Origin: Dehalococcoidia bacterium
GTDB taxonomy: Bacteria > Chloroflexota > Dehalococcoidia > Lucifugimonadales > UBA3495
Length of the DNA stretch: 60,029 bases
Assembly (NCBI GenBank): GCA_030740155.1
Contig: JASLXV010000062.1
Coordinates: 1-60,029, forward strand
Reading direction: 5' to 3'
Part shown: positions 1-60,029 of the stretch, one piece after another
Layout: each line of letters begins with the position of its first letter
How positions within the stretch are numbered: the first letter of the stretch is position 1
Program-made: the position numbers and the translations under genes
The notes under the pieces: generated by a model
Told to the model about the DNA's origin: nothing
What the model saw: the letters and a program-made list of their open reading frames with translations, nothing else
Databases searched by the model: none

Positions 1-65
1 TGCCTTCCAGCCTCTATTCGAGATAGCTGCGACTCGGGAAGGCAGCGATGTGGTCCTGATAAACG

Positions 66-100
66 AGGCGCCCCCGGACTCTGAAAGCCCGGAGGCGCCT
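66..100 (-). terminator. Probable intrinsic terminator downstream of tmRNA
   Basis: Hairpin aggcgcc(c/t)ccgg...ccggaggcgcct just 3' of the tmRNA on the minus strand, with a short U-rich tail. Confidence 0.5.
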
Positions 101-112
101 GATTCGTGTTCT

Positions 113-468
113 TGGTGGAGACGGGGGAGAGTCGAACTCCCCGTCCAAAAGGTCCCCTGGTCGGATCTACTACAAGCTTGTCCGGTGCTTTAAGTCTCGC
201 CCCTCAGAGCTTCCACCGACAGAATCTCCGAGGTGCCAGCCGATCAATCTTTGGTCGCCCTTTATCGGCATAGGAGCGCCCGCATCCCGGACTCTTGGCG
301 CCTGCACCACCGCATCCGGGACTTGCAGTGGGCAGACGTAGCCGCGATTTAGACGGCTAGTGCAAATTCACGTTCGCCAGTTAATGGCTGCCACCGGTTT
401 AACGAGGCTGATGGCGTCCTCGGCTTGCAATCCGCCACGCGACTCTCCTGTCGAACCCGCGCGTCCCC
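113..468 (-). ncRNA. ssrA: tmRNA; tag peptide (A)GEREFALAV*
   Basis: 5' GGGGACGCGCGGGTTCGACAGG, 3' T-arm and acceptor GGACGGGGAGTTCGACTCTCCCCCGTCTCCACCA; tag ORF 378-349 after TTAACT. Confidence 0.96.
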
Positions 469-481
469 ATTTGTACCCTTA

Positions 482-490
482 ATTATCCCA
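482..490 (-). promoter_or_regulatory. Extended -10 element (TGgGATAAT) for ssrA
   Basis: TG-n-GATAAT 13 nt upstream of the mature 5' end. Confidence 0.45.
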
Positions 491-1074
491 TATGGGAGTT
501 CCGGGGGTCAAATCGGCGCAAAGTCGCTCAAACCAGGCTGAACGGCTCCGGCGCCTCCGCGAATGGGCCCCGGCCCCCCCCGGCTCGTCATGGTGACTTC
601 CAACTGTGGCGGCACGAAAGCCGCGACGGTGCTGCGTATCTGAGGTCCCTTCGGAGTTTCGAGGTGGGTCCAACGGATGAATCTACTTATGAAAAGGCTG
701 TCCTCTTGCTGCGGGGAAACCGCCGTCCACTCCGCGGCCGGCGTGAGACTTCTGCACCTCTTCGGGCTGGCGCATGATCGAGCGACATCTTCGCTCAAAG
801 GTCTAGGACCCCGCCTCATCCCCGACCTTCGCCCATTCGGGCAAGGTGCCTAACGTCGCCTTCAGGCTACGTTTGTTCGCCATGTGCTGGTGTGAATTCT
901 CGCCTCGCCAGGTACGTTGCCGGGCTTCTCACTGGCAGGTCTCACCGATGCCCGCCGTGCCTGAGGAGTGCTCCGAGAGATCCTGCGCCACATCAATACG
1001 GGCCACGCTGGGTGGCCGGCGACGGGAAGGAAACAAAAAATCATAAATAGTCATAAATAGAAGGAGTCAAATAG

Positions 1075-1723
1075 ATGAGTTCCAGCGCCAGTGATCAGCG
1101 AGTAATTGAGCTCCTTGTGCTTCTATTACTCGCTGATCAAGTCCTAACCAAAGCAAACTTTATCACGAAAGCCATGTCCTGGTTTGACAAATACTTGCTC
1201 ATTCTGGTGATAGGCGGATTCTTTGCCGGCATCGGGATAGCCAGTATCTCTCAGCCGGTGGTCGACCAGGTGGATTCGACGATCAACAGGTTCATGGGCG
1301 TGTGCGACTACATAGCACCGATCGCGATCTTCTTGATTCTAACCTCATCCCGGCCAGGCTAATCGGAACGCGCAAGATAGGAAAGTTCGGCCAACGAGCT
1401 GCTCTCCATGGTGCCGATCGTCTTCCTGATCAGCTACGGTGTTCCAGCTGGTGCTCTTCGCCGGCCCGATGGCCACCATGTTGAATATACCCGAAGCAAC
1501 GCTGCCGGTATTCCTCGCCGTCTATCTGGGGCTGCAGCTGGGCCTTCCGGACTCCTTCCGGACCGGGGGCAACAGTACCGACGTGTACGTTGGGGCCAAT
1601 GTGGTGAACGCGGTCTACGAGAAACGGTACGCGGAGAAAGAGGACCTGGCGCTCCCTGAGGGGGGCTCGCGCCCGCCGCCGAGGCCATCGGCTCTTGGGA
1701 CGGGTCAACTGAGGGGTGAATAG
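1075..1723 (+). pseudogene. Frameshifted, internally deleted dicarboxylate/amino acid:cation symporter (DAACS)-like remnant
   Basis: Hydrophobic N-terminal piece (WFDKYLLILVIGG...IAPIAIFLILT) and a C-terminal piece with a DAACS-like DxxRTxxN motif (PDSFRTGGNSTD) in a different frame; far too short. Confidence 0.55.
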
Positions 1724-1819
1724 CCGCCAGCTGAGGTAATCAACGATTGGGCGTCCGGGGCCGAGGCCCGAGTGAGCTATCCACCAAACTCGTAGCAAGC
1801 GACACCGAACCAGAAAGAG

Positions 1820-1868
1820 TCTGGGGAGACACCCGATCCGCCAACGATGGATGGGGTGTCTCCCCAGA
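1820..1868. terminator. Strong hairpin between convergent genes
   Basis: tctggggagacaccc...gggtgtctccccaga, 15-bp perfect stem. Confidence 0.6.
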
Positions 1869-1935
1869 AATCATTTTGTGGGCTGCCGGGTAGCGTCGAA
1901 AGAGTTAGGGCGGGCCCAAGACCGGCTGCCGAATA

Positions 1936-3279
1936 TTAGGTGCGGGCCGGGGCCTGCACCGGGCCTCCGCGGAGACTGGGCGGGGTCACGGTGGCGATGA
2001 TCACGGCGGCCAGCAGATAGACGGATAGCATAAGCCACCACGAAAACGTGTAGCTGCCGGTGCTGTCCCTCAGGTACCCCACCAGCGGGGCCCCGATACC
2101 GTTACTGACCAGAATTATGGGCAATACGAGCCCCCGGATGGACCCCAGAAAGGCTCGCCCAAAGTAGGCGGCGAAAATATAGGAGTGGACGATCATGCCC
2201 GCGCCCACCGACAGCCCGAAAGTGATCGTGGAGCCGAAGAGAAACAACTCGTTCCGGCCGTCGATCATCAGCCAAATCGCCAGCGCAAACCCCAGATAAG
2301 AGACCATGGCGATCAAACGAATGGGCAACCGGTCAGCCATCCAGCCGGCAATCAGGGCCATCGTAGCGGCTCCAGCTGCATCGGCCGAGAAGGAAAAGGA
2401 CACCATCTGGGGGGCAAATCCCAGCTCAACCCAGTAGGGAATCCGGTGGACGCTGGCTCCGCCTTGGGCCAGCCCGGCCAGAGCGAAGACCAGAATCAGC
2501 TTCCACAGGGTACTGGTGCGCAGGGCCTCGCGTACCGTCCAGGCTGCCTCCGCCGCGTCAGCGACCCCCGTTTGCAATGAGGGTGTGGAGGCCGGAGCCT
2601 CCGGTTCGCCGTCCACTTCGAGGCCTAGATCCTCGGGTTGGCGGCGTAGGAATAGGGCCGCCACGGGGATGGCAAGCAGCATGAAGATGATGGCCAGCAC
2701 GGCCCAGGTGGTGCGCCAGCCCAGGTGGTCGATCAGCACCTGAGTTACGGGTACGATGACGACGCCGCCGATGCCCAAACCGGTGGTGGACAATGCCAAC
2801 GCCAGGCCCCGTTTGCGGCGAAACCATTTGGCCACCGGGACCGAGGTGACAATACCCTGGGGAGTGGCCAGCCCGGATACGCCCACGATGCCGAAAAGCA
2901 GTATGACGTGCCAGGGGGTGGTGGCCCGGCTTACGCCCAGCAACGCGACACCGATTACAATGGCGGAGATGACGGTGAAGACCCGGGGCCCGTACCGGTC
3001 CAGCAACCTTCCGATAACATAGCTGGAAAGACCGGCGGAAATGCGGCGGGTGGTCACGGCCCAACCGAATTGGCTGCGTGACATGCCCAATGCGCTGCCC
3101 ATGGGAAGGACGAAGAGACCGAAATTCAGGTTGCCGGTCGCCATGGTGGAGAAATTGACCAACCACATGGTGGCGACAATGACCCAGCCGTAGAATACCC
3201 GTTTGGTCCGTTTGGGGTGAATGTCTGTCTTCCTATCTCCGCGATGCCACTCTTGGCCTGTGAGCGTCCATCTCAACAC
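1936..3279 (-). CDS. MFS transporter (start uncertain)
   Basis: About 12 TM segments, FYGW N-terminus, GRLLDRYGPR motif A. Confidence 0.9.
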   Translation of the reverse strand: MLRWTLTGQEWHRGDRKTDIHPKRTKRVFYGWVIVATMWLVNFSTMATGNLNFGLFVLPMGSALGMSRSQFGWAVTTRRISAGLSSYVIGRLLDRYGPRVFTVISAIVIGVALLGVSRATTPWHVILLFGIVGVSGLATPQGIVTSVPVAKWFRRKRGLALALSTTGLGIGGVVIVPVTQVLIDHLGWRTTWAVLAIIFMLLAIPVAALFLRRQPEDLGLEVDGEPEAPASTPSLQTGVADAAEAAWTVREALRTSTLWKLILVFALAGLAQGGASVHRIPYWVELGFAPQMVSFSFSADAAGAATMALIAGWMADRLPIRLIAMVSYLGFALAIWLMIDGRNELFLFGSTITFGLSVGAGMIVHSYIFAAYFGRAFLGSIRGLVLPIILVSNGIGAPLVGYLRDSTGSYTFSWWLMLSVYLLAAVIIATVTPPSLRGGPVQAPART

Positions 3280-3590
3280 TCCCGTCCGAGCACGCGGAAG
3301 CCGCGAAGGAGAAACGATCCAGGTTCAGATTCCAGGCGTACTCGGTGTCCTCCGCGGTTTTGAGGTTGGCTGGTAATGGTATGGGCCGAGATCAGGGGAA
3401 GATCGTGGGAATGTTCCGGCCGGGCCCGGAGCCGGTGCGGCACTTCTCATGCTGCCGGTCTCGGGTGAATGCGGGCGAAGCCGCGCCTCCGTGCCTCCGC
3501 AGCATAGGGCAAAAGGGCCAAGAACGCCCTCCATCTTCCAAGCTCGGAGACGATGCCGATCCCATCATGACAGTGAATAGGCTGGAAAGG

Positions 3591-3665
3591 TGGTCGGGGT
3601 GGGGAGATTCGAACTCCCGGCTTCCACGTCCCGAACGTGGCGCCCTACCACTGGGCCACACCCCG
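3591..3665 (-). tRNA. tRNA-Pro(CGG)
   Basis: CGGGGTG acceptor, anticodon arm CCACG-TTCGGGA-CGTGG, GTTCGAATC T-loop, encoded CCA. Confidence 0.96.
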
Positions 3666-3995
3666 GCGATTCAGGTTCGAGCAATTCCGGCCAGCCCCAA
3701 TTGGGTGGGCCTGGGCATCATATAGACAGAAACGTCGGCGGATACCGCGGGGTCCAAGCCCACGACGCCACCAAGCCATCCCTCTGTTCGAATTGCCCTC
3801 CAACATGGTAAAGGGTTCTTACCCCCGAGTCTAGTGCGAGTTTCGCCTCGAAGCCGCCCAATCTGCCCGTCCGTCCGAAGCCAACCGCATATTGACGTTG
3901 TTTGACCTTCGCGGCGAAGAGGAGCCGGGCGCGGCCGGGACCCTCGAAGCCGCCGGGCAAAGTCAGGGTTGACTGGTCTTGGGGCATGAACTCAG

Positions 3996-4994
3996 CTACA
4001 GCTTCAACTCGATGATCTCGAATTGAGACAGGTCGCTGCTTCCCAGTCCCAGCTCCTCGGCATGCTCATGCTGGCGGCGGACTATGGCTTCGTTGGCTGA
4101 AGTGAACGTGCTGTCGTGCTGCTTCATCAGCCGCATGGCGACCACATCGGCGGCGACCATGTCGCCGGTAATGATGAGGCGGTTCACCCCATCGATGATC
4201 TTGGTCTCCGCGCTTCTGGACGGTCCGAAGACCGCCTGCAGGGAGCGCACATCGGTAATGGTGAGTTCCGGGCGCACGGCGGAGGCGAACTCGGCCAGTT
4301 TACGGTCGAAATAGTCGCGGTTATCTTGGAGTGACGCGTGGGCGAGCCAGCGATGGAGGCCATAGACGGACCCGAAGTGGTTCTTGATCGCGCTGGTGAT
4401 CTGCCCAGCGAAGTGGCGCTTGAGGACGGGCAGGTTGATAATGACCGGAGCCTCCTGGAGCTGGCGGGCGATGCGCAAGCGAGGGCCTTCAGTCCTGCGG
4501 ACGCCGGGCTTTCGCAGGCGTTCCAGCATGGGGCTGCCCTCCATCCCAGGGAACCCCACATCAGGGTCCAGGTCTCCGTGCCAGGCGCGGTGCTCAACCA
4601 GGACGTAATGGCCGGCTTCCGGTGCGTGGGAGATCTGAATCTCCGTTCGGGGCAGGTCCGCCGGGTTGTAGATAAGGTCCAACTCGTTTCGGTGGTCCTC
4701 GTGCACCAGGATATGTTCGGCCCCGGCGGCCCGGCAATGGCGGGCCACGGCGCGTATCGTCTCGGGCGCGGTGATAGAGGGAAATGGGTCACGCTGGTTT
4801 GTATTGGGCTTGAGGACGACCTGGCGGTGAGCGCCAATGACGCGGCCCAGGCCGCCGATGGCCTCCAGTCCCGCATCCACCATGGCGTCGATATCCTCTC
4901 CCTCCACGATCACCAGGAGTGGCTTGCCGCCGGTGCCCAGCACCTGGTTGTCCCGGCCGCGCCGGGCCAGCGCGGTCTCCACCACTGTCGCCAT
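3996..4994 (-). CDS. DUF362 domain protein
   Basis: VVLKPN, INLPVLKRH...SAIKNHFG, DMVAAD, LGLG motifs. Confidence 0.85.
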   Translation of the reverse strand: MATVVETALARRGRDNQVLGTGGKPLLVIVEGEDIDAMVDAGLEAIGGLGRVIGAHRQVVLKPNTNQRDPFPSITAPETIRAVARHCRAAGAEHILVHEDHRNELDLIYNPADLPRTEIQISHAPEAGHYVLVEHRAWHGDLDPDVGFPGMEGSPMLERLRKPGVRRTEGPRLRIARQLQEAPVIINLPVLKRHFAGQITSAIKNHFGSVYGLHRWLAHASLQDNRDYFDRKLAEFASAVRPELTITDVRSLQAVFGPSRSAETKIIDGVNRLIITGDMVAADVVAMRLMKQHDSTFTSANEAIVRRQHEHAEELGLGSSDLSQFEIIELKL

Positions 4995-5160
4995 GGCACT
5001 CCTCCTCAGAGCCGGGTAGTGGGAGGATTATATCCGATTAGGGCGCCCACGGCGACACCGCTGTTTCACCCAGCCCAAACGGCGACTTGCCAACGACCGT
5101 AGGAATCTCGCATAATTGACCCGGAACCGGAAAGCCACGAACAGGGGGACATAGGCTGCT

Positions 5161-6009
5161 ATGGCGTCCGGCACGAAAACAGCGCAGACCACCGAAGCCA
5201 AGCTGGAAGAACTCCACCGCATCCTGGCCGGTATGGGCCGGGTAGCCATCGCCTATTCGGGCGGGGTGGATAGCACCTTTCTGCTGGCGGTGGCGAAAGA
5301 GGTCTTGAAAAGCGGTAACGTTCTGGCGGTGAATGCCGTCAGCCCGGTCTACTCGCAGCGGGAACAGGCCTTCGCCCAAGAGTTCGCCGCCAAACTGGGC
5401 GTGGAGTGCATCTCTTTATCCACCCGGGAGTTGGGGGACGAGCGCTTCGCCGTCAACCGCCCCGACCGGTGCTTCCACTGTAAGTCGGAGCTGTTCGGCC
5501 GGCTACAGGACGTTGCCGCGGAAAGGAAATTCCCATCCATCGCCGACGGAACCACGGCGAGTGATTTGGACGACTTCCGCCCTGGGATGCAGGCGCGAGA
5601 GACCTATGGAGTGCGGAGCCCTCTGCTGGAGGCCGGAATGGCCAAAGAGGAGATTCGCGCACTGTCCCAGGAGATGGGCCTTCCCACGTGGGATAAGCCG
5701 GCCATGGCTTGTCTGGCTTCCCGGTTCCCCTACGGCACCGGCATCACCGTCGAAGCCCTGCGCCAGATCGAAAAGGCGGAGGAGTACCTCTTTGACCGAG
5801 GCTACCGCCAGGTGCGGGTGCGCCACCACGGCCCGATTGCCCGCATCGAAATCATGGCCGACGAGATGGTCCGGCTGCTCGAAGAGGCCCCAAGCGTGGT
5901 GCAGCACCTGAAGAAGCTGGGTTACCGGTACGTGGCGCTGGACCTGCAGGGGTATCGGACCGGCAGCATGAACGAAGACGGAAGCATACCGCTGAGGCCC
6001 TTACAGTGA
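5161..6009 (+). CDS. larE: NPN biosynthesis ATP-dependent sulfur transferase LarE
   Basis: PP-loop AYSGGVDS, RCFHCK, DFRPG, WDKPAMACLASRFPYG, VRVRHHG, GYRTGSMN. Confidence 0.93.
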   Translation: MASGTKTAQTTEAKLEELHRILAGMGRVAIAYSGGVDSTFLLAVAKEVLKSGNVLAVNAVSPVYSQREQAFAQEFAAKLGVECISLSTRELGDERFAVNRPDRCFHCKSELFGRLQDVAAERKFPSIADGTTASDLDDFRPGMQARETYGVRSPLLEAGMAKEEIRALSQEMGLPTWDKPAMACLASRFPYGTGITVEALRQIEKAEEYLFDRGYRQVRVRHHGPIARIEIMADEMVRLLEEAPSVVQHLKKLGYRYVALDLQGYRTGSMNEDGSIPLRPLQ

Positions 6010-6689
6010 CGCCGGCGGACGCTTCGGACCCCGCCGTGGTCGACCTGGGTTATGCCCGGGTAGACGCACAGCGCAGCAAACGCCAGGGCATGCCGGAGGC
6101 GGTCCTCTGCTTGGGCAAGACCCCTTCCCAGGTAGCCGGGATTCTTGAAGTGTTGGTTGAGTCCGAGGGGACCGGTATTGCCACCAAGGCGAACCGCACC
6201 GTTTACCGGGCGGTTCGGACCAAATTCCCCGAAGCTATCTATCACGACACCGCGAAGCTCATTCACGTGGGGAAAGACCTGGCGTCACAGCCCGCCGGTA
6301 TCATCGTCGTATCCGCCGGCACCTCGGACATACCGATGGCCGAGGAGGCGGCGATCACCGCGTCTATCCTGGGGCATCCAGTGGACCGGCTCTTCGACGT
6401 CGGCGTCGCCGGCCTGCAGCGGCTTCTCTCGCAGACCGAGCGCCTCCGGCAAGCTGCGGCGGTGGTGGTGGTGGCGGGTATGGATGGTGCGCTGCCCAGC
6501 GTGGTGGCCGGCCTGGTGGACAAGCCGGTGATCGCCGTACCGACCTCGAACGGATATGGCGCGTCTTTTAAAGGGTTGTCGGCGCTGCTGTCGATGCTGA
6601 ACAGCTGTGTCCCCGGGGTCGCCGTGGTCAACATCGACAACGGTTTCGGAGCAGCCGCGGTGGCCCACCGCATGACTCGGGTCGCCTGA
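6006..6689 (+). CDS. larB: NPN biosynthesis carboxylase/hydrolase LarB
   Basis: SAGTSD, DVGVAGL, VAGMDGALPSVV, VPTSNGYG, SMLNSC, VVNIDNGFGAA; 4-nt overlap with larE. Confidence 0.93.
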   Translation: MTPADASDPAVVDLGYARVDAQRSKRQGMPEAVLCLGKTPSQVAGILEVLVESEGTGIATKANRTVYRAVRTKFPEAIYHDTAKLIHVGKDLASQPAGIIVVSAGTSDIPMAEEAAITASILGHPVDRLFDVGVAGLQRLLSQTERLRQAAAVVVVAGMDGALPSVVAGLVDKPVIAVPTSNGYGASFKGLSALLSMLNSCVPGVAVVNIDNGFGAAAVAHRMTRVA

Positions 6690-6755
6690 CCGTTCGTACC
6701 GAACCGCCGCACCGGGAGGGGTGACCGATGCCGGCCGTCATCGGTGTATCGGGTT

Positions 6756-7291
6756 GGGCGCCCACAAGGGGCGCCCCTACGGGTGCCCTGGACGAACTTG
6801 GACCCTTCCCACCGTGGTTAGCGATTTGTAGGCGCCGACCACGTCGCCCAATGTAGGGGCAACCCTTGTGGTTGCCTCCTGGCCGGGCGGCCCGACGTCC
6901 GCTGTCATGGCCGCGTCGGATTGGGCGCCCACGAGGGGCGCCCCTACGGGTGGCACGGACCATCATGGGCCCTTGATTACCGCGATTGCGGATTCTCTCG
7001 GTCCAGTTCCCAGTGCTGGGGATTATTGACGATGTACTCGCGGATCCGGCCGAGGGACGTTTCGTCGCGAATGACGTGTTCGAAATAGTTTCGTTGCCAT
7101 AACCTGCCCGGAAACGCCTGCCACCCCCTCGTCTTGACGCCGCGCACATATCCCAAAGTGGTTAACGATTTATATGCACCGACCACATCACCCAATGTAG
7201 GGGCAACCCTTGTGGTCGCCCCTTGTCCGGTCGCCCCGACGCCGGTCGTTGTGGGGGTATCAGATTGGGCTCCCACAAGGGGCGCCCCTAG
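6756..7291. repeat. Five GTAG-type REP palindromes (GTAGGGGCRnCCCTyGTGGnnGCCC) at 6756-6780, 6853-6877, 6923-6947, 7197-7221, 7267-7291
   Basis: GTAG tetranucleotide plus imperfect palindrome, arranged as inverted pairs, next to and inside a RAYT. Confidence 0.85.
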
Positions 7292-7564
7292 GGGTGCCGT
7301 CCACACGATGATGCCGTGGATGTGATTTGGCATGACGACGAACGCGTCGACACTAATGCCCAGGAACTGGACCGGCAACTCGTCCCAGACCGCTTGCACC
7401 ATCCGCCCGGCGTCGTTGGGAAACAACTTGCCTTCCACTATCTCGCCAAACAGACACACCCGCCCCTGCGTGCAGATGGTAACAAAATAGGCTCCTGGCC
7501 CCGCGTAATCATACCCGGGAAGGCGGATGGAGCGGCGGTGATGTCGTTCAGGGTCGAAGCTCAC
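6977..7564 (-). mobile_element. REP-associated tyrosine transposase (RAYT, IS200/Y1 HUH family)
   Basis: RRSIRLPGYDY, YFVTICT, FVVMPNHIHGI (HUH), WQRNYFEHVIR, YIVNNP. Confidence 0.92.
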
Positions 7565-9402
7565 GCCCCGGCGAACGCCAGGTCCAACTCCTCAAGCTTC
7601 TCTTTGGTGGGCCTGCCGTCTTCGCCCCACCCCCGAAGCTGCCGGTACTCCCGGAGCTGCTCTTCGACGTTGGGCGCTCGCTTGGCGGTGCCGCCTTCGC
7701 CCAGGGGCTCCAGAAGCCGCGCCGGGAGCCGGTCATCGGCGCCATCCAGGCTACAACGCAGGTTGTACATTCGTTGCAGATTGACGATGCGCTCGCCGGC
7801 CCGCAAGACCTCCGCCGAATTGTAGTCGAAACCGGTGACCGAGGACAGCGCCTCCGCCAGGTGCAGCGGCGCCAGCGTCAGGCCCGGATAGAGGCACATG
7901 ACCATGGAACCGAGAACACTGGTCAGGTCTTGGCCCACCTTGGCCGTCAGCCCCTTCCCGGAGCGGTCGAACCGGTCCTGGCGGTAAACCACCCCAGCCT
8001 CGGGCATGGAGGAGTACATCTCGAAAATGGATGGCGCTCCGGTGAGGTCGCAGGCCGGGTTCGGGCCGGTGGCGTAGGTTGCGCCCAGGCTGAAGTAAGC
8101 CCGGGGGTCGTACATCGGTATCTCCAACCCCTTTACGTGCATGGAAAAGGCTTCGCTGGCGGCCCCGACCTTTTTCGAGGTCGCTCTGACCCCCTGACTC
8201 AGCAGCTCGCCGATGCCCTCACAGGTAGCGATTTTCTCGACAAGCTCGATGATGGTGTCAGAATTGCCCCAGGTCAGGTCCAGGCCGTCCACGTCTCGCG
8301 CAGTGAAGAAGCCACGCTCCTGGGCCTCCATGGCGAAGGCAATAACGGCGCCCACCGATACCGTGTCGAGGCCGGCTCTCTTGCACAGATCATCGGCCTT
8401 GCAGACCGACTCCAGGTTGTCGTTCAAGCATAGCGAGCCCAGCGCGGCCAGGGTTTCGTACTCCGGCCCGGCCCCCTCCATCTTGTGCTTTCCCCCGGCT
8501 ATCTTGACCCAGCGGGTGCAGCGGACGGGACAGTTCAAGCACGATTCGTGGGGCTGCAGGATGGTGTCGGCCATCTTCTTGCCGCCCAGGTTGATGCACC
8601 CGTCTTTCCAGAGGCCCACGCGCCAGTTCTGCGTCGGAACCGCGCCCTTTTGCCACCCGGTGTCCATGTGGAAAGCGGTACCCCATTTGAAGAGCATGGC
8701 CATGCGCCGGTTGCCGCCGATGATCTGGCCAATGCGTCCGGCTACCTGATTGAATCCGGTTTCCTCTGCGATCGGGACCGCCTTGGCGCCCTTGACGGCG
8801 ATGGCCTTCAGGTTTTTGGAGCCCATCACCGCCCCGATGCCGCCTCGGCCAACGGCCCTGCCGCCGTCACCCACCATGCAGGCCAGAGGGACTTTGCCCT
8901 CACCCGCCGGGCCGATACCCACCACCTGGGCTTCGGGGCCGGCGAACTGGTCCCGGATCTTCTCCTCCAGGGCGATGGCATCGGCCCCCCAGAGCCCGGT
9001 GGCGTCCTTGATCTCGGCGCCACGGTCGCTGACGTCCAGCCATACCGGCTTGAGTGAGGTCCCTTCGACAATGATGCCGTCAAAACCGCTTTGTTTCAGC
9101 GATGCTCCCCAGTGACCGGCGAGGCTGTCATGGGTCAGCAGACCCGTCAGGGGCGACCTGGTGACCACGGCAAAGCCGCCTGAGGCCGGAAAAGCCGTTC
9201 CCACCAGGGGGCCGGCCATGAAGAGGAGCTTGTTGTCCGGGCCGAGGGGGTCGGCGCTGGCGGGCACCTCGTCAAATAGGATACGGGTGCCCAGGCCGAT
9301 GCCGCCGATATACTGCCGGGCCATGGTCTCATCCAGGGGCTCTTCTGCCACCCGGCCCGAACTCAAGTTTACCCGGAGTAGTTTGCCTTGGTATCCACCC
9401 AC
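7561..9402 (-). CDS. Aldehyde:ferredoxin oxidoreductase family (W/Mo-bis-pterin), divergent
   Basis: GRGGIGAVMGSKNLKAI, CLNCPVRC, GPEYET, GLDTVS, HVKGLEIPMYDPR, DDRLPARL, RGW. Confidence 0.92.
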   Translation of the reverse strand: MGGYQGKLLRVNLSSGRVAEEPLDETMARQYIGGIGLGTRILFDEVPASADPLGPDNKLLFMAGPLVGTAFPASGGFAVVTRSPLTGLLTHDSLAGHWGASLKQSGFDGIIVEGTSLKPVWLDVSDRGAEIKDATGLWGADAIALEEKIRDQFAGPEAQVVGIGPAGEGKVPLACMVGDGGRAVGRGGIGAVMGSKNLKAIAVKGAKAVPIAEETGFNQVAGRIGQIIGGNRRMAMLFKWGTAFHMDTGWQKGAVPTQNWRVGLWKDGCINLGGKKMADTILQPHESCLNCPVRCTRWVKIAGGKHKMEGAGPEYETLAALGSLCLNDNLESVCKADDLCKRAGLDTVSVGAVIAFAMEAQERGFFTARDVDGLDLTWGNSDTIIELVEKIATCEGIGELLSQGVRATSKKVGAASEAFSMHVKGLEIPMYDPRAYFSLGATYATGPNPACDLTGAPSIFEMYSSMPEAGVVYRQDRFDRSGKGLTAKVGQDLTSVLGSMVMCLYPGLTLAPLHLAEALSSVTGFDYNSAEVLRAGERIVNLQRMYNLRCSLDGADDRLPARLLEPLGEGGTAKRAPNVEEQLREYRQLRGWGEDGRPTKEKLEELDLAFAGA

Positions 9403-9406
9403 GTGA

Positions 9407-10720
9407 TCACCTCAATGTAGCGAGATCGACATTCTCCGTCCGCTTGAATCCCCGCTCCGGGACGACAGGGTCTTTCTCGAAGAGCTTGGCAAACCGCTGC
9501 CGCACTGGACGAGGGTCAAACTGGAAACGGTAATATGTGGAGTCGGGCACCGTTGCCTCCAGAATCTCGTAGTCGGTGGTTCCCAGGCCATTGCGCACGG
9601 CGGAGTTGATTTGCAGGCTGTCGCTGGCGCCCACCGCCGAGGAGATGGCGGCGAACTTGGGAACGCCGGGGGCCAGAACGCCGGCTTCGTGGGCCTTGGA
9701 CCCAACAACCCCCGGAGAGTCGTTGACCATGTCCCGGCAGGCGGTGTCGATGGCTACGGGGTCGCGGCTGGCGAAGACGCCGATGTTGGGAACGAAGGCC
9801 CGGTCGCTCCACATGACACAGTCGCACCCGGGGGAGGCGTCGATGGCCATGTTGATGAAGCCCACCTTATCGGAGCCCACCGTTTTAACCACTGCCAGGG
9901 CACCGTCTGCCATGGCGGCGGCGGCGCCATCGATGTTGCCCAACGGCCGGGTCAACACCCCACAGGTAACTACGTTGTTGCACGCCTGGCAGTTGATGCA
10001 GGCCTCGGCGCGCCAGTCTATCGTGTGGTCGGTGACGTTGAACAGCCCCAAGGGGCAGCAGTCTTCACAGATCTGCCACTGGGCACAGGCGTGGCCGATG
10101 CACAGGTGGGGGTTGAACTCCGAGAGGTGCAGTCCCCACTTGGGGTGCTTCGACTGGTGCACGTTGAGCTTGCCCCGCTTTGACTGCCCGCCGATGCCCA
10201 GGTTCTTGATGGCCCCGCCAAACACACCGGTCATGTGGCCCTTGAAATGGCTGAGAACGATAACAACGTCGGCCATTGCCAAAGCCTTGGCGATGTAGGT
10301 CTCTTTGATAACCGTGCCTTCGGGCAGGTCGACGAGTTGGTCGTCGGTGCCGAAGAAGCCATCGGCGACGATGAAAGGGCAACCCAACGTTGCGGAGCTG
10401 TACCCGTTCCGCTCCGCCGTAAGCAGCTCGTCCATGGCGGTCACCCTTCCCGCGAAAGGGTTGTAGGTCAGAGTCGTGGTGTCGCATACGAAGGGCCGGC
10501 CACCCAGGCTCTTGATCTTGTCCGCCAGGGCTCGCGCGTAGACCGGCCGGAGATAGCCGGTGTTGTTGTATTCCCCGCAATGAAGCTTGATGGCCACGAC
10601 ATCGTAGGGTTTTATCATCTCACCCAGTCCGGCGGCGTCGAAGACGGCCAGCATCTTTGCCACCAGGGTGCTGTCGGGGCCTGTTGAGCGGTCGCTCATG
10701 AAATAGACCTTAGATGCCAT
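9407..10720 (-). CDS. DUF362 protein with ferredoxin-like Fe-S insert
   Basis: VAIKLHCGE, SHFKGH...GGAIKNLG, Cys clusters (CIGHACAQWQICEDCCP; CINCQAC), PGCDC, DPVAID. Confidence 0.9.
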   Translation of the reverse strand: MASKVYFMSDRSTGPDSTLVAKMLAVFDAAGLGEMIKPYDVVAIKLHCGEYNNTGYLRPVYARALADKIKSLGGRPFVCDTTTLTYNPFAGRVTAMDELLTAERNGYSSATLGCPFIVADGFFGTDDQLVDLPEGTVIKETYIAKALAMADVVIVLSHFKGHMTGVFGGAIKNLGIGGQSKRGKLNVHQSKHPKWGLHLSEFNPHLCIGHACAQWQICEDCCPLGLFNVTDHTIDWRAEACINCQACNNVVTCGVLTRPLGNIDGAAAAMADGALAVVKTVGSDKVGFINMAIDASPGCDCVMWSDRAFVPNIGVFASRDPVAIDTACRDMVNDSPGVVGSKAHEAGVLAPGVPKFAAISSAVGASDSLQINSAVRNGLGTTDYEILEATVPDSTYYRFQFDPRPVRQRFAKLFEKDPVVPERGFKRTENVDLATLR

Positions 10721-11247
10721 TACAAGACCTCCGTGGGAAAATATTGCTCACCGTTGGTCGAATTCGGAAATGGTTCCTAGTTGCAAGCTAGACTATACAA
10801 CTTTTGCACGCGCAGTTCCAGTACCGGCCTGCCGCCGCGTTGACACTCCCGGCTCGCCGAAGCTATGCTGGCCCCGGGCCGGAGGCAGCCGTAACTCGGC
10901 AGCCCCGGGGTGACTACCCCTGACCTTCCCCCTTGCGAAAGAGGAGAGTGAGAGGGGGTCTCCGCACCAGAGCACCCTGAAGATAGTTGTGGTCGTCGCT
11001 CCGAGAATGCTGCTCTGAGCGAGGGCTTCGGCGGCACATGATCGGAGAGGATAGCATACGCCGGTCCGCCGCTGGCAACCGTCACGCAGATTAACGCACG
11101 TCGGTCCCGTTCGAGATGGCGACAACTTTGGTTCGGTGGCGCCTCCTCGGCGTCTGATCGGCTCGCGAGAGGCGGGAGGGCCCGGGTCTTGGCTCGAACT
11201 CCGCCTGTTTTAAGATAGGAATTCAATTGTATGAAGAGGAGTGACAC

Positions 11248-12078
11248 ATGTTCTACGACACTTCACGGTTCCAAGAGAAGCTCGAAGGTGGCCGAGACGA
11301 CCGGACCCACGGGATCGTGGTGATCACCCCATCGGAGTCCCGCCGGCTCCTCGCCAAGGGTGTGCTGGCGCTGCCGGAGGTGCAACGAAGCTTGAAGGAC
11401 GGACTCTTCGTGATCTGCAGGGGAATCACCACGGCTTTCGTCGCGGAAGAGGTGCTCGGCGACACCCTAAACAAGCCCAACTGCACCGCCGGAATAGTCA
11501 CCGATGGCCGGCTGGCGTCCACGCTGCCGGAGGAGGGGCAGGGCCCCTGGGTGTTCCGGGACGGCGACCTGACGCCGGACGGCTTCGACCAGGCCCTAAA
11601 GGACCTGACGGCGACGGATGTTGTGGTGAAGGGCGTGAACGCGGTAGACGCCGAGGGGAACGTGGGAGTAATCGCCGCCAATTGGTTCGGTGGGACCATC
11701 GGCGCCGTGTGGCCGACGGTAACGGCCCGGGGAACCAACTTCGTCATTCCGGTCGGCCTCGAAAAGCTCATTCCCTCGGTCAATGAGGCAGTCCAGAAGT
11801 GCGGGCAAGGAATGTTCAAGTATGTTATGGGGGCCAAGATCGGCCTGATGCCGGTGATGCAAGGGCTCGTGGTGACGGAGATCGAGGCCTTGGCGATGTT
11901 AACCGGCGTCAGCGCCACCCACGTCGCCTCGGGGGGCGTAGGCGGCTCCGAGGGCAGCGTTATCATCAGCCTGGAGGGCAGCGATGAAACGGTGAAGCGG
12001 GCCTTCGAGCTGGTGAAGAGCATCAAGGGCGAGCCGCCGGTCCCGCAACCCAACCTGCTGCCTGCGCTTATCTCGTAG
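11248..12078 (+). CDS. Conserved hypothetical protein
   Basis: GAGGAG RBS, GC3-rich codons, motifs ITPSESRRLLAKG, GITTAFVAEE, KGVNAVD, PVGLEKL, ASGGVGGSEG. Confidence 0.8.
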   Translation: MFYDTSRFQEKLEGGRDDRTHGIVVITPSESRRLLAKGVLALPEVQRSLKDGLFVICRGITTAFVAEEVLGDTLNKPNCTAGIVTDGRLASTLPEEGQGPWVFRDGDLTPDGFDQALKDLTATDVVVKGVNAVDAEGNVGVIAANWFGGTIGAVWPTVTARGTNFVIPVGLEKLIPSVNEAVQKCGQGMFKYVMGAKIGLMPVMQGLVVTEIEALAMLTGVSATHVASGGVGGSEGSVIISLEGSDETVKRAFELVKSIKGEPPVPQPNLLPALIS

Positions 12079-12197
12079 GAGCGCCTCGGTCCTCGCCGCC
12101 GGGCCGGCATCAACTTGCGCTGACCGTAGCATCCGGTCGGCGCAAGCGTGGCATTTCATCCAGGGGCCGCCGGCGATGGCGGCGCAATCCGCGAACC

Positions 12198-12623
12198 TCA
12201 GCGCTGCGGCATTGAACTGCGGGCGACAACGATGCACAAGAGCACCGACAGGAGCGCGACCGGCCCGTTCAGGAACCGTTCCCAGTCACTCGACGAGGCG
12301 AAGTTCCCGAGGGCGCTCACCGCCAGAATGGCGACGATCACCCACGTGCCCCAGCGTAAGACGCCGGCCGGGACAGCGACCACCCGGTAGCCGGCGCGGC
12401 CAAGAACTACGATCGCGCCGGCCAGGAGCAGCACTGCCGAGAGGGCGCTCGCCGCCCGGAGCCCTGACGAGAGGTCAGCGTGCGCACCACCCCACGCGGC
12501 CGACAGCCCCCAGGTGCCGCCGAGGGCCCAGAAAACCTGGAAGGCTGCGACGACGGTGAAAACGCTTGCGGCCGTGGCCGAGGCGGGACGAACTACGCCG
12601 GCGCCGAGGCTTGGGAGACTCAT
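12198..12623 (-). CDS. Small membrane protein (DUF3995-like)
   Basis: Four hydrophobic segments, FWALGGTWG, NFASSSDWER; 4-nt overlap with upstream gene. Confidence 0.7.
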   Translation of the reverse strand: MSLPSLGAGVVRPASATAASVFTVVAAFQVFWALGGTWGLSAAWGGAHADLSSGLRAASALSAVLLLAGAIVVLGRAGYRVVAVPAGVLRWGTWVIVAILAVSALGNFASSSDWERFLNGPVALLSVLLCIVVARSSMPQR

Positions 12624-13117
12624 TTCACTTTATCCCGCTTGTCCAGGTAGTCGTCCCACCAATGCTCCTGCCAATCCGGCGACTCGTCCGATTTGGCCCT
12701 GATGTCCATTATCTGGTCCAGGGTGAAGCGGACCAGTTCAGCGCAGCGGCGGGGCCGCTCCGGGTTGGCGAAGTCATCGACCCATTCGGCGGTCAGATCT
12801 CCGCACTGAGTCGTCCCGAACTCTTCTCGAAACCGGTCCAGGACCGCTTTGGTCCTGGCGTAGGCCGGGCGTGGAGCGGTGCCGGTGGGCTCCGTGCTCC
12901 CGTAGGCCAGCCCCATCGCCATCGCCGCCGACGTCAGGCTACCGCAGATGTTCTTGGACAGGGCGACGCCTCCGCCGAAGGAGACCGCGGCCCGGACCAG
13001 GTCCTCAGGAATATCCCAACCCTGCTCCTTGAGTCCAAGGAGCACGGCCTGCGCTCAATTGTATTTCCCGGTGAAGAAGAGGTTCACCGCCTTGTCGTGT
13101 CGCTGCCCTTCGGTCAT
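12620..13117 (-). CDS. C-GCAxxG-C-C family selenoprotein (Sec21 at in-frame TGA 13055-13057)
   Basis: GGAGG RBS then MTEG...GKYN-TGA-AQAVL (family consensus YNCAQ), FGGG, ICGSLTSA, TQC, RRC; downstream hairpin. Confidence 0.85.
13023..13044 (-). promoter_or_regulatory. SECIS-like hairpin
   Basis: TGCTCCTTG-GACT-CAAGGAGCA, loop begins 19 nt after the UGA. Confidence 0.7.
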
Positions 13118-13406
13118 TGACCACCTCCATGGATTTGCTGAGTGCGGTCGCCCCGGCGCTCCATGCCCGTTGCTTCGTGCCCCGTTGTTTTGTGAAAGTA
13201 TAAACGAAAACCCGCGGCCCTGCTTGTGCGGGAGCCGGGCTTGCCGGGAGATAGCGTCTGATTCTTTGTCTTTTTGGGATGTTGCATACGACTTTGTCGT
13301 TCCGGATTCATGACGCGAATGCCTTGCATTCACGCGGGTTCGATTGACTTGCTGGGGTGCCCATGTTATAGACGCTCAGGTGACATCCGGATAGTGAGGT
13401 GCAGCT

Positions 13407-14096
13407 ATGACGTTCTCAATTACCGCTCGATGCGAACAAACGGGAAGGCTGGGCATCGCGGTGGCCACTCACTCGTTGGCCACGGGTTCCCGCGTCCCCC
13501 ATATCAAGGCCAGAGCGGGGGCTGTTGCCAGCCAATCCAGCTCCAACCCTCGCTTGGGAGTGCTTGCCCTGCAACTGCTCGGCATGGGCTACGCTGCCCC
13601 CAAGGTCGTAGAGGAGATGAAGGCCGCCGACTTCAACCCTGAGCACCGGCAATTTGTCGTCGTGGATAAGGACGGGCACGCGGCAGCCTATTCCGGGCCC
13701 TTGGCCCGAGAGTGGAAGGGAGTCCACGTCGGTGATGGGTACGCCGCCGCCGGCAACACCCTCAGCGGTCCCCGCGTGATCGAAGAGATGGCCCGAGCAT
13801 TCGAGGCGGGCGTCGGCGAGGAGCTGGAGGAGCGCCTGCTTCGAGCCATCGAAGCCGGGCGTGACGCGGGGGGTCAAGACGCGGGGCAGCGCTCGGCCTG
13901 CCTCCTGACCTACGATTGGGATGTCTTCCCCTATCTTTCCCTGAGGGTGGATGTCCACGACCAGCCCGAGGCTGAGCTGCGCCGTATCTTCGAGTTCTAC
14001 AAGCCCTATATCCCCTACTACAACATCCGTCCTGCGGCTTCCCAACTGGACCAGGCCGATAAGTGGGTGGCACAGCGTGAGACGCCGGGGTCTTGA
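13407..14096 (+). CDS. DUF1028 (Ntn-hydrolase-like) protein
   Basis: MTFSITAR, GAVASQ, AAGN, AGG...RSA, LRVDVHDQP. Confidence 0.9.
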   Translation: MTFSITARCEQTGRLGIAVATHSLATGSRVPHIKARAGAVASQSSSNPRLGVLALQLLGMGYAAPKVVEEMKAADFNPEHRQFVVVDKDGHAAAYSGPLAREWKGVHVGDGYAAAGNTLSGPRVIEEMARAFEAGVGEELEERLLRAIEAGRDAGGQDAGQRSACLLTYDWDVFPYLSLRVDVHDQPEAELRRIFEFYKPYIPYYNIRPAASQLDQADKWVAQRETPGS

Positions 14097-14226
14097 CCGG
14101 CAAACCAACCCGGCTTGCGCTGCCCCGACGGCTCCACTAGACTTGGTGGCGACCAGCGGGACAGGCCCGGATATCCCCAAGATTTGCGGCGGCCCGGCAG
14201 GCCGTTCAACGCAGGAGGTATGACTC

Positions 14227-15276
14227 ATGGGCGACAAGATAGGGATGATCGGCGTCGGCGCCGTAGGCAGCTACGTGGCCGCTCTTCTGACCCAAGCGGG
14301 CGAGGACGTGACCATCATCGATATGTGGGCGGAGCACGTTGAGGCCATGAGGCATCAAGGCCTCCGGCTCAGCAGCGATGAGCTGAACTTTACCGTTCCG
14401 GTCAAGGCGATGCACCTCTCCGACGCCCAGGGCATTCGGGACCCTTTCGATTTCGCGATTATCACGGCGAAATCCTATGATACCGAGTGGGTGACCCACT
14501 TCATCAAGCGGTTCGTCAAACCCGAGGGGTACTTCGTCTCGATCCAGAACTGCTGGAACGATCCGGTTATCGGCGGCATCGTGGGCAGCGACCGGGAGAT
14601 CGGCTGCGTAGCTTCTTCCATCAGCGTGGCGCTGTGGGAGCCCGGCCACGTCGAGCGGGGCGGCCCGAGGGGCCACGACTCGGGGCATACCGTCTTTCGG
14701 ACCGGGGAGCAGGACGGCCGGATCACCCCCCGGACGGAGAACCTGGCGCGGATCCTGAACCAGGTTGATGCCGCCTACGCCACCGACAATTTGTGGGGCG
14801 AACGCTGGAGCAAGCTTTGCACCAACGCGATGGCCAACGCTCCGGCCTCCATCTCCGGAATGTGGTCTCAGGAGATGGCCGCGAGTTCCCAGTGCCGGTT
14901 GTTACGAATTCACCTCGGCAAGGAGACGGCCCAGGTGGGCCTGGCGATGGGGCTGAACGTGGTGGAAGTCAGCGGCCAGTCGGCCAAGGTGTGGGCCGAG
15001 GCCGACAAGGGCGACGTGTTCGAAGAGCTGGACGCTCACATGGCCGCCCGCGGGGGCCGGTCCAATTGGCCGCCCTCCATGGCCCAGGACGTGAAGAAGG
15101 GACGCCGGTCCGAGATCGACCAGATGAACGCCTTCGTGGCCGGCAAAGGCCGGGAGGTGTCGGTGCCGACGCCCTTCACCGACGCTCTGGTCGACGCCAT
15201 GCACGGCATCGACGACGGGTCGCTGACGCCGGGCCAGGCCACCCTGGACCGAGTCCTAAGGGCCGCCGGCCGGTAA
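14227..15276 (+). CDS. Ketopantoate reductase (PanE/ApbA) family oxidoreductase
   Basis: GVGAVG, KSYDT, SIQN, RWSKLCTN, SMAQDVKKGRRSEID. Confidence 0.9.
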   Translation: MGDKIGMIGVGAVGSYVAALLTQAGEDVTIIDMWAEHVEAMRHQGLRLSSDELNFTVPVKAMHLSDAQGIRDPFDFAIITAKSYDTEWVTHFIKRFVKPEGYFVSIQNCWNDPVIGGIVGSDREIGCVASSISVALWEPGHVERGGPRGHDSGHTVFRTGEQDGRITPRTENLARILNQVDAAYATDNLWGERWSKLCTNAMANAPASISGMWSQEMAASSQCRLLRIHLGKETAQVGLAMGLNVVEVSGQSAKVWAEADKGDVFEELDAHMAARGGRSNWPPSMAQDVKKGRRSEIDQMNAFVAGKGREVSVPTPFTDALVDAMHGIDDGSLTPGQATLDRVLRAAGR

Positions 15277-15342
15277 CCCGGCCGGAGGTTTGGGCCGGGG
15301 GTTTCGACCCTCATCCTAGCCGTCCCTGTTTGCCTTAAGACT

Positions 15343-15411
15343 GTCATTCCGAGGAGCGAAGCGACGAGGAATCTCACTTTTCCCCTGAGATTCTTCGCTT
15401 CGCTCGGAAAG
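15343..15411. repeat. Palindromic repeat family GTCATTCCGAGGAGCGAAGCGACGAGGAATCT (also about 20810-20870, 31018-31143, 33665-33735)
   Basis: Recurring intergenic inverted-repeat element. Confidence 0.75.
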
Positions 15412-15439
15412 ACAATTTGTAGGTCTAAGTTGATTGAGG

Positions 15440-15814
15440 CTAGCTGGAAATCAAGACCTCGTCGCCGTCCCAAGAGAAGCTGACCTCCAGGCCTTCTTCG
15501 GCCGATATCTGCTCCATGTAGTCGAAGACCTCTTGGGCCCGCGCGTCCGCCCTGGTCAGCACCTCAGGCTCCAGGTTGGGAGTGATGTAGGCCGGAATGT
15601 AGGTCACCTTCTGAATCTGCTTGTCCGGAATGTAGGCCTTGGCGATCATGGTCCTTAGGGCCTCGGGGTGGAAGCCGTGCTTCTCATAGCCGGGGGGCTG
15701 CTTCAACCGGAAGTAGTACCTCTTCAAACGCCCGCCCTTCCACTCGTAATCCCCCGCCGGCCGCGTACTGGAGATTTCCAAGGTGTGCTCCAGGGCGAAG
15801 TTGCCCAGGCCGGA
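15440..15814 (-). pseudogene. 5'-truncated CapA-family (metallophosphatase-like) C-terminal fragment
   Basis: GLGNF motif followed by FHPEALRTMIAK...QEVFDYMEQIS...WDGDEVLI; no N-terminal two thirds. Confidence 0.6.
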
Positions 15815-16012
15815 CGTGAGTGTAGCACACCATTCAGGGCTATCGAACGCTCGAGTACGCTCCCCGAGGCCGAAGACATGGCCGCCCAGTCTAATTGGTG
15901 CCGCTTTTCATGTCATACCGGCCGGCCCGCACCTCGACGCTGAGGGTCAACAGGGTATAATCCCGGAACAGGCCGGTTCCACCCAATCCTAATTCACTCG
16001 CAGGAGGACGCA

Positions 16013-17383
16013 ATGCCCGCATCAGAGCAAGAGGTCACCCGGGAACTGGCCCGGTATGCCGCCGGGGTCCGGTTCGAAGACCTTCCCCTCGAGGCGGTCC
16101 GTTTGACCCGGAGCTGTATCCTCCACCAATTGGGCGCAACGATGCTGGGCTCCACCATGCCCTGGACTCAGCCCTTTCATCGCTACATCCAGGAGTACGG
16201 CGGCCGGCCGGAGGGCACCATCGCCAACCACGGGACCCGGGTCGCCGCTCAGGATGCCGCCCTAGTCAACTCCACCTTCGCCGCGGGGAGCGGCATGGAG
16301 GACGGCTACCAGACGGCTCCCGGGAGTGCCGGCGGTGTCACCGTCCCCGTGGCTCTGGCTCTGGCGGAAAAGGCGCCCCTCTCCGGCAAACAGGTCATCG
16401 GCGCCGTGGCCCTGGGCTACGACCTCATGTGGCGTCTCCAGAACGCCATGATGCCGTCTATTATCCTGCGGGGTTTCCATCCTCCTAGCGTGTGTGGCGT
16501 GTTCGTCGCCACCGCCGTGGCGGGCCGGCTGGGGGGCCTGGGCGAGGAGGACATGGCCACCGCCCTGGGCATCGCCGCCAGCCATGCGGCGGGGACCCTG
16601 GAGTTCGACCAAACGGGCGGCGACGTCAACATAGTGCATCGGGGCCTGGCGGCGCGCCACGGTATCCAGTCGGTCCTACTGACGCGCCTGGGGGTAACTT
16701 CGCCGCGCACCCCTCTCGAGGGCAAACGGGGTATCTGCCACACCTATGCCGACACCGCCAACTGGGACGTGCTGTTCCAGGGGCTGGGCGAGGACTTCAA
16801 GGTACTCGACGTCTGCTTCCGCCAGTATCCCCTGGGCCCCATGGAGGCCCCGCTGAACACGTTCGTCAATCTGGTGGAAGAGCACAACGTGACGGCGGAC
16901 CAGGTGGAGGAGATACGCTTTCACCTTAGCTCCCACTTCCTCAGCCACGGCGCCTCCATCTATGAGCCCTGGGACCGGGTCTCCGCCCAGTGGAGCTTGG
17001 CCTTCTCCTGCGGCCTTCGCCTGGCGAAGGGGAGCAACGACCTGCCTCTATACGCTGATCCCAACCTGTGGAAAGATGAGGCCATCCTGGGCGTGGCCCG
17101 CAAGATGGTGGCTGAAGCCAACCCGGAGGCCGAGGGGCCACGACGCAAGCTCACCCGCCTCCAGCTTCGGCTGAAAGACGGCCGGGTGCTGGAGCGGACC
17201 CAGGAGGGCCCCAAAGGCTCGCCCCTCGATCCGATGAGCCCCGAGGAGTTGCGAGCGCGATTCCGCCACTCCTGCGCCTCGGTGCTCTCGCCCAAGCGGC
17301 AGGAGCAGGTCCTCGCCGTGGTGGACGGCCTGGAGAACGTCGACGACGTGAAGGAGCTACCCTCCCTGCTGGTGGCCGGCTGA
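16013..17383 (+). CDS. MmgE/PrpD family protein
   Basis: AALVNS, RGFHPPSVCG, ALGIAASHAAG, LEGKRG, AQWSLAF, PKGSP. Confidence 0.88.
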   Translation: MPASEQEVTRELARYAAGVRFEDLPLEAVRLTRSCILHQLGATMLGSTMPWTQPFHRYIQEYGGRPEGTIANHGTRVAAQDAALVNSTFAAGSGMEDGYQTAPGSAGGVTVPVALALAEKAPLSGKQVIGAVALGYDLMWRLQNAMMPSIILRGFHPPSVCGVFVATAVAGRLGGLGEEDMATALGIAASHAAGTLEFDQTGGDVNIVHRGLAARHGIQSVLLTRLGVTSPRTPLEGKRGICHTYADTANWDVLFQGLGEDFKVLDVCFRQYPLGPMEAPLNTFVNLVEEHNVTADQVEEIRFHLSSHFLSHGASIYEPWDRVSAQWSLAFSCGLRLAKGSNDLPLYADPNLWKDEAILGVARKMVAEANPEAEGPRRKLTRLQLRLKDGRVLERTQEGPKGSPLDPMSPEELRARFRHSCASVLSPKRQEQVLAVVDGLENVDDVKELPSLLVAG

Positions 17384-17460
17384 GCGGACCGGCGGGGAGT
17401 TGGGGCCCCGGCAGGGTTCATGCTTGGCGGTGAGTATGGACTAATAATCTATCCCCAGAG

Positions 17461-17528
17461 GTGGTTCGACAAGCTCACCACGAACGGAGCAGGAGCGCCT
17501 AGCCGTTCGTCCTGAGCCTGTCGAAGGA
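17461..17528. repeat. Palindromic repeat TTCGACAAGCTCACCACGAACG...CGTTCGTCCTGAGCCTGTCGAA (half copies at about 30957-30980 and 33325-33350; expanded copy at 45167-45370)
   Basis: Recurring intergenic inverted repeat. Confidence 0.75.
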
Positions 17529-17603
17529 CCGCTGGAGTCGGCACGTGAGGATCTGAGATAGCCGCTAAGCCGCCATTGGCCGAGCTTGGGCCGGTCCGTT
17601 CAA

Positions 17604-18575
17604 TCAACCGGACGCTTTCAGGCCGACGCCCACCCGAGGCAGCACGTCCCGGACAATCGCCTTCAGTTGCTCGTCCCGCTCCTCCGGTGGTGCAGGTATG
17701 GCGATGTTGATGTGGGTCATGCCCGCGTCGAGATAGGCTTGCAGTTTTTCCGCGCACTGTTCGGACGTGCCCACACACTGGAGGTGATCCGCCATTCCGG
17801 GGTTGGGGGGGTGTCCGTAGACCCTGGTGCGGTTGGCCGCGGTCCTCTCGATGGCTTCTTCCTTGCTGTCCGCCACGTAGATCCGGAGATTGCCCGCCGG
17901 AATCAGGGTGGACGGGTCCTTGCCGTACTTTTCGGCGTACTCCAGCGTGCGGGTCCACTCACGCTCGAACCGTGCGGGGCTGACGAAGGAGGAATACCAC
18001 CCCTGGCACAGCCTGGCCGTGCGCCGGGTTGCGGCCTCGGCCCTTCCCCGGTGGGCCAGCCAGAAGGGAGGTCCCCCGGGCTGAGCCGGTGCCGGCATCA
18101 TCGTGGCGTCCTGGATACTATAATACCGGCCTTCGTAATTTACCTTCTCTCCGCTCCACAAGAGGCGCATGATCTTCAGCGACTCGGCGGTGCGGCCGGC
18201 CCGCTCGCTCACCTTGACCCCGCAGGACTCGTACTCGTGCTGGTAGTCGCCGCCGACGGCCGGGAGCAGAAAGGTCCGCCCGTTGGAGATGTAGTCCAGG
18301 GTGGAGACCATCTTGGCGGTGATGGAGGGATGCCGCAGGGGTACCAGGAGTACCGTACCAACCTTGATCCGCTTGGTATTGGCCAGGACCAGCCCCATCA
18401 TGATAAGCGCATCAAGGGAGGGGTGCAGCCAGTACATATGGTCGTCGAGGGTGAGGAAATCGTACCCTTCCTCTTCGGCCCGGACGGCAGCCGCGATCGT
18501 CTCCTCAGCGCCCACCAGGCCGAGCGATGCTCCGCCGACGCCGGTCCCTATTTGTATCTTCCTGACTTCGGACAT
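17604..18575 (-). CDS. LLM-class flavin-dependent oxidoreductase
   Basis: DDH, KVGTVLLVPLRHP, TLDYISNGR, RAGRTAESL, YEGRYY. Confidence 0.92.
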   Translation of the reverse strand: MSEVRKIQIGTGVGGASLGLVGAEETIAAAVRAEEEGYDFLTLDDHMYWLHPSLDALIMMGLVLANTKRIKVGTVLLVPLRHPSITAKMVSTLDYISNGRTFLLPAVGGDYQHEYESCGVKVSERAGRTAESLKIMRLLWSGEKVNYEGRYYSIQDATMMPAPAQPGGPPFWLAHRGRAEAATRRTARLCQGWYSSFVSPARFEREWTRTLEYAEKYGKDPSTLIPAGNLRIYVADSKEEAIERTAANRTRVYGHPPNPGMADHLQCVGTSEQCAEKLQAYLDAGMTHINIAIPAPPEERDEQLKAIVRDVLPRVGVGLKASG

Positions 18576-18792
18576 TGGTCACCTCAATTAATCCCTCGTA
18601 AGGGGTGTAGTGCGGAAACCGGGGCAATCGCGACGGCGATTTGGGCGAATCCGTGGAAGGTCCCTAGATTACGCCGGCTCGTCAAAAGTATAATTCCTGA
18701 ATCGCTCCTGCCACCTGGTTCCTTCACCGCGGCGGCGGGTGCGAGTCCTCGCCATGGTGGACGGCCCGGAGGACGTGGACCCGCCTATTCAA

Positions 18793-19764
18793 TTACTTGG
18801 ACGCTCCCAGGTTGACACCCACCAGAGGCAGCACGTCCCGGACAATCGCCTTCAGTTGCTCGTCCTGTTCTTCCGGTGGAGCGGGCACCTCGACGTGGAT
18901 GTGAGTCAGCCCGGCGTCAAGAAAGGCTTGCAGCTTTTCCGCGCACTGCTGCGGCGTCCCCAGGCATTGGAGGTGATCCGCCATTCCAGGGTTACCGGCG
19001 TGTCCGTAGATCCTGGTGCGGTTTTCCGAGGTCCTCTGGATGGCGTCTTCTTTGTTATCCGACACGTAGATCCGGATGATGCTTGCCGCAGTGAGGGTGG
19101 ACGGGTCCCTGCCGTACCCTTGAGCGTACTCCAGCGTGCGGTTCCACACCCACTGGAAGCTTCCCGGGCTGACCCAGGAGGCAAACCATCCCTGGCCCAG
19201 CTTGGCCGTGCGCCGGATCGCGGCTTCGGACTTTCCCCGGTGGGCCAGCCAGAAAGGAGGACCCCCGGGCTGAACCGGCGGCGGCAGCATGGTGGCGTCT
19301 TGGATACGATAGTACCGGCCTTCGTAGTTTACTTCTTCTCCCGTCCAGAGGAGGCGCATGATCTCCAGCGACTCGTTGGTCCGGCCGGCCCGCTCACTCA
19401 CCTTGACCCCGCAGGACTCGTACTCGTGAGAGTAGTCGCCGCCAACGGCCGGGATTAGAAAGACCCGCCCGGGGGCGATATGGTCCAGGGTGCCGACCAT
19501 TTTGGCGGTGATGGTGGGATGCCGAAGGGGTACCAGGAGTACTGTCCCCACGTTGATCCGATTCGTGTTGGCCAAGATCAGGCCCATCATTACCAGCGAA
19601 TCCAGGGTGGGATGCCGCCAGAGCATATGATCGGCGAGGGTGAGGAAATCGTACCCTTCCTTTTCGGCATGGGTAGCAGCCTCAATCATCACATCTACGC
19701 CCAACTGGCCGTGGGACATGCCGCCGATTCCGATCCCTATTTCGATCTTCCGGGTTTCGGACAT
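18793..19764 (-). CDS. LLM-class flavin-dependent oxidoreductase (tandem paralogue)
   Basis: Same length (323 aa) and long identical blocks with 17604-18575. Confidence 0.92.
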   Translation of the reverse strand: MSETRKIEIGIGIGGMSHGQLGVDVMIEAATHAEKEGYDFLTLADHMLWRHPTLDSLVMMGLILANTNRINVGTVLLVPLRHPTITAKMVGTLDHIAPGRVFLIPAVGGDYSHEYESCGVKVSERAGRTNESLEIMRLLWTGEEVNYEGRYYRIQDATMLPPPVQPGGPPFWLAHRGKSEAAIRRTAKLGQGWFASWVSPGSFQWVWNRTLEYAQGYGRDPSTLTAASIIRIYVSDNKEDAIQRTSENRTRIYGHAGNPGMADHLQCLGTPQQCAEKLQAFLDAGLTHIHVEVPAPPEEQDEQLKAIVRDVLPLVGVNLGASK

Positions 19765-19952
19765 GGATCACCTCATTTGAACCCGCGCAAGGAGTGTGGC
19801 GCCGAAACCGGGGCATTCGCGACGCCGAATTGCTAACCCCGGTTAGTGAGAACAATACTCCATAGGCTGGCCCGGTTTGTCAATGAGCCTTCAGACCGGA
19901 ATGGGCCGATGTCTCCGGGGCGCCCCCGGTTATCCACGTCCGGGTCCGCGAA

Positions 19953-20481
19953 TCACGGCCGGCCCTTGCCCCGCAGGTAAATGAACCAATAGACCATCCC
20001 AACGAGCACCCCTCCGCCCAGGATGTTCCCCAAGGTCACTGCCGCCAGGTTGTGAGCCATCCAGGGAAGGGTCAAACGGGAAAGCTCGCCGCTCAGCGGT
20101 CCCGCGGCCTGAAGGACATCCGGGTTGTCCTTCAGCAGCAGGCCCAGAGGGATGAAGTACATGTTGGCGATGCTATGTTCGAATCCGGCGGTCACGAAGG
20201 CGGTGACGGGGAATATCGCGGCCAGATCTTTGTCGATGAGACTGCATCCGGACGCGGCAAGCCATACGGCCAGGCATACCAGGGCGTTTGCCAGAATGCC
20301 CCGCATCAATGCCGCCTCGAAGGACAGGTTACCTTCCCGTTGGCGATGCTCACGGCGGTCACGCCGACCTGGTGCCCGTCTTGCTCTCACCAGCCGGCGT
20401 AGTAGATCATCACCACGACGCTCAGGGCTCCCAGCAGGTTGCCAACGTACACCAGCCCCCGAGGTGCCGGAGGAGATTCCA
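19953..20481 (-). pseudogene. Formate/nitrite transporter (FNT) fragment
   Basis: GILANALVCLAVW, GFEHSIANMYF, VTLGNILGG; upstream LVYVGNLLG is in another frame with an internal stop; N-terminus missing. Confidence 0.8.
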
Positions 20482-20981
20482 GGGGAAAGGACTGGGGACG
20501 CCCAGAGAGCAGTTCAGGGGGCGAGGGGCCACTCCACCGTGGCCGTCCGAACAGACCCGCCTATCCATCTTGAAGGGATGCGCGAGGAACAGGGCCGGAC
20601 CGTCGCCCGAACCGGTTGTCGTTCAGGTCGTTCAATGGACCGGAACCGCTCGGCTAGGCTCGCCGCCTCGAGGAGCCGGCTGTAGCCTGGCTCAGGACAG
20701 GCCAAGCCAATGTTGAAAAGGCGCCTCTCGGGGCTAATCCTAACCTCGGGGATTTCGTCCGGGGTTTGGCAGAGGGTAAGATGCCGAAATAGTTTCGGCG
20801 GAGAGCTATGCCGTTCGGCTCAGGATAAACTCCACGAGGAATCTCGTCATTACACTGAGATTCCTCTTTGCCCCGCTCCTAGGCACCCGGTGGCTGACGG
20901 GGAGGGACCACGATTCGATCGAGACGCTGGGGCAGCGTGTCCCTCCCTGCTAGCACACCCGGCGGGACCGGTCACCGGTCA

Positions 20982-22253
20982 CTAGGCCGACCGGCCGGCC
21001 ATCTGGGGCTTGGCCCACGCCATCGACGAGACCGGCATCTGGAGTGGCGCGTAGGGGTACAGGGCCACTCTGGTGCCGGGCCCATGCCGGCGCTCCAAAT
21101 CCGCCAACACTTCGTCCCAGGTCCGGTGCCAGTCGACCTTGTCCGGCGGGCCGATCATTTCCCGGTCGTTCCAGGATAGGTTGGGGGCAAAGACGATGGT
21201 TCGGTTGGCCTTCCCGAGGTTGCCGGCTATACGACGGGGAGTGTAGCCCCGGCCGCCGTAGTCGGTTCCGAAGCGGCCGGCGTACTGGTGCAGACACTGT
21301 CCATCGTAGGAGTGGGAGATTAGCACCACGTCGCCGCCCTCCTTCAAGGAGCTGGGCACCACCCAGGTGGCCCGGTTGGTCTGGCACTCGTCCGGGTAGC
21401 TGTTCGCCACCACCACGTCGGCTTCCTCCACGGTATCGGTGACGTATGTCTTGCGCGCCACCTCCACGCCGGCCCGGTGCTCGGCCACGAAGTCACCCGC
21501 GAACATCGCGACCACCTCGCGGCGGTTGTTCAGTACCGAGTCAACCTTGAAGTGCAGGCCGGCCAGGCGCGTCGCTTCTTCGATGTCCAGCCGGAACACG
21601 TTGTCGTCCACCCGGCCCAGGGCGGAGTTCTCCGTGCTGTGCTTGTGGTGGTGGTTGACGGTCTCGATGCCGGCGATGCCGGGCAGGACCAACTTCCCGC
21701 CACCGCCGAAGCCCGCGTGGGGGTGGGGGAAGAGGCTGCCTATGCCCAGCCGCAGGTCGCAGGAGGCAAATTCCCGGTTTACCCACATGGGTGTTCCCCG
21801 GCTGGTGGTCCCGACGTTGACCAGGTTCTCCCAGATGCAATGGTTGTAAACGGGGAACCGCTCCACTATATCCCGGCCCAGTTTGGCCACCAGCTCGGGA
21901 AAGAGCAGGGGACGATGGGTGCCGGGGGCGCACACGAAACGTATTTGATCGTCGGTGATGCCGCCGGCGTGCAGCTCCTCCAGCACGAAGGGAACGATGC
22001 GGTAAGCCGGTGTGGGTTTGGGTATGTCGTCGAAGAGGATGCACACCTGCTTCTTGCCCTTGGCGAGTTCGCTGAGCCGGGGTGATCCGATGGGGGACTG
22101 CAGTGCCTGACGCATCTCCTCGTCGGAAAGGGCCGGCTGGTCGTGGCCGGCCATCAGGCACTCCGTCACCTGCCAGTTGTCGGGAAAAGTCAGTCCGATC
22201 TCATTATCCCCGTAAAAAGCATTGACTCGAACCTTGAATTCTTGCGGTGCCAT
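20982..22253 (-). CDS. larA: Lactate racemase (LarA) superfamily nickel-pincer enzyme
   Basis: SPIGSPRL, FDDIPKPTP, PGTHR, GTTSRGTP, PHPHAGFGGGGKLVLPG, NHHH; substrate unknown. Confidence 0.9.
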   Translation of the reverse strand: MAPQEFKVRVNAFYGDNEIGLTFPDNWQVTECLMAGHDQPALSDEEMRQALQSPIGSPRLSELAKGKKQVCILFDDIPKPTPAYRIVPFVLEELHAGGITDDQIRFVCAPGTHRPLLFPELVAKLGRDIVERFPVYNHCIWENLVNVGTTSRGTPMWVNREFASCDLRLGIGSLFPHPHAGFGGGGKLVLPGIAGIETVNHHHKHSTENSALGRVDDNVFRLDIEEATRLAGLHFKVDSVLNNRREVVAMFAGDFVAEHRAGVEVARKTYVTDTVEEADVVVANSYPDECQTNRATWVVPSSLKEGGDVVLISHSYDGQCLHQYAGRFGTDYGGRGYTPRRIAGNLGKANRTIVFAPNLSWNDREMIGPPDKVDWHRTWDEVLADLERRHGPGTRVALYPYAPLQMPVSSMAWAKPQMAGRSA

Positions 22254-22433
22254 TCTCACCCCTCCAAATTGGACGTACTGGCTCGACCGGTGCCCCACCG
22301 GTGTGGCAAGGAAGCTGAGATCCCTGAGCCCTGCATCCGGCGACGGAGATACATGGGCACTTCGATTCTAGCCGCCGGTGGCGCCAAACCAAGCCGCCGG
22401 TGGCGCCAGCCGGTGCCGCTGCCCGGTACGCGC

Positions 22434-22462
22434 AGCCTACGACCCTCAGTTCGCTGTGTCAA
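22434..22462 (-). promoter_or_regulatory. Sigma70-type promoter for larA homologue
   Basis: TTGACA-N17-TAGGCT. Confidence 0.6.
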
Positions 22463-22622
22463 GCGCTTGACCCTCTTCCCCGTCGGCAGGGCGTTCAGTA
22501 TCGGCATTGCCCGCCATTTCTTCGGATGTATCCACCCCACCAATCGGGCTTGTAGCCTCTTCAAGGGCAGTTGGCCTTCATCAGCTCCGGCGCGGCCGGA
22601 TACTGCCCGAAGAATTGCGCCG

Positions 22623-24671
22623 TCAGGGCAGTTGGGGCACGATCGGCAAGTCCCGGATTCGGGACCCGGTGGCATCGTGGACCGCGTTGTCGATGGCGGC
22701 CGCGATCGGCACGATGGCGGGCTCACCGGCGCCGGTGGACTGAGTTGCCGGATCTCCGGCCAGCACCACCTCGATCTGGGGGGTGTCGGTGATGCGCGGC
22801 ACCCGGTACCGGCTGAAGCTTGGGTTCAACAGCCGCCCGGCGTCGAACTCCACCGCCTCCCATAGAGCCGTGCCCATTCCCATGATGATGGAACCCTCAA
22901 TCTGGTTGCGGGCGCCCTCGGGGTTGACCACCAGGCCGCAGTCGAAGGCGGCCACGACTCTCTGTACCCTGACCTCTTTGCCTTCTACTGCGAGTTCGAC
23001 GCACTCCGCCGCGTAGCTGCCGACGTCATAGCCGATGGCCACGCCGAATCCGGTGGAAGGTCCGGGCCGCCGGGACTCCCAGCCAAACTTGCCAGCCGCC
23101 TCGGTGAGGACTCGGCGCAACCGAGGATGCGTCAGGTTCATGAGCCGGAGTTCCACCGGGTCCAGCTTCAGAGTGGTCGCGATCTCATCCAGGTGCACCT
23201 CCCGGGCGAAGTGATTAGTCGCGCCCCCCAACGACCGGTAGGAGCCGGAGCGCAGGGGTGATTCGGCGACGGCCACGGCGATGCGTACGTTGGGGGTGTT
23301 GTAAGGCGTATCGGATCCGCGCTGTCCACGCATCGCCCGCTCCCCGGTGTGATAGGCGGTGTGCTCCCAGGCCACGATGGTGCCGTCGGCCTTGATCCCG
23401 CTGCGAATCTCAATAACCGCCGCGGGCCGCACGGTGCTCCACATGAACTCCTCCGGCCGGTTGTGGGCGACCCGCACGGGCCGGCCGGCCGCCCTCGAGA
23501 GCCGGGCTGCTTCGTAGGCCACCCCGTTGGAATCCTTGGTGCCGAAGGAGCCGCCGATGTCGGTGGTGATGACGTGCACCAGCTCCTCGCTGATTCCGAA
23601 GGCCCGAGCCAGCTCCTCCCGCACCCCAAAGGGGCTTCGGTCACCGGACAGGACGGTCAGCTCGTCGCCATCCCATGAGGCCACGGCGGCGCTCGGTTCG
23701 AGGGCGGAGTTGGAGACGTAGGGCACGAAGTAGCGGCCCTCCAGAACGCGGTCCGCCAGCTCGAAGCCGGCCGCCGTCGATCCCTCCTCCCGGACCACCA
23801 CCAGCTCCCCGGCCTTCTCCTTCAGGAGGGCCGGGAGGTCCCAGTCGGACGGAAGTTCCCGGTCTTCTTGCCAGCGGGCCCGAATCCTTTCCAGCGCGGA
23901 TTCGGCCGTGTCCTCGCGCTCGCCGATCACGCCGACAAAGTTGTCCTCCCGAACCACCATCACAACGCCGGACACGCGCTCGGCCTGGGTGCTATCGATC
24001 CGCTGCAAGCGCGCGCCGTAGGAAGGGGGGCGAAGGACCTTGCCGTGGAGCATTCCGGCCATGGCCACGTCCTGCGAAAACTTGGCTCGACCGGTGACCC
24101 GGGCGAGAGCGTCGCTCCGCGGCGCATCCCGTCCCATGAGAAGGAACCCTTCCGGGTCCTTGATGGCCGTGTCCTCCGGAATGGGCACGTTCAGGTCCTG
24201 GCCTTGAAGAAGCTCGGCGTAGCTGGCCGTCCGGCTTGGCTCTCCGGTCTGGAAGACGTGGCCGTCGCGGGTCGCCAGGCTGGTGGCGGGCACCGCCCAT
24301 TGCCCGGCGGCGAGGCCGATGAGGGTCTGCCGGGCCGTGGCGGCGGCGCGCCGGAGTTGAATCCCTATCGTGCGGGTCGAAAAGCTGCCGGTGGTCCCCC
24401 GATCGAAGGGGACCAATCGCGTGTCGCCCAGGATGACCCGGACCGAGGCGAGAGGTACGTCCAACTCATCGGCTATCGAGAGGGTAAATCCGCTGCGGAT
24501 GCCCTGGCCGTATTCGACCTTGCCCGAGAAAGCGGTCACGTTCCCTTGTTGGTCCATCACCAGCAAATCCGCCTCCGGTCCGGGTGGTTCGCGGAGTTCC
24601 AACTCGCCGGCCCATTGGGGAGGGCCGGTGACGGTCAGGGCGATATTCTCGGGAACACCGGTGGCGGTCAT
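22623..24671 (-). CDS. Xanthine oxidase-family molybdopterin subunit (IorB-like)
   Basis: GKVEYGQG, TTGS, GGSFG, YRSLG, VNPEGARNQIEG, GAGEP; ATGA overlap with the small subunit fixes the start at 24671. Confidence 0.9.
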   Translation of the reverse strand: MTATGVPENIALTVTGPPQWAGELELREPPGPEADLLVMDQQGNVTAFSGKVEYGQGIRSGFTLSIADELDVPLASVRVILGDTRLVPFDRGTTGSFSTRTIGIQLRRAAATARQTLIGLAAGQWAVPATSLATRDGHVFQTGEPSRTASYAELLQGQDLNVPIPEDTAIKDPEGFLLMGRDAPRSDALARVTGRAKFSQDVAMAGMLHGKVLRPPSYGARLQRIDSTQAERVSGVVMVVREDNFVGVIGEREDTAESALERIRARWQEDRELPSDWDLPALLKEKAGELVVVREEGSTAAGFELADRVLEGRYFVPYVSNSALEPSAAVASWDGDELTVLSGDRSPFGVREELARAFGISEELVHVITTDIGGSFGTKDSNGVAYEAARLSRAAGRPVRVAHNRPEEFMWSTVRPAAVIEIRSGIKADGTIVAWEHTAYHTGERAMRGQRGSDTPYNTPNVRIAVAVAESPLRSGSYRSLGGATNHFAREVHLDEIATTLKLDPVELRLMNLTHPRLRRVLTEAAGKFGWESRRPGPSTGFGVAIGYDVGSYAAECVELAVEGKEVRVQRVVAAFDCGLVVNPEGARNQIEGSIIMGMGTALWEAVEFDAGRLLNPSFSRYRVPRITDTPQIEVVLAGDPATQSTGAGEPAIVPIAAAIDNAVHDATGSRIRDLPIVPQLP

Positions 24672-25144
24672 TGCTGCGCTCCTTTCAATTGGCCGATCCG
24701 TTCCGCGGCAGACAGGGCGGCCTTGATGATGCGGACGTAGGTGCCGCAGCGGCATATGTGGCCGCTCAGCGCCGAGCGGACCTGGTTCTCGTCGGGGCTC
24801 GGGTTGCGCGCGAGCAGGGCCACCGTGCTCAAGATGAAGCCGGGGGTGCAGTACGCACACTGGAACGCCGTGTGCTCGATGAACGCGTCTTGGACCGGGT
24901 GAAGCATGTCCCCGGTTGCCAGGCCCTCGATGGTCGTGATTTCCCGCCCAGCCGCCGACGCCGCCGGCGTGACGCAGGAGCGCGCCGTTTCGCCGTCGAG
25001 CAAGACGGTGCACGCGCCGCAGCCCCCCTCTCCGCATCCGTATTTCGTTCCGGTCAAGCCAAGGTCATCGCGGAGGACCCCCAGAAGCATCCTATCCCCT
25101 TCCACGGCCACCTCGTACGAATCTCCGTTCACCTGTAGACGCAT
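24668..25144 (-). CDS. 2x[2Fe-2S] subunit (IorA/CoxS-like)
   Basis: GTKYGCGEGGCGACTV, FQCAYCTPG, HICRCGTY. Confidence 0.95.
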   Translation of the reverse strand: MRLQVNGDSYEVAVEGDRMLLGVLRDDLGLTGTKYGCGEGGCGACTVLLDGETARSCVTPAASAAGREITTIEGLATGDMLHPVQDAFIEHTAFQCAYCTPGFILSTVALLARNPSPDENQVRSALSGHICRCGTYVRIIKAALSAAERIGQLKGAQQ

Positions 25145-25299
25145 TGCTCGCTACTCCTTTCCTCCGGCCCTTCATGAAGGACCGTCCTTCGCTGGAGCCA
25201 GTCTATCTTAAATCTTCTTCGCTGAGGACTGGGGTCTCAATATACTGTCCCACAGATCGCTCTACATCGGCGAAAATCTGCGACCTTCCCTCCCACCCT

Positions 25300-25545
25300 C
25301 GTCATTCCGGCGAAGGCCGGAACCCAGAGAAGCGCGGGATGGACCCCGGCCTTCGCCGGGGTGACGAATTGGGTACCGAGCCAGTTACGAGACACCAGCC
25401 TCGATGATCTCCTGCGTCACCCGCCCGCTCGTCTTTCCGGCGAAAGCCGGAATCCATGGAATCCCCGAATCTCACCAGACCGGGAGCTGGTTCCCGGCCT
25501 TCGCCTGGATGACGGTGCTGGGTTTCAAGCCAATAACGAGATACC
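25300..25545. repeat. dRS3-like repeat family GTCATyCCGGCGAAGGCCGGrATCCA (also 33479-33545, 45533-45560, 56576-56793)
   Basis: Inverted pairs of the core, often followed by a GGTATCAAGCC-like tail. Confidence 0.8.
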
Positions 25546-25548
25546 AGG

Positions 25549-27072
25549 CTAGCCCAACGCGGCGTTACGCCCGGCAATTCGCCCGGAGGTGAATGCCCAC
25601 ATCAGGTGGAGGCCGTGGGCCCCGAGGAGCACGCCTCCCTGTCCCGTGGAGCCCGCGGAGAAGAGTCCCGGAATGACATTACCCATGCTATCCAGGACCT
25701 CCATCCGGCTGTTGACGGCCAGGCCTCCGTCCGTGATGGATACCCCGCCTTTGGCCGGTCCCAGGGCGTAGAAGGGCGGGACCTTGAGTCCGCTTCCAAC
25801 CTGGGTGCGGCCGAAGGCGAGGTCATGCCCCTGATCAGCGTATCCGTTGTACTCCCGCGCGGTCTCGAGGAGATTGGCCGCGGGCATCCCCAGCTTGTGG
25901 GCCAGGGCCTCGAGAGAAGGCGCTTGGGCGTAGATATCTTTCCGGTTTCGGCGGTAATCGGGCAAATAAGCATAGGCTACCCCAGGGGCTGTGGAGATGT
26001 AGTACGGCCAGCGGGAAAACTTGCGAGCGACTGCCGCGTCAAACAGGATGAAAGCCTCCTGCTCCGGCTGCCGGGGAATGGCGAGGGCCGGTTGGTCCAA
26101 CTCGTTCGTAAACCGTCGACCCTCCCGGTTCACGTAGATGGCGCCTTCCTCGAGAAGCTCCGGGGACGGCGCCAGATGGGTGGTGATAAAGGACATGACA
26201 AACGGCCGAATGAGGGGCCGCAAAAAGTATGCGGGGAGTCTATTCAACACCATGCTCATCAGCCGGGTCAGAGGCCTGGCCGGCGGCAGGCGCGAGACTC
26301 GTGATCGATGCCGGGGGGCCACGAATCTGATCCCCGGCCCCATCAGCAGGTCCCCATTCACCACCTTGGCCCCGACCTCCAGCGCCATTCGCTGGCCGTC
26401 GCCGGTGCTGGTGGGGTTTATCCCTTCGATATGCGCCACGTTGGGAGGCAGATACCTCTCCTTCATCGCCGCGCCGGAGCTGAAGTCTCCCGAGGCCAGG
26501 ACCAGGCCGCCGGAGGCCAGAATGCTCACCTTCTCCCCTCGGGCCGTGTTCGCCTCCACGCCGGTTACCCGGCCGTTCCGAAGGAGAATCCGCTCCCCGC
26601 TTACGCCCAGCCTGATTTCCACGCCCCGTTTCTTGGCTTCCCGCCGCAGGTTGTAGATGTAGGCCGAGGAGTTGGGCAGGGCGTTGTGCATCCGCGGAAC
26701 CCGGTTGGGGGGCTCCGGCACGGGGCCGAAGAATGAAACCCCCAACTCCATCAACCACTGGAAGGTGGCCGGGGACTTTTGGACCAGCAGGCGTCTAAAC
26801 TCGAGGTTGTCCCGCTCGTTCAGCCCAACCAGGTCATTGAACAGCCCAATGTCCTCGAAGAAAGCATCAAAAGAGTCTTCGATGCCCTCACGCCGCTGCA
26901 GAGACGTACAGCAGGCGGAGACAGAACCCACCGAGAGGGCGGTGGAGCCTCCGAGGGACGGGTTCTTCTCGATGAGGATTACCCGGCCTCCGGCCGCCGC
27001 CGCTTCCACCGCGGCGGCCAGCCCGGCGCCGCCCCCTCCCACCACCACTACGTCAGCCTGGAATTCAGCCAT
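25549..27072 (-). CDS. FAD-dependent oxidoreductase (fumarate reductase/3-ketosteroid dehydrogenase-like flavoprotein)
   Basis: VVVVGGGGAG, GGSTALS, STGDG, GRRFTNE, ITDGGL, IPGLFSAG, AFTSGRIAG. Confidence 0.9.
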   Translation of the reverse strand: MAEFQADVVVVGGGGAGLAAAVEAAAAGGRVILIEKNPSLGGSTALSVGSVSACCTSLQRREGIEDSFDAFFEDIGLFNDLVGLNERDNLEFRRLLVQKSPATFQWLMELGVSFFGPVPEPPNRVPRMHNALPNSSAYIYNLRREAKKRGVEIRLGVSGERILLRNGRVTGVEANTARGEKVSILASGGLVLASGDFSSGAAMKERYLPPNVAHIEGINPTSTGDGQRMALEVGAKVVNGDLLMGPGIRFVAPRHRSRVSRLPPARPLTRLMSMVLNRLPAYFLRPLIRPFVMSFITTHLAPSPELLEEGAIYVNREGRRFTNELDQPALAIPRQPEQEAFILFDAAVARKFSRWPYYISTAPGVAYAYLPDYRRNRKDIYAQAPSLEALAHKLGMPAANLLETAREYNGYADQGHDLAFGRTQVGSGLKVPPFYALGPAKGGVSITDGGLAVNSRMEVLDSMGNVIPGLFSAGSTGQGGVLLGAHGLHLMWAFTSGRIAGRNAALG

Positions 27073-27383
27073 CTCGACGACCCCCGGATTGTCCAGTCGC
27101 GTGGCGTGCTGCAGCCATCCGGCCCTTCCCATACAGCCCTGCCCATGCACCCTTTCTCGCTCGATGGATCCGGCCCATCTCAAAACTGCGGTAAAGGCAG
27201 AGCTTGCCGGGAATTGAAGGCCCGGCCGGCCGAGCGGCCCCGGTCTTTGTACCACGTGTTATATTCATTTCACAAGGGCGGGCCACGAGGACGGGAGCGG
27301 CGCCGCCTGCCGAATTGGGTTCAAGGGCGGATACCGGCAATAATGTCCGTTGGCTTTCAGGCGCAAATGAGGAATGAGGTTGC

Positions 27384-28724
27384 ATGAGGGATAATCCACC
27401 TGCCAAGGGTACCCCGGAGTGTCGCAAGAAAGTATTCTATGGCTGGTGGATTGTAGTCGCGGGGAGCATCCTCAATGCTCTTTCGGGAGGGACCTACCAG
27501 ACCGGCTTCTCGGTGTACTTCCTCCCGGTGACCCGCGACTTCGGACTAAGCCGGGCGGCTACCTCACTGGCCTACGGCCTGGCTCGTATGGAAGGCGGCT
27601 TCGAAGGGCCGCTGGCAGGGTACCTGGTTGACCGGCTCGGACCCCGGACGATGATAGCTATCGGCGGGTTGCTGGCCGGCCTGGGATTCATTCTCCTGTC
27701 CCAGACTCACAGCTTCACCACGTTCCTGATCGTGTATGTTGGCGTGCTCGCCCTGGGCATGAACGCCGGATTCAACCACGGCATCATGGCCTCGATCAAC
27801 CAGTGGTTCGTCCGACGCAAGGGCCTGGCCATGTCCATAACCACCACGGGAATGTCCGTTGGCGGGGCCGTGATCACCCCGCTGGTCGCGGTAATTGTGT
27901 TAAATTTGGGCTGGAGGCACGGCGCGGTCATATCGGGCCTGGTCCTGATCGCCGTGGTGGTCCCGATGTCCGCGGTGATACGCCGTTCTCCTGAGAGCAT
28001 GGGGCTGCTGCCCGATGGAGACACCGCGCCACCAACCGCCGCCGGCGGGCGCCTCTCCGGCTCGGAATCGAAACGGTTCAGCCGACACATTACCACCGTG
28101 GATTCCACCGCGAAGGAGGCGCTTAGAACGCGAGCCTATTGGCTGCTGGCGATGGCCATGGGCATGCGAATCGCGGCCCACTCTGGGGTGTTCGTGCACC
28201 TGGTGCCTCTGATGGTCTGGAAGGGACAAACGGAGGCGGTCGGCGCCTTCGTCGTGTCCTTCGTGGCCTTTGTCTCCATCCTTCTCCGGGTCCTGCTCGG
28301 CTGGATGGGAGACAAGTGGACCAAGCAGAAGATGGTCGGCATCACCATGCTCGTGGGCGCGTTCAGCCTGGTGATTCTTCTTCTGACCAGTGGGGCGCTG
28401 TGGCAGCTGCTGATCTTCGCCGTCTTCTTCGCCGTTGCCGAGGGAGTAAACGGCTTGTCATGGTCGCTACTCGGCGACTTCTTTGGCCGCAAAAGCTTCG
28501 CCACCCTCAGGGGCGGAATCACCATGGTGCACAGCTTCATGTCGATGGGCGTGCCGGTGTTCGCGGGCTGGGTATTCGATACCTCCGGCAGCTATTACTG
28601 GGCCCTCCTTCCCATCCTTGGGTTGTATTTGCTGGCGGCTCTCGCGTTCTGGTACCTTCCCTATCCCAGACCCCCCAGACGGGTGGCGGACCCCGCACCG
28701 GAAGGCGTCTTCGCCGGCGCCTGA
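27384..28724 (+). CDS. MFS transporter
   Basis: FYGWWIV, GYLVDRLGPR, about 12 TM segments. Confidence 0.92.
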   Translation: MRDNPPAKGTPECRKKVFYGWWIVVAGSILNALSGGTYQTGFSVYFLPVTRDFGLSRAATSLAYGLARMEGGFEGPLAGYLVDRLGPRTMIAIGGLLAGLGFILLSQTHSFTTFLIVYVGVLALGMNAGFNHGIMASINQWFVRRKGLAMSITTTGMSVGGAVITPLVAVIVLNLGWRHGAVISGLVLIAVVVPMSAVIRRSPESMGLLPDGDTAPPTAAGGRLSGSESKRFSRHITTVDSTAKEALRTRAYWLLAMAMGMRIAAHSGVFVHLVPLMVWKGQTEAVGAFVVSFVAFVSILLRVLLGWMGDKWTKQKMVGITMLVGAFSLVILLLTSGALWQLLIFAVFFAVAEGVNGLSWSLLGDFFGRKSFATLRGGITMVHSFMSMGVPVFAGWVFDTSGSYYWALLPILGLYLLAALAFWYLPYPRPPRRVADPAPEGVFAGA

Positions 28725-28802
28725 GGTCGCCCTCACCCTTCAAAGTGCCTGGCTGATTTCTGGGAGCGCGGACCCCTTCTCTGGCTCCAAGAACCATGGG
28801 CG

Positions 28803-29912
28803 TCACCGGGAGATTGAGCTGGAACCGGGTCTAAAACCGGCCTCCGGCAGCACCTTGAGGCTCATGTCCATGCTCCTGGCCAGCTCCGGGTCCACCGCGA
28901 AACAGATGATGCTGTTCGTGCGCAGGGTGGTGCCTTTCACCTTGATCGTCAGCATTTTGCTCATGGCCTTGTTCTCCGCACCGTCGGCGAAGCTCCCAAC
29001 TTGCAAACTCACGTGATTGCCGGCCATTTCTTCCAGGTGGCCCAAAACCGACGGATCCACGTGTGTGGCATCCAGGGATATGATTACCGCCGTCTTCGGC
29101 GAGCAAAAGAATCTGCATTCGGTGAAGAAGCTCGCGCTCGGGACGGTCCCCGCTCCGTTGACCAGGCCGGTGAGGCCATCGAGGACAATGATATCCACGT
29201 TGGCGAAAACAGTTTCCATGTGCTTTCTCAGCCGGTCCAGCGCCGACGCGGCCTCTCCATCATCCCCGGCGAACTCATCCAGTGAATAGATCGAGAACTC
29301 GCCATCTTCCATGCTGGGGGAGATGTCCAGGCCCAGCGTACCCATCCGGTCCGTCAGCTCGCCGGAGGTAACCCCCTGGACATAGTAGGCCACCCGCTGC
29401 TCCACTAGCAGAGCCCCGTAAGCCAAGTGCTGGCAGATGACACTCTTGCCACTGCCGGCTGCGCCATCCACCTGGGTCAGATTGCCCATGGTGATTCCGC
29501 CCATCATCGCCCGGTCGATAAGGTCGTTGCCGGTAGGAATAGCGGCGCCCGAGCGGGTCAACGCGATCCGGATGCGGTCTTCCAGCCGGCCCGGGGGCCA
29601 GGGCTTGATTACGTAGTCCAGGGCGCCGCCCCTGACGGCGCGCTCCGCGTCTTGGACCCCATCCTCCTCGTTGAGGATAATCACCGGAATTGACCGGGTT
29701 TCCTGGTCGGCTTTCAGCCCCTGAAGCACCTCCAGGCCGTTGATGTTCGGCGCCATGATGGTCAGCACGACCAGGTTCGGCTTTTCCCGCGCGACCAGAT
29801 CGTGAGCGGCGGCCCCATCGCAAGTTCCGAGCACCTGGTGGCCCTCTCCGACGAGGACCAGATCGAGCACATCCCGGCCTCGGTCATCGTCAACCACAAC
29901 AATTTTGGCCAT
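28803..29912 (-). CDS. Pseudo-receiver domain fused to KaiC/ArlH(FlaH)-like ATPase
   Basis: REC fold (VVVDDD, GALDYVIKP) plus IPTGNDLID..GG, Walker A GAAGSGKS, IIVLDGLT. Confidence 0.8.
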   Translation of the reverse strand: MAKIVVVDDDRGRDVLDLVLVGEGHQVLGTCDGAAAHDLVAREKPNLVVLTIMAPNINGLEVLQGLKADQETRSIPVIILNEEDGVQDAERAVRGGALDYVIKPWPPGRLEDRIRIALTRSGAAIPTGNDLIDRAMMGGITMGNLTQVDGAAGSGKSVICQHLAYGALLVEQRVAYYVQGVTSGELTDRMGTLGLDISPSMEDGEFSIYSLDEFAGDDGEAASALDRLRKHMETVFANVDIIVLDGLTGLVNGAGTVPSASFFTECRFFCSPKTAVIISLDATHVDPSVLGHLEEMAGNHVSLQVGSFADGAENKAMSKMLTIKVKGTTLRTNSIICFAVDPELARSMDMSLKVLPEAGFRPGSSSISR

Positions 29913-30267
29913 AGCGCCCCCCGGCTTTCATGCCGGCACGTATCCTTTGGCTGGGTGTATTATAGCCCTCTCCGCCGGATGCCACGATGAGTGGAGCTAC
30001 TGAACGACCCGGGGTGGAAATTGGTGCGAACGCCATCACAGGAGGATAGCTTGGCCGGGACGCCACGGATGCGATAGAAATCGAGACCCAGGGCGAACTC
30101 GATGCTCCGGCCGGCCGTATTCACCCGACGGGTTTGGCAGCGCCCGATTGAGGGACCCTCAGGGCCGGCGTGCCGCCAGCCGCTTGACGGGCCCCGCCTT
30201 ATGTTGACTGCCTCGAAGGTGTATGGTATAGGTAGATTTGAACCCGGCACGAGGGAGGTGTAGGCGC

Positions 30268-30693
30268 ATGGCCGATGAGCAGTTGAAACAGTTCGACTAC
30301 CAAACAGCGGAAATTGGCGAGGAGTTGGGGTCTTACGAGTACGTTTTGAGTCAAGAGACCCTGGACAACTTCCGAAAAGCGGTCGATGATCCCGACGCGC
30401 GGTACCCCACCATTGCAGTCAAGCACGACGGCGTCGCCTTCCACATGGTATACACCGACGCCACCGGCTCGGTTAATGCCGGGTCCGAAGTCGAGTTCCA
30501 CAACCCGCCCGTTCCGGGCAAGACCATCAAGGTTACCGGCCGAATCGCCGACAAGTACTCGCGGCGCGATAAGCCCTACCTGGTCATTGAAGCCACCGCC
30601 GTTGACGAAGACGGGCGTCTGCTGGAGAGGATGCGCACCTACCAGATGAAGAAACCGGACGAGGTTGGGAAGAAGTGGGGGCCGGGAGGCTAG
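30268..30693 (+). CDS. MaoC-like hot-dog fold protein
   Basis: GGAGG RBS, VNAGSEVEFHNP, GRIADKYSRR, DEDG. Confidence 0.75.
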   Translation: MADEQLKQFDYQTAEIGEELGSYEYVLSQETLDNFRKAVDDPDARYPTIAVKHDGVAFHMVYTDATGSVNAGSEVEFHNPPVPGKTIKVTGRIADKYSRRDKPYLVIEATAVDEDGRLLERMRTYQMKKPDEVGKKWGPGG

Positions 30694-31154
30694 AGCGCGG
30701 CCGTCCGGTCCCAACGCCATCCAAGCAGATCACCGGGACCGGGTCCACATTTTGGAGCCTCGCGGCGCCCACGTTCAGCGGGGCATCGATAGAAGCCCGG
30801 AGATGACGCGCGATAAGGCTGAGCACCATATTCTTGGTCTCAGCCTTATTCTTACGCCAAAGACCCGCCGAGGGAACTCAGCATTGGCGCCTGAGTTTCA
30901 AGCTCGCTTGGGGCGCCTGTACCTGTCTTCCCCGGTAGCCGGCGCTTCCAATACCCTTCGTGGTGAGCTTGTCGAACCACCAGCCCCCGCTCTTCGAAGG
31001 TGCTTTGCCTTAAGACCGTCACTCCAAGGAGCGAAGCAGCACCGTCATTCCGAGGAGCGAAGCGACGAGGAATCTGCTGTGGGGCTCGTCCTTGGCAGCC
31101 CGGACCCACCACCCCAGACCCCTCGCTTCACTCGGGGTGACATATTCCGGATCC

Positions 31155-32231
31155 CTACTGCCACTGCCAGTCGATCTTCCTGGTTACCACTGCGCCGTGG
31201 GCGCTGTCGATAAACAGGCAGTTGGCGCCGGGTGAAGGCCAGCCGCCGCTGACCAGGATGCTGAGGAACTCGGGGGACGTTATCGCCGGGATCAGGGCGT
31301 CGTCGTTATCGAAGTCCACCAGGTCCGCCCACCAGTAGGATTTGGTGGCGCTCCCGCCGGTCTTTTTCAAATCGCGGACTGTGCGCTGGGCCTTCTCGAT
31401 CATGGCGTCCCGCACTTGCTTCTTGCTCCAGCCGGCGTCGGCGAACACCTGGGACGCCAGCGGGTTCATCACCGACAGTTTGTGCGTATCCTCATGCATG
31501 TGGCCCAGGCGGTCGAAGCCACGGGCGAACCTGGTGACCAGGTCGTCCAACGATTGCTGCAGACCGGCGCCGGTACCGATCTGCTCGTGTCTTCCGGCGG
31601 GGAACATGGTGATGGCGCTATCCTCCGGCTTAAGGCCGGCCTCGCTGACGTGGAACTGCTCCCACGGGTTGCCGTCATCGGGTGGCCGTTCCGCCAGGAG
31701 GAAGCAATACTTCCCCAGATGGCCGAAGGTGGCGTGGGAGAGGCGCTCGGCCCGGCCCAAGCCGCAGTTCCACAGGATCAGGGCGATGGCCCTGCCGATG
31801 GTGCCGTTGACCCGAGTGCCGTCGCCGGAGGCCGCTCCCCGGTCGTAGTTGAGGCCCAAATGCTTGACGACCGGGCCGGAGATTATGGCGCAGGGCACGG
31901 CCCCCGCGGCACTGGTCTGAACCTGGCTCAGTTGAAACTCGTCCGCCAGCATCGCCTGGACCGCCGCGATCACAATGGGCACGTACTCCGGCTTGCACCC
32001 CGCCATGGCGCAGTTGAGGGCGACCTCCTCCATGGTGGCCACGCCCTCGCCCGGGGGGATGACGCCCACAACTTCCGAGGAGTCGCGTCCCACATAGTTG
32101 AGGATTTCGCCAACCCGCTTCTCTGTTGGCGGGAGCACCGGCAGCCCGTCGCTCCACCCCTCCTGGTACGCCAGGTTGGCGAAATCATCGATATCCATTC
32201 CCTGGAAGGTTTTCGTGGTTAGCTTTGCCAT
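31155..32231 (-). CDS. UGSC-partner domain protein, type B copy 2
   Basis: GWSDGLPVLPPT, NCAMAGC, NGTIGRA; homologous to the C-terminal part of 37814-39481. Confidence 0.85.
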   Translation of the reverse strand: MAKLTTKTFQGMDIDDFANLAYQEGWSDGLPVLPPTEKRVGEILNYVGRDSSEVVGVIPPGEGVATMEEVALNCAMAGCKPEYVPIVIAAVQAMLADEFQLSQVQTSAAGAVPCAIISGPVVKHLGLNYDRGAASGDGTRVNGTIGRAIALILWNCGLGRAERLSHATFGHLGKYCFLLAERPPDDGNPWEQFHVSEAGLKPEDSAITMFPAGRHEQIGTGAGLQQSLDDLVTRFARGFDRLGHMHEDTHKLSVMNPLASQVFADAGWSKKQVRDAMIEKAQRTVRDLKKTGGSATKSYWWADLVDFDNDDALIPAITSPEFLSILVSGGWPSPGANCLFIDSAHGAVVTRKIDWQWQ

Positions 32232-32236
32232 GATAC

Positions 32237-33283
32237 CTACTCCCACTTCCATTCAATCTTGCGAGTCGCCTGTTGGCCGTGGGCGGTCACCAGGCGGAGA
32301 CAGTAGCCGGGGGACGCCGACCAGCCGCCCGTGACCAGGACGTGGAGTTCCTCCCGGACCGGCCTAGGCCCCGTTGCGCTGGGCATCGTAAGCTGGCCGG
32401 TATAGTCCTTCCGTTCGTGGAGGGTCTCCGTGGTGACGGCTCGGAACCAGGGGTTGGCCCGCTCCATGATCGCGTCGCGGAAGTCCTGCTTGCTCCATCC
32501 AGCTTCGGCGAAGGCGTTGGCGATGTGGGGGTTCAGCACCAACATCTTCTGGAAGCTCCCCAGGGTGATGGAGTCGGCCAGGACGTCCACCTTGTCGGCC
32601 AGCGAGTTGCCGCCGACCCCGGCGCTGATTTGGTCCTGGGTGCGGGAGGGATACATGGTGACGGCGCTGTCTTCGGGGTCGAGGTCCGCCGCCGTGACGT
32701 GAAACTGCTCCCACGGGTTGCCGTCGTCCGGGGGCCGCTCCGCCATCACGTAGGAGATGCGCCCGATATGGCCGAAGGTCGAAGCTGACAGCGCACCGGG
32801 ACGGGACTGGGCGATATTCCACAGCACCAGCCGGATGGCCCGGCCAATCGACGCGTTCACCCGGTTGCCGCTTCCGGCCACGGCGCCTTCACCGTAGTGC
32901 ATACCAAGCTCCTTGACCACCGGGCCGGAGATGATGGCGGCGGGTGCGGGGCCGCCCGTGGTGCTATTGACCCGCATGAGTTCGAACTCTTCCGCCAGCA
33001 TCGCCTGGATCGCCGTGATCACCACCGGGACGTACTCCGGCTTGCACCCGGCCATGGCGCAATTGATGGCGATCTTTTCGATGGTGGCGATGCCCTCGGC
33101 GGGGGAGAGGACCCCGACCACCTCCCCGGGGTCTTTCCCCAGATAGTCGATCATCGCGGTCACCGCCTTCTCGGTGGGAGGGAACACCGGCAAGCCGTCG
33201 GTCCACCCTTTGCTGTAGGCCAGATCGGTGAACTCGTCGACGTCCATCGGTTCATAGGTATTCGACACGAGAGTCGCGGCCAT
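32237..33283 (-). CDS. UGSC-partner domain protein, type A copy 2
   Basis: GWTDGLPVFPPT, EKIAINCAMAGC, NASIGRA. Confidence 0.85.
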   Translation of the reverse strand: MAATLVSNTYEPMDVDEFTDLAYSKGWTDGLPVFPPTEKAVTAMIDYLGKDPGEVVGVLSPAEGIATIEKIAINCAMAGCKPEYVPVVITAIQAMLAEEFELMRVNSTTGGPAPAAIISGPVVKELGMHYGEGAVAGSGNRVNASIGRAIRLVLWNIAQSRPGALSASTFGHIGRISYVMAERPPDDGNPWEQFHVTAADLDPEDSAVTMYPSRTQDQISAGVGGNSLADKVDVLADSITLGSFQKMLVLNPHIANAFAEAGWSKQDFRDAIMERANPWFRAVTTETLHERKDYTGQLTMPSATGPRPVREELHVLVTGGWSASPGYCLRLVTAHGQQATRKIEWKWE

Positions 33284-33762
33284 GGGTCCCCTCCTTGTGG
33301 AGCCTATCCGGTAACTTTATTGCCGTGGTTCGACAAGCTCACCACGAGCGGAAAATATCAATCTCAACACGAGCCCGCCAACACCGTTTGCACCGGGCCG
33401 GTTGAAAGTGGCGGCGAGAGTGCTGCCGGGCAAAGAGCATCATCTCCGCGGGATTGGGCGGCATCCCCTTGCCAAGATCGTCATCCCGGCGAAGGCCGGA
33501 ATCCAGAGAAGCGTTGGCTGGATCCCGGCCTTCGCCGGGATGACGGACTGGGTATCAAGCCGATCGAGGTTACGGGCCGGTTATCAATCCATCGGTGACG
33601 GGCCGTGTATCAAGCCAAATGCAACCCAGTAGGCTAGTACTCAGTCAACCTATTGCTGATGGTTGTCATTCAGAGCGAAGCGAAGAATCTCGTTGTTACG
33701 CTGAGATTCTTGTCGCTGCGCTCTTTAGAATGACATCCTGCCAAAACGAGGTTGACTGACCG

Positions 33763-34449
33763 CTAGTAGGGCCTCGGAATCTTCCCAACTTCCTTCAGTT
33801 TTTCGAGGGTGAAGGCGCCGGATTGGCACACTTCGATTGTCTTACGCTCGAAATCGGCTATGGTGCTCACCATGTCCGGAATCTTGTCGGCTATCTCGAA
33901 CGGAATTGAAGTAACCCCATGCTTGTCACCGAGCAGCAGGTCTCCGGTGGAAACCGTGAGTCCGCCGACCGTGACGGGGATGCCGATATCCACCAGGTGC
34001 ACGTAGGCGTGAGACACTGAAACATCTTTGGCGAAGAACTGAAAACCCAGGTCGTGCACTTCGTCCAAGTCTCGCACCGTGCCGTCGGTGGCGACGCACA
34101 CCGCTCCCAGCGCCTTGTGAATATTGCCCTGGACTTCGCCCCAAAAGGCGCCAAGGGGAGGATTGTCGATATCGTGGAGAACGATGAACCTTGGCTCGGG
34201 GACCGACGCTATCAGGTCGAACCAATCGTTTCTGGAAACGTTGTGCCCTTCCTGCCGGACCGCGCTGATAACGCCGGTAACCGCATACCCGATCACCGGG
34301 GGTAGATCGCTGAAGATAGACCTGATCTCCGGCAGCATGAATCCATGGTTCTTGGGCCGGACATTGAACCCTTCGATGGCGTTACAAATGCTTGGGCCAT
34401 CGATCACGGACAACGCTTTGAGAGTGGCCTGACTAATGGTCTGATACAT
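33763..34449 (-). CDS. RraA/HMG-aldolase family protein
   Basis: GYAVT, AFWGEV, TDGTVRD, GDLLLGDKHGV. Confidence 0.9.
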   Translation of the reverse strand: MYQTISQATLKALSVIDGPSICNAIEGFNVRPKNHGFMLPEIRSIFSDLPPVIGYAVTGVISAVRQEGHNVSRNDWFDLIASVPEPRFIVLHDIDNPPLGAFWGEVQGNIHKALGAVCVATDGTVRDLDEVHDLGFQFFAKDVSVSHAYVHLVDIGIPVTVGGLTVSTGDLLLGDKHGVTSIPFEIADKIPDMVSTIADFERKTIEVCQSGAFTLEKLKEVGKIPRPY

Positions 34450-34493
34450 GAATCATCTCCCTTAAACCGGTTTCACCATTGATAATGATCTGG

Positions 34494-35570
34494 TTACCGC
34501 CACTGCCAGTCGATCTTACGGGTTACCATCGCGCCATGGGCGCTGGTTATGAAGAGGCAGTTGCTGCTGGGGGACGGCCATCCGCCGCTTACCAGGATGC
34601 GAAGGTGCTCCGGGGTTGGCACGGCGGGCACCAGGGCATCGTCGTCATCGAGGTCCACCAGGCCGGCCCACCAGTAGGACGTGGCGCCGCTTCCGCCGGT
34701 CTGTTTCAAGTCGCGGACCGAGCGCCGGGCCTGCTCGATCATGGCGTCCCGCAGCTGGGTCTTGCTCCAGCCGGCCTCGGCGAACAGTTGGGCCGCCAGA
34801 GGGTTCACGGCGAACAGCTTTTGGGAGGCCGTATGCATGTGTCCCAAACGGTCGAAGCCCCGGGCGAAAGCACCCACCACCTCATCCAGTGACTGGTCGA
34901 GACCGGAGTAGGTGGGGAACTGCTCGTGGCTTCCGCCGGGGAACATGGTGATGGCGCTGTCTTCGGGATCGAGGTCCGCCGCCGTGACGTGAAACTGCTC
35001 CCAGGGGTTGCCGTCGTCCGGCGGGCGTTCCGCCAGCAGATAGCAATACTTCCCCAGGTGGCCGAAGGTGGCGTGGGACAGCCGCCCGCCCCGCGCCCGG
35101 CCGTGGTTCCACAGGACCAGCGCGATGGCCCGGCCGATGGTGCCGTTGGCCCGGCTGCCGTCCCCCGAGACCGCTCCCCGGTCGTAGTTGAAACCAAGTT
35201 GCTTGACCACGGGACCGGATATGATGGCGCAGGGTACCGCGCCCACCGCGCTGGTCTGGACCTGGGCCAAGTCGAACTCGTCCGCGAGCATCGCCTGGAT
35301 CGCCGCGATCACGATGGGCACGTACTCCGGCTTGCACCCCGCCATGGCGCAGTTGATGGCGACCCCTTCAATCGTGGCCACGCCCTCACCCGGAGGAATG
35401 ACGCCCACAATCTCCGAAGGGTCCCGTTCCAGATAGGCGAGGATGGCGCCTACCCGCTGCTCCGTGGGGGGGAGTACCGGCAGCCCGTCGCTCCAGCCCT
35501 CCCGAAAGGCCAGGTTGGTGAACTCGTCGATGTCCATCCCCTGGAAGGTCTTGGTGGTTAGCTTTGCCAT
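34494..35570 (-). CDS. UGSC-partner domain protein, type B copy 1
   Basis: Close paralogue of 31155-32231 (both 358 aa). Confidence 0.85.
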   Translation of the reverse strand: MAKLTTKTFQGMDIDEFTNLAFREGWSDGLPVLPPTEQRVGAILAYLERDPSEIVGVIPPGEGVATIEGVAINCAMAGCKPEYVPIVIAAIQAMLADEFDLAQVQTSAVGAVPCAIISGPVVKQLGFNYDRGAVSGDGSRANGTIGRAIALVLWNHGRARGGRLSHATFGHLGKYCYLLAERPPDDGNPWEQFHVTAADLDPEDSAITMFPGGSHEQFPTYSGLDQSLDEVVGAFARGFDRLGHMHTASQKLFAVNPLAAQLFAEAGWSKTQLRDAMIEQARRSVRDLKQTGGSGATSYWWAGLVDLDDDDALVPAVPTPEHLRILVSGGWPSPSSNCLFITSAHGAMVTRKIDWQWR

Positions 35571-35577
35571 GGAACCG

Positions 35578-36624
35578 TTACTCCCAAGTCCAATCGATTT
35601 TGCGGGTTGCCTGCTGGCCGTGGGAGGAGGTCAATCGGAGACAGTATCCGGGGGCGGCCGACCAGCCTCCCGTGACCAGAATATGAAGCTCTTCCCTAAC
35701 CGTCCTCGGTCCGGCCGCGCTGGGCAGCGTTAGCTGGCCCTGATAGTCACTCCGCTCGTGGACGGCTTCCGTGGTGACGTGGCTGCGCCAGGGGACGGCA
35801 CGGGCCATGATGGCGTCTCTGAAGTCCTTCTTGGTCCAGCCGGCGCCGGCGAAGGCGTTGGCCACGTGGGGGTTCACCACCAGCATCTTCTGGGAGGTCC
35901 CCAGGGTGATGGAGTCGGCCAGAACGGCAATCTTGTTTTCCAACGTGTTGTTCCCCACCCCATCGCTGATCTGGTCCTGGGTACGGGAGGGAAACATGGT
36001 CACGGCGCTATCCTCGGTACCGAGGTCCACCGCCGTGACGTGGAACTGCTCCCACGGGTTGCCGTCGTCCGGGGGCCGCTCCGCCATCACGTACGAGTAA
36101 CGCCCGATGTGCCCGAAAGTTGATGCCGACAGGGCGCCGGGACGAGACTGGGCGATATTCCACAACACGAGCCGGATGGCCCGACCGATGGTGCCGTTCA
36201 CCCGGCTGCCGCTCCCGCCAACGGTGCCCTCACCGTAGTCGAAGCCCAGCCGTTTGACCACCGGGCCGGAAATGACGGCGGCAGGAGCGGGACCGCCCGT
36301 GGTGCTGTTGACCCGCAGCAGCTCGAACTCGTCCGCCAGCATGGCCTGGATCGCGGTGATCACCACCGGGACGTACTCCGGTTTGCACCCCGCCATGGCG
36401 CAGTTGATGGCGATCTTCTCGATGGTGGCTATGCCCTCCGCGGGAGGGAGTACGCCGATCACCTTACCAGGGCCTATGCCCAGGTAGTCGAGGATCGCGG
36501 TCACCGCTTTCTCGGTGGGAGGAAGCACCGGCAGCCCATCGGTCCACCCCTCCCGGTAGGCCAACTCCGTGAACTCGTCCACGTCCATCGGCTCGTAAGT
36601 TTTCGACACCAGCGTCGGCGCCAT
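35578..36624 (-). CDS. UGSC-partner domain protein, type A copy 1
   Basis: Close paralogue of 32237-33283 (both 348 aa); AAGGAGG RBS before ATG 36624. Confidence 0.85.
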   Translation of the reverse strand: MAPTLVSKTYEPMDVDEFTELAYREGWTDGLPVLPPTEKAVTAILDYLGIGPGKVIGVLPPAEGIATIEKIAINCAMAGCKPEYVPVVITAIQAMLADEFELLRVNSTTGGPAPAAVISGPVVKRLGFDYGEGTVGGSGSRVNGTIGRAIRLVLWNIAQSRPGALSASTFGHIGRYSYVMAERPPDDGNPWEQFHVTAVDLGTEDSAVTMFPSRTQDQISDGVGNNTLENKIAVLADSITLGTSQKMLVVNPHVANAFAGAGWTKKDFRDAIMARAVPWRSHVTTEAVHERSDYQGQLTLPSAAGPRTVREELHILVTGGWSAAPGYCLRLTSSHGQQATRKIDWTWE

Positions 36625-37103
36625 GGGATCCCTCCTTAGATGTGCCAGCCCGGTAAACAGTGACACGCAGGCTAAGGCTAATGCGTTGGGCCGCCTGCAC
36701 CTAAATCCCCCTGTATCCCCCTTTAATAAAGGGGGACTTGAAGGAGCTATTTTTCGCGGGGTTGGCCATCCAGTTATGGTTCCGCGAATCAGTCACGTTG
36801 GACTGATCACTGGAGCCCGCGTTGCCGGCAATCTGTTTCAGCGGCCTGCCGGGTTCATGTATAACGCCAAACCGCTCTCCGCCCGGTTTCGGGGCCGGAG
36901 AGCGGCGGTTCATCGCGTCATTTGGCCTGGGCCGGGTTCCGGAGTGCGGCTAGCACCACTTCGATATAGTTGGTGGATGAAAGTGACCCCTGATCTAACC
37001 TTTCCCCTTCGCCACGGAGAAGGAACAGTCCACTCCCCCTTACGCCCGGGCAGATAAGGGAGGGGGTTCTCGGGCAGACCGTCAAGACTAGCTGGGCACG
37101 CTC

Positions 37104-37640
37104 CTACTCACCCACGATGTGGTGTTCGCAGGTGCCGGCTACCTCGCCGGCCTTCGACGAAATCTCATCCGCCGTATCGAATCCAGGCAGGTCCTGCTTG
37201 TAGCAGATCACGGGCAGGTCGGGCTCCCCCAGTTGTCGCAGCGTCAGCTTGGCCAGCGCCTCGAACTTGTCGTGCACCATTCCGACCGCCGGGATGCCCA
37301 GCTTTCGCATGTTGACCGTGTCACGCACGGTTCCCTGGGTGCAGGACCCTCAAGCGCCCACCCCGATGATGGCATAGTCGACCTTGGCGGCCAACTCCTC
37401 CATGTCCTCCATCGGCGCGGGGTTCCAGGTGCTGTGCTTGTACAGCTTGTGGGTCTCCTTCGGTTCGTACATGGCCTGGAGGGTCTCTTCGAAGACCGGC
37501 CAGAATTTCTCGGTCGAACCGTGGCCGCTATAGACCAACCCCATCCGTCCCGCTCGCAGGGTTTCAACGGGCCGAAGCTGCTTTCCTTCCGTGGTCGCGG
37601 TATCCGCCACCGGGTCATAGACCAACAATCTGTCACCCAT
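37104..37640 (-). CDS. UGSC-family selenoprotein, short form (Sec97, TGA 37350-37352)
   Basis: ...IIGVGA-TGA-GSCTQGTVRD...GIPAV continues in frame; hairpin at 37315-37331. Confidence 0.88.
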
Positions 37641-37813
37641 AAATGCCTCCTCGATAACCAGCGATGGCTCGCCCAGCATATGCGCCAACCTTAACGGGCC
37701 CGGAGAGCTTATTATCCGCACTGAGCGTATTGTACGTCAAGAGAGGTTGCTCCCCGGTGGTTTGGCGATGGCCGGCGTTCTCCCCTGAGGTATGCTTTCT
37801 CTTCGCTCCCGCC

Positions 37814-39481
37814 CTAACGAGCCCGGTACTGGTCTACGTTCACCGACTCGGGGCGCACCGGCATGCTGGGTATGATGATCGGCTTCGCCCGGTCGGCTCC
37901 GACGCAGATGAGCCGGTAACGGTCGGCGCTCTCCCGCACCGGCATCCAGATGTCGTGCAGCTCCTTTTCGCTCAGCTTCAGCAGCCACCGCCAGTGGGCG
38001 GGAATCGTCTCCGGCTGGAGCGGGTAATAGTGGACCATCTTGCCCAGGCTGAACTGGGCGTGCATGTGGATGAACTCCTTCGCCCCCTTCTTGGTGAAGC
38101 CTGCCTCGCCGGCCGGGCGGGCGATGTCCGGTGGAACCAGCACTATCGTTTCCATGGCGCTGCCTTTGGCGGTCCGGCCCGGCCGGACCAGGTCCCACTG
38201 GCTGAATATGGAGTTGTAGGCGATGGTCTTCAGCAGGCCCTCGGCGGTATTGTTGCCCTGGTCGGCCACGTCTACTTCTCCCTTGGTGGCCATGACAGTT
38301 ACAACGCTGTCCCCGGCCTTGTAGCCTTGTTCCACGTGGAAGGGCTCCCACGGGCTGGCGTCCTCGTTCTCGGCAATGCAGACGCTGAACTTCCTGACGG
38401 AGCCGATGGTGTCCATGTCCATCTCGCCCGGATACCAATAGCCGATGTTCTTGAGGCACAGGGTATAGGCCCGGCCGACGACCAGGTTGGCCCGGTTTTG
38501 CCGGCCCGGACCCATGCATGCTCCCTTGGAGTTAATGTCCAGCTCTTTGGCGATGGGTCCGTTGACCAGCAGCATGGAGGCGTGGGAGCTGGTGGACATC
38601 AGGAACCCTTTCACCCGGTCCGGGTCCATCTGGGAGACCGCCTTGAGGGCCCCGATTATCAATGGCATGTGCTCCGGCGACGCGCCGGCCATGACCGAGT
38701 TGATCGCGATCTTCTCCACCGTGGCCAGGCCGTAGCCAGGGGGCAGGTCGCAAACCACGTGATCGGGAGGAAGGCAGGTGCCTTTGAGCATCTTTTCCAC
38801 CGCGTCCTGCGTGGCCGGCAGGAGAGGAAAGCCGTCGCCCCAGTCCCGGTTCAGGAACTCCCGGTTCATCACCTGAAAGGCATCGGCATAGTTGCTGCCC
38901 TCGAACCGCTCCACCTGGGTGGGTTGCAGCTTGGCGTTCGCAACCGGGGCTTCAACCTCCGCCGTCAGCTCGCCGACCAGCGTCTCGAAGGCCGCCTCCG
39001 TCTGCTGGACCGCCCTCTCCCGGTCCAAGTTCCGGTACAGCCAGGGTACGACCACGTAGCGTACGCCCGGCATTCCGAAGGCCCGAGCGCTGGCGATGGC
39101 GTCATGCTCGAAGCGTCCGGACACCAGCAGAACGGCGGGCGTGCCCTTCTTCTCGATCTCCACCATCTCGTGGACCATCCACGAGGTGCAAGACCCTCAA
39201 TCGGCGGTGGCGCCGATCACGACGTCGGATTCGTCGGTGGCCTTCTCCAGTACCGCCGTCGGCGCGGGCAGCCCACCGAGGTAGAAATTTGTCTCCACGC
39301 TGGGAGTGTGTTGCTTCAGCATTCCCTCAATGGAGCGCAGGGCCACATCACCATTGGCGGTGCCGCTCCATAGCAGCCCGACCCTCTTCCCTTCCAGGGT
39401 GGACGGCCTCTTGTTGACCGCCCTAGCGTCGAGGACGCCCCTTTGCTGTGCTACCGGGTCCAAGACTTCTAGGATCTCCAT
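37814..39481 (-). CDS. UGSC-family selenoprotein, long form (Sec95, TGA 39197-39199)
   Basis: ...IGATAD-TGA-GSCTSWMVH...GTPAV, fused to a WGDGFPLLP/EKIAIN domain; hairpin at 39167-39185. Confidence 0.88.
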
Positions 39482-39577
39482 CAGTCCTCCCTCGCTCTAT
39501 TCTGGTTGCACTATACGCTGCTTCTTGGAATGCTACACCGCTGGGTCCGCCCTAGGCTACTATAGATATTGCTTCGG

Positions 39578-40711
39578 CTAGTCGATCACGAACAACCGCT
39601 CTGTGTCGAACTTGCCCGTGAGAAGTTCGGGCTCTCCTCCAGTTACAAGGATCATATCCTGGAGATGCCAGTAGCTTGAAAAGGGCTCAACGGCCACCAC
39701 CATCCCTTCCTCGATTTGCGTGTGGCAGTCCGCCACCAGCAACGGTTGCTGCTGGTGGAACCAGGGGCCCACGCTGTGGCCCACCATGCTTCCAGCGCCG
39801 CTGAACCCGTACTCCTTGAGTTTTTGATCCGCGAAAGAGAACAGGTCGTTGGCTCGTACTCCCGGCCGGCAGCGGTCGATGGTCATCAGGTGTACTTCAC
39901 GGTACTTCCGGTACATCTCGACTTGCTCTTCCGATGGCGGGCCGACGACGAAGACCCGGGATTGGTGGCCGGGATAGCCCTGCAAGTACGAGACGTAGTC
40001 GGTGCGCACAATATCGCCCTTTTCCAGAAGCGTATCACCTTCACCCAAGTAGCGCACGTTGTTCCGGCTGGTGTTCAGGAGCCCGTGAACGATTTCCGCG
40101 CCTCTTGCCATGCAGGCTTTCACCAATTGGGCGTGTACTTCTCGCAGGGTATATCCCTCGCCAACGTTGGAAAAAACCTCCACGTAGGCATCGTCCTGGA
40201 TGTCGGCGGCCCGCCTCAGCAGGTCGACCTCTCCGGGGGTCTTCACCCAGCGGACGGCATCCATCAACTCGGTGCAATCGAACATCTCGACGTCGGGGAG
40301 AAGCCGGTGAAACTCCTCCCAGTGCGATGCGCTCAGGTAGGTCTTCTCGAACCCTATCTTGGATTTGGTCAATCCCAGTCGCTCGATAACCTCGGCCGTT
40401 CTGGCAAACGCGGTCGTCCGGTAGTCATCGTACCCTTCGATATTCGGAATCCAGGAATCCCTCCAGGCTCTGGCTATGCCAAGATTATTGAGCACCATGA
40501 CCGGTTCGCCCTGCCGGGGCCATACCACGTATATCTCTCTCGGTGAGTCGGGAAAATCGACGTGCCGTCCTTGGGAGCCTGGGAAAGCCACACCGGAGAG
40601 GTAAGTAATGTTGGTGCCGGAGCGCGCGACAATCGCCGAACAACCGTGCCGGTCCATGAAGTCGTTCAGTCTCGGCACGTTTGCGATGATCTTCCGTTTC
40701 CCGTCTGACAT
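39578..40711 (-). CDS. M24 (Xaa-Pro peptidase/creatinase-fold) family protein
   Basis: NITYLSG, RWVKTPGE, GHSVG, VAVEP. Confidence 0.88.
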   Translation of the reverse strand: MSDGKRKIIANVPRLNDFMDRHGCSAIVARSGTNITYLSGVAFPGSQGRHVDFPDSPREIYVVWPRQGEPVMVLNNLGIARAWRDSWIPNIEGYDDYRTTAFARTAEVIERLGLTKSKIGFEKTYLSASHWEEFHRLLPDVEMFDCTELMDAVRWVKTPGEVDLLRRAADIQDDAYVEVFSNVGEGYTLREVHAQLVKACMARGAEIVHGLLNTSRNNVRYLGEGDTLLEKGDIVRTDYVSYLQGYPGHQSRVFVVGPPSEEQVEMYRKYREVHLMTIDRCRPGVRANDLFSFADQKLKEYGFSGAGSMVGHSVGPWFHQQQPLLVADCHTQIEEGMVVAVEPFSSYWHLQDMILVTGGEPELLTGKFDTERLFVID

Positions 40712-41186
40712 GATTTCCTCCCTCTAGCCGGCTTTCGTTCCGCTGCATTGAGCTTCGGATATCTCTAGCTGACATCACGATTCTTCTTGGGACGCATGAC
40801 TTCGGGAGATGGACCGCTGCCCGGACCCCGGATGTACGCTTCTCCTAACGGCAGAGCCATTAAGGCGCATGCTCAGAAAACCAAGGGTATTGTGCTTTGC
40901 CGGTGACCCCAACGTCAATGGTCGATAGCCGAGGCGTGGGCCATGGCGCCTCCCGGAGGGAGATCCCGCCTTCATCAGGAGCCCGTTCGAGCACCGCCGC
41001 AGGCAAGCCGGTCCTACCTCCGCCCTTGTGTGAATAGCATAACGAGTGGTACAAATAACGGGGCGGACCAGGCCGCCTCGGCCGGACAACCCAATATCGG
41101 TTTGACTGGCTTTGTCGAGTAGCCGCCTGGAACCCAGATCCATCAATCGCCGAAGCGCCCATCCTGGCAAAAGGAGCCCGCAGACC

Positions 41187-42383
41187 ATGGTACAAGCATT
41201 GACCGGCACACGAATCCTGGACCTCACCCACTTTCAGGCAGGGCCTTCGTGCACCCAGGTTCTGGCGTGGCTGGGAGCTGACGTTATCAAGGTGGAGCAA
41301 CCGGGCACCGGCGACCCCACCAGGCAAACCAACAAGGACCGGCCGGACACCGATGCACTCTCGTTCCTGATTCTGAACGCCAACAAGCGCGGGCTGACCC
41401 TGAACATCAAGACCGAGCAGGGCAAGGAGATTTTCAACGCCCTGGTCAAGACCGCCGACGTGCTGATGGAGAATTTTGGCCCCGGCACCGCGGAGCGGCT
41501 CGGAGTGGGCTACGAGGCGATGCGTAAGGTGAACCCTCGTCTGGTTTACGCCTCGGTCAAGGGGTTTGGCACCTACGGGCCCAACTCCAACTACAAGGTC
41601 TTCGAGCCGATAGCCCAGGCCGCTGGCGGCGCCATGAGCGTCACTGGATTGCCCGACGCGGAACCCCTGATCACCGGGGCCGCCATCGGAGATTCGGGAA
41701 CCGGTATGCACTGCGCGGTCGGCATCCTGGCGGCGCTGTTGCAGCGCCAGGCCACCGGCGAGGGCCAGCAGGTAGAGGTCTCGATGCAGGACTCGGTGCT
41801 CAACTTGATGCGGCCCTACATGCGAGAGCACCAGCGGCTCGGCATGCCGGTGGTGGCCGCCGGCAACTCTCACCTGGGCGCCGTTCCCAGCGGCATCTTC
41901 AAGACCAGCGGGGGCGGGCGCAACGACTATGTTTTCATTTACGCCCAGAGCCAGGCCATGTGGCAGGACCTGATCCGGGCCATGGGCCGGGAAGATTTGG
42001 CTGAGGACGAGAGGTTCGCCACCCAGGAGTCCCGGAACGAGCACGTCGTGGAGCTGAACACCTTGATTGAAGAGTGGACCTCCCAACTGGGCAAGCAGGA
42101 TGCGGCGCGCGTCCTGGCGGATGCCGGCGTGCCCAGCGGGCCGGTAAACGACACCGGCGACCTCATGGTCGACCCTCATCTTCGGGAACGGGAGATGATC
42201 GTGGAAGCTGAGTACCCGACCCGGGGAAGCTTTTTCACTGTAGGTTGCCCGATCAAGCTGTCCGGGTCGCCGGTGAACATCAGCTCCCCTCCGCTTCTTG
42301 GCCAGCATAACGAGGAAATCTTGGCCGAGGTTGGCTACGACGCGACGCAGGTGCGGCAGCTGAAAGAGGACGGTGTGGTCTAG
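41187..42383 (+). CDS. CoA-transferase family III (CaiB/formyl-CoA transferase-like)
   Basis: QAGPSCT, GADVIKVE, NANKR, ENFGPG, AIGDSGTG. Confidence 0.93.
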   Translation: MVQALTGTRILDLTHFQAGPSCTQVLAWLGADVIKVEQPGTGDPTRQTNKDRPDTDALSFLILNANKRGLTLNIKTEQGKEIFNALVKTADVLMENFGPGTAERLGVGYEAMRKVNPRLVYASVKGFGTYGPNSNYKVFEPIAQAAGGAMSVTGLPDAEPLITGAAIGDSGTGMHCAVGILAALLQRQATGEGQQVEVSMQDSVLNLMRPYMREHQRLGMPVVAAGNSHLGAVPSGIFKTSGGGRNDYVFIYAQSQAMWQDLIRAMGREDLAEDERFATQESRNEHVVELNTLIEEWTSQLGKQDAARVLADAGVPSGPVNDTGDLMVDPHLREREMIVEAEYPTRGSFFTVGCPIKLSGSPVNISSPPLLGQHNEEILAEVGYDATQVRQLKEDGVV

Positions 42384-42582
42384 GCAGGCCACCAGCCGGC
42401 GCGGGCGTTGGGCGGACCCATCGCCGGAGCGTCTGAATGCCGCCCAAGATCGGCGCTCGGGAGCGCCGTAGCCGCTAGGGGTGTAGTATTGGGTCCACCG
42501 TCATGGATTCACCCTGCGTGCCGCCACCAACGGCGCGCCGGGTTATCCAGGGTGGCCCACGTTCCCCGGAAGGGAGTCGTCT

Positions 42583-43329
42583 ATGAGCCGAATAGACGCG
42601 GTGTTGAATAAAGAGACCGAGGACCACCTTGGTAAGAAGGTGACCTATAAGGTCCCCCTTACCGCCTATCCCACTAACTCTGAGATCATCATCATCAACT
42701 CCCCCGGCTCGGGCGAATTCAAGGACGGGCGCAGCTACCGATGGGCTAAGCTGGCCAGACACCTTCAGGAGCGGGAGCTGGGTACGATGGTCACCTACAA
42801 CGCTCCCCGGCCGGACTGGCAGGTCCAGCTACCCTGGGAGCCCTATTCCCACCAGGGAGTCAGCTGGAACCAGTTGCTGGTGGAGAGCCTGGCCCACGTG
42901 GTCGAGTTCTCGCTGGAGCGCGCAGCGGAGCTTTGCGGGACGACATCTCCAACCATCTACATGTCTGGGTTCTCCTCCGGCGGATCGGCGGTCGGCGCCG
43001 TCGCCTTTCGATACTCGGAGATCAAGCGCATCCTGCTCCTCTCCACCTACGACAGCGTCGGCGACTACTTCTACGACGGCGTGGTTCAGTTCCCCGGCGA
43101 CATCTACATGGCCTACGGCGCCAATGACCAAATGGCGGGGTTTTTGGCCTATATTCTGAGCTGCGGACCGATGGCGGCCACCTCACTGCAGGCACGTGAG
43201 GTGCCCGAATGCGACCACCGCTTCAGCGGGGCGGCCAACAGCAAGGTGCTCACGAAGGCCTTCCTCTGGGCCTTCGCCGGCGACGACAGCTTTCCTTCTC
43301 CGGAGGGCGGCCTTCAGCTGTACGAGTGA
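42583..43329 (+). CDS. Alpha/beta hydrolase
   Basis: GFSSGG nucleophile elbow, GAND, DHRF. Confidence 0.8.
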   Translation: MSRIDAVLNKETEDHLGKKVTYKVPLTAYPTNSEIIIINSPGSGEFKDGRSYRWAKLARHLQERELGTMVTYNAPRPDWQVQLPWEPYSHQGVSWNQLLVESLAHVVEFSLERAAELCGTTSPTIYMSGFSSGGSAVGAVAFRYSEIKRILLLSTYDSVGDYFYDGVVQFPGDIYMAYGANDQMAGFLAYILSCGPMAATSLQAREVPECDHRFSGAANSKVLTKAFLWAFAGDDSFPSPEGGLQLYE

Positions 43330-43375
43330 CCGCCGGCGCCCGGCGCAATCGTCGAGAGGATGGTCGTTGCGGCGG

Positions 43376-43442
43376 CCCTCACCCCGGCCTTCGTCCACCC
43401 CTCTCCCCGCGGGAGAGGGGGGGACGAAGGCCGGGGTGAGGG
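43376..43442. repeat. CCCTCACCCC...CTCTCCC/GGGAGAG...GGGGTGAGGG palindromic element (related copy at about 50679-50752)
   Basis: Long near-perfect inverted repeat in intergenic DNA. Confidence 0.7.
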
Positions 43443-43483
43443 AACTATTTTCGAAGCAAAGGTCGGAGCAGGAGGGAACAATC

Positions 43484-45139
43484 TTGGCCTCAGCTGATCA
43501 GGGAAGCCCGTTCCAAGCCCATCGCCCGGTGGCAATGGGCGCCCGAGGAATGGTAGCTTCGGCGCATCCACTGGCGAGCCTCGCCGGCCTGCGAATCTTG
43601 ATGGATGGCGGCAATGCGGTGGACGCGGCGGTGGCGGTGGCCGCCGCGCTCAACGTGTGCGAGCCGTTCATGAGCGGCGTGGCGGGTGTCGGGGTGATGC
43701 TCCTGCATCTGGCCGAAACGGGCGAGACCCGAGCGCTAGATTTCAGCGGCCGAGTCCCCTACGGCGCGACCCCGGATGTGTTCACTCCGGAGACGCAAAC
43801 GAGAGGCATCCGATCGCCGCTGGTGCCGGGTAACCTCGGCGGCTGGCTCGCGGCGCTGGACGCGTACGGCACCAAGAGCCGCGCCGACGTTTTCGGTCCC
43901 GCCATCGAATACGCCGAAGTTGGCTTTCCAATAAGCTACTTTGCCCACGGTGTCTTCAGCAGCGCCGAGCAGCTGCTCAACCAGTGTCCCAATGCAGCGG
44001 CGGCATATCTCCATGACGGCCGTGCGCCGGCGCCGGGAGGCGTGCTGCGGCAACCCGATCTTGCCAGGACCTTCCGGGCAATCGTCGAACAGGGAGCGGC
44101 CGCTTTCTACCATGGGGAGATTGCCCGGGCCATCGCGGATTTCTGCGCCGAAGAGGGCGGTCTGATCAAGCTGAAAGACCTGGAGGACTACAAGCCTACC
44201 TGGCAAGACATCATCACGACCGAGTATCGGGGTTATACCGTGGCGACAGCGCCGCCCCGGTTTGAAGGCTTCCAGATGCTGGAAACCCTGAACATCCTCG
44301 AACCCTACGATCTGGGAGGAATGGCCCACAACTCCCCTGAGGCCATCCATCTCATCGCGGAGGCCATAAAGATCGCCGTCGCGGACCGCATCCGTTACTG
44401 CGGCGACCCCGACCTTACGGACGTGCCGGTGGCGGGCCTTATCTCCAAAGAGTTCGCCGCGGAGCGGCGCATGTTGATAGACCCGGTAAGGGCGAATGCG
44501 GTCGAAGGGGAACGCTGGATGAAGGAGATCCCCGAAGGGGCCATCACCGCCGGCAATCCCCGCGAATATCTGTCGGGACTGACCACCCACTTCGCGGCCG
44601 TGGACCCGGCCGGCAACGTGGTTTCGGTTAGCCAAACTTTGGGCAGCGCCTTCGGCAGCTCCCGCATGGTGAAGGGCACCGGAGTCACGCTCAACAATGG
44701 CATCAACTGGATGGAGATCGACCCGGCCTGCGACACGCCCAATCGACTCGAGGGCGGCAAACGGCCGGCGATTCCGATCGCGCCTCTCCAGCTATTCCGG
44801 GACGGCAAGTTCTTTCTGTCCATCGGCACGCCCGGCAGTTATGGGCTTCTTCAGACGACGGTGCAGATGCTGCTGAACGTGCTGGATTTCGGCGCGAACC
44901 TGCAGGAAGCAATCGAAGCGCCCCGGTTCCGGTGCTGGGCCGGGACCACGATCGAGCTGGAGGCGCGAATCCCCGTCCAGGTCCGCGACCGGTTGGCGGC
45001 CATGGGACACGATGTCCAGGTCCTGCCCAACTTCTCACGGGTTGTCGGCGGCGGCCAGGCAGCGATGATACATCCGGCCAGCGGAGCGCGCATGGGCGGG
45101 GCCGACCCGCGGCGGGATGGTTACGCGATCGGGTTCTGA
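43484..45139 (+). CDS. ggt: Gamma-glutamyltransferase family protein (TTG start)
   Basis: GGNAVDAA, QPDLART, TTHFAAVD (Ntn Thr), GKRP, GTPG, GADPRRDG. Confidence 0.92.
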   Translation: MASADQGSPFQAHRPVAMGARGMVASAHPLASLAGLRILMDGGNAVDAAVAVAAALNVCEPFMSGVAGVGVMLLHLAETGETRALDFSGRVPYGATPDVFTPETQTRGIRSPLVPGNLGGWLAALDAYGTKSRADVFGPAIEYAEVGFPISYFAHGVFSSAEQLLNQCPNAAAAYLHDGRAPAPGGVLRQPDLARTFRAIVEQGAAAFYHGEIARAIADFCAEEGGLIKLKDLEDYKPTWQDIITTEYRGYTVATAPPRFEGFQMLETLNILEPYDLGGMAHNSPEAIHLIAEAIKIAVADRIRYCGDPDLTDVPVAGLISKEFAAERRMLIDPVRANAVEGERWMKEIPEGAITAGNPREYLSGLTTHFAAVDPAGNVVSVSQTLGSAFGSSRMVKGTGVTLNNGINWMEIDPACDTPNRLEGGKRPAIPIAPLQLFRDGKFFLSIGTPGSYGLLQTTVQMLLNVLDFGANLQEAIEAPRFRCWAGTTIELEARIPVQVRDRLAAMGHDVQVLPNFSRVVGGGQAAMIHPASGARMGGADPRRDGYAIGF

Positions 45140-45166
45140 GTGCCTAACCAGTAACCAGCCGCTGTG

Positions 45167-45370
45167 CTTCGACAAACTCACCACGAACGAGGGAAATCCG
45201 TACCATCGGGGGAATCCGTACCATCGGAGGAATCCGCACCGACGGGGGAAAACCGTACCAACGGGGGAATCCGTACCGGCGGGGGAAGACCGCACCAACG
45301 AGGGAAATCCGTGCCGGCGGGGGAAACCGCACCAACGAGGGAAATCCGTTCGTCCTGAGCCTGTCGAAGG
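45167..45370. repeat. Palindromic element containing about 9 tandem 18-19 bp units (GrGGGAAwTCCGyACCrrC)
   Basis: Direct inspection of 45189-45350. Confidence 0.85.
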
Positions 45371-45729
45371 ATCATGGGCGGCCTCCAAGCTCCTATCGGA
45401 GGATGGGGAGGACTCTAGGAAAGCACGGACTGCTTGATGAGTCGCTTCCGGCGGCGGCGGAGAATCGCCAAGGACTCAGGGAACGGAGCACTAGGTTAGC
45501 CCAGTGTTTCGTGAACGGCTTGAAACAGGGTCCGTCATCCCGGCGAAGGCCGGGATCCAGCTAACTCATCTCTGGATGCTGGCCCCGATGCTATCGGGGA
45601 CGATTACGGGGAGAGAACATCACCCAACATCGCAGATGTATAGCTATTAACAAGACAGTACAATAGCAGTTAGGGCATCCGTTGCAGAGCCCTGGTTCCC
45701 GAGAAAGATGGGAGAAAGGAGATGATGCG

Positions 45730-46533
45730 ATGGCCGAGTCGATCGGGATTGTTGGTTGCGGGACAATCGGCCAGGCCCTGCTCCGGGAGGCCGATGCCGG
45801 GGGGTTGCCGGTCGCCATCGCCGGTGTCACCAGCCGGACCGAAGGCACGGCTCGCGCCTTCCTGTCCTCGCTCCGCGACCCGCCGCCCTATCTCAGTCGA
45901 GAAGAGCTGATCGCCCGGTCAAGCCTGGTCGTCGAAACGGCGGGCGGCCAGGTGGTGCCCGAACTTGCCGGCCAGGTATTTGGGGCGGGCAAAGACCTGA
46001 TGGTGATAAGCATTGGCGCTCTCCTGGACCATCCGGAGATCATCGAACTGTCGCGAAAGAGCGGGTGCCGGTTATTGGCTCCGTCCGGGGCGATCGCGGG
46101 ACTGGACGGTATAAAGTCCGCCTGCGCGGGAGAGGTTAACCGGGTGATGATGGTTTCCAGAAAACCCCCGGAAGCCCTGGAGGGCGCGCCCTACCTCTCC
46201 GAGCAGGGCATTTCACTGGCCGGCTTGGACCACGAGCTGGAGGTGTTCTCGGGTACCGCTCGGGAGGCCTGCCGGGGATTTCCCGCGAATCTGAACGTGT
46301 CCGCGGCGGTGAGCTTGGCCGGTCTGGGGCCCGACCGGACCCTGGTCCGAATCCTGGCCGTGCCGGGACTCGGACGCAACTGTCACGACATTGAGGTGGA
46401 AGGGGAGTTTGGCCTGTTGACCATCCACATCGAGAACATCCCCTCCGAGAACCCCCGCACCGGCCGGCTCACCGCGCTGTCCATCATTCGCTCCGTCCGG
46501 GATGCGGTCGATCCGGTCCAAATCGGAACGTAA
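45730..46533 (+). CDS. nadX: L-aspartate dehydrogenase
   Basis: GCGTIG, PSGAIAGLD, RKPP, FPANLNV, NPRTG. Confidence 0.9.
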   Translation: MAESIGIVGCGTIGQALLREADAGGLPVAIAGVTSRTEGTARAFLSSLRDPPPYLSREELIARSSLVVETAGGQVVPELAGQVFGAGKDLMVISIGALLDHPEIIELSRKSGCRLLAPSGAIAGLDGIKSACAGEVNRVMMVSRKPPEALEGAPYLSEQGISLAGLDHELEVFSGTAREACRGFPANLNVSAAVSLAGLGPDRTLVRILAVPGLGRNCHDIEVEGEFGLLTIHIENIPSENPRTGRLTALSIIRSVRDAVDPVQIGT

Positions 46534-46590
46534 AGCGGCCCGCCCAAATGTAAATTCTTTAGAAGGGGCCTGGGGAACCCTGGCTTATAC

Positions 46591-47790
46591 CTACACCATC
46601 GCCACCGCGGTGACTTCGATCAGCAACTCGGGCCGCAGCAGTTGGTGCACCAATACGCCCGTGGCCGAGGGGAAACTGTCGCCGAAGTACTTGCGCCGGA
46701 CCTCCTGGACCCCCCGGTAGCCCATCAGCCCGTTCGGAGCCACCCACTCGATGGTGTTGACCACGTCGTCCATGGAGTACCCCGCCTCGGCCAGCACCCT
46801 GGCGATGTTGCCGTAGGCCTGGTCCGCCTGGGCCGCCAGATCGAATCCGCCTACGCTCTGTCCTGTCGCGTGATCCACCGCCGTTTCGCCCGATATATGA
46901 ACCATGCGCCCTTTCTTGACCCCGGGAAGATAGGTCAAACGCCCGAAATGCCCTTCCCAGTCCGAGACGGTTATCTCCTGGCGGGTACCGTCCTTGACCG
47001 CCAGGACTTCCACCTCTACGTGGGCCTCCGGCCGGAGCAGCCGGTTGATGAGGATGCCCGTGGCCGCCGGGTAACTGCCGCCGTAGAAGTCCTTCCGGAC
47101 CGGCCCGGTGTCGCGATACTGGAGCGTCGCCTGGGGGGCAATGTAATCCAGGCTCTTCACGATGTCGCCAGGCTGCGCTCCGGCTGCTTCTAGCACCGTT
47201 CCGATGCTTTGATAGGATAGCTCGACCTGCCGGGCGGTTGAGCGTGGATAGTGGCGCTTCCCGTCCACGACCTCGCGGCCCGTGATACCGGACAGCCAGA
47301 CCGTGTCGTCCGCTTCGACGGCGGGCACGAAGGTTAGCTGGGACGAGCCCGGCGCCGGGTCGATACTCCGCTTCGGGGCCTTCATGGCCACCGCGCTGAT
47401 CTCGATGAGGGCGTCGGGACGTAGCATTCGCTCCACGCAGATCCCCGTCGAAGCCACCGGGCTGCTGCCCAGGTATTGCCGCCGGATCTCTCCCGTCTGG
47501 CGGTATTGGGGGAGGCCCACCGAGTAGACGTAGTCCACCGTTTGCACCACGTTTTCGAACCCCAGGCCGGCCGCCTCCAGAACCACCCCCAGCTTTTCGA
47601 AGATCACCTTGGTCTGTTCCAGCAGGTCCCCTTTGCAGACCACCTTCCCCTGGTCAGGGTCGTAGACGCCGGCGGTTTGACCCGACAGGTAGAACACCCC
47701 GGCGTTCTCCGCCGCCATGCAGAAGGTGTACCGGGCTATGTCGAGCCAGGGGAACTTCTTGGGGTCCACTTCAACGATGTTTCTGCTCAT
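46591..47790 (-). CDS. Triple-domain Rid (YjgF/RidA) family protein
   Basis: Three units each with xSGx(T/A), LEAAG-like, RxxY, PxxTG and L(I/V)E(I/V) motifs. Confidence 0.85.
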   Translation of the reverse strand: MSRNIVEVDPKKFPWLDIARYTFCMAAENAGVFYLSGQTAGVYDPDQGKVVCKGDLLEQTKVIFEKLGVVLEAAGLGFENVVQTVDYVYSVGLPQYRQTGEIRRQYLGSSPVASTGICVERMLRPDALIEISAVAMKAPKRSIDPAPGSSQLTFVPAVEADDTVWLSGITGREVVDGKRHYPRSTARQVELSYQSIGTVLEAAGAQPGDIVKSLDYIAPQATLQYRDTGPVRKDFYGGSYPAATGILINRLLRPEAHVEVEVLAVKDGTRQEITVSDWEGHFGRLTYLPGVKKGRMVHISGETAVDHATGQSVGGFDLAAQADQAYGNIARVLAEAGYSMDDVVNTIEWVAPNGLMGYRGVQEVRRKYFGDSFPSATGVLVHQLLRPELLIEVTAVAMV

Positions 47791-47846
47791 TTCTTCTCCG
47801 GTGAGGGTATCCCCCCCCCGCCAGTCTCTCCGCGGATTGCTCGGGC

Positions 47847-48287
47847 CTAGCCCCCGCGTCGGGGGAAGCGCACCGCGGCGCTGGCCGGCTGCACCACCTT
47901 GTCGCCATCCTGGTTCTCCATCCAGAGGTCGCACTCGACCAGCGCCTCTTTCCCGTCGATGCGGGTGGCGGTGACCACGCCGTGGCCGGTGACGGTGTCC
48001 CCCGGGAAGACCATGACCCGGTTTTGGAAGCCCAGCTTGCGCAGGAAGGCGCGGGGTCCGGCCCAGTCCTGCACCTGCTGGGCCAGGAAGCCACCGAGCA
48101 TCTGTCCGTCGAGGAAAGGCCCCTTGAACCCCTTTTCGCGGACGAAGTCGGCATCGTAGTGGATGCGGATGAAGTCCCAGGTGGAGGCGCCATAGGCCAT
48201 CATCCGGGCCATGCTGATCTCTTTCCGAAGAGCGGGTAGCTCGTCGCCCACTTTGACGTCTTCAAAATAGCGGATCGGTGTCTCCAA
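47847..48287 (-). CDS. MaoC-family dehydratase
   Basis: YFEDVKVGDELP, YGASTWDFIRIHYD, VFPGD. Confidence 0.88.
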   Translation of the reverse strand: METPIRYFEDVKVGDELPALRKEISMARMMAYGASTWDFIRIHYDADFVREKGFKGPFLDGQMLGGFLAQQVQDWAGPRAFLRKLGFQNRVMVFPGDTVTGHGVVTATRIDGKEALVECDLWMENQDGDKVVQPASAAVRFPRRGG

Positions 48288-48334
48288 GGGTCCACCTCCT
48301 CGGCTTGAACGTTGGGGTTCCCGCCGGCTACAGC

Positions 48335-48826
48335 CTACAGGCGATAGAACAGCGTCTCCAGGTTTCTGGCCAGCAACTCGTCCCGCTGGTTGTAGAATGA
48401 AGCCTCGATGATTTGAAAAACCATGTGCCCGGAACGGCCCGTCTTCTCGAACACGTCTTTGACCTTCCAGTGGGCGGTGATGATGTCATCGGGGTGAATG
48501 GGTTGGAAGAATTCGTAGTCGTTTCCGCCTCGCAACCGCCCAGCAAAATCCAACTCGCCGCGTCCGATAAAGTCCCCGCGTTCGTCGATATCGCTGTCCA
48601 GGTATTGCCAGGTATCGCAGATCAGGGTGGGCGGCGCCATAACATCCTTGAGACCGTGGCTCTTAGCGAACTCTCCATCGGTATACAGCGGGTTGAAGTC
48701 TTCGATGGACAGGGCATACATGCGAAAGGACGGCCGCCCCAGGGCATCCGGCGCCCGGTGGACAATTTCCTGTCCCACGCTGTTTTTCAGCTTGGCAAGA
48801 AGCTCGCTTCCGGAGTATTCGGCCAT
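48335..48826 (-). CDS. MaoC N-terminal-type (HadA-like) dehydratase partner
   Basis: DFNPLY, MAPPT, GGNDYEFFQPI, KTGRSG, NQRDEL. Confidence 0.85.
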   Translation of the reverse strand: MAEYSGSELLAKLKNSVGQEIVHRAPDALGRPSFRMYALSIEDFNPLYTDGEFAKSHGLKDVMAPPTLICDTWQYLDSDIDERGDFIGRGELDFAGRLRGGNDYEFFQPIHPDDIITAHWKVKDVFEKTGRSGHMVFQIIEASFYNQRDELLARNLETLFYRL

Positions 48827-48930
48827 CTCTGCCTCCTCGTGGAAAGGTTGCTGCCGGGGACGATGACAAACCGGGGCGCGCGGCGCCGTTTCAAGCGCAG
48901 CCCTATCGGGGCCGCTCTGGTTTCCCTCGC

Positions 48931-49737
48931 CTACCGGTCTTTGAAATGAGGCTTGCGTTTCTCCAGAAAAGCGCTCAAAGCCTCCCGGTGGTCTTCGGTG
49001 CTATGGGTGAGGACCTCGACATGGGCCGCCTCCGCCAGGTGCTCCTCCAGGGTTTGGGACAAGCCCCGGAGCACCATCCCCTTGACCATGCGGTTGGGGA
49101 TGGGAGGCTTCTCAGCGATGCGCCGGGCCATCGCCATCGTTTCTTCCTCCAGCCGCTCCGCCGGAACCACGTGGTTCAGCACCCCCAGGCGGTGGGCTTC
49201 CTTGGCTTCCAGCCAATCGCCGGTGTAGAGAAACTCGAGGGCCTTGTTGATTCCCATGGCCCGGTTGTACAGCCAGGTGGCCCCGGTATTGGAGACCAGG
49301 CCCATCTGGAGAAAAGCGTTCATGAACCGGGCGTGCTCGGAGCCGATGCGAATGTCGCAGGCCAGGACCCAGTCGAAGCCATCGCCGATGGCCAGGCCGT
49401 TGACCATGGCCATGGTGGGCTTTTCCATCTGGTGCAGGCCCAGGGTCACCCCCTGGGGGCCGGTTCGCATGAACTTCCAGGTCTCGTAGGGGCCGATGTG
49501 GCCCAGCAGGCTGTCGCCGCCCTGGCTCGCTTCTTTGATATCGGCGGAAGCGCAGAACGCGCGGCCGGCGCCGGTGAGCACTAGGACCCGGATGTCGGCG
49601 TCGCCGGCCACGTCCCGGAGCGCCACGTTCAACTCGTCGAACATCTGTTGGTTGATGGCGTTCAGCCGCTCCGGACGGTTGAGCGTCAGCTTGGCGACGT
49701 GCTCGGACTTTTCCAACAGAATAGTTTGGAACTCCAT
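48931..49737 (-). CDS. Enoyl-CoA hydratase/isomerase family protein
   Basis: LNRPERLNA, GRAFCASAD, LACDIR, AFLEKRKP. Confidence 0.92.
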   Translation of the reverse strand: MEFQTILLEKSEHVAKLTLNRPERLNAINQQMFDELNVALRDVAGDADIRVLVLTGAGRAFCASADIKEASQGGDSLLGHIGPYETWKFMRTGPQGVTLGLHQMEKPTMAMVNGLAIGDGFDWVLACDIRIGSEHARFMNAFLQMGLVSNTGATWLYNRAMGINKALEFLYTGDWLEAKEAHRLGVLNHVVPAERLEEETMAMARRIAEKPPIPNRMVKGMVLRGLSQTLEEHLAEAAHVEVLTHSTEDHREALSAFLEKRKPHFKDR

Positions 49738-50073
49738 GGGCTTCACCTCGATGAATGGTGCGGGAACCGCGAAGCGAGACGGTGAACGTCCGGACTCTCG
49801 CGGGTTCTCAATACGGCGTCACCCCCGGGTCCCGCCCGTTTCCCTCATGCGGCTCTGCTGATTTTGGGACGAACGGGGGCCGCTGTCAACCGAGCCGATC
49901 CGTCCCGAAAGGTGGCCTGGCAAGCTTGTCCGAAGAAGGTACATTGCCGGGAGCGCGGTCTTGAGGTACTTTGTCGGGTAGAATAGCCTCGGGTATATCC
50001 TGAGTCGTCCCCCTTGCCGGGCAGGCTCAGCGCCCTATTCTTGCAACCATGATTGGTCTGGCAGGAGGAAGTT

Positions 50074-50562
50074 ATGGCAGAGTTGAACTCAATGGCCGCG
50101 CCGGTTGGCGCGTTGCTGAAACAACACCAACAGACTTTGGCCGTGTCGGAATCGGCTTGCGGTGGCTTAATCTCGGCGTCCCTGCTGGCCGTGCCCGGGG
50201 CCTCGGCTTACTACCGCGGCGGAGCGGTCATCTATACCCGCGCCGCCCAGCGGGGATTGCTCCACGTACCCCATGATGCCATGGCTGGAATGCGAGCGAG
50301 TTCCGAACCCTACGCCTTGCTGAATGCCCGCACCATCCGTGAATCCCTCGGGACCACCTGGGGCTTGAGTGAAACCGGCGCCAGCGGCCCGACCGGGAAC
50401 CGCTACGGAGATGCCGCGGGACATGCTTGCATCGCCGTCGTGGGACCGGTCGAGCGCGTCATCACTCTCGAAACCGGTGACGCGGACCGGGAGGCCAACA
50501 TGTGGGCGTTTGCCGCGGCGGCACTGGAGTTGCTGGAGAGGTGCGTCAGGGAGTCCACCTGA
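50074..50562 (+). CDS. CinA C-terminal/PncC (NMN deamidase) family protein
   Basis: AVSESACGG, VPGAS, ETGASGP. Confidence 0.85.
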   Translation: MAELNSMAAPVGALLKQHQQTLAVSESACGGLISASLLAVPGASAYYRGGAVIYTRAAQRGLLHVPHDAMAGMRASSEPYALLNARTIRESLGTTWGLSETGASGPTGNRYGDAAGHACIAVVGPVERVITLETGDADREANMWAFAAAALELLERCVREST

Positions 50563-50840
50563 TTTTTCACGCCCTCCGAGACGGCGAACCCCAAGGCGTC
50601 TCCGGGGCTTGCCTTGCCGCATCTGCCGGCCGGTTCACGGAAAGCAAGATCGATCCGGGCAGCAAGGACAAAGCTTTCACCCTCATCCTAGCCTTCTCCC
50701 TGAGGGAGAAGGGATTTGTCTCCTCTCCCTCAGGGAGAGGATTAAGGTGAGGGGGTGATGTTGCAAACAGGGCCGGGCAGCCTGACTGACACCGAAATCC
50801 AGGGTGCGATCTCGTTACTAGTGCGACCGAGAAGGAGAGT

Positions 50841-52055
50841 ATGCGTTCGCCCGTCCGTCAACTGTTGACGGCCTTTCAATTTCACGATATTCGGATGCTG
50901 TGGATTTCCACGGTATCCAACCAGCTTGGGCAAGGGATGCAGCACGTCGTCCTTGGCTGGCTGGTGTTTGATTTGACGGGCTCCAGCGGGATGGTAGGGG
51001 CGATATTCGCGGCTCGCGCGGCGCCCAACTTGCTCGTTGGTCTCATTGCCGGCTCCGTAACCGACCGGGTAGACCGGCGTACATTGATGCGCGTCGCGGT
51101 GTGGGGCATGGGGCTGGCCTCCCTGGGGGCAGGTCTCTTATTGACCACCGGGAATTTGGCCATTTGGCAACTGATGCTGTTCACCTTCTCGCTGGGAACC
51201 TTTCAGGCTTTCTACATGACGGCCCGGCAGGTCTATGTGTACGACGTGGTGGGAGCCAGTGGAGCGATAAACGCCATCTCCCTGATCAGCTTGGGTCAGC
51301 GGGTAGGCCAGGTAATCGGCGCATTGCTGGCTGGGGCCCTCATCTACTGGCAGGGGGCCGGCGGTCCTTTCTTGGCCATGAGCTTGGGATACGGGATCGG
51401 GGCGTGGGTTCTTTACACACTGCGTACCGCCGGCAGCTCGGCTCCCCTGGAGCGCGAACCCATAGGTGAGAATGTCCTCAACTATTTCAGGGCACTCAGG
51501 ACCAACCGGGTCATGTTGAGCTTGATGGTTTCGACGGCCGCAACCGAAATCTTCGGGTTTTCCCATCAGGTTATGCTGCCGATTCTGGCCAAGGATGTGT
51601 TGCAGGTGAGTGCCGTGGGACTGGGAGTGCTCACCGCCTTTCGATTTGGCGGCGGCGCCATCGGGGTTGTGGCCCTGGCTGCGCTGGGAGAGGTCCGCCG
51701 CCGGGGCGTGCTGTTGCTGTCGGCCGTGGCCCTATTCGGAGCCGGCCAGGTGCTTTTGGGCCAAGCCTTCAGTTTCTGGGTTGCCCTGCTGTTTGTCGCG
51801 TTTGCCAATGCGATGGCTTCGATAGCGGACGTGCTCCACCAGAGTTTGCTCCAGCTCAGCGTTTCCAACGAGCAACGAGGCCGGGCGATGGGCTCCTGGA
51901 TCGTGGGAATCGGCACCGCCCCGGTGGGCCATTTGCAGATTGGCTATCTGGCGGAGGCCACCAACGCCCGGATAGCCCTGCTGGTCAACGGTGTTACGCT
52001 GGCGGTTCTGGCCCTGACTCTAGGGGTGCTGCTGCCCCGGTTGCGTCGCCTGTAG
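50841..52055 (+). CDS. MFS transporter
   Basis: GSVTDRVDRR, QRGRAMG, about 12 TM segments. Confidence 0.9.
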   Translation: MRSPVRQLLTAFQFHDIRMLWISTVSNQLGQGMQHVVLGWLVFDLTGSSGMVGAIFAARAAPNLLVGLIAGSVTDRVDRRTLMRVAVWGMGLASLGAGLLLTTGNLAIWQLMLFTFSLGTFQAFYMTARQVYVYDVVGASGAINAISLISLGQRVGQVIGALLAGALIYWQGAGGPFLAMSLGYGIGAWVLYTLRTAGSSAPLEREPIGENVLNYFRALRTNRVMLSLMVSTAATEIFGFSHQVMLPILAKDVLQVSAVGLGVLTAFRFGGGAIGVVALAALGEVRRRGVLLLSAVALFGAGQVLLGQAFSFWVALLFVAFANAMASIADVLHQSLLQLSVSNEQRGRAMGSWIVGIGTAPVGHLQIGYLAEATNARIALLVNGVTLAVLALTLGVLLPRLRRL

Positions 52056-52397
52056 CTTGGGCCGGCGTGGCGGTTGCGCTCCAACTTCACCCGTCAGGAA
52101 ATTGGGCGGCGGCCACCGGTCCATCGGGGCGCCGGCCGCCGGGCTGAAGAAGCGCATCGTGGATCATCCCGAGCCGCCCCCAACTCCGGGCGCGGTTGTG
52201 GATGGGCCTGGACATGGCCCGAGAGAGGTACTTCCGTAGTAGGGTAAATCAAAAGTGGGCTCCGCCAGAATCGCGGAATGGGCACCGCCCTGTAGGTTGG
52301 CCTGGCGGGGGCGGAACCGGGGCTTGCCCCGTCCCCACCGCCCTGGTTCCGAACCTTATACTGGATACGGCCGGGCCGGTGCCCGGGAGCCGCGCGC

Positions 52398-54857
52398 TCA
52401 GCCCAGGCCGTGCTCCACCCTTTTTATGTGATGAAGCTGCTGCTCTTCGCTCAGCATCACGAAGTAGGCGGACCAGCCCCCCATGCGAACTCGCAGGTGC
52501 CGGTACTTCTCCGGCTCTTTCATGGCCTGTTTCAGCTCTTCAACGTCGGTCACGGTCAGGGTGAGCATGTTGCCGCCCATGTCGACGAACGCCTTGATCA
52601 GTCCGGCCAGACGTTGGGTGCCGGCTTCACCCGTCAGGCTGTTGGACGACAGGCGCAGGTCCAGGGGTGCGCCGGTCGCCAGGTCCGCGACGCGCATCTT
52701 CAGGTAGGAATTGATTGCCGAGGTGGGCCCGGAAACGTCCGTTCCGCAAACGGGAGAAAAGTTGGACGCTATCACCTCTCCGTGGTGACGGCCGTCCGGC
52801 GTGGCCCCCACCTCCTTGCCGATCATGGCGTACCAGGAGAAGGTGCCCACTGCGGGCGGGAAGATCAACTCGGGATACCGCGCCGCATGCTGCCGGGTCC
52901 GTTCCACGAAGTAGTCCATCATCTCCACGCCGATGCTGTCCGCGTCGCCGTTGTCGTTGGCGAACTTGGGGGCGCGGGCAATCAGGCGCCGGCGCAGGTT
53001 CTCATAACCATCCCAGTCGGCGGCCGTGGCGGCCATCAGTTCGTCCATAGTGACGCTCTGGTCCTCGAACACCAGCTTCTTGATGGCGGCCATGGCGTCT
53101 ATCGCGTTGGCGACGGCTTCGCCCATGACGTGCCAGATGGTGTAGCGGGGGCCGCCCCGGATGACGTCTTTCTCGTTCTCCAGGCAATCGAGGGTGAGTG
53201 CCGATAGGAACGGATTGGAGCTGTACTTTCCGTGGTTGCTGTGCTCCAGCGTACCGTTCTCGATAGCGCCGCCGATGTAGTCGATGCCCAAACCCAACTG
53301 GGTGTCCAACTGGTTCTTCCAGGCGCCCATCAGCTCTGAAAAGCCCTTGAAATCCCGGGGGTCGCCGGTGTCCGGCCCCAACTGGCCGTGAACGCTGGAA
53401 TTTCCCCGGTTCAGAGCCATCTCAACGAAGAGCAGGAAGTTAATCCCGCGAATCAGCTCCTGATCGGACTTGCCCTCGATCATGGTCTCCCAGCAGTTGG
53501 AGTTGGCGTAGCCGCGGGCGTCCTCCCGGGGCACTCCCAGGTCGATATATGCCTGAATGATGGTGTCGTCGTTGTTGACGAAGGGCATGCCGCCGCCGCT
53601 CTTCAAGACCTCCGCCACCCTGGTGACCAGCTTGCCCGGCGAGCCCTGGTGCAGCCGCACGGTGACGACCGGGCTGGTGAAGGCGAACTTTTCGAGGGCG
53701 TTCAGGCACAGATGGGTGATCTCGTTGGTGCCGTCTGACCCATCGGGCCGGATGCCGCTCAGGAGGATGTTCTGGCCGAAGTGGTTGATCGCGTCGGCCG
53801 CGTCGGTGGCGTAGCGGAACCGCTGCCGGTGGCCGACCAGGTATTTCGTCGGGCCCTTGTCCACTACCAGGCCGGCCGCCTTGTCGGAGGACCCGGTTAA
53901 CGGGCTCGACAGCTTTGCTCCGTTGTACCCGCCGGTATCTGGGTCACCATCGGTTTGGTCGACGTAGAAGTTCTCGCGGCAGATCTGGGCCCGGTCGTTG
54001 AACCGCAGCCAGAGGCAGTCCATGAGTTCTTGGGCCTCGTCGAGGGTGATCGTCCCCGCGTCCAGGTCTCTCTCCAACGCCCCGTGGAGGAACTGGTCCA
54101 TGCGGCCACAGGAGATGTTGGTCTGGGTGGAAAAGAACGCGTAGTGGATGAACCAGAAGGATTGGACCGCCTCATGGAACGTGCGGGCGGAGTGTTCGGG
54201 AACCCAGCGGCAGACCTCGGCGATCTTGCGAAGCTCGGCACTTCGCTCGGGGGTCCCGGCGCCGGTGGAAAGCTCCTCGGCCAGATCGGCGTATCGATGG
54301 GCCATGGCGACGACCGCGCCACTTTGCAGGCGCATCGCCTCGAGCCAGGTCAGCGTCTCGTCGCGCTCCGCCGACTGGGGACGGCCGGCCACATCGGCGG
54401 CCTTGCGGTCGATTCCGGCAATGATCCCGGAGAGTCCTTGGTCCAGCACTTCGTAGTAGTAGGGCGTCTTGTGCCCGAGCTGGGCGGAGATCCGCGAGCC
54501 CTCGGCGCCGGCCCTGTCGTGTTCTTCTTCGGTCGCGTAGCTGGGCATCTGTGTCCGGACGATGATGCCGTCCAGTACGGTGTTGCCGACGATCAGGTCA
54601 TCTTCTTCGATGGTGATGGGCATTCGCCGGAGCGCCATCTCGAATGCTTTGGCGCGGCGCACTTCCAGGGGCAGATGCGCGGTGGAGTCATCGATGATAG
54701 AGAGGCCGGACCCCCAGCTGATCTGCTTGCGGGTCATCCGCTCTTGGACCACGGCCAAGAGCCGGCCGGCCTTGCTGCCCCGCGAGCGAAGTCCGGCGTC
54801 CATCGCCATCAGCGTCCGGTCTGTCTTCCGGGCATCCCTAACCGATGTAGTTGCCAT
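52398..54857 (-). CDS. Glycyl radical enzyme (PFL-like superfamily), unassigned class
   Basis: ARTFHEAVQSFWF, GRMDQFL, Cys loop NSNCWE, PKFAND, ATPDGR, Gly loop RVRMGGWSAYF. Confidence 0.93.
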   Translation of the reverse strand: MATTSVRDARKTDRTLMAMDAGLRSRGSKAGRLLAVVQERMTRKQISWGSGLSIIDDSTAHLPLEVRRAKAFEMALRRMPITIEEDDLIVGNTVLDGIIVRTQMPSYATEEEHDRAGAEGSRISAQLGHKTPYYYEVLDQGLSGIIAGIDRKAADVAGRPQSAERDETLTWLEAMRLQSGAVVAMAHRYADLAEELSTGAGTPERSAELRKIAEVCRWVPEHSARTFHEAVQSFWFIHYAFFSTQTNISCGRMDQFLHGALERDLDAGTITLDEAQELMDCLWLRFNDRAQICRENFYVDQTDGDPDTGGYNGAKLSSPLTGSSDKAAGLVVDKGPTKYLVGHRQRFRYATDAADAINHFGQNILLSGIRPDGSDGTNEITHLCLNALEKFAFTSPVVTVRLHQGSPGKLVTRVAEVLKSGGGMPFVNNDDTIIQAYIDLGVPREDARGYANSNCWETMIEGKSDQELIRGINFLLFVEMALNRGNSSVHGQLGPDTGDPRDFKGFSELMGAWKNQLDTQLGLGIDYIGGAIENGTLEHSNHGKYSSNPFLSALTLDCLENEKDVIRGGPRYTIWHVMGEAVANAIDAMAAIKKLVFEDQSVTMDELMAATAADWDGYENLRRRLIARAPKFANDNGDADSIGVEMMDYFVERTRQHAARYPELIFPPAVGTFSWYAMIGKEVGATPDGRHHGEVIASNFSPVCGTDVSGPTSAINSYLKMRVADLATGAPLDLRLSSNSLTGEAGTQRLAGLIKAFVDMGGNMLTLTVTDVEELKQAMKEPEKYRHLRVRMGGWSAYFVMLSEEQQLHHIKRVEHGLG

Positions 54858-54939
54858 TACGACGGTCTCCTTCTGTAACGAGCGGGTCTGTTTCCATCAA
54901 AAAGCCACTGGTAAATGGTCGTTACGGCCGCTAGGCCGG

Positions 54940-55899
54940 CTATCCGCCTACCTGGACCTGGAGTCCCTCCCGGCGGCACAGGTCCGCCAGGGAGGCCATG
55001 TGTTCCCCGGTCTGAGTCTCTTTGGCCCGGAGCGAGTAGGAGCGGCCGATCCACTCATACTTGGCCCCCGCAGCGCCATTGTAGGGCAAGAGCACGATCC
55101 TGTCGACGCCGATTCCGGCGCCAAATCTGGCGATGGACCGGATTTGCTCCTTGCCGTCGTTTATGCCGGGGATGCACGGCACCCGGATTTGAATCTCGTG
55201 GCCCGAAGCGGCAAGCTGCTCCAGGTTTCGCAGAATCAGGTCGTTGGGCACCCCGGCGTGGCGACGGTGGGAGGCGGAGTCGATGAACTTCAAATCGTAC
55301 AGAAGCAGGTCGGCGACGCTTGCCAGTTCCGCCATCGCCTCCCAGCGGGCGTAGCCGGTGGTCTCCAGCGCGGTGTGGATGCCACGCTCCTTGCAGGCCA
55401 GCAGAAAGTTATAGGAGAACTCCGGCTGCCTTGCGGGCTCACCGCCGCTCAGCGTGACCCCGCCCCCCGAGCTTCGGAAGTAAGGGAGGTCCCGCTCGAC
55501 CTCCAACGCCAGTTCGCCGACTGTGATCGGCGTGCCCGCCAACCTGAGGGCGCCGGGGTAGCACACCTCCACGCACTTTCCGCACGCGGTACATCTGCTA
55601 CGGTCCAGGACCGCCGCTTCCTGTCCTCCGTGCCTGCCGCTGGTCAGCGCACCTTCCGGGCAGACCTCCAGGCACAGCCAGCAGCCGGTACACCGCTGGA
55701 CCTGGTACAGGATATCGGGATGATTGAGCTGGGACTCGGGGCTATGACACCACACGCAGGCCAGCGGGCAGCCCTTCAGGAATACGGCGGTGCGTATTCC
55801 GGGGCCGTCGTGGGAGGCGAATTTGTCGACGTCGAGCAGCAGCCCTTGGATTGTCAGGTCGGCGCTGCGGGAGGCGACGCTCCTCTCAGGGACGGACAT
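54940..55899 (-). CDS. Glycyl-radical activating enzyme (radical SAM with ferredoxin insert)
   Basis: HDGPGIRT, GCPLACVWCHSPE, two CxxCxxCxxxCP-type motifs, GGVTLSGGEP. Confidence 0.95.
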   Translation of the reverse strand: MSVPERSVASRSADLTIQGLLLDVDKFASHDGPGIRTAVFLKGCPLACVWCHSPESQLNHPDILYQVQRCTGCWLCLEVCPEGALTSGRHGGQEAAVLDRSRCTACGKCVEVCYPGALRLAGTPITVGELALEVERDLPYFRSSGGGVTLSGGEPARQPEFSYNFLLACKERGIHTALETTGYARWEAMAELASVADLLLYDLKFIDSASHRRHAGVPNDLILRNLEQLAASGHEIQIRVPCIPGINDGKEQIRSIARFGAGIGVDRIVLLPYNGAAGAKYEWIGRSYSLRAKETQTGEHMASLADLCRREGLQVQVGG

Positions 55900-56001
55900 A
55901 GTTTCTCCGAATGTGATCGGGATTTGTAACTAGTGTACCCGATGGCTTCGGTGCGGTCCCGTTCTTGTACCACGGGTAATCCAAGCTTTGCACGCTTTTG
56001 G

Positions 56002-56505
56002 CTAGTGTTCCATCCCCTTCGGGCAATACTTGTCTCCTTCCTCTCTGGTGATCCGGCCGCAGGCCATCAGCCACATGCGGGATATCTCGGGGCCCATGAA
56101 ACTGAAGGTGCTCTTGAGTTCTTTCCTCAGGTTCGGATAGGTACTCCCCGGAAGTATGTCGTAGAACCAGGTGCAGAAGCGGCCGTGTTTGGCCTGCAGG
56201 TCCCGGATGGTGCGGGCGTTCTTAACAGTAGCCTGAATCTTCAGCCGGTTCCGGATGATGCCGGCGTCATGCATCAGGGCCTCGATAACCTCCGGCCCCA
56301 TGGCGGCAACAGCGTCGATGTCCCAGTCGGCGAAGGCCGCCCGGAAGCCGTCTCTTTTGTCCAGGACCATCTTCCAGTTCAGACCGGCCTGGAACACTTG
56401 TAGGCTCATGATTTCAAATAGGGCGTTGTCCTCATCGACCCGATTTCCCCAGATGGTGTTGGAGTACCAATCGGACAAGGGGTCGTGGGGCGGTTCATGG
56501 GGCAT
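56002..56505 (-). CDS. DNA-3-methyladenine glycosylase I (Tag)-like protein, divergent
   Basis: LFE...FQAGLNW, GIIRNRLKIQATVKNA, FSFMGP. Confidence 0.8.
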   Translation of the reverse strand: MPHEPPHDPLSDWYSNTIWGNRVDEDNALFEIMSLQVFQAGLNWKMVLDKRDGFRAAFADWDIDAVAAMGPEVIEALMHDAGIIRNRLKIQATVKNARTIRDLQAKHGRFCTWFYDILPGSTYPNLRKELKSTFSFMGPEISRMWLMACGRITREEGDKYCPKGMEH

Positions 56506-56798
56506 GCGATACCTCTCAATCTGGGTTGGTCTTGGTCCGTTCTATTCTGCGACAGGCGTAGGGTGTTGGCGATGGCTGGATTCCGGCCTTCGCCGGGATG
56601 ACGGAGGGGCTTCGCCGGTCTGCGGGCCGGGTAACAAGCCATTTGCGAGACTCTAGGTCTAGGCACACTCCTCATCATCGTCTTTCCGGCGAAGGCCGGA
56701 ATCCAGGGAGACAAGACTGGATCCCGGCCTTCGCCGGGATGACGGAGGGGCTTCACCGGTCTACGGGCCGGGTATCAAGCCATTTGCGAGACTCCGGA

Positions 56799-57581
56799 CT
56801 ATCGCATCTTCCACACGGGCCGGCGTTTTTCCACGAATGCCCCGGCCGCTTCCTTCCGGTCTTCGGTGCGGAGAATCGCTTCTTGAAGGGGCTCCGCGAG
56901 CTTGGCGGCGAATTCCAGGGGCAGGTCACGGGTCTGCGAGACGGCCTGCTTGATGTACTGTATGGCCAGGGGCGAGCAGAGCAGAATCTCCTGGGCGATC
57001 CGGTCTGCCTCCTCGAAAAGGGCGTCACGGTCGGGCACCACGCTCTGGATCAGGCCGATGCGGTAGGCTCGGTCCGCGTCGATATGGGTGCCGGTCAGTT
57101 GGATGTAGAGAGCCTCGCCCAGGGCGATGGTCCGTGACAGGTAGAGGAGGCCAAAATTGGCCAGCCCTCCGGCGTTCCGGGGCTCCGGCAGTCCAAGGGC
57201 CGACTTCTGGGTGGCGATGCGTATGTCGCACTGAAGGGCCAGCTCCAGTCCTCCACCCAGGCAGTATCCGTCGATGGCGGCGATGACCGGCTTCCACAGG
57301 TTGATGCTGCGGAAGGGCCAGATGGGGAAATTATGGACGGTGCCGCCCTGCTCCGCCACGTTCCGCTCTTTCAGGTCAGCCCCGGCGGAGAAGGCCCGGC
57401 CACCCTCGCCGGAGACTATGGCGACCAGGAGTTCATTGTCGTCTCGGAACTCGAGCAGGATTTCTTGCAAGCATGTCTTCAGGCCGGTGCTTATGGCGTT
57501 CAGCACGTGGGGCCGGTCCAGGGTTATGTAGGCGATCTGTCCCCGTTTCTCGAATCTCACCGGGGCTTTTTCGGTGGTCAT
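56799..57581 (-). CDS. Enoyl-CoA hydratase/isomerase family protein
   Basis: AFSAGADLKE, GGGLELALQCD, GLPE, AFVEKR. Confidence 0.93.
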   Translation of the reverse strand: MTTEKAPVRFEKRGQIAYITLDRPHVLNAISTGLKTCLQEILLEFRDDNELLVAIVSGEGGRAFSAGADLKERNVAEQGGTVHNFPIWPFRSINLWKPVIAAIDGYCLGGGLELALQCDIRIATQKSALGLPEPRNAGGLANFGLLYLSRTIALGEALYIQLTGTHIDADRAYRIGLIQSVVPDRDALFEEADRIAQEILLCSPLAIQYIKQAVSQTRDLPLEFAAKLAEPLQEAILRTEDRKEAAGAFVEKRRPVWKMR

Positions 57582-57728
57582 TAACTGCTCCTTTAAGCGT
57601 TCATTGAATCAGGAAGTCCAAAATAACCTCAATCCTTTCCCGTTAAGGGGGAGGATTGAGGCAAGGGGTATCGCCCCTGGTTTGAGGACTCACCTGACCC
57701 GGGTTGGGATATCCGAAGTGCCGCGCTC

Positions 57729-58934
57729 CTAGGCCACGGCACGTCCCTCTCTCATGCTTTTTATGTCGTCCTTGCCGTAGCCCAGCCCCTCCAGGATGGC
57801 GTCGGTGTCCGCGCCGACCAGTGGAGCCGGGTCGAACTTGGCCCGGCCCGGCGTCTTCGAGAAGCCGATGGGGACCCCGACCTGGCGGATCTTGCCCAGC
57901 TCCGGGTCGTCGATCTCGACCACCATTCCCCGGTGCTGAATTTGAAGGTCGTTCAGCGCCTCGTCGATCGTGTACACCTTGCCGATGCAGATGTTGTGGT
58001 CCTTCAAAAGCTCCCACCATTCGTCCCTGGTGCGCGTGCGCATGATCCCCTCCACCTCCCGGTGTACCGCGTCCCACTCTTCGGTGGGAGGCTCGGTCTG
58101 GTGTTTGGCCTCTCGCTTCCAGGGCAGGAGGTCCTCCCGGCCGATCACCCGGCAGAAGTTCTCCCAGAAGTGGTGCTCGATGCACCCGAGGGTGAACCAT
58201 TTCCCGTCCTTGGTCTCGTAGGCGCTGTAATAGGGATACGAGCCGGAAGAGGAAGACTCGCCCCGTTTGGGGCCCACGCCGTACAGCATGTGGCCGGAAA
58301 GGGCGGCGGACCCGCTCATGATGCTGGTCACGCCGTAGACGTAGGACACGTCCAGGTGCTGGCCCTCGCCGGTGGTTTGCCGGGCCAGCAACGCCGTGAC
58401 GATGCCGATGACTCCGTGCAGCGACGCCGACGAAAGGTCGGCGATGAGGTTGAGCGGCTCCATGGGCGGCCCGCCTCTCATGCCCAACACGTCCAGGACG
58501 CCGGACATGGCCATGTAGTTGATGTCGTGGCCCGGCAGTTCCGCGTACGGCCCCGTTTGGCCGTATCCGCTGAGCGAGCAGTAGACCAATCGGGGGTTGA
58601 TGGCCTGGATCGTCTCATAGTCGACGCGCAGGCGCTTGGCGACGCCGGGCCGGTAGCCCTCGACTATTACGTCGCAGGTGGCAGCGATCTTGTGTAACAC
58701 CTCCTGGCTGGAAGGTTGGCTCAGGTCCAGGACGATGCTCTTCTTGTTGCGGTCCAGGGTCTGCCGCCGGACTCTCTGTTCCTTGCTACTTCCCGGCGTC
58801 CCCCGTTTGGGGTCCGCGGGTGCGTCAATCTTGATTACCTCGGCCCCCATGTCCGCCAGTAGCCTGCTGCAGAAGGCCCCGGGCCCCTGGCGCGTCAGTT
58901 CCAGAATTCGAATTCCCTCCAATGGCGTTGGCAT
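57729..58934 (-). CDS. CoA-transferase family III (CaiB/BaiF, methylacyl-CoA racemase-like)
   Basis: GAEVIK, RNKKS, EGYRPGV, GHDINY, IAD. Confidence 0.93.
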   Translation of the reverse strand: MPTPLEGIRILELTRQGPGAFCSRLLADMGAEVIKIDAPADPKRGTPGSSKEQRVRRQTLDRNKKSIVLDLSQPSSQEVLHKIAATCDVIVEGYRPGVAKRLRVDYETIQAINPRLVYCSLSGYGQTGPYAELPGHDINYMAMSGVLDVLGMRGGPPMEPLNLIADLSSASLHGVIGIVTALLARQTTGEGQHLDVSYVYGVTSIMSGSAALSGHMLYGVGPKRGESSSSGSYPYYSAYETKDGKWFTLGCIEHHFWENFCRVIGREDLLPWKREAKHQTEPPTEEWDAVHREVEGIMRTRTRDEWWELLKDHNICIGKVYTIDEALNDLQIQHRGMVVEIDDPELGKIRQVGVPIGFSKTPGRAKFDPAPLVGADTDAILEGLGYGKDDIKSMREGRAVA

Positions 58935-59212
58935 GTCTCTCCTCCTTGGCTGATATACCCTATCGCAAACCGCCGGGGCGCCCCCTGGGAACGATTGTCG
59001 ACGAGGGGAATGGTAGTAGGAGTGAGGGTTGGCGTCAACCGGCGGGGGGGCTGGGCAGCCTGGGGGGCGGTGGTGGTGGACAGTCAGGCCGAGGGAAATT
59101 ATCTACATTAGAGGCCCTACATGGATTATGCTCTTCAAGATGTTATTATCGAGATATTCAGGACTAACCGGCGACCCATCAGTGAAAAGATTCAACGTGT
59201 GGCACACGAGAG

Positions 59213-60029
59213 ATGAATTCTAGCAAATGGAGGCGATGGGTTCGAAGGCAATGGCCGCGGACCTACGAATGGCAGGCGACTGCGTTCTACTGGGCTGTCA
59301 CACGCCAATGGAGGGCCAAAGAATTCCAGACCCAGAAACTCCAATATTCTGCAATTGCCTGGCTTCGGACTCGCAAGGAATCCACGTTGCTGCTCCTTCA
59401 AATATTTCAGACCGTCTTCGGCCAAGTTTTGCTTGCAACCGCCTTGGTTGTTGGCCTGGAGGTCCTCGAGTCGTTTCTTCTGAATCGAGGCGGACTCGTT
59501 CCAGGTCTTTCCGCCGCTCACGAACGACTGGGCTTGCAATTGAGGGGATCCTCTTACACCAGTATTCTCGTGGCACTAGCACAGATTTCCGGAATATTCC
59601 TCGGACTCTACTTCACAGCAGTCAGCATCGTTGCCAGTACCGTTTATGCCCGGGTCTCCACTGACGTCCGTGCTCTATTGGTGCGCGAAAAAGTTGGCGA
59701 CCTTTACATCAAATTGGTCGCGCTACTTGGGGCGTTAGCGGTTCTGGTGCTGGCGAAAAACTCGCTGGGATTCGCCCCAAACGTGTTAGACCTCGGTCTC
59801 ATTACCATCCTCGGTGTAAGTGCCATTCTCAGCTTCGTAATCCTTGGTAGGCGAATCTTTGACTTCTTTGACCCCACAAGGCTCGTGCCTGTTGGCAACC
59901 AGCACAAATGGGACAGTTTGGGACCCGAGAGATCAGAGGTGTGGAAGAGCTTGGGTGAGCTGCCTGAGGGTCCGGTTATGAAGTCTTCGCCTATCGATCG
60001 TTTGAGCCTTCACCTCCTTTCTGCGCTGT
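59213..60029 (+). CDS. Membrane protein, open to the window end (not in the ORF track)
   Basis: ATG 59213 MNSSKWRRW... with no stop to 60029; TM segments LAQISGIFLGLYFTAVSIVASTVY and LITILGVSAILSFVILG; lower GC than surroundings. Confidence 0.65.
   Translation, partial: MNSSKWRRWVRRQWPRTYEWQATAFYWAVTRQWRAKEFQTQKLQYSAIAWLRTRKESTLLLLQIFQTVFGQVLLATALVVGLEVLESFLLNRGGLVPGLSAAHERLGLQLRGSSYTSILVALAQISGIFLGLYFTAVSIVASTVYARVSTDVRALLVREKVGDLYIKLVALLGALAVLVLAKNSLGFAPNVLDLGLITILGVSAILSFVILGRRIFDFFDPTRLVPVGNQHKWDSLGPERSEVWKSLGELPEGPVMKSSPIDRLSLHLLSAL

Follow-up and report, generated by a model that had tools for sequence, protein, structure and literature searches.

Do the two DUF362 genes that flank larE and larB in this contig encode enzymes that use the nickel-pincer cofactor (NPN)? 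The genes larB, larC, and larE occur without larA in roughly 15% of surveyed genomes, and in the part of PMC11796402 consulted the user of their cofactor is described as an open question. The window analyzed here is a 60,029-nucleotide stretch from a Dehalococcoidia bacterium (contig JASLXV010000062.1), and the features under discussion are as follows.

3996-4994, minus strand: DUF362a (PF04015, E 6e-28, 98.7 bits against a Pfam gathering cut-off of 24)
4338..4415, minus strand: codons of H194-x9-K204-x14-H219 in DUF362a, invariant in the homologue alignments
5161-6009, plus strand: larE, NPN-synthesis sulfur transferase (TIGR00268, E 3e-99, 331 bits, cut-off 150)
6006-6689, plus strand: larB, NPN-synthesis carboxylase/hydrolase (NF033503, E 8e-82, 274 bits, cut-off 175)
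6718-7564, minus strand: REP-like repeats and a REP-associated tyrosine transposase-like ORF (6977-7564), between larB and the AOR gene
7561-9402, minus strand: aldehyde:ferredoxin oxidoreductase (AOR) family gene (Pfam AFOR_N/C)
9407-10720, minus strand: DUF362b (PF04015, E 1e-41, 143.7 bits against a Pfam gathering cut-off of 24)
10157..10237, minus strand: codons of H162-x9-K172-x15-H188 in DUF362b, invariant in 119/119 homologues
20982-22253, minus strand: LarA homologue, 423 amino acids from the ATG at 22253 (Lar_N, E 3e-52)

The ORF and family calls agree with the sequence-only reading that larE-larB is flanked by two DUF362 genes, a divergent one upstream and another 2.7 kb downstream. 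DUF362a and larE form a divergent pair with 166 bp between them, larE and larB overlap by 4 bp, and DUF362b lies on the opposite strand 2.7 kb beyond larB, with the REP-type transposase and the AOR gene in between. The AOR gene starts 4 bp downstream of DUF362b, and the two are likely to be co-transcribed. The larC gene is outside the window, on contig C107 of the same genome, where it lies ~1.9 kb past a third DUF362 gene; larB, larC, and larE are thus all encoded by the host genome. The REP-like repeats (three 90-nt copies with internal palindromes) overlap the transposase-like ORF, which scores under its family cut-off; together they are probably an insertion outside the lar/DUF362 system. 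A tRNA-Pro(CGG) gene is located just downstream of DUF362a (3591-3665), and at least eleven AOR-family matches were found on eight contigs of the host genome.

The motifs reported for the three proteins were recovered as described. Motif searches identified H162-x9-K172-x15-H188 in DUF362b and H194-x9-K204-x14-H219 in DUF362a, and the LarA homologue, numbered from the ATG at 22253 (where a ribosome-binding site is present), contains H177-x9-K187-x15-H203. In alignment to 5HUQ, the latter triad falls on H174, K184, and H200 of Lactobacillus plantarum LarA, which are the catalytic histidine, the tether lysine, and the nickel ligand, respectively (PMC7583248 and PMC12611868, in the parts consulted). 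The pattern H-x9-K-x14/15-H is present in 16 of the 1166 non-overlapping ORFs of 300 to 500 amino acids in the genome, three of which are DUF362a, DUF362b, and LarA, and chance would give it to ~1% of ORFs of this size (13/1163 after removal of the three genes). All aligned homologues of DUF362b (119/119) and DUF362a (120/120) keep the triad, and its residues are among the nine columns invariant in 28 diverse DUF362 proteins (K62, K192, H194, K204, G208, H219, D248, A281, and D283). In a family of ~13,000 clusters (50% identity level, matches at E ≤ 1e-10), each triad residue was found in 149/150 representatives, a count that leans high because the representatives were ranked by a profile containing the triad. 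Degenerate, triad-less DUF362 proteins also occur in larC-less Chloroflexota, one type having 240 amino acids and another 420 to 430 amino acids with S/R/H.

Profile alignments place the DUF362 triad in register on H177, K187, and H203 of the window LarA, at weak scores (E 0.016 to 1e-4; profile-profile probabilities of 57% and 18%) and, in one alignment, with the third histidine of DUF362a gap-offset from its LarA equivalent. Judged from sequence, both DUF362 proteins carry putative equivalents of the tether lysine (K184), the nickel-ligand histidine (H200), and the catalytic histidine (H174). The second base of LarA, H108, has no equivalent in DUF362b or in the DUF362 family consensus.

DUF362a is a stand-alone protein of 332 amino acids with one cysteine, and no Fe-S domain or Tat motif was seen in its sequence. 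Its H101, kept in 119/120 homologues and in 5/6 relatives at 35-39% identity, sits in the loop corresponding to that of LarA H108, a placement for which the alignment register is uncertain. DUF362b is a 437-amino-acid protein with T-L-T-Y at the H108 loop, an invariant C299-D300-C301, and a Cys-rich insert (approximately residues 195-262) that matches ferredoxins and is a candidate 2[4Fe-4S] domain. The predicted structures of both have the LarA N-domain fold: 205-229 residues of the DUF362 models align to LarA chains of 401-452 residues, a fold-level match given as aligned residue ranges. In Pfam and NCBIfam profile searches, neither protein matched Lar_N (PF09861) or the LarA NCBIfam models, and the LarA_C domain, with its Y294, Q295, and K298, is absent from both (no LarA_C Pfam match). 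As modelled, DUF362a and DUF362b are therefore structural homologues of the LarA cofactor domain and not LarA-family members.

This relationship also sets the sense in which the proteins can be called a new class. According to the part of PMC11770544 consulted, DUF362 shares clan CL0471 with the LarA superfamily (lactate racemase and 2-hydroxy-acid racemases/epimerases; Lar_N PF09861 plus LarA_C PF21113; 5HUQ, 9EIA, 7S91, 4NAR, and 9Q3J), so that any novelty would lie in function only. The two groups are alike in predicted N-terminal fold, in the H174/K184/H200 equivalents, and in co-occurrence with larBCE. However, they share only 10-16% identity, and DUF362 proteins lack the C-terminal substrate domain, have no family-wide equivalent of H108, D72, or R75, and contain the additional invariant K62 and K192. 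The ferredoxin inserts or fusions, Tat signals, and polyferredoxin or AOR partners of DUF362 proteins also have no counterpart in LarA and point to net electron transfer. A precedent for a single catalytic histidine is provided by LarA homologues with an NPN-loaded LarA fold (9Q3J and 9Q3K; PMC12611868, in part); these have lost H174 and keep the C-terminal domain, whereas in DUF362 it is H108 that is mostly missing, and the equivalent of H174 is retained. Because the predicted LarA cofactor-binding fold is accompanied by the anchoring residues, DUF362a and DUF362b likely belong to a large putative class of nickel-pincer enzymes.

Co-occurrence of DUF362 with the lar genes in genomes lacking larA, the genomic check proposed for this idea, was found for larC in Chloroflexota, Spirochaetota, and Pseudomonadota. 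In 200 Chloroflexota genomes, DUF362 and LarA were counted at E 1e-15 or better, a threshold that drops 31 genomes with weak DUF362 and 21 with weak LarA matches. The larC gene was present in 52/62 genomes with DUF362 versus 51/138 others (and in 76/89 LarA genomes); among the LarA-less genomes, it was present in 7/11 with DUF362 and 20/100 without. In the 151 Spirochaetota, DUF362 accompanies larC in all 50 genomes that have it, including 26 that lack larA, and LarA in all 32 LarA-bearing genomes; larC was found in 0/53 genomes without DUF362. For the 341 Pseudomonadota, the corresponding larC counts were 35/35 with DUF362 versus 9/306, and larA was found in 0/34 tested DUF362-positive genomes. 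These counts are not independent, because the genomes are kin and those positive in Pseudomonadota seem to form a single clade. They are also uncontrolled for the NPAD-dependent ornithine cyclodeaminase (Desguin 2025, cited in PMC13524815), which may be the user behind some of the orphan larBCE sets. According to that citation, this is a nickel-pincer user outside LarA that was found by lar-gene context but, unlike DUF362, belongs to another family and has a non-covalent dinucleotide cofactor.

The strongest and cleanest case for NPN use comes from operons. Seven Pseudomonadota regions were fetched, five of them chosen for having DUF362 and larC on one contig. Four of the seven, all from larA-less genomes (L327, L329, L330, and L331 in G486, G510, G526, and G506, respectively), encode a Tat-DUF362 protein, a membrane polyferredoxin, LarC, LarB, and LarE in a single run; one reaches larB at the contig end, and two contain only DUF362 and the polyferredoxin. 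Comparable clusters also occur outside this phylum: L159 is from a Chloroflexota genome without larA, and L305 is from a spirochaete in which larA is present as well.

The distribution of DUF362 extends beyond that of the NPN synthesis genes. Both larB and larC are absent from 48/98 DUF362-bearing Spirochaetota, 40 of which also lack larA; LarA-bearing Spirochaetota lack larC less often (8/32). In the larBC-less spirochaetes, some of whose triad proteins are on long or single contigs, the triad was intact in all 30 proteins examined (20/20 of the C-terminal-ferredoxin type and 10/10 of the DUF362b type), as it was in five DUF362 proteins from larC-less Chloroflexota. Bacteroides thetaiotaomicron, from the control panel, likewise has DUF362 without larB and larC. 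The triad alone is thus no proof of NPN use; in such organisms the cofactor may be imported or replaced by a simpler one, or the site may reflect an older function. If that older function were general, the triad would bind a plain pyridine nucleotide, a nickel-free precursor, or a simple metal ion, larE and larB would serve only the LarA at 21-22 kb, and the neighborhood would be a loose cluster of redox and cofactor genes. The LarA gene in the same window, the poorly conserved local gene order, and the invariant K62 and K192, which LarA lacks, are in line with this explanation. We nevertheless consider it unlikely, given the operons of DUF362, polyferredoxin, larC, larB, and larE in larA-less genomes and the failure to find larC without DUF362 in any of the 151 Spirochaetota. 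In addition, the triad is lost in eight DUF362-like proteins of larC-less Chloroflexota (L147-L151, L153, L155, and L156), which were picked for that setting, the selection being confined to larC-less genomes.

The further proposal that the two DUF362 proteins are clients of the adjacent larB and larE did not gain from the neighborhood. DUF362a adjoins larE in 4/80 related metagenome loci (5.5 kb long on average), three at 100% identity and one at 85%, and since the LarA of this genome already explains larB and larE, adjacency does not show client status. What stands of the sequence-only reading is the LarA-like character of the DUF362 proteins, to which the predicted fold, the register of the triad, and the larC co-occurrence without larA all contribute. 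DUF362b has larB, larC, or larE in the flank of 15/80 related loci, all from Chloroflexota and in three arrangements, including one orthologue (L132) directly divergent from larE-larC-larB-larA; this proximity looks like more than chance but is lineage-bound. An AOR gene follows DUF362b within 70 nt in 11/80 loci, a pairing that spans Chloroflexota, Nitrospinota, Desulfobacteraceae, and an Asgard archaeon. The usual partner, however, is an NAD-dependent epimerase/SDR (following in 52/80 loci), of which no close orthologue was found in the host genome. A small protein without a Pfam match follows DUF362b orthologues in 27/80 loci; both it and the epimerase/SDR are missing at the window locus (examples elsewhere are L126:11172-12649, L085:13427-14968, and L132:11376-12684). 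The window is consequently a fair, but not the best, example of a family-level candidate.

The two window proteins also separate in the DUF362 tree. DUF362a joins the Tat clade of the lar operons with weak support (SH-aLRT 81), whereas DUF362b groups at 100 with proteins of larBC-less spirochaetes (three placed, one clade). This topology would suit a mixed family in which the Tat/polyferredoxin clade, and perhaps DUF362a, uses NPN, whereas the clade with the Fe-S insert, including DUF362b, needs no larBCE; in that case the window would contain only one client among its two DUF362 genes. We regard such a division as more improbable still than a general older use of the site, as the triad is identical in both clades, the three lar-proximal arrangements of DUF362b orthologues include the divergent one, and larC was present in 44/50 genomes tested for close DUF362b orthologues (from 80 loci). 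The larC figure is confounded by larA, which is carried by 19/24 orthologue genomes tested for it, as it is by the host.

Our preferred reading, to which we give a probability of roughly 0.6, is that both DUF362 proteins are loaded with the NPN that the LarB, LarE, and LarC of this genome produce, and that they employ it in hydride transfer rather than in LarA-type racemization. By our judgement, and not by computation, some DUF362 subfamily very likely binds NPN, DUF362a likely does so, and DUF362b probably does, with rather less assurance; any named substrate ranks lower. In both proteins, the NPN-binding domain of lactate racemase would be present without the substrate-capping C-terminal domain. 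With residue roles carried over from LarA (PMC7583248 and PMC12611868, in part), K172 and K204 would form the thioamide tether to the cofactor, H188 and H219 would be the fourth nickel ligand, and H162 and H194 would act as the base that deprotonates the substrate hydroxyl while hydride moves to C4 of the cofactor. With its putative Fe-S clusters but neither a second base nor a capping domain, DUF362b would most likely be a one-way dehydrogenase or reductase with electrons leaving through the clusters, and might, for example, make or use an aldehyde for the co-transcribed AOR. DUF362a, which keeps H101 and has no Fe-S outlet for electrons, is more likely a redox-neutral isomerase or disproportionase. 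Thus, one of the two proteins is probably wired to iron-sulfur electron transfer.

Binding without turnover, with DUF362 as a carrier, store, or maturation factor for LarA-like enzymes, would be consistent with the missing substrate-binding domain and with the frequent co-occurrence of the two families, as in the LarA-bearing Spirochaetota. We hold it to be highly improbable: the catalytic-histidine equivalent is invariant, DUF362 proteins are accompanied by ferredoxin domains, Tat signals, and membrane polyferredoxins, and they occur in genomes without any LarA to serve.

That NPN does more than racemize was reported for NphT, an NPN-dependent hydride transferase that catalyzes intermolecular hydride transfer (PMC13524815, in the part consulted). 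Like DUF362, NphT adjoins larBCE in the absence of larA, and it has a His/Lys pair and a covalent +450 Da adduct. Unlike DUF362 and LarA, it has an unrelated TIM-barrel (aldo-keto reductase) fold and disproportionates sugars. That study set aside LarA-homologous proteins, and our literature search (the supplements of PMC13524815 being outside its scope) turned up no publication in which DUF362 is proposed to bind NPN. Two unrelated user families were reported in 2025-2026; DUF362 is far larger and is present in lar operons of larA-less genomes. As a family of NPN enzymes, DUF362 is a real, well-supported candidate. Tentatively, at somewhat less than even odds, it could also prove to be the principal client that orphan larBCE genes lack, and the first known class of oxidoreductases based on the nickel pincer. 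The substrate, an alcohol or hydroxy acid, would then give up a hydride to the pincer, from which electrons would pass singly to Fe-S clusters; this would take place in the cytoplasm, next to AOR, for DUF362b and in the periplasm, via the membrane polyferredoxin, for the Tat clade. In organisms without larB and larC, DUF362 proteins would depend on scavenged cofactor or on a simpler relative of it. Should the Fe-S-linked members prove real, the nickel pincer would be a flavin-like converter between two-electron and one-electron chemistry, a role not found in the literature consulted on NPN enzymes. The window offers two contrasting DUF362 members and a LarA control within one genome.

The window LarA carries D76, H113, H177, K187, and H203 and represents a known kind of larBCE client. 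It is divergent: R75 and K298 of LarA are replaced by Lys and Arg, respectively, no LarA_C match was found in Pfam, and its scores fall under the cut-offs of all LarA subfamily models. The third DUF362 protein (H-x9-K-x14-H) is encoded after a flippase-like gene and a UbiA-family prenyltransferase gene (C25:125602-127774 and C107:1-3762; L002, L004, and L006) and might epimerize a lipid-linked sugar with the aid of NPN. The two contigs overlap (end of C25, start of C107) with 91% identity over 820 nt, a near-duplicate that may reflect strain mixing (contamination, 7.65%). A 276-amino-acid ORF divergent from DUF362b (11248-12078) has no Pfam or NCBIfam match; it has two paralogues in the genome (C25 and C68) and is kept beside DUF362b in L067. 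Five minus-strand ORFs of 173-365 amino acids without a Pfam or NCBIfam match surround an RraA-like gene (30199-36666), and a glycyl-radical enzyme and its activase, under the cut-off of every named subfamily, are encoded at 52398-55899.

Follow-up and report, generated by a model that had tools for sequence, protein, structure and literature searches.

In the 60,029-nucleotide stretch of a Dehalococcoidia genome analysed here (contig JASLXV010000062.1, called the window throughout), a gene for a DUF362 Fe-S protein is followed on the minus strand by a gene for an AOR-family oxidoreductase, and two genes of NPN biosynthesis lie beside the pair. The features of the locus are as follows.

5161..6009, plus strand: larE, NPN biosynthesis (TIGR00268, E 3.4e-99, 331 bits against a cut-off of 150)
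6006..6689, plus strand: larB, NPN biosynthesis (NF033503, E 7.9e-82, 274 bits against a cut-off of 175)
6977..7564, minus strand: ORF resembling a REP-associated tyrosine transposase (NF047646, E 8.4e-14, below cut-off)
7561..9402, minus strand: AOR-family tungsten/molybdenum pterin oxidoreductase gene, 613 aa, with AFOR_N and AFOR_C
9403..9413, minus strand: junction in the sequence, made up of GAGGTGA (9413-9407, includes the DUF362 stop) and a 4-nt spacer
9407..10720, minus strand: ORF for the DUF362 Fe-S protein, 437 aa, with a predicted LarA-fold core and a ferredoxin-like insert
9818..9826, minus strand: codons of the C299-D300-C301 motif, invariant in the alignments of close relatives
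9935..10147, minus strand: insert, DUF362 residues 192-262, holding two Cys motifs
10157-10159, 10205-10207 and 10235-10237, minus strand: codons of H188, K172 and H162, respectively, the H-x9-K-x15-H triad
10721..11247, no strand assigned: upstream intergenic region in the sequence, 527 nt

The first-pass annotation had the DUF362 gene ending 4 nt before the AOR gene, and this was borne out. The DUF362 stop codon TGA (9409-9407) is followed by the spacer TCAC (9406-9403) and the GTG start codon of the AOR gene (9402-9400), and GAGGTGA at 9413-9407 is a Shine-Dalgarno-like sequence ahead of that start. The junction is bridged by RNA-library contigs from two libraries or runs of one study, and DUF362-AOR genes occur in marine metatranscriptome assemblies. 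The RNA-library contigs end near 10751-10768, which might reflect a start of transcription. No Rfam match at E <= 1 was obtained in the upstream intergenic region, and a consensus scan of the same region gave no minus-strand promoter-like site. Between 3500 and 12500 the only RNA family was one tRNA.

The AOR matched both Pfam domains of its family, AFOR_N with 239 bits (E 4.6e-71) and AFOR_C with 392 bits (E 3.7e-117), and aligned with 1aor over residues 3-609 (E 2.4e-124). C288, C291, C295, C503 and E316 align with C288, C291, C295, C494 and E313 of 1aor and are invariant in 13 paired AORs. We take the four Cys to be the [4Fe-4S] ligands and the Glu to be an active-site residue. The position of P. 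furiosus His448, presumably the active-site His, is occupied by Asp452 in three Chloroflexota AORs (those of the window and of loci L016 and L017) and by His in the other 10/13.

larE lies 1.5 kb past the end of the AOR gene, and larC was found on another contig (C107) of the same genome. The GTG of the transposase-like ORF overlaps the AOR stop codon. This ORF sits where related cassettes have a small protein and an SDR. Neither of these cassette partners was detected in the genome by tblastn (best match 39% identity, partial), and orf276 and the small cassette protein were assigned to no named family in Atlas look-ups.

The 437-aa protein matched the Pfam DUF362 model PF04015 with 143.7 bits (cut-off 24, E 9.7e-42). 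Residues 42-328 span profile positions 1-198 of 200, a surplus of about 87 residues over the model. A Cys-rich insert just after H188, as first annotated, is present: nine of the 15 Cys of the protein (207, 212, 218, 221, 222, 241, 244, 247 and 253) are packed into the 47 residues 207-253, and C207 is 19 residues past H188. The insert had also been described as a ferredoxin. Residues 200-256 show a weak likeness to the ferredoxin-like chain 7koe_D (E 0.0044), but no Pfam Fer4 model matched the protein at E <= 0.01. The insert has eight suitably spaced Cys, and its comparison with 1fdn gave E 0.94. By analogy with the usual dicluster ferredoxin pattern, we infer that C207, C212, C218 and C253 would form cluster A and that C222, C241, C244 and C247 would form cluster B. 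DUF362 proteins with the Cys insert number 1016 cluster representatives at E <= 1e-10. No flavin is evident in the DUF362 protein. A search for DUF362-AOR fusions returned none; the two matches among longer proteins were both devoid of AOR domains, which is weak evidence. The literature searched on DUF362 appears to offer nothing on function, and nothing relevant was found under COG2768.

A predicted model of the DUF362 protein (pLDDT 86.7) was compared with known structures. Each of the top 17 Foldseek matches was a LarA-family entry, with E between 4e-7 and 7e-4. With VIA-align, 12 LarA-type entries scored Z 15.0-17.5 (11 of them 17.0-17.5), as against 5.9 for the next unrelated fold, and model residues 9..337 superposed on LarA 33..266 with an rmsd of 3.0-3.5 Å over 215-236 residues. 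On this confident predicted model, the DUF362 core appears to be a LarA-fold domain corresponding to the N-terminal NPN-binding half. Most of the structural alignments stop at LarA residue 266-270. The substrate-binding domain LarA_C was not detected, Pfam reporting only PF04015 at E <= 0.01.

Profile comparison pointed in the same direction. A profile of 125 diverse DUF362 relatives aligned by hhalign with 31 LarA sequences over 154 columns at E 8.2e-4, with a probability of only 24%; the link to LarA was significant only with this diverse profile, narrow-profile comparisons giving E 0.12 and 0.11. Within one ungapped block, H162, K172 (in AIKNLG) and H188 (in LNVHQS) were paired with His174, Lys184 and His200 of LarA (numbering counted on 5huq), and the H-x9-K-x15-H spacing is shared by 30/31 LarA sequences. 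All three residues are kept in 81/81 close relatives and in 118-122/125 distant ones (K172 in 121/125, H188 in 122/125). K172 and H188, picked out earlier as the putative NPN site, are thus in place and paired with the tether and the nickel ligand of LarA. According to the available text of three papers, His174 of LarA is catalytic, Lys184 tethers NPN and His200 is a nickel ligand, and the tethering Lys (Lys184 in L. plantarum LarA) is universally conserved in the LarA superfamily (PMC12611868, PMC11851776, PMC11796402). R58 of the DUF362 protein was aligned by hhalign with the Arg of the LarA TRP motif, which is described as binding the substrate carboxylate (PMC11851776). LarA has another catalytic His, His108, and its position is Gly91 in the profile alignment. 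The counterpart of His108 is probably missing; the loss is not certain because confidence in this part of the alignment is low.

Genes of NPN synthesis are linked to the DUF362 family. Besides larB and larE in the window, LarE or LarB was encoded within 7 kb in 26/80 related loci, in several arrangements, and in 2/5 further genomes larB-larC preceded the cassette at a distance of 2.4-3.4 kb. LarC was present in 12/14 genomes with the DUF362-AOR pair. Among Chloroflexota with a DUF362 homologue it was present in 10/12 genomes, as against 62/120 in the whole sample. The corresponding figures in Thermodesulfobacteriota (18/18 against 178/201 overall) were dropped as evidence because LarC is near-universal there.

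A LarA-like pocket might nevertheless hold another cofactor or metal than NPN, for example at C299 and C301 with a His, Glu or Asp, and the Fe-S enzyme would still work with the AOR. The invariant C299-D-C301 motif (C299 in 122/125 and C301 in 121/125 diverse relatives) could mark another metal site, and it shares with the invariant K45, H47 and D80 the lack of a LarA counterpart. This explanation also accommodates the absence of one LarA catalytic His and of the LarA C-terminal domain. Canonical LarA is found in 12/14 pair-carrying genomes, so the lar genes there need no second user. A search for LarC and the pair without LarA turned up only G132, which gave no Lar_N match, and G128, where the matches were weak; both are MAGs and may be incomplete. 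Among control genomes, Bacteroides thetaiotaomicron has DUF362 and no LarC. Counting against a pocket for something else, LarC and DUF362 occur together in Synechococcus elongatus and Haloferax volcanii with no Lar_N match. The differing arrangements of nearby lar genes and a tether Lys and nickel-ligand His at LarA spacing in every close relative also argue for NPN. We consider a pocket for something else somewhat unlikely.

The neighbourhoods of 80 related DUF362 loci were surveyed with a reach of 7 kb. In 14/80 the next gene downstream, in the same orientation, encodes an AOR, and the same order was found in 5/5 further genomes; this recurrence suggests that the pairing is more than chance. 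The pairs are spread across Chloroflexota, Nitrospinota and Thermodesulfobacteriota, with unrelated flanks. Conservation of the pairing, which the first-pass annotation had named as a check, holds for one clade in at least three phyla but not for the whole family: in 60/80 loci no AOR gene was found within 7 kb. The commonest neighbour of the related DUF362 genes is an SDR-type epimerase/dehydratase (48/80 loci). Paired AORs share 47-84% identity with the AOR of the window, compared with 28-35% for its 11 paralogues in the genome, and by this measure they form an orthologous group of their own. On the tree the AOR link and the second cluster each cost one change. A single change for the AOR link points to one evolutionary event and not to repeated convergence. 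The idea that the second cluster serves the AOR was rejected as evidence, as the full Cys set is present in 15/15 AOR-linked proteins and in 117-125/125 diverse relatives as well, and each of the two traits costs a single change.

We tentatively propose that the DUF362 protein works as an oxidoreductase with NPN and that its Fe-S clusters wire it to its own AOR. This prediction from sequence and model is possible, though we would not call it probable. NPN made by LarB, LarE and LarC would be attached at K172, and H188 would be the fourth ligand of the nickel. Since only H162 stands for the two His of LarA and the LarA substrate half is lacking, the nickel site would move hydride one way only, with no racemisation. 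The two electrons of the hydride would arrive or depart singly, by way of predicted cluster B first and cluster A next. In hydrogenase the proximal cluster serves the nickel site, which resembles the role proposed for cluster B. The insert would act as the built-in ferredoxin of the paired AOR. In the resulting two-site unit, aldehyde oxidation at the pterin site would drive reduction of a carbonyl or 2-oxoacid by the nickel, or the unit would run in the opposite direction. Aldehyde oxidation is favoured as the electron source because the acid/aldehyde couple (about -580 mV) is far more reducing than the carbonyl/alcohol couple (about -200 mV). The full form of the proposal, a ferredoxin-independent Ni-pincer/W machine, is in our judgement doubtful. 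Here two built-in [4Fe-4S] clusters would connect the nickel site directly to the tungsten enzyme, and carbonyl reduction at nickel would be paid for by oxidising an aldehyde at tungsten, or the other way round.

To our knowledge, known enzymes that feed hydride electrons into Fe-S clusters use flavin. The lack of an evident flavin, the CDC motif, the probable loss of His108, the undetected LarA_C, the low probability of the profile match, the canonical LarA of most pair-carrying genomes, the 60/80 loci without AOR within 7 kb and the single change on the tree all count against the NPN-wired reading.

As the first-pass annotation had it, the same nickel chemistry could serve a net dehydrogenase whose carbonyl product feeds the AOR. 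The DUF362 protein would oxidise an alcohol or a hydroxy compound and give the electrons by way of its clusters to free ferredoxin, the AOR then oxidising the aldehyde product with no direct wire. The fold, the triad and the lar genes support this two-step oxidation as much as the favoured reading, and a conserved operon suits consecutive steps of a pathway equally well. Relatives lacking the AOR keep one or two clusters, which implies that the DUF362 family must have other redox partners. However, the pairing of R58 with the LarA Arg points to a 2-hydroxy acid substrate, and the 2-oxo acid formed from it would be no substrate for AOR without a decarboxylase. A TPP enzyme was encoded near only 8/80 loci and nowhere in the window. 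A dedicated, co-evolving AOR group is likewise easier to reconcile with a physical partner than with a shared metabolite. Two-step oxidation through free ferredoxin is unlikely.

If the DUF362 protein were a mere Fe-S electron-transfer subunit or adaptor of the AOR, with no chemistry of its own, the ferredoxin-like insert and the position of the gene directly before that of the AOR would be expected, and other AOR-family enzymes have adjacent Fe-S subunits. A scaffold of 370 residues is well beyond the needs of an electron carrier, however. About 45 non-Cys positions are invariant in its LarA-like core, and three quarters of the relatives surveyed have no AOR within 7 kb. We regard this role as quite improbable. 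That the two genes are plain neighbours, their adjacency lacking functional meaning, would fit the many loci without AOR and the single change on the tree, but is highly improbable given an order and tight spacing kept at about 50% protein identity in three phyla amid unrelated flanks, and a partner AOR that falls in its own orthologous group.

No Fe-S-wired NPN enzyme was found in the literature searched. In the available text, characterised NPN chemistry, that of LarA enzymes and of an AKR-fold transferase, is hydride shuttling without net electron flow (PMC13524815). One study reports larB, larC and larE without larA in about 15% of its genomes, and other NPN users are therefore actively sought (PMC11796402). 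If the NPN-wired reading is true, no enzyme known before the DUF362 protein would have wired NPN into an electron-transfer chain or performed net electron chemistry with it. It would provide an answer to what else uses NPN and would carry organometallic nickel catalysis into electron-transfer-linked redox reactions. The DUF362-AOR pair is a concrete one for testing, with predicted cofactor-holding residues, its own Fe-S wire and a dedicated tungsten-type oxidoreductase. What is new here is the conserved AOR cassette of a DUF362 Fe-S protein.

Among known systems, LarA is closest in fold. DUF362 and LarA are placed in the same Pfam clan, CL0471 (PMC11770544). The LarA-family structures compared (PDB 5huq, 6c1w, 9eia, 6d6z and 9q3k) consist of Lar_N/DUF2088 and LarA_C. 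The DUF362 protein shares with them the predicted N-terminal NPN-binding fold, His-x9-Lys-x15-His, the Arg of the TRP/LRP motif and nearby lar genes. It differs in having neither the C-terminal substrate domain nor, probably, the first catalytic His, and it adds the two-motif Cys insert after the putative nickel-ligand His, the CDC motif and a partner AOR. The first-pass annotation described all characterised NPN enzymes as redox-neutral racemases and epimerases. This is correct for the known LarA enzymes but not for NphT, an AKR-fold NPN-dependent intermolecular hydride transferase reported in Nat Chem in 2026 (PMC13524815). As far as the available text shows, NphT resembles our proposal in using NPN in a non-racemase, in having been found through its lar-gene neighbourhood and in its Lys tether and His ligand; it differs in being a TIM-barrel with no Fe-S that transfers hydride between organic substrates and involves no outside electron carrier (PMC13524815). 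PF04015 or DUF362 was not found in 12 supplementary files of that paper.

The insert shares the pattern C-x4-C-x5-C-x3-C-P ... C-x2-C-x2-C-x5-C with 7koe_D, which is of FixX/EtfX type. The similarity is weak, and 7koe_D is a free subunit whereas the insert lies inside a putative enzyme. Like P. furiosus AOR (1aor), the AOR of the window is full length and keeps the Cys ligands and the equivalent of Glu313. Its PDB relatives include 8c0z, 6x1o and 4z3w, which we take to be AOR-family enzymes with separate Fe-S subunits. An AOR encoded beside an Fe-S protein is common to these systems and the DUF362 cassette. In contrast to them, the Fe-S partner here is a predicted LarA-fold protein with a conserved pocket that resembles an active site.

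Two reverse-strand genes of the window make up the cassette.

9407-10720, - strand, DUF362 gene (ORF call, 437 aa)
7561-9402, - strand, aldehyde oxidoreductase (AOR)-family gene (ORF call, 613 aa), next after the DUF362 gene

The first-pass annotation had described a Cys-rich DUF362 gene with an AOR gene 4 nt downstream, and this was borne out. The 437-aa ORF matches PF04015 (DUF362) with E 9.7e-42. Since residues 42-328 cover a model of 200 positions, the protein carries about 87 extra residues. 9/15 Cys fall within residues 207-253, and this Cys-rich stretch bears a weak likeness to ferredoxin-like proteins (7koe_D, E 0.0044). The 613-aa ORF is a full AOR with AFOR_N and AFOR_C domains (1aor at E 2.4e-124), and alignment to P. 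furiosus AOR revealed that the Cys ligands of the cluster and the counterpart of Glu313 are kept. The P. furiosus His448 position is occupied by Asp452 (window 8047-8049); it is Asp in three Chloroflexota cassette AORs and His in ten from other phyla. Four nucleotides separate the DUF362 stop from the GTG start of the AOR gene, and GAGGTGA overlies the DUF362 stop. The stretch was found in seawater metagenomes and in six runs recorded as RNA. The junction is spanned by contigs in two metatranscriptome runs from the same study (X15 over 9034-9938, X16 over 8599-9521), although a single transcript cannot be proved from contigs. Positions 10786-11400 are empty or nearly empty in both runs.

By the usual dicluster pattern, one cluster is predicted on C222/C241/C244/C247 and a second on C207/C212/C218/C253. 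In 125 diverse relatives, all of these Cys but C253 are kept in 117-125 sequences; C253 is aligned inconsistently among them. In one clade (51/80 tree rows), mostly marine Dehalococcoidia, the second set is partly or wholly lost, 46 rows being without all four. The Cys247 position is Cys in all 15 AOR-linked proteins, and His replaces it in 12/13 two-cluster relatives without an adjoining AOR (L018-L021, L023, L025-L028, L031, L046, L072).

A model of the DUF362 protein built from 26 homologues was confident (pLDDT 86.7, pTM 0.85). Foldseek ranks 1-17 were all LarA-family structures, LarA being the lactate racemase that uses the nickel-pincer nucleotide (NPN). VIA-align gave Z 17.0-17.5 to 11 LarA-family entries, 15.0 to the related 4nar and 5.9 to the next fold, and placed model residues 9..337 on LarA 33..266, the NPN-binding half. 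The link by sequence is weak yet now measurable. Narrow profiles of the two families did not match significantly (E 0.12 and 0.11), whereas a profile of 125 diverse DUF362 relatives matched 31 LarA sequences with E 8.2e-4 over 154 columns. In the latter comparison a single ungapped block matches H162, K172 and H188 to LarA His174, Lys184 and His200 (5huq numbering). The H-x9-K-x15-H spacing was found by pattern in 30/31 LarA sequences and 77/81 DUF362 relatives; the remaining four still have the three residues in the alignment. R58 is aligned to the LarA Arg. In the available text of three papers (PMC12611868, PMC11851776, PMC11796402), the universally conserved Lys of LarA tethers NPN via a thioamide, a His completes the square-planar nickel site, two His are catalytic and an Arg binds the substrate carboxylate. 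According to PMC11770544, one Pfam clan contains both DUF362 and DUF2088. Two further LarA features were looked for in the DUF362 protein: the first catalytic His aligns, with low confidence at that point, with Gly91, and the C-terminal domain was not detected. For these reasons the protein is a relative of LarA in fold that keeps the cofactor-holding residues and half of the racemase machinery, and is not classed as a LarA family member.

Of the NPN biosynthesis genes, the source genome carries larE and larB in the window and larC on contig C107; its single canonical larA is at window 20982-22298. In the window, larB and larE lie beyond the AOR gene, 0.9-1.5 kb further on and on the opposite strand. 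12/14 other genomes with the pair contain LarC. A strong LarA match is likewise present in 12/14, so the lar genes of those genomes are not orphaned. In a Chloroflexota sample LarC occurs in 10/12 genomes with a homologue vs 62/120 overall. In a set of 14 control genomes, LarC and DUF362 occur together without a Lar_N match in Synechococcus elongatus and Haloferax volcanii, and DUF362 occurs without LarC in Bacteroides thetaiotaomicron.

At two sites of the source genome, DUF362 genes are close to lar genes. In the window a second, insert-free DUF362 gene (3996-4994, - strand, 332 aa, PF04015 E 5.9e-28) is divergent from and adjoins larE-larB. In its product the His at K-10 is kept and another His lies at K+15, and its top NCBIfam match, below cut-off, is the cyanobacterial family Npun_F2552. 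A third DUF362 gene at a contig start lies 2.3 kb from larC (C107:30-320 with C107:2584-3723) and has a near-identical copy at C25:126812-127429. Distant homologues (32-33% identity) at G002:C205:23568-24716 and G015:C98:1204-2358, from two genomes in which no LarC was found, are possible selenoproteins, with one or two TGA codons in frame. In P0124 (788 aa) the fusion of HTH and MLTR_LBD domains to an Fe-S DUF362 homologue of 36% identity suggests that the DUF362 fold has been used to build a regulator.

We tentatively propose, as a possible reading, that an NPN-bearing DUF362 protein is wired through its built-in clusters to AOR, coupling two reactions in one complex. NPN would be bound at the predicted site K172/H188. 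With H162 as the sole acid/base, hydride transfer would be one-way, without racemisation. The clusters would receive electrons one at a time and act as a private ferredoxin of the cassette AOR, and aldehyde oxidation would be coupled to carbonyl reduction inside the complex. It is rather unlikely that the LarA-like pocket is occupied by something other than NPN, a reading favoured by the C299-D-C301 motif, which is invariant and unexplained, and by the fact that most of these genomes have LarA. The first-pass annotation envisaged a net dehydrogenase whose carbonyl product feeds AOR; this relay, with two oxidative steps and free ferredoxin as acceptor, we judge unlikely. It is improbable that the DUF362 protein is a mere electron-transfer subunit.

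The pairing picked out in the first-pass annotation proved to be conserved. Among the best 80 of 517 confirmed DUF362 relatives in a species-level genome collection, AOR lies immediately downstream on the same strand at 14/80 loci and within 7 kb at 20/80. LarE is within 7 kb at 19/80, LarB at 8/80 and either at 26/80. The commonest neighbour is an NAD-type epimerase/dehydratase (SDR) of about 290 aa (48/80), often preceded by a protein of about 100 aa without known family. Of 201 Thermodesulfobacteriota genomes sampled separately, six have close homologues, one being locus L070. The other 5/5 have the order DUF362, AOR, small protein, then SDR in the three with long enough contigs; in 2/5, larB-larC lies 2.4-3.4 kb upstream, behind regulatory genes. 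Cassette flanks differ between loci and are unrelated. Paired AORs share 47-54% identity with the window AOR (84% in the nearest relative), against only 28-35% between the window AOR and its 11 paralogues in the source genome. In a quickly built maximum-likelihood tree with 80 sequences (fragment L055 left out), 15 AOR-linked proteins and two unlinked ones form one side of a well-supported branch, so the AOR link was gained or lost once. With this order recurring between unrelated flanks, chance neighbourhood is highly improbable.

The SDR and small protein of related cassettes were not found in a search of the source genome, which has a REP-type transposase ORF in their place after AOR. This REP-associated tyrosine transposase-like ORF (6977-7564, - strand) begins on the AOR stop codon, and the intergenic region upstream of the DUF362 gene contains a GC-rich palindrome (10870-10905) that looks REP-like. 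Elsewhere the proteins of about 100 aa are encoded between the DUF362 gene, or its AOR, and SDR (L022, L024, L029, L032, L034, L035, L037, L040, L050, L053, L054, L070, L126-L131); three representatives have V-(I/L)-x-T or T-V-L-T at the C terminus. Divergent from the DUF362 gene, 11248-12078 (+ strand) encodes a 276-aa conserved hypothetical protein without Pfam family. Its counterpart in L016, the nearest relative, has the same position and is 87% identical. Atlas offers a confident structure model of the protein, together with unnamed clusters that come from Chloroflexota, Thermodesulfobacteriota and Bathyarchaeota. The 3.6-Mb source genome has twelve AOR-family matches, one with an in-frame TAG, and a glycyl-radical enzyme with radical-SAM activase (52398-55899, - strand). 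The many AORs and the glycyl-radical enzyme point to anaerobic life, despite the occurrence of the DNA in seawater metagenomes.

A literature search found no paper on DUF362 function. New here are a two-gene DUF362-AOR cassette kept across phyla, an AOR group dedicated to it, its association with lar genes, seen in two phyla, and the probable absence from the DUF362 protein of one of LarA's catalytic His. The NPN literature, in the available text of PMC13524815, gives racemisation and epimerisation as the only LarA-family reactions. NphT, an AKR-fold NPN enzyme described in 2026 (PMC13524815), moves hydride between substrates and lacks Fe-S clusters.

Follow-up and report, generated by a model that had tools for sequence, protein, structure and literature searches.

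The window, the whole 60,029-nucleotide stretch of Dehalococcoidia DNA analysed here, carries two predicted selenoproteins of the UGSC type and four stand-alone copies of a partner domain of about 350 residues, which is also fused to the longer of the two selenoproteins. We put at about even the chance that the UGSC domain and its partner, by analogy with PrdB, constitute a two-part reductase that would carry out PrdB-type cleavage of a carbon-heteroatom bond in a small organic substrate. The locus (Table 1) is one of about two dozen in this genome, which holds about 28 UGSC copies (28-29).

Table 1. Genes and sequence elements of the UGSC locus, in window coordinates.
Feature	Coordinates	Strand	Remarks
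M24-fold gene (creatinase/prolidase-like)	39578-40711	minus	PF00557, PF01321; upstream
Long UGSC protein, 555 aa	37814-39481	minus	Sec domain ~1-175 (UxxC) fused to partner domain ~190-555 ('Unknown_1', DGxP)
In-frame TGA codon, predicted Sec95, within A-D-U-G-S-C-T	39197-39199	minus	long gene
Predicted SECIS hairpin, long gene	39167-39185	minus	+12 to +30 after UGA
Stand-alone UGSC protein, 178 aa, UxxC	37104-37640	minus	tree cognate of A/B partners
In-frame TGA codon, predicted Sec97, within G-A-U-G-S-C-T	37350-37352	minus	short gene
Candidate SECIS hairpin, short gene	37315-37331	minus	+19 to +35 after UGA
Partner domain B1, 348 aa	35578-36624	minus	unfused
Partner domain A1, 358 aa	34494-35570	minus	start 7 nt past B1 stop
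RraA-like/aldolase gene	33763-34449	minus	PF03737; sits between two B-A pairs
Partner domain B2, 348 aa	32237-33283	minus	82% identity to B1
Partner domain A2, 358 aa	31155-32231	minus	start 5 nt past B2 stop; 78% identity to A1

The preliminary description had reported two Sec genes split at an in-frame TGA within U-G-S-C-T and, downstream on the same strand, four unfused copies of the partner domain. Both statements hold, the second by coordinates and identities. From the B1/B2 and A1/A2 identities (Table 1), B1-A1 and B2-A2 are evidently the products of tandem duplication of a single B-A pair. The pairs are spaced 3339-3341 nt apart, A and B are 49-53% identical to one another, and each is 32-37% identical to the C-terminal domain of the fusion. 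The ORF track calls A2 as 365 aa, beginning 21 nt earlier than the 358-aa call. Scans for promoters and terminators gave counts at chance level (2 versus 2.1; 5 versus 8.4). Contigs from RNA libraries (5 runs, 4 studies) include patches of both Sec genes and of some partners at a depth of 2-7, coverage that is not by itself evidence of transcription.

The two UGA codons have the properties expected of Sec codons, and their products are predicted selenoproteins. The Sec machinery presupposed by this assignment is present in the genome (selA, selB and selD above the cut-off, together with tRNA-Sec). Exactly one in-frame TGA is found at the motif position in 28/28 UGSC domains of the genome, and both window genes are among the 39 matches of a blind genome-wide read-through scan based on coding statistics. 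An independent DNA run, X14, spans both TGA codons, with no difference listed at either. Homologues do not terminate at the UGA, and relatives occur across the phylum. A covarying hairpin follows the UGA, and is clear in the long gene and weak in the short gene. The family stem at +12..18/+24..30, in a register that was picked after inspection of the sequences, retains 160 of 196 pairs compared with 105.9 +/- 6.3 in synonymous recodings (0/5000), and one third-position pair of the stem covaries (15 C-G, 11 G-C). The hairpin of the long gene has all seven pairs of the family register, a G second in the loop and a fold z of -2.53 (4/200 shuffles equally stable). That of the short gene has a 6-bp stem with G second in the loop, in a register that is shifted and was recognised by eye within its clade; it has only 2 of the 7 pairs in the family register and is no stabler than shuffles (z 0.21). 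A generic SECIS rule barely separates the UGSC genes (16/28) from controls (151 and 145 of 400). Database records mostly start the product after the UGA, and 116 of 120 close homologues hold the post-motif part only, as would be expected if translation really ended at the UGA, or if the codon came from faulty assembly, with the pieces being separate or broken genes. Set against the TGA in every copy, the relatives found phylum-wide, the Sec machinery, the covarying hairpin, the independent DNA run and the confident fold of the full-length protein, this explanation is extremely improbable.

The two UGSC proteins match PF24696 well above the gathering score (113.9 and 103.7 bits versus 25). They miss the equivalog cut-off of NCBIfam NF041046 (125 bits), with 94 bits for the long protein and 67.6 for the short one, and on these scores are divergent subfamilies relative to that model. 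UxxC is present in 27 of the 28 genomic copies and UxxCxxC, as in GrdB, in four; one genomic copy has no resolving Cys, and the database fusions P0160, P0181, P0235 and P0238 lack both U/C and C. The likeness to GrdB/PrdB, noted earlier for the motif, proved real at profile level. The UGSC profile aligned with the Sec tails of the seven GrdB/PrdB proteins of the genome (hhalign 95.3%, E 2e-8, 104 columns) with U-x-x-C in register, and in reciprocal HMM searches the best non-self matches among ~2900 proteins were those of the other family. The UGSC domain is thus predicted to be a remote homologue of the Sec-bearing GrdB/PrdB domain. PF07355 (GRDB) itself is absent from the window proteins, and the seven matches to it in the genome lie elsewhere. 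The 555-aa fusion, modelled by AlphaFold with C for U, gave a pLDDT of 95.3 and a pTM of 0.94. The modelled Sec domain has flavodoxin/Rossmann-like matches (Z 9-12) with no thioredoxin among the matches listed, and no Trx Pfam match was obtained for the UGSC proteins of the window; the model thus suggests a flavodoxin-like rather than a thioredoxin-like fold. Sequence searches of solved structures returned none for the fusion and a best E of 0.13 for the Sec-domain profile.

The partner corresponds to 'Unknown_1' of Zhang & Gladyshev 2008 (PMC2398784, Fig. S1A), with which it shares the motifs A-x-N-x-x-M-A-G-C and N-G-P in a comparison by eye of the supplement alignment and the A2 consensus. 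It has no clear solved relative. None of the four stand-alone partners matches a Pfam or NCBIfam family, the sequence search of solved structures with the partner profile reached a best E of 1.0, and the ESM Atlas yielded solely unnamed clusters bearing UGSC or redoxin domains, with no usable match left after these were set aside. All four keep the near-invariant family residues (dN/dS 0.1-0.23), and across the family residues 20-210 are conserved (0.59) and residues 211-345 variable (0.34). Invariant positions of the partner include D216 and several T, N, R, E, W and H residues. Tandem partner-partner fusions occur in six database proteins. B1 was modelled by AlphaFold with a pLDDT of 90.1 and a pTM of 0.91. 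Fold searches of the partner assigned it no clear fold, the best VIA match being capsid-like (Z 5.2 over 85 residues), a value that establishes neither difference nor novelty. The Foldseek comparison envisaged in the preliminary description was run on the partner, and its sole whole-core lead, class I fumarate hydratase alpha, lies below the noise level of the tool (E 1.4e-4, TM 0.27-0.32; VIA Z 3.6-3.7 with 184-190 aligned residues and rmsd 5.2-5.5). Profile comparison did not bear this lead out: hhalign gave at most 2% against 27 alpha sequences, and the three-Cys cluster motif is not conserved, Cys being conserved at >=70% only at B1 positions 80 and 179. A likeness to GrdE was rejected (hhalign 0.1% against 5 GrdE-like proteins); the N-terminal part of GrdB shows none (hhalign 0.1%), and PF09338 has no match on the partners.

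Genome-wide, the inventory comprises 17 stand-alone modules, 11 fusions and 22 stand-alone partners, with median identities of 27-33% among the 28 UGSC/partner copies. The partner is fused, or lies within 813 nt on the same strand, for 27 of the 28 copies, and in loci from outside the genome it is inside the fetched region in 20/20. Sampled genomes of the same family all carry UGSC (24/24, with 2-24 copies each), and only one further genome among 150 of the family yielded close orthologues of A/B (E <= 1e-80), the contigs there being short. In the UGSC tree the short UGSC groups with the modules C54, C50 and C68 (SH-aLRT 99), and in the partner tree A and B group with exactly the partners of those three (98). 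The pairing of the short UGSC with the four stand-alone partners, proposed earlier, is thereby supported by phylogeny. Since they fall in mirrored clades, one short Sec module likely serves the four local A/B paralogues. The similarity profiles of the short module and of A/B correlate weakly (r 0.19-0.21, not significant). Nearest neighbours agree between the trees for 11 of 15 split pairs, and co-divergence is detected over 24 pairs (r 0.41, 0/5000), though not within split pairs (r 0.17, 477/5000) or fused pairs (r 0.26, 672/5000). The substrate-binding subunits had been called interchangeable; this may apply locally at most, because modules and partners across the genome are mostly one-to-one and in mirrored clades, and their pairs there appear mostly cognate, not freely interchangeable. 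Were the Sec module a carrier free for all genomic partners, or a non-catalytic module binding metal, sulfur or selenium, the unequal numbers of stand-alone modules and partners, the three partners that have no same-strand module beside them and the non-significant Mantel test within split pairs could be accommodated. The supported mirrored clades, the agreement of nearest neighbours and the 11 fusions argue against it, two of the three module-less partners are near-twins of other partners, and we regard it as improbable.

Thiol-reductant genes are linked to UGSC loci elsewhere; in this genome no TrxB adjoins any of the loci, and three TrxB-like genes lie at other sites. A TrxB-like CxxC gene adjoins 4 of the 20 outside loci (3 genera) and the deltaproteobacterial locus L045; one of these five linked proteins scores above the TIGR01292 cut-off. 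In four further outside loci the partner has a redoxin-like extension, three with CxxC, so that a thioredoxin reductase gene or an attached redoxin-like domain is found in 8/20. A scan for a shared substrate gene (122 neighbouring proteins of this genome and 60 of ~210 from outside loci) found none that is fixed, and the neighbours belong to scattered catabolic families. MmgE/PrpD and CoA-transferase III genes recur near UGSC loci, and several of the 34 luciferase-like monooxygenases of the genome are close to them. The RraA-like and M24 genes are placed as first described, between the B-A pairs and upstream, but they do not recur as neighbours and are at most candidate members of the system: the RraA family has no match among the 122 and 60 scanned proteins, and at the UGSC loci of this genome one other M24 gene was seen, close to L004.

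The cycle proposed for a UGSC reductase is modelled on D-proline reductase, with the PrdB mechanism as given in PMC3091704. The partner would bind and activate the substrate, replacing the pyruvoyl subunit GrdE/PrdA; this activation step is a guess, because the partner is unlike GrdE and has no known activating group. The selenolate would attack carbon and expel an N, S or O leaving group, and the Cys three residues on would resolve the selenoether to a selenenyl-sulfide, releasing the reduced product. Gene linkage suggests that NADPH, thioredoxin reductase and thioredoxin or redoxin would recharge the enzyme. The 555-aa fusion would be a self-contained enzyme and the short UGSC would serve the A/B paralogues, which may act as A-B dimers. 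With 28 genomic copies the substrate range would likely be broader, and specificity may be set by the C-terminal third of the partner, which is variable.

Two other chemistries were weighed. The same thioredoxin-fed two-part selenoenzyme may instead reduce sulfoxides, N-oxides or hydroperoxides by attack on O, S or N, in the manner of methionine sulfoxide reductases and peroxidases. UxxC and the TrxB/redoxin linkage fit this equally, the luciferase-like monooxygenases could make such oxides, and a reference title in PMC3091704 indicates peroxidase activity of GrdB. However, the homology is with GrdB/PrdB, enzymes that according to PMC3091704 chiefly attack carbon, and a dedicated 350-aa partner with 28 divergent copies would seem to exceed the needs of general repair; this chemistry is rather unlikely. 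We judge similarly unlikely a non-redox covalent catalysis, in which the partner presents an unsaturated acid or thioester for reversible addition of Sec, as an isomerase, hydro-lyase or C-S lyase would, while thioredoxin does no more than protect the selenol. The resolving Cys is missing in some homologues, the MmgE/PrpD and CoA-transferase III neighbours would suit it, and class I fumarate hydratase alpha provides the partner's only whole-core structural lead, but that match is below noise with neither profile nor three-Cys cluster in its favour, and UxxC is kept in nearly all genomic copies.

A broader and somewhat doubtful extension of the PrdB-type reading is that UGSC and partner represent a third branch of Grd/Prd-type selenoenzymes, in which an activator of new fold replaces the pyruvoyl group, and that this branch has multiplied in marine Dehalococcoidia as a reductive C-N/C-S/C-O toolkit for persistent dissolved organic matter. 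If so, one of the most abundant selenoprotein families of the ocean would gain a function, a reductive arm would be added to the oxidative picture of marine Dehalococcoidia, and this genome, with ~37 family-checked and ~44 candidate selenoprotein genes, would be among the most selenium-rich described. The UGSC question becomes assayable at the bench through the homology to GrdB/PrdB, the near-obligate partner, the probable electron donor and the 555-aa form, a single chain that is modelled with confidence, and the window offers a natural test of modularity in one Sec module and four intact partners.

Among known systems, class I fumarate hydratase/tartrate dehydratase alpha (PF05681) shows a weak whole-core resemblance to the partner model, at noise level, and differs in profile and cluster cysteines. 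GrdB (PF07355 and Sec tail) of glycine/sarcosine/betaine reductase and PrdB share with UGSC the Sec domain, UxxC(xxC) and the linkage to a thioredoxin system. Unlike them, UGSC has no GrdB N-terminal domain, no GrdE/PrdA-type subunit and no adjacent GrdA/C/D, and its partner is unrelated; the six GrdB, one PrdB-like and GrdA genes of the genome lie apart from the UGSC loci. The paralogue expansions of SAR202 (FMNOs and enolases; PMC6946804) are likewise ancient, divergent, many-copy and scattered among catabolic genes, whereas UGSC is a selenoprotein family missed by COG-based counts, and the SAR202 identity of the present genome is inferred. UGSC genes are routinely cut at the UGA in databases, and the expansion in marine Dehalococcoidia is therefore invisible to standard counts; 'seleno' and 'UGSC' are absent from the main text of PMC6946804, and titles and abstract openings in the SAR202 and selenocysteine literature hold nothing on a UGSC expansion. 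A 2026 review has UGSC as still uncharacterised and places it among Trx-like proteins (PMC13188914). The closest known counterpart is the UGSC/Unknown_1 fusion, given as one example with an assumed thioredoxin-like fold by Zhang & Gladyshev 2008 (PMC2398784), which has the same Sec domain, motif and partner motifs; in contrast to that account, the Sec domain is modelled here with a flavodoxin-like fold, the partner proves near-obligate, and 28 copies occur in one genome.

All eight genes of the locus are on the minus strand at the positions first assigned to them, and two are UGSC genes with an in-frame TGA predicted to be read as selenocysteine (Sec, U). Both match Pfam UGSC above the cut-off and NCBIfam NF041046 below it. 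The four stand-alone partner genes, A1, A2, B1 and B2, gave no family match in the Pfam and NCBIfam scan. They form two B-A pairs (identity B1/B2 82%, A1/A2 78%, A/B 49-53%); compared with the C-terminal domain of the fusion, their identity is 32-37%. All four keep the near-invariant residues of the family, with dN/dS of 0.1-0.23 among themselves and against a congener, indicating that they are not decaying copies. The intergenic gaps beside the B-A pairs (30960-31150, 33330-33720 and 36700-36740) hold dispersed repeat elements, where contig depth rises 10- to 30-fold with many loose ends; these elements could have aided tandem duplication. Elsewhere in the window, the gene at 28803-29912 (minus strand) joins a response-regulator domain to a FlaH/ArlH-like ATPase, and the same bacterial genome carries an archaeal-type flagellin gene (L020:8008-8610).

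UGSC genes of the window, with TGA read as U
Gene	Coordinates	Strand	Predicted product
Fusion UGSC/partner	37814-39481	minus	555 aa, U95
Stand-alone short UGSC	37104-37640	minus	178 aa, U97

The Sec machinery presupposed by the preliminary description is present in the genome (3.6 Mb, 94% complete, 7.65% contamination), which has selA, selB and selD over the cut-off and a tRNA-Sec; selD itself contains a TGA. Iterated HMM searches found 28 UGSC domains (29 matches by Pfam search), and every one of the 28 contains a single in-frame TGA. The iterated searches also gave 35 partner matches, which amount to 33 genes once two apparently frameshifted fusions are allowed for. Apparent frameshifts within the partner domain, from decay or assembly error, are seen in the fused genes at C20:50235 and C61:9244. 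A generic SECIS rule separates poorly (16/28 UGSC copies versus 151/400 and 145/400 controls). A fixed stem at +12..18/+24..30 after the UGA, chosen once the sequences had been viewed, keeps 160 of 196 pairs versus 105.9 +/- 6.3 in synonymous recodings (0/5000), and one third-codon-position pair is C-G in 15 copies and G-C in 11. The long gene has 7/7 stem pairs and a fold z of -2.53; the short gene has 2/7 and a shifted 6-bp hairpin whose stability does not exceed that of shuffled sequences. Both TGA codons are covered, without change, by a DNA run that is not marked as a source, and the 13 differences that an RNA-library contig from a variant strain shows across 37193-37512 leave the TGA intact. 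The observation is real and both UGA codons are predicted Sec codons; that UGA is a true stop is scarcely credible.

The window's stretch occurs in seawater metagenomes and the genome encodes 34 luciferase-like monooxygenases; we infer a SAR202-like source. UGSC was found in 24/24 same-family genomes sampled (2-24 copies each), in 9/16 other genomes of the order and in 40/301 across the phylum. Contamination does not explain the copy number, since the copies are divergent (median identity 27% and 33%) and a congener carries 24. About 37 selenoprotein genes were family-checked in this assembly with 7.65% contamination (28 UGSC, 7 Grd/PrdB, GrdA and SelD), and about 7 further candidates have a motif only, their family labels being presumed. 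At C25:26308 (plus strand), just upstream of L006:728-1066, E-F-Y-D-U-Y-T is read at an in-frame TGA flanked by coding-like sequence, with a 5-bp hairpin after it and a ChsH2-like OB-fold gene adjoining. We take this to be the catalytic-Cys motif of thiolase-like proteins, and the product may be a little-known selenoprotein. Published selenoprotein records are 39, 57 and 63 (PMC9312934, PMC13188914).

Eleven UGSC modules of the genome are fused and 17 stand alone, as do 22 partners. For 27/28 modules the partner is either fused or encoded on the same strand no more than 813 nt away, and for the 28th it lies 2.4 kb off. Among 20 hand-picked outside loci, mainly from few-copy genomes (18 from the phylum survey, 2 from the family/order survey), the partner is present in all and adjoining or fused in 19. 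Module and partner trees were quick ones without bootstrap, omitting two frameshifted partners, and three automatic pairings were hand-corrected before the tree and Mantel comparison. The two trees mirror each other, with fused and split forms separated in both (SH-aLRT 100). The short window module clusters with modules of contigs C54, C50 and C68 (SH-aLRT 99), and A1, A2, B1 and B2 cluster with exactly the partners of those modules (SH-aLRT 98). In agreement, the closest outside relatives are deltaproteobacterial modules 41% identical to the short UGSC, adjoining partners 46-47% identical to A/B. Mantel r was 0.41 for 24 pairs (0/5000) and 0.37 for 17 pairs without near-duplicates (3/5000), and was not significant inside split or fused pairs alone. 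Together, the trees, outside relatives and Mantel results suggest that the short module is likely the cognate of all four local partners, where the proposed interchangeable subunits would at most apply, while across the genome most modules have a single partner each.

Zhang & Gladyshev 2008 showed the partner domain as Unknown_1 (supplement Fig. S1, PMC2398784); its family is large and widespread (2507 representatives at E <= 1e-10). The B1 model is confident (pLDDT 90.1), and sequence and fold searches of solved structures gave no clear relative. Likeness to GrdE was rejected by profile comparison, and a weak structural likeness to the alpha domain of class I fumarate hydratase is unsupported by profiles. 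The partner is conserved over residues 20-210 and variable over 211-345, as would be expected if a constant catalytic scaffold carried a changeable region that sets specificity. Tandem partner-partner fusions, 6/150 among the representatives listed (P0156, P0174, P0192, P0202, P0247 and P0258), are a hint of possible A-B pairing.

AlphaFold modelling of the whole fusion from a 149-row alignment (pLDDT 95.3, pTM 0.94) predicts a confident arrangement of the two domains. The structural matches listed for residues 27-178 of the model are flavodoxin/Rossmann-like, whereas a thioredoxin-like fold was assumed for UGSC in PMC2398784 and PMC13188914. The resemblance of UxxC to GrdB/PrdB, first noted from the motif, extends to the profiles. 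The genome's seven genes of this kind, six of them GrdB-like and one PrdB-like, all contain U. When their Sec tails were aligned with the UGSC profile, hhalign gave a probability of 95.3% (E 2e-8) and kept U-x-x-C in register. Searched against about 2900 non-self proteins, the UGSC HMM places these seven at the top (E 0.004-0.19), and UGSC proteins rank first in the reverse search with the Grd HMM (best E 1e-5). UxxC is found in 27/28 UGSC copies and the UxxCxxC of GrdB in 4/28. The seven Grd/Prd genes are on contigs C17, C54, C59, C69, C79 and C91 (L029-L034), five adjoin GrdE-like genes, and there is one GrdA; UxxT/S replaces UxxC in several GrdB copies. Four full-length fusions from other organisms (P0160, P0181, P0235 and P0238) lack both Sec/Cys and the resolving Cys and are possible non-redox members.

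A thioredoxin-reductase-like gene with CxxC directly adjoins 4/20 outside loci and also L045, and the partner has a redoxin-like extension in four further loci of the 20; partner-redoxin fusions also occur in ESM Atlas clusters. No such reductase gene adjoins any UGSC locus of this genome. Around the UGSC loci lie catabolic genes of many kinds (CoA-transferases III, MmgE/PrpD, hydantoinases, monooxygenases, dehydrogenases and solute-binding proteins). The survey of own and outside loci found no constant neighbour family, so the RraA-like and M24 genes are only candidate members. A separate fused subfamily, marked by V-G-H-U-S-T-C-A-P, accounts for 9/20 outside loci (L085-L094, other Chloroflexota); it is often the only copy in its genome, has a TrxB-like gene directly downstream in three, and is a good starting point for genetics.

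For D-proline reductase, PMC3091704 describes a proposed mechanism in which the PrdB selenolate attacks the alpha-carbon, breaking C-N, and a Cys resolves it before re-reduction through exchange. By analogy, the UGSC selenolate would follow the same cycle of attack, bond cleavage, Cys resolution and re-reduction on some substrate, and the partner would take over the part of the pyruvoyl subunit. The motif, the machinery, the homology to the GrdB/PrdB Sec domain, the near-obligate partner, the mirrored clades and the thiol-reductant linkage elsewhere support this cycle, to which we give an even chance. Reduction of heteroatom oxides is an unlikely alternative, non-redox addition chemistry is on a par with it, and a free carrier or binding role for the Sec module is distinctly less probable than either.

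The UGSC family and one fusion have been in print since 2007-2008 as predictions. GrdB/PrdB homology, an obligate partner, thioredoxin linkage and expansion are not reported in the passages and listings searched on UGSC and SAR202, and the main text of PMC6946804 has neither 'seleno' nor 'UGSC'. We place UGSC and its partner with the Grd/Prd kind of selenoenzyme as a predicted variant, in which the uncharacterised Unknown_1 partner would stand where the Grd/Prd enzymes have a pyruvoyl subunit.
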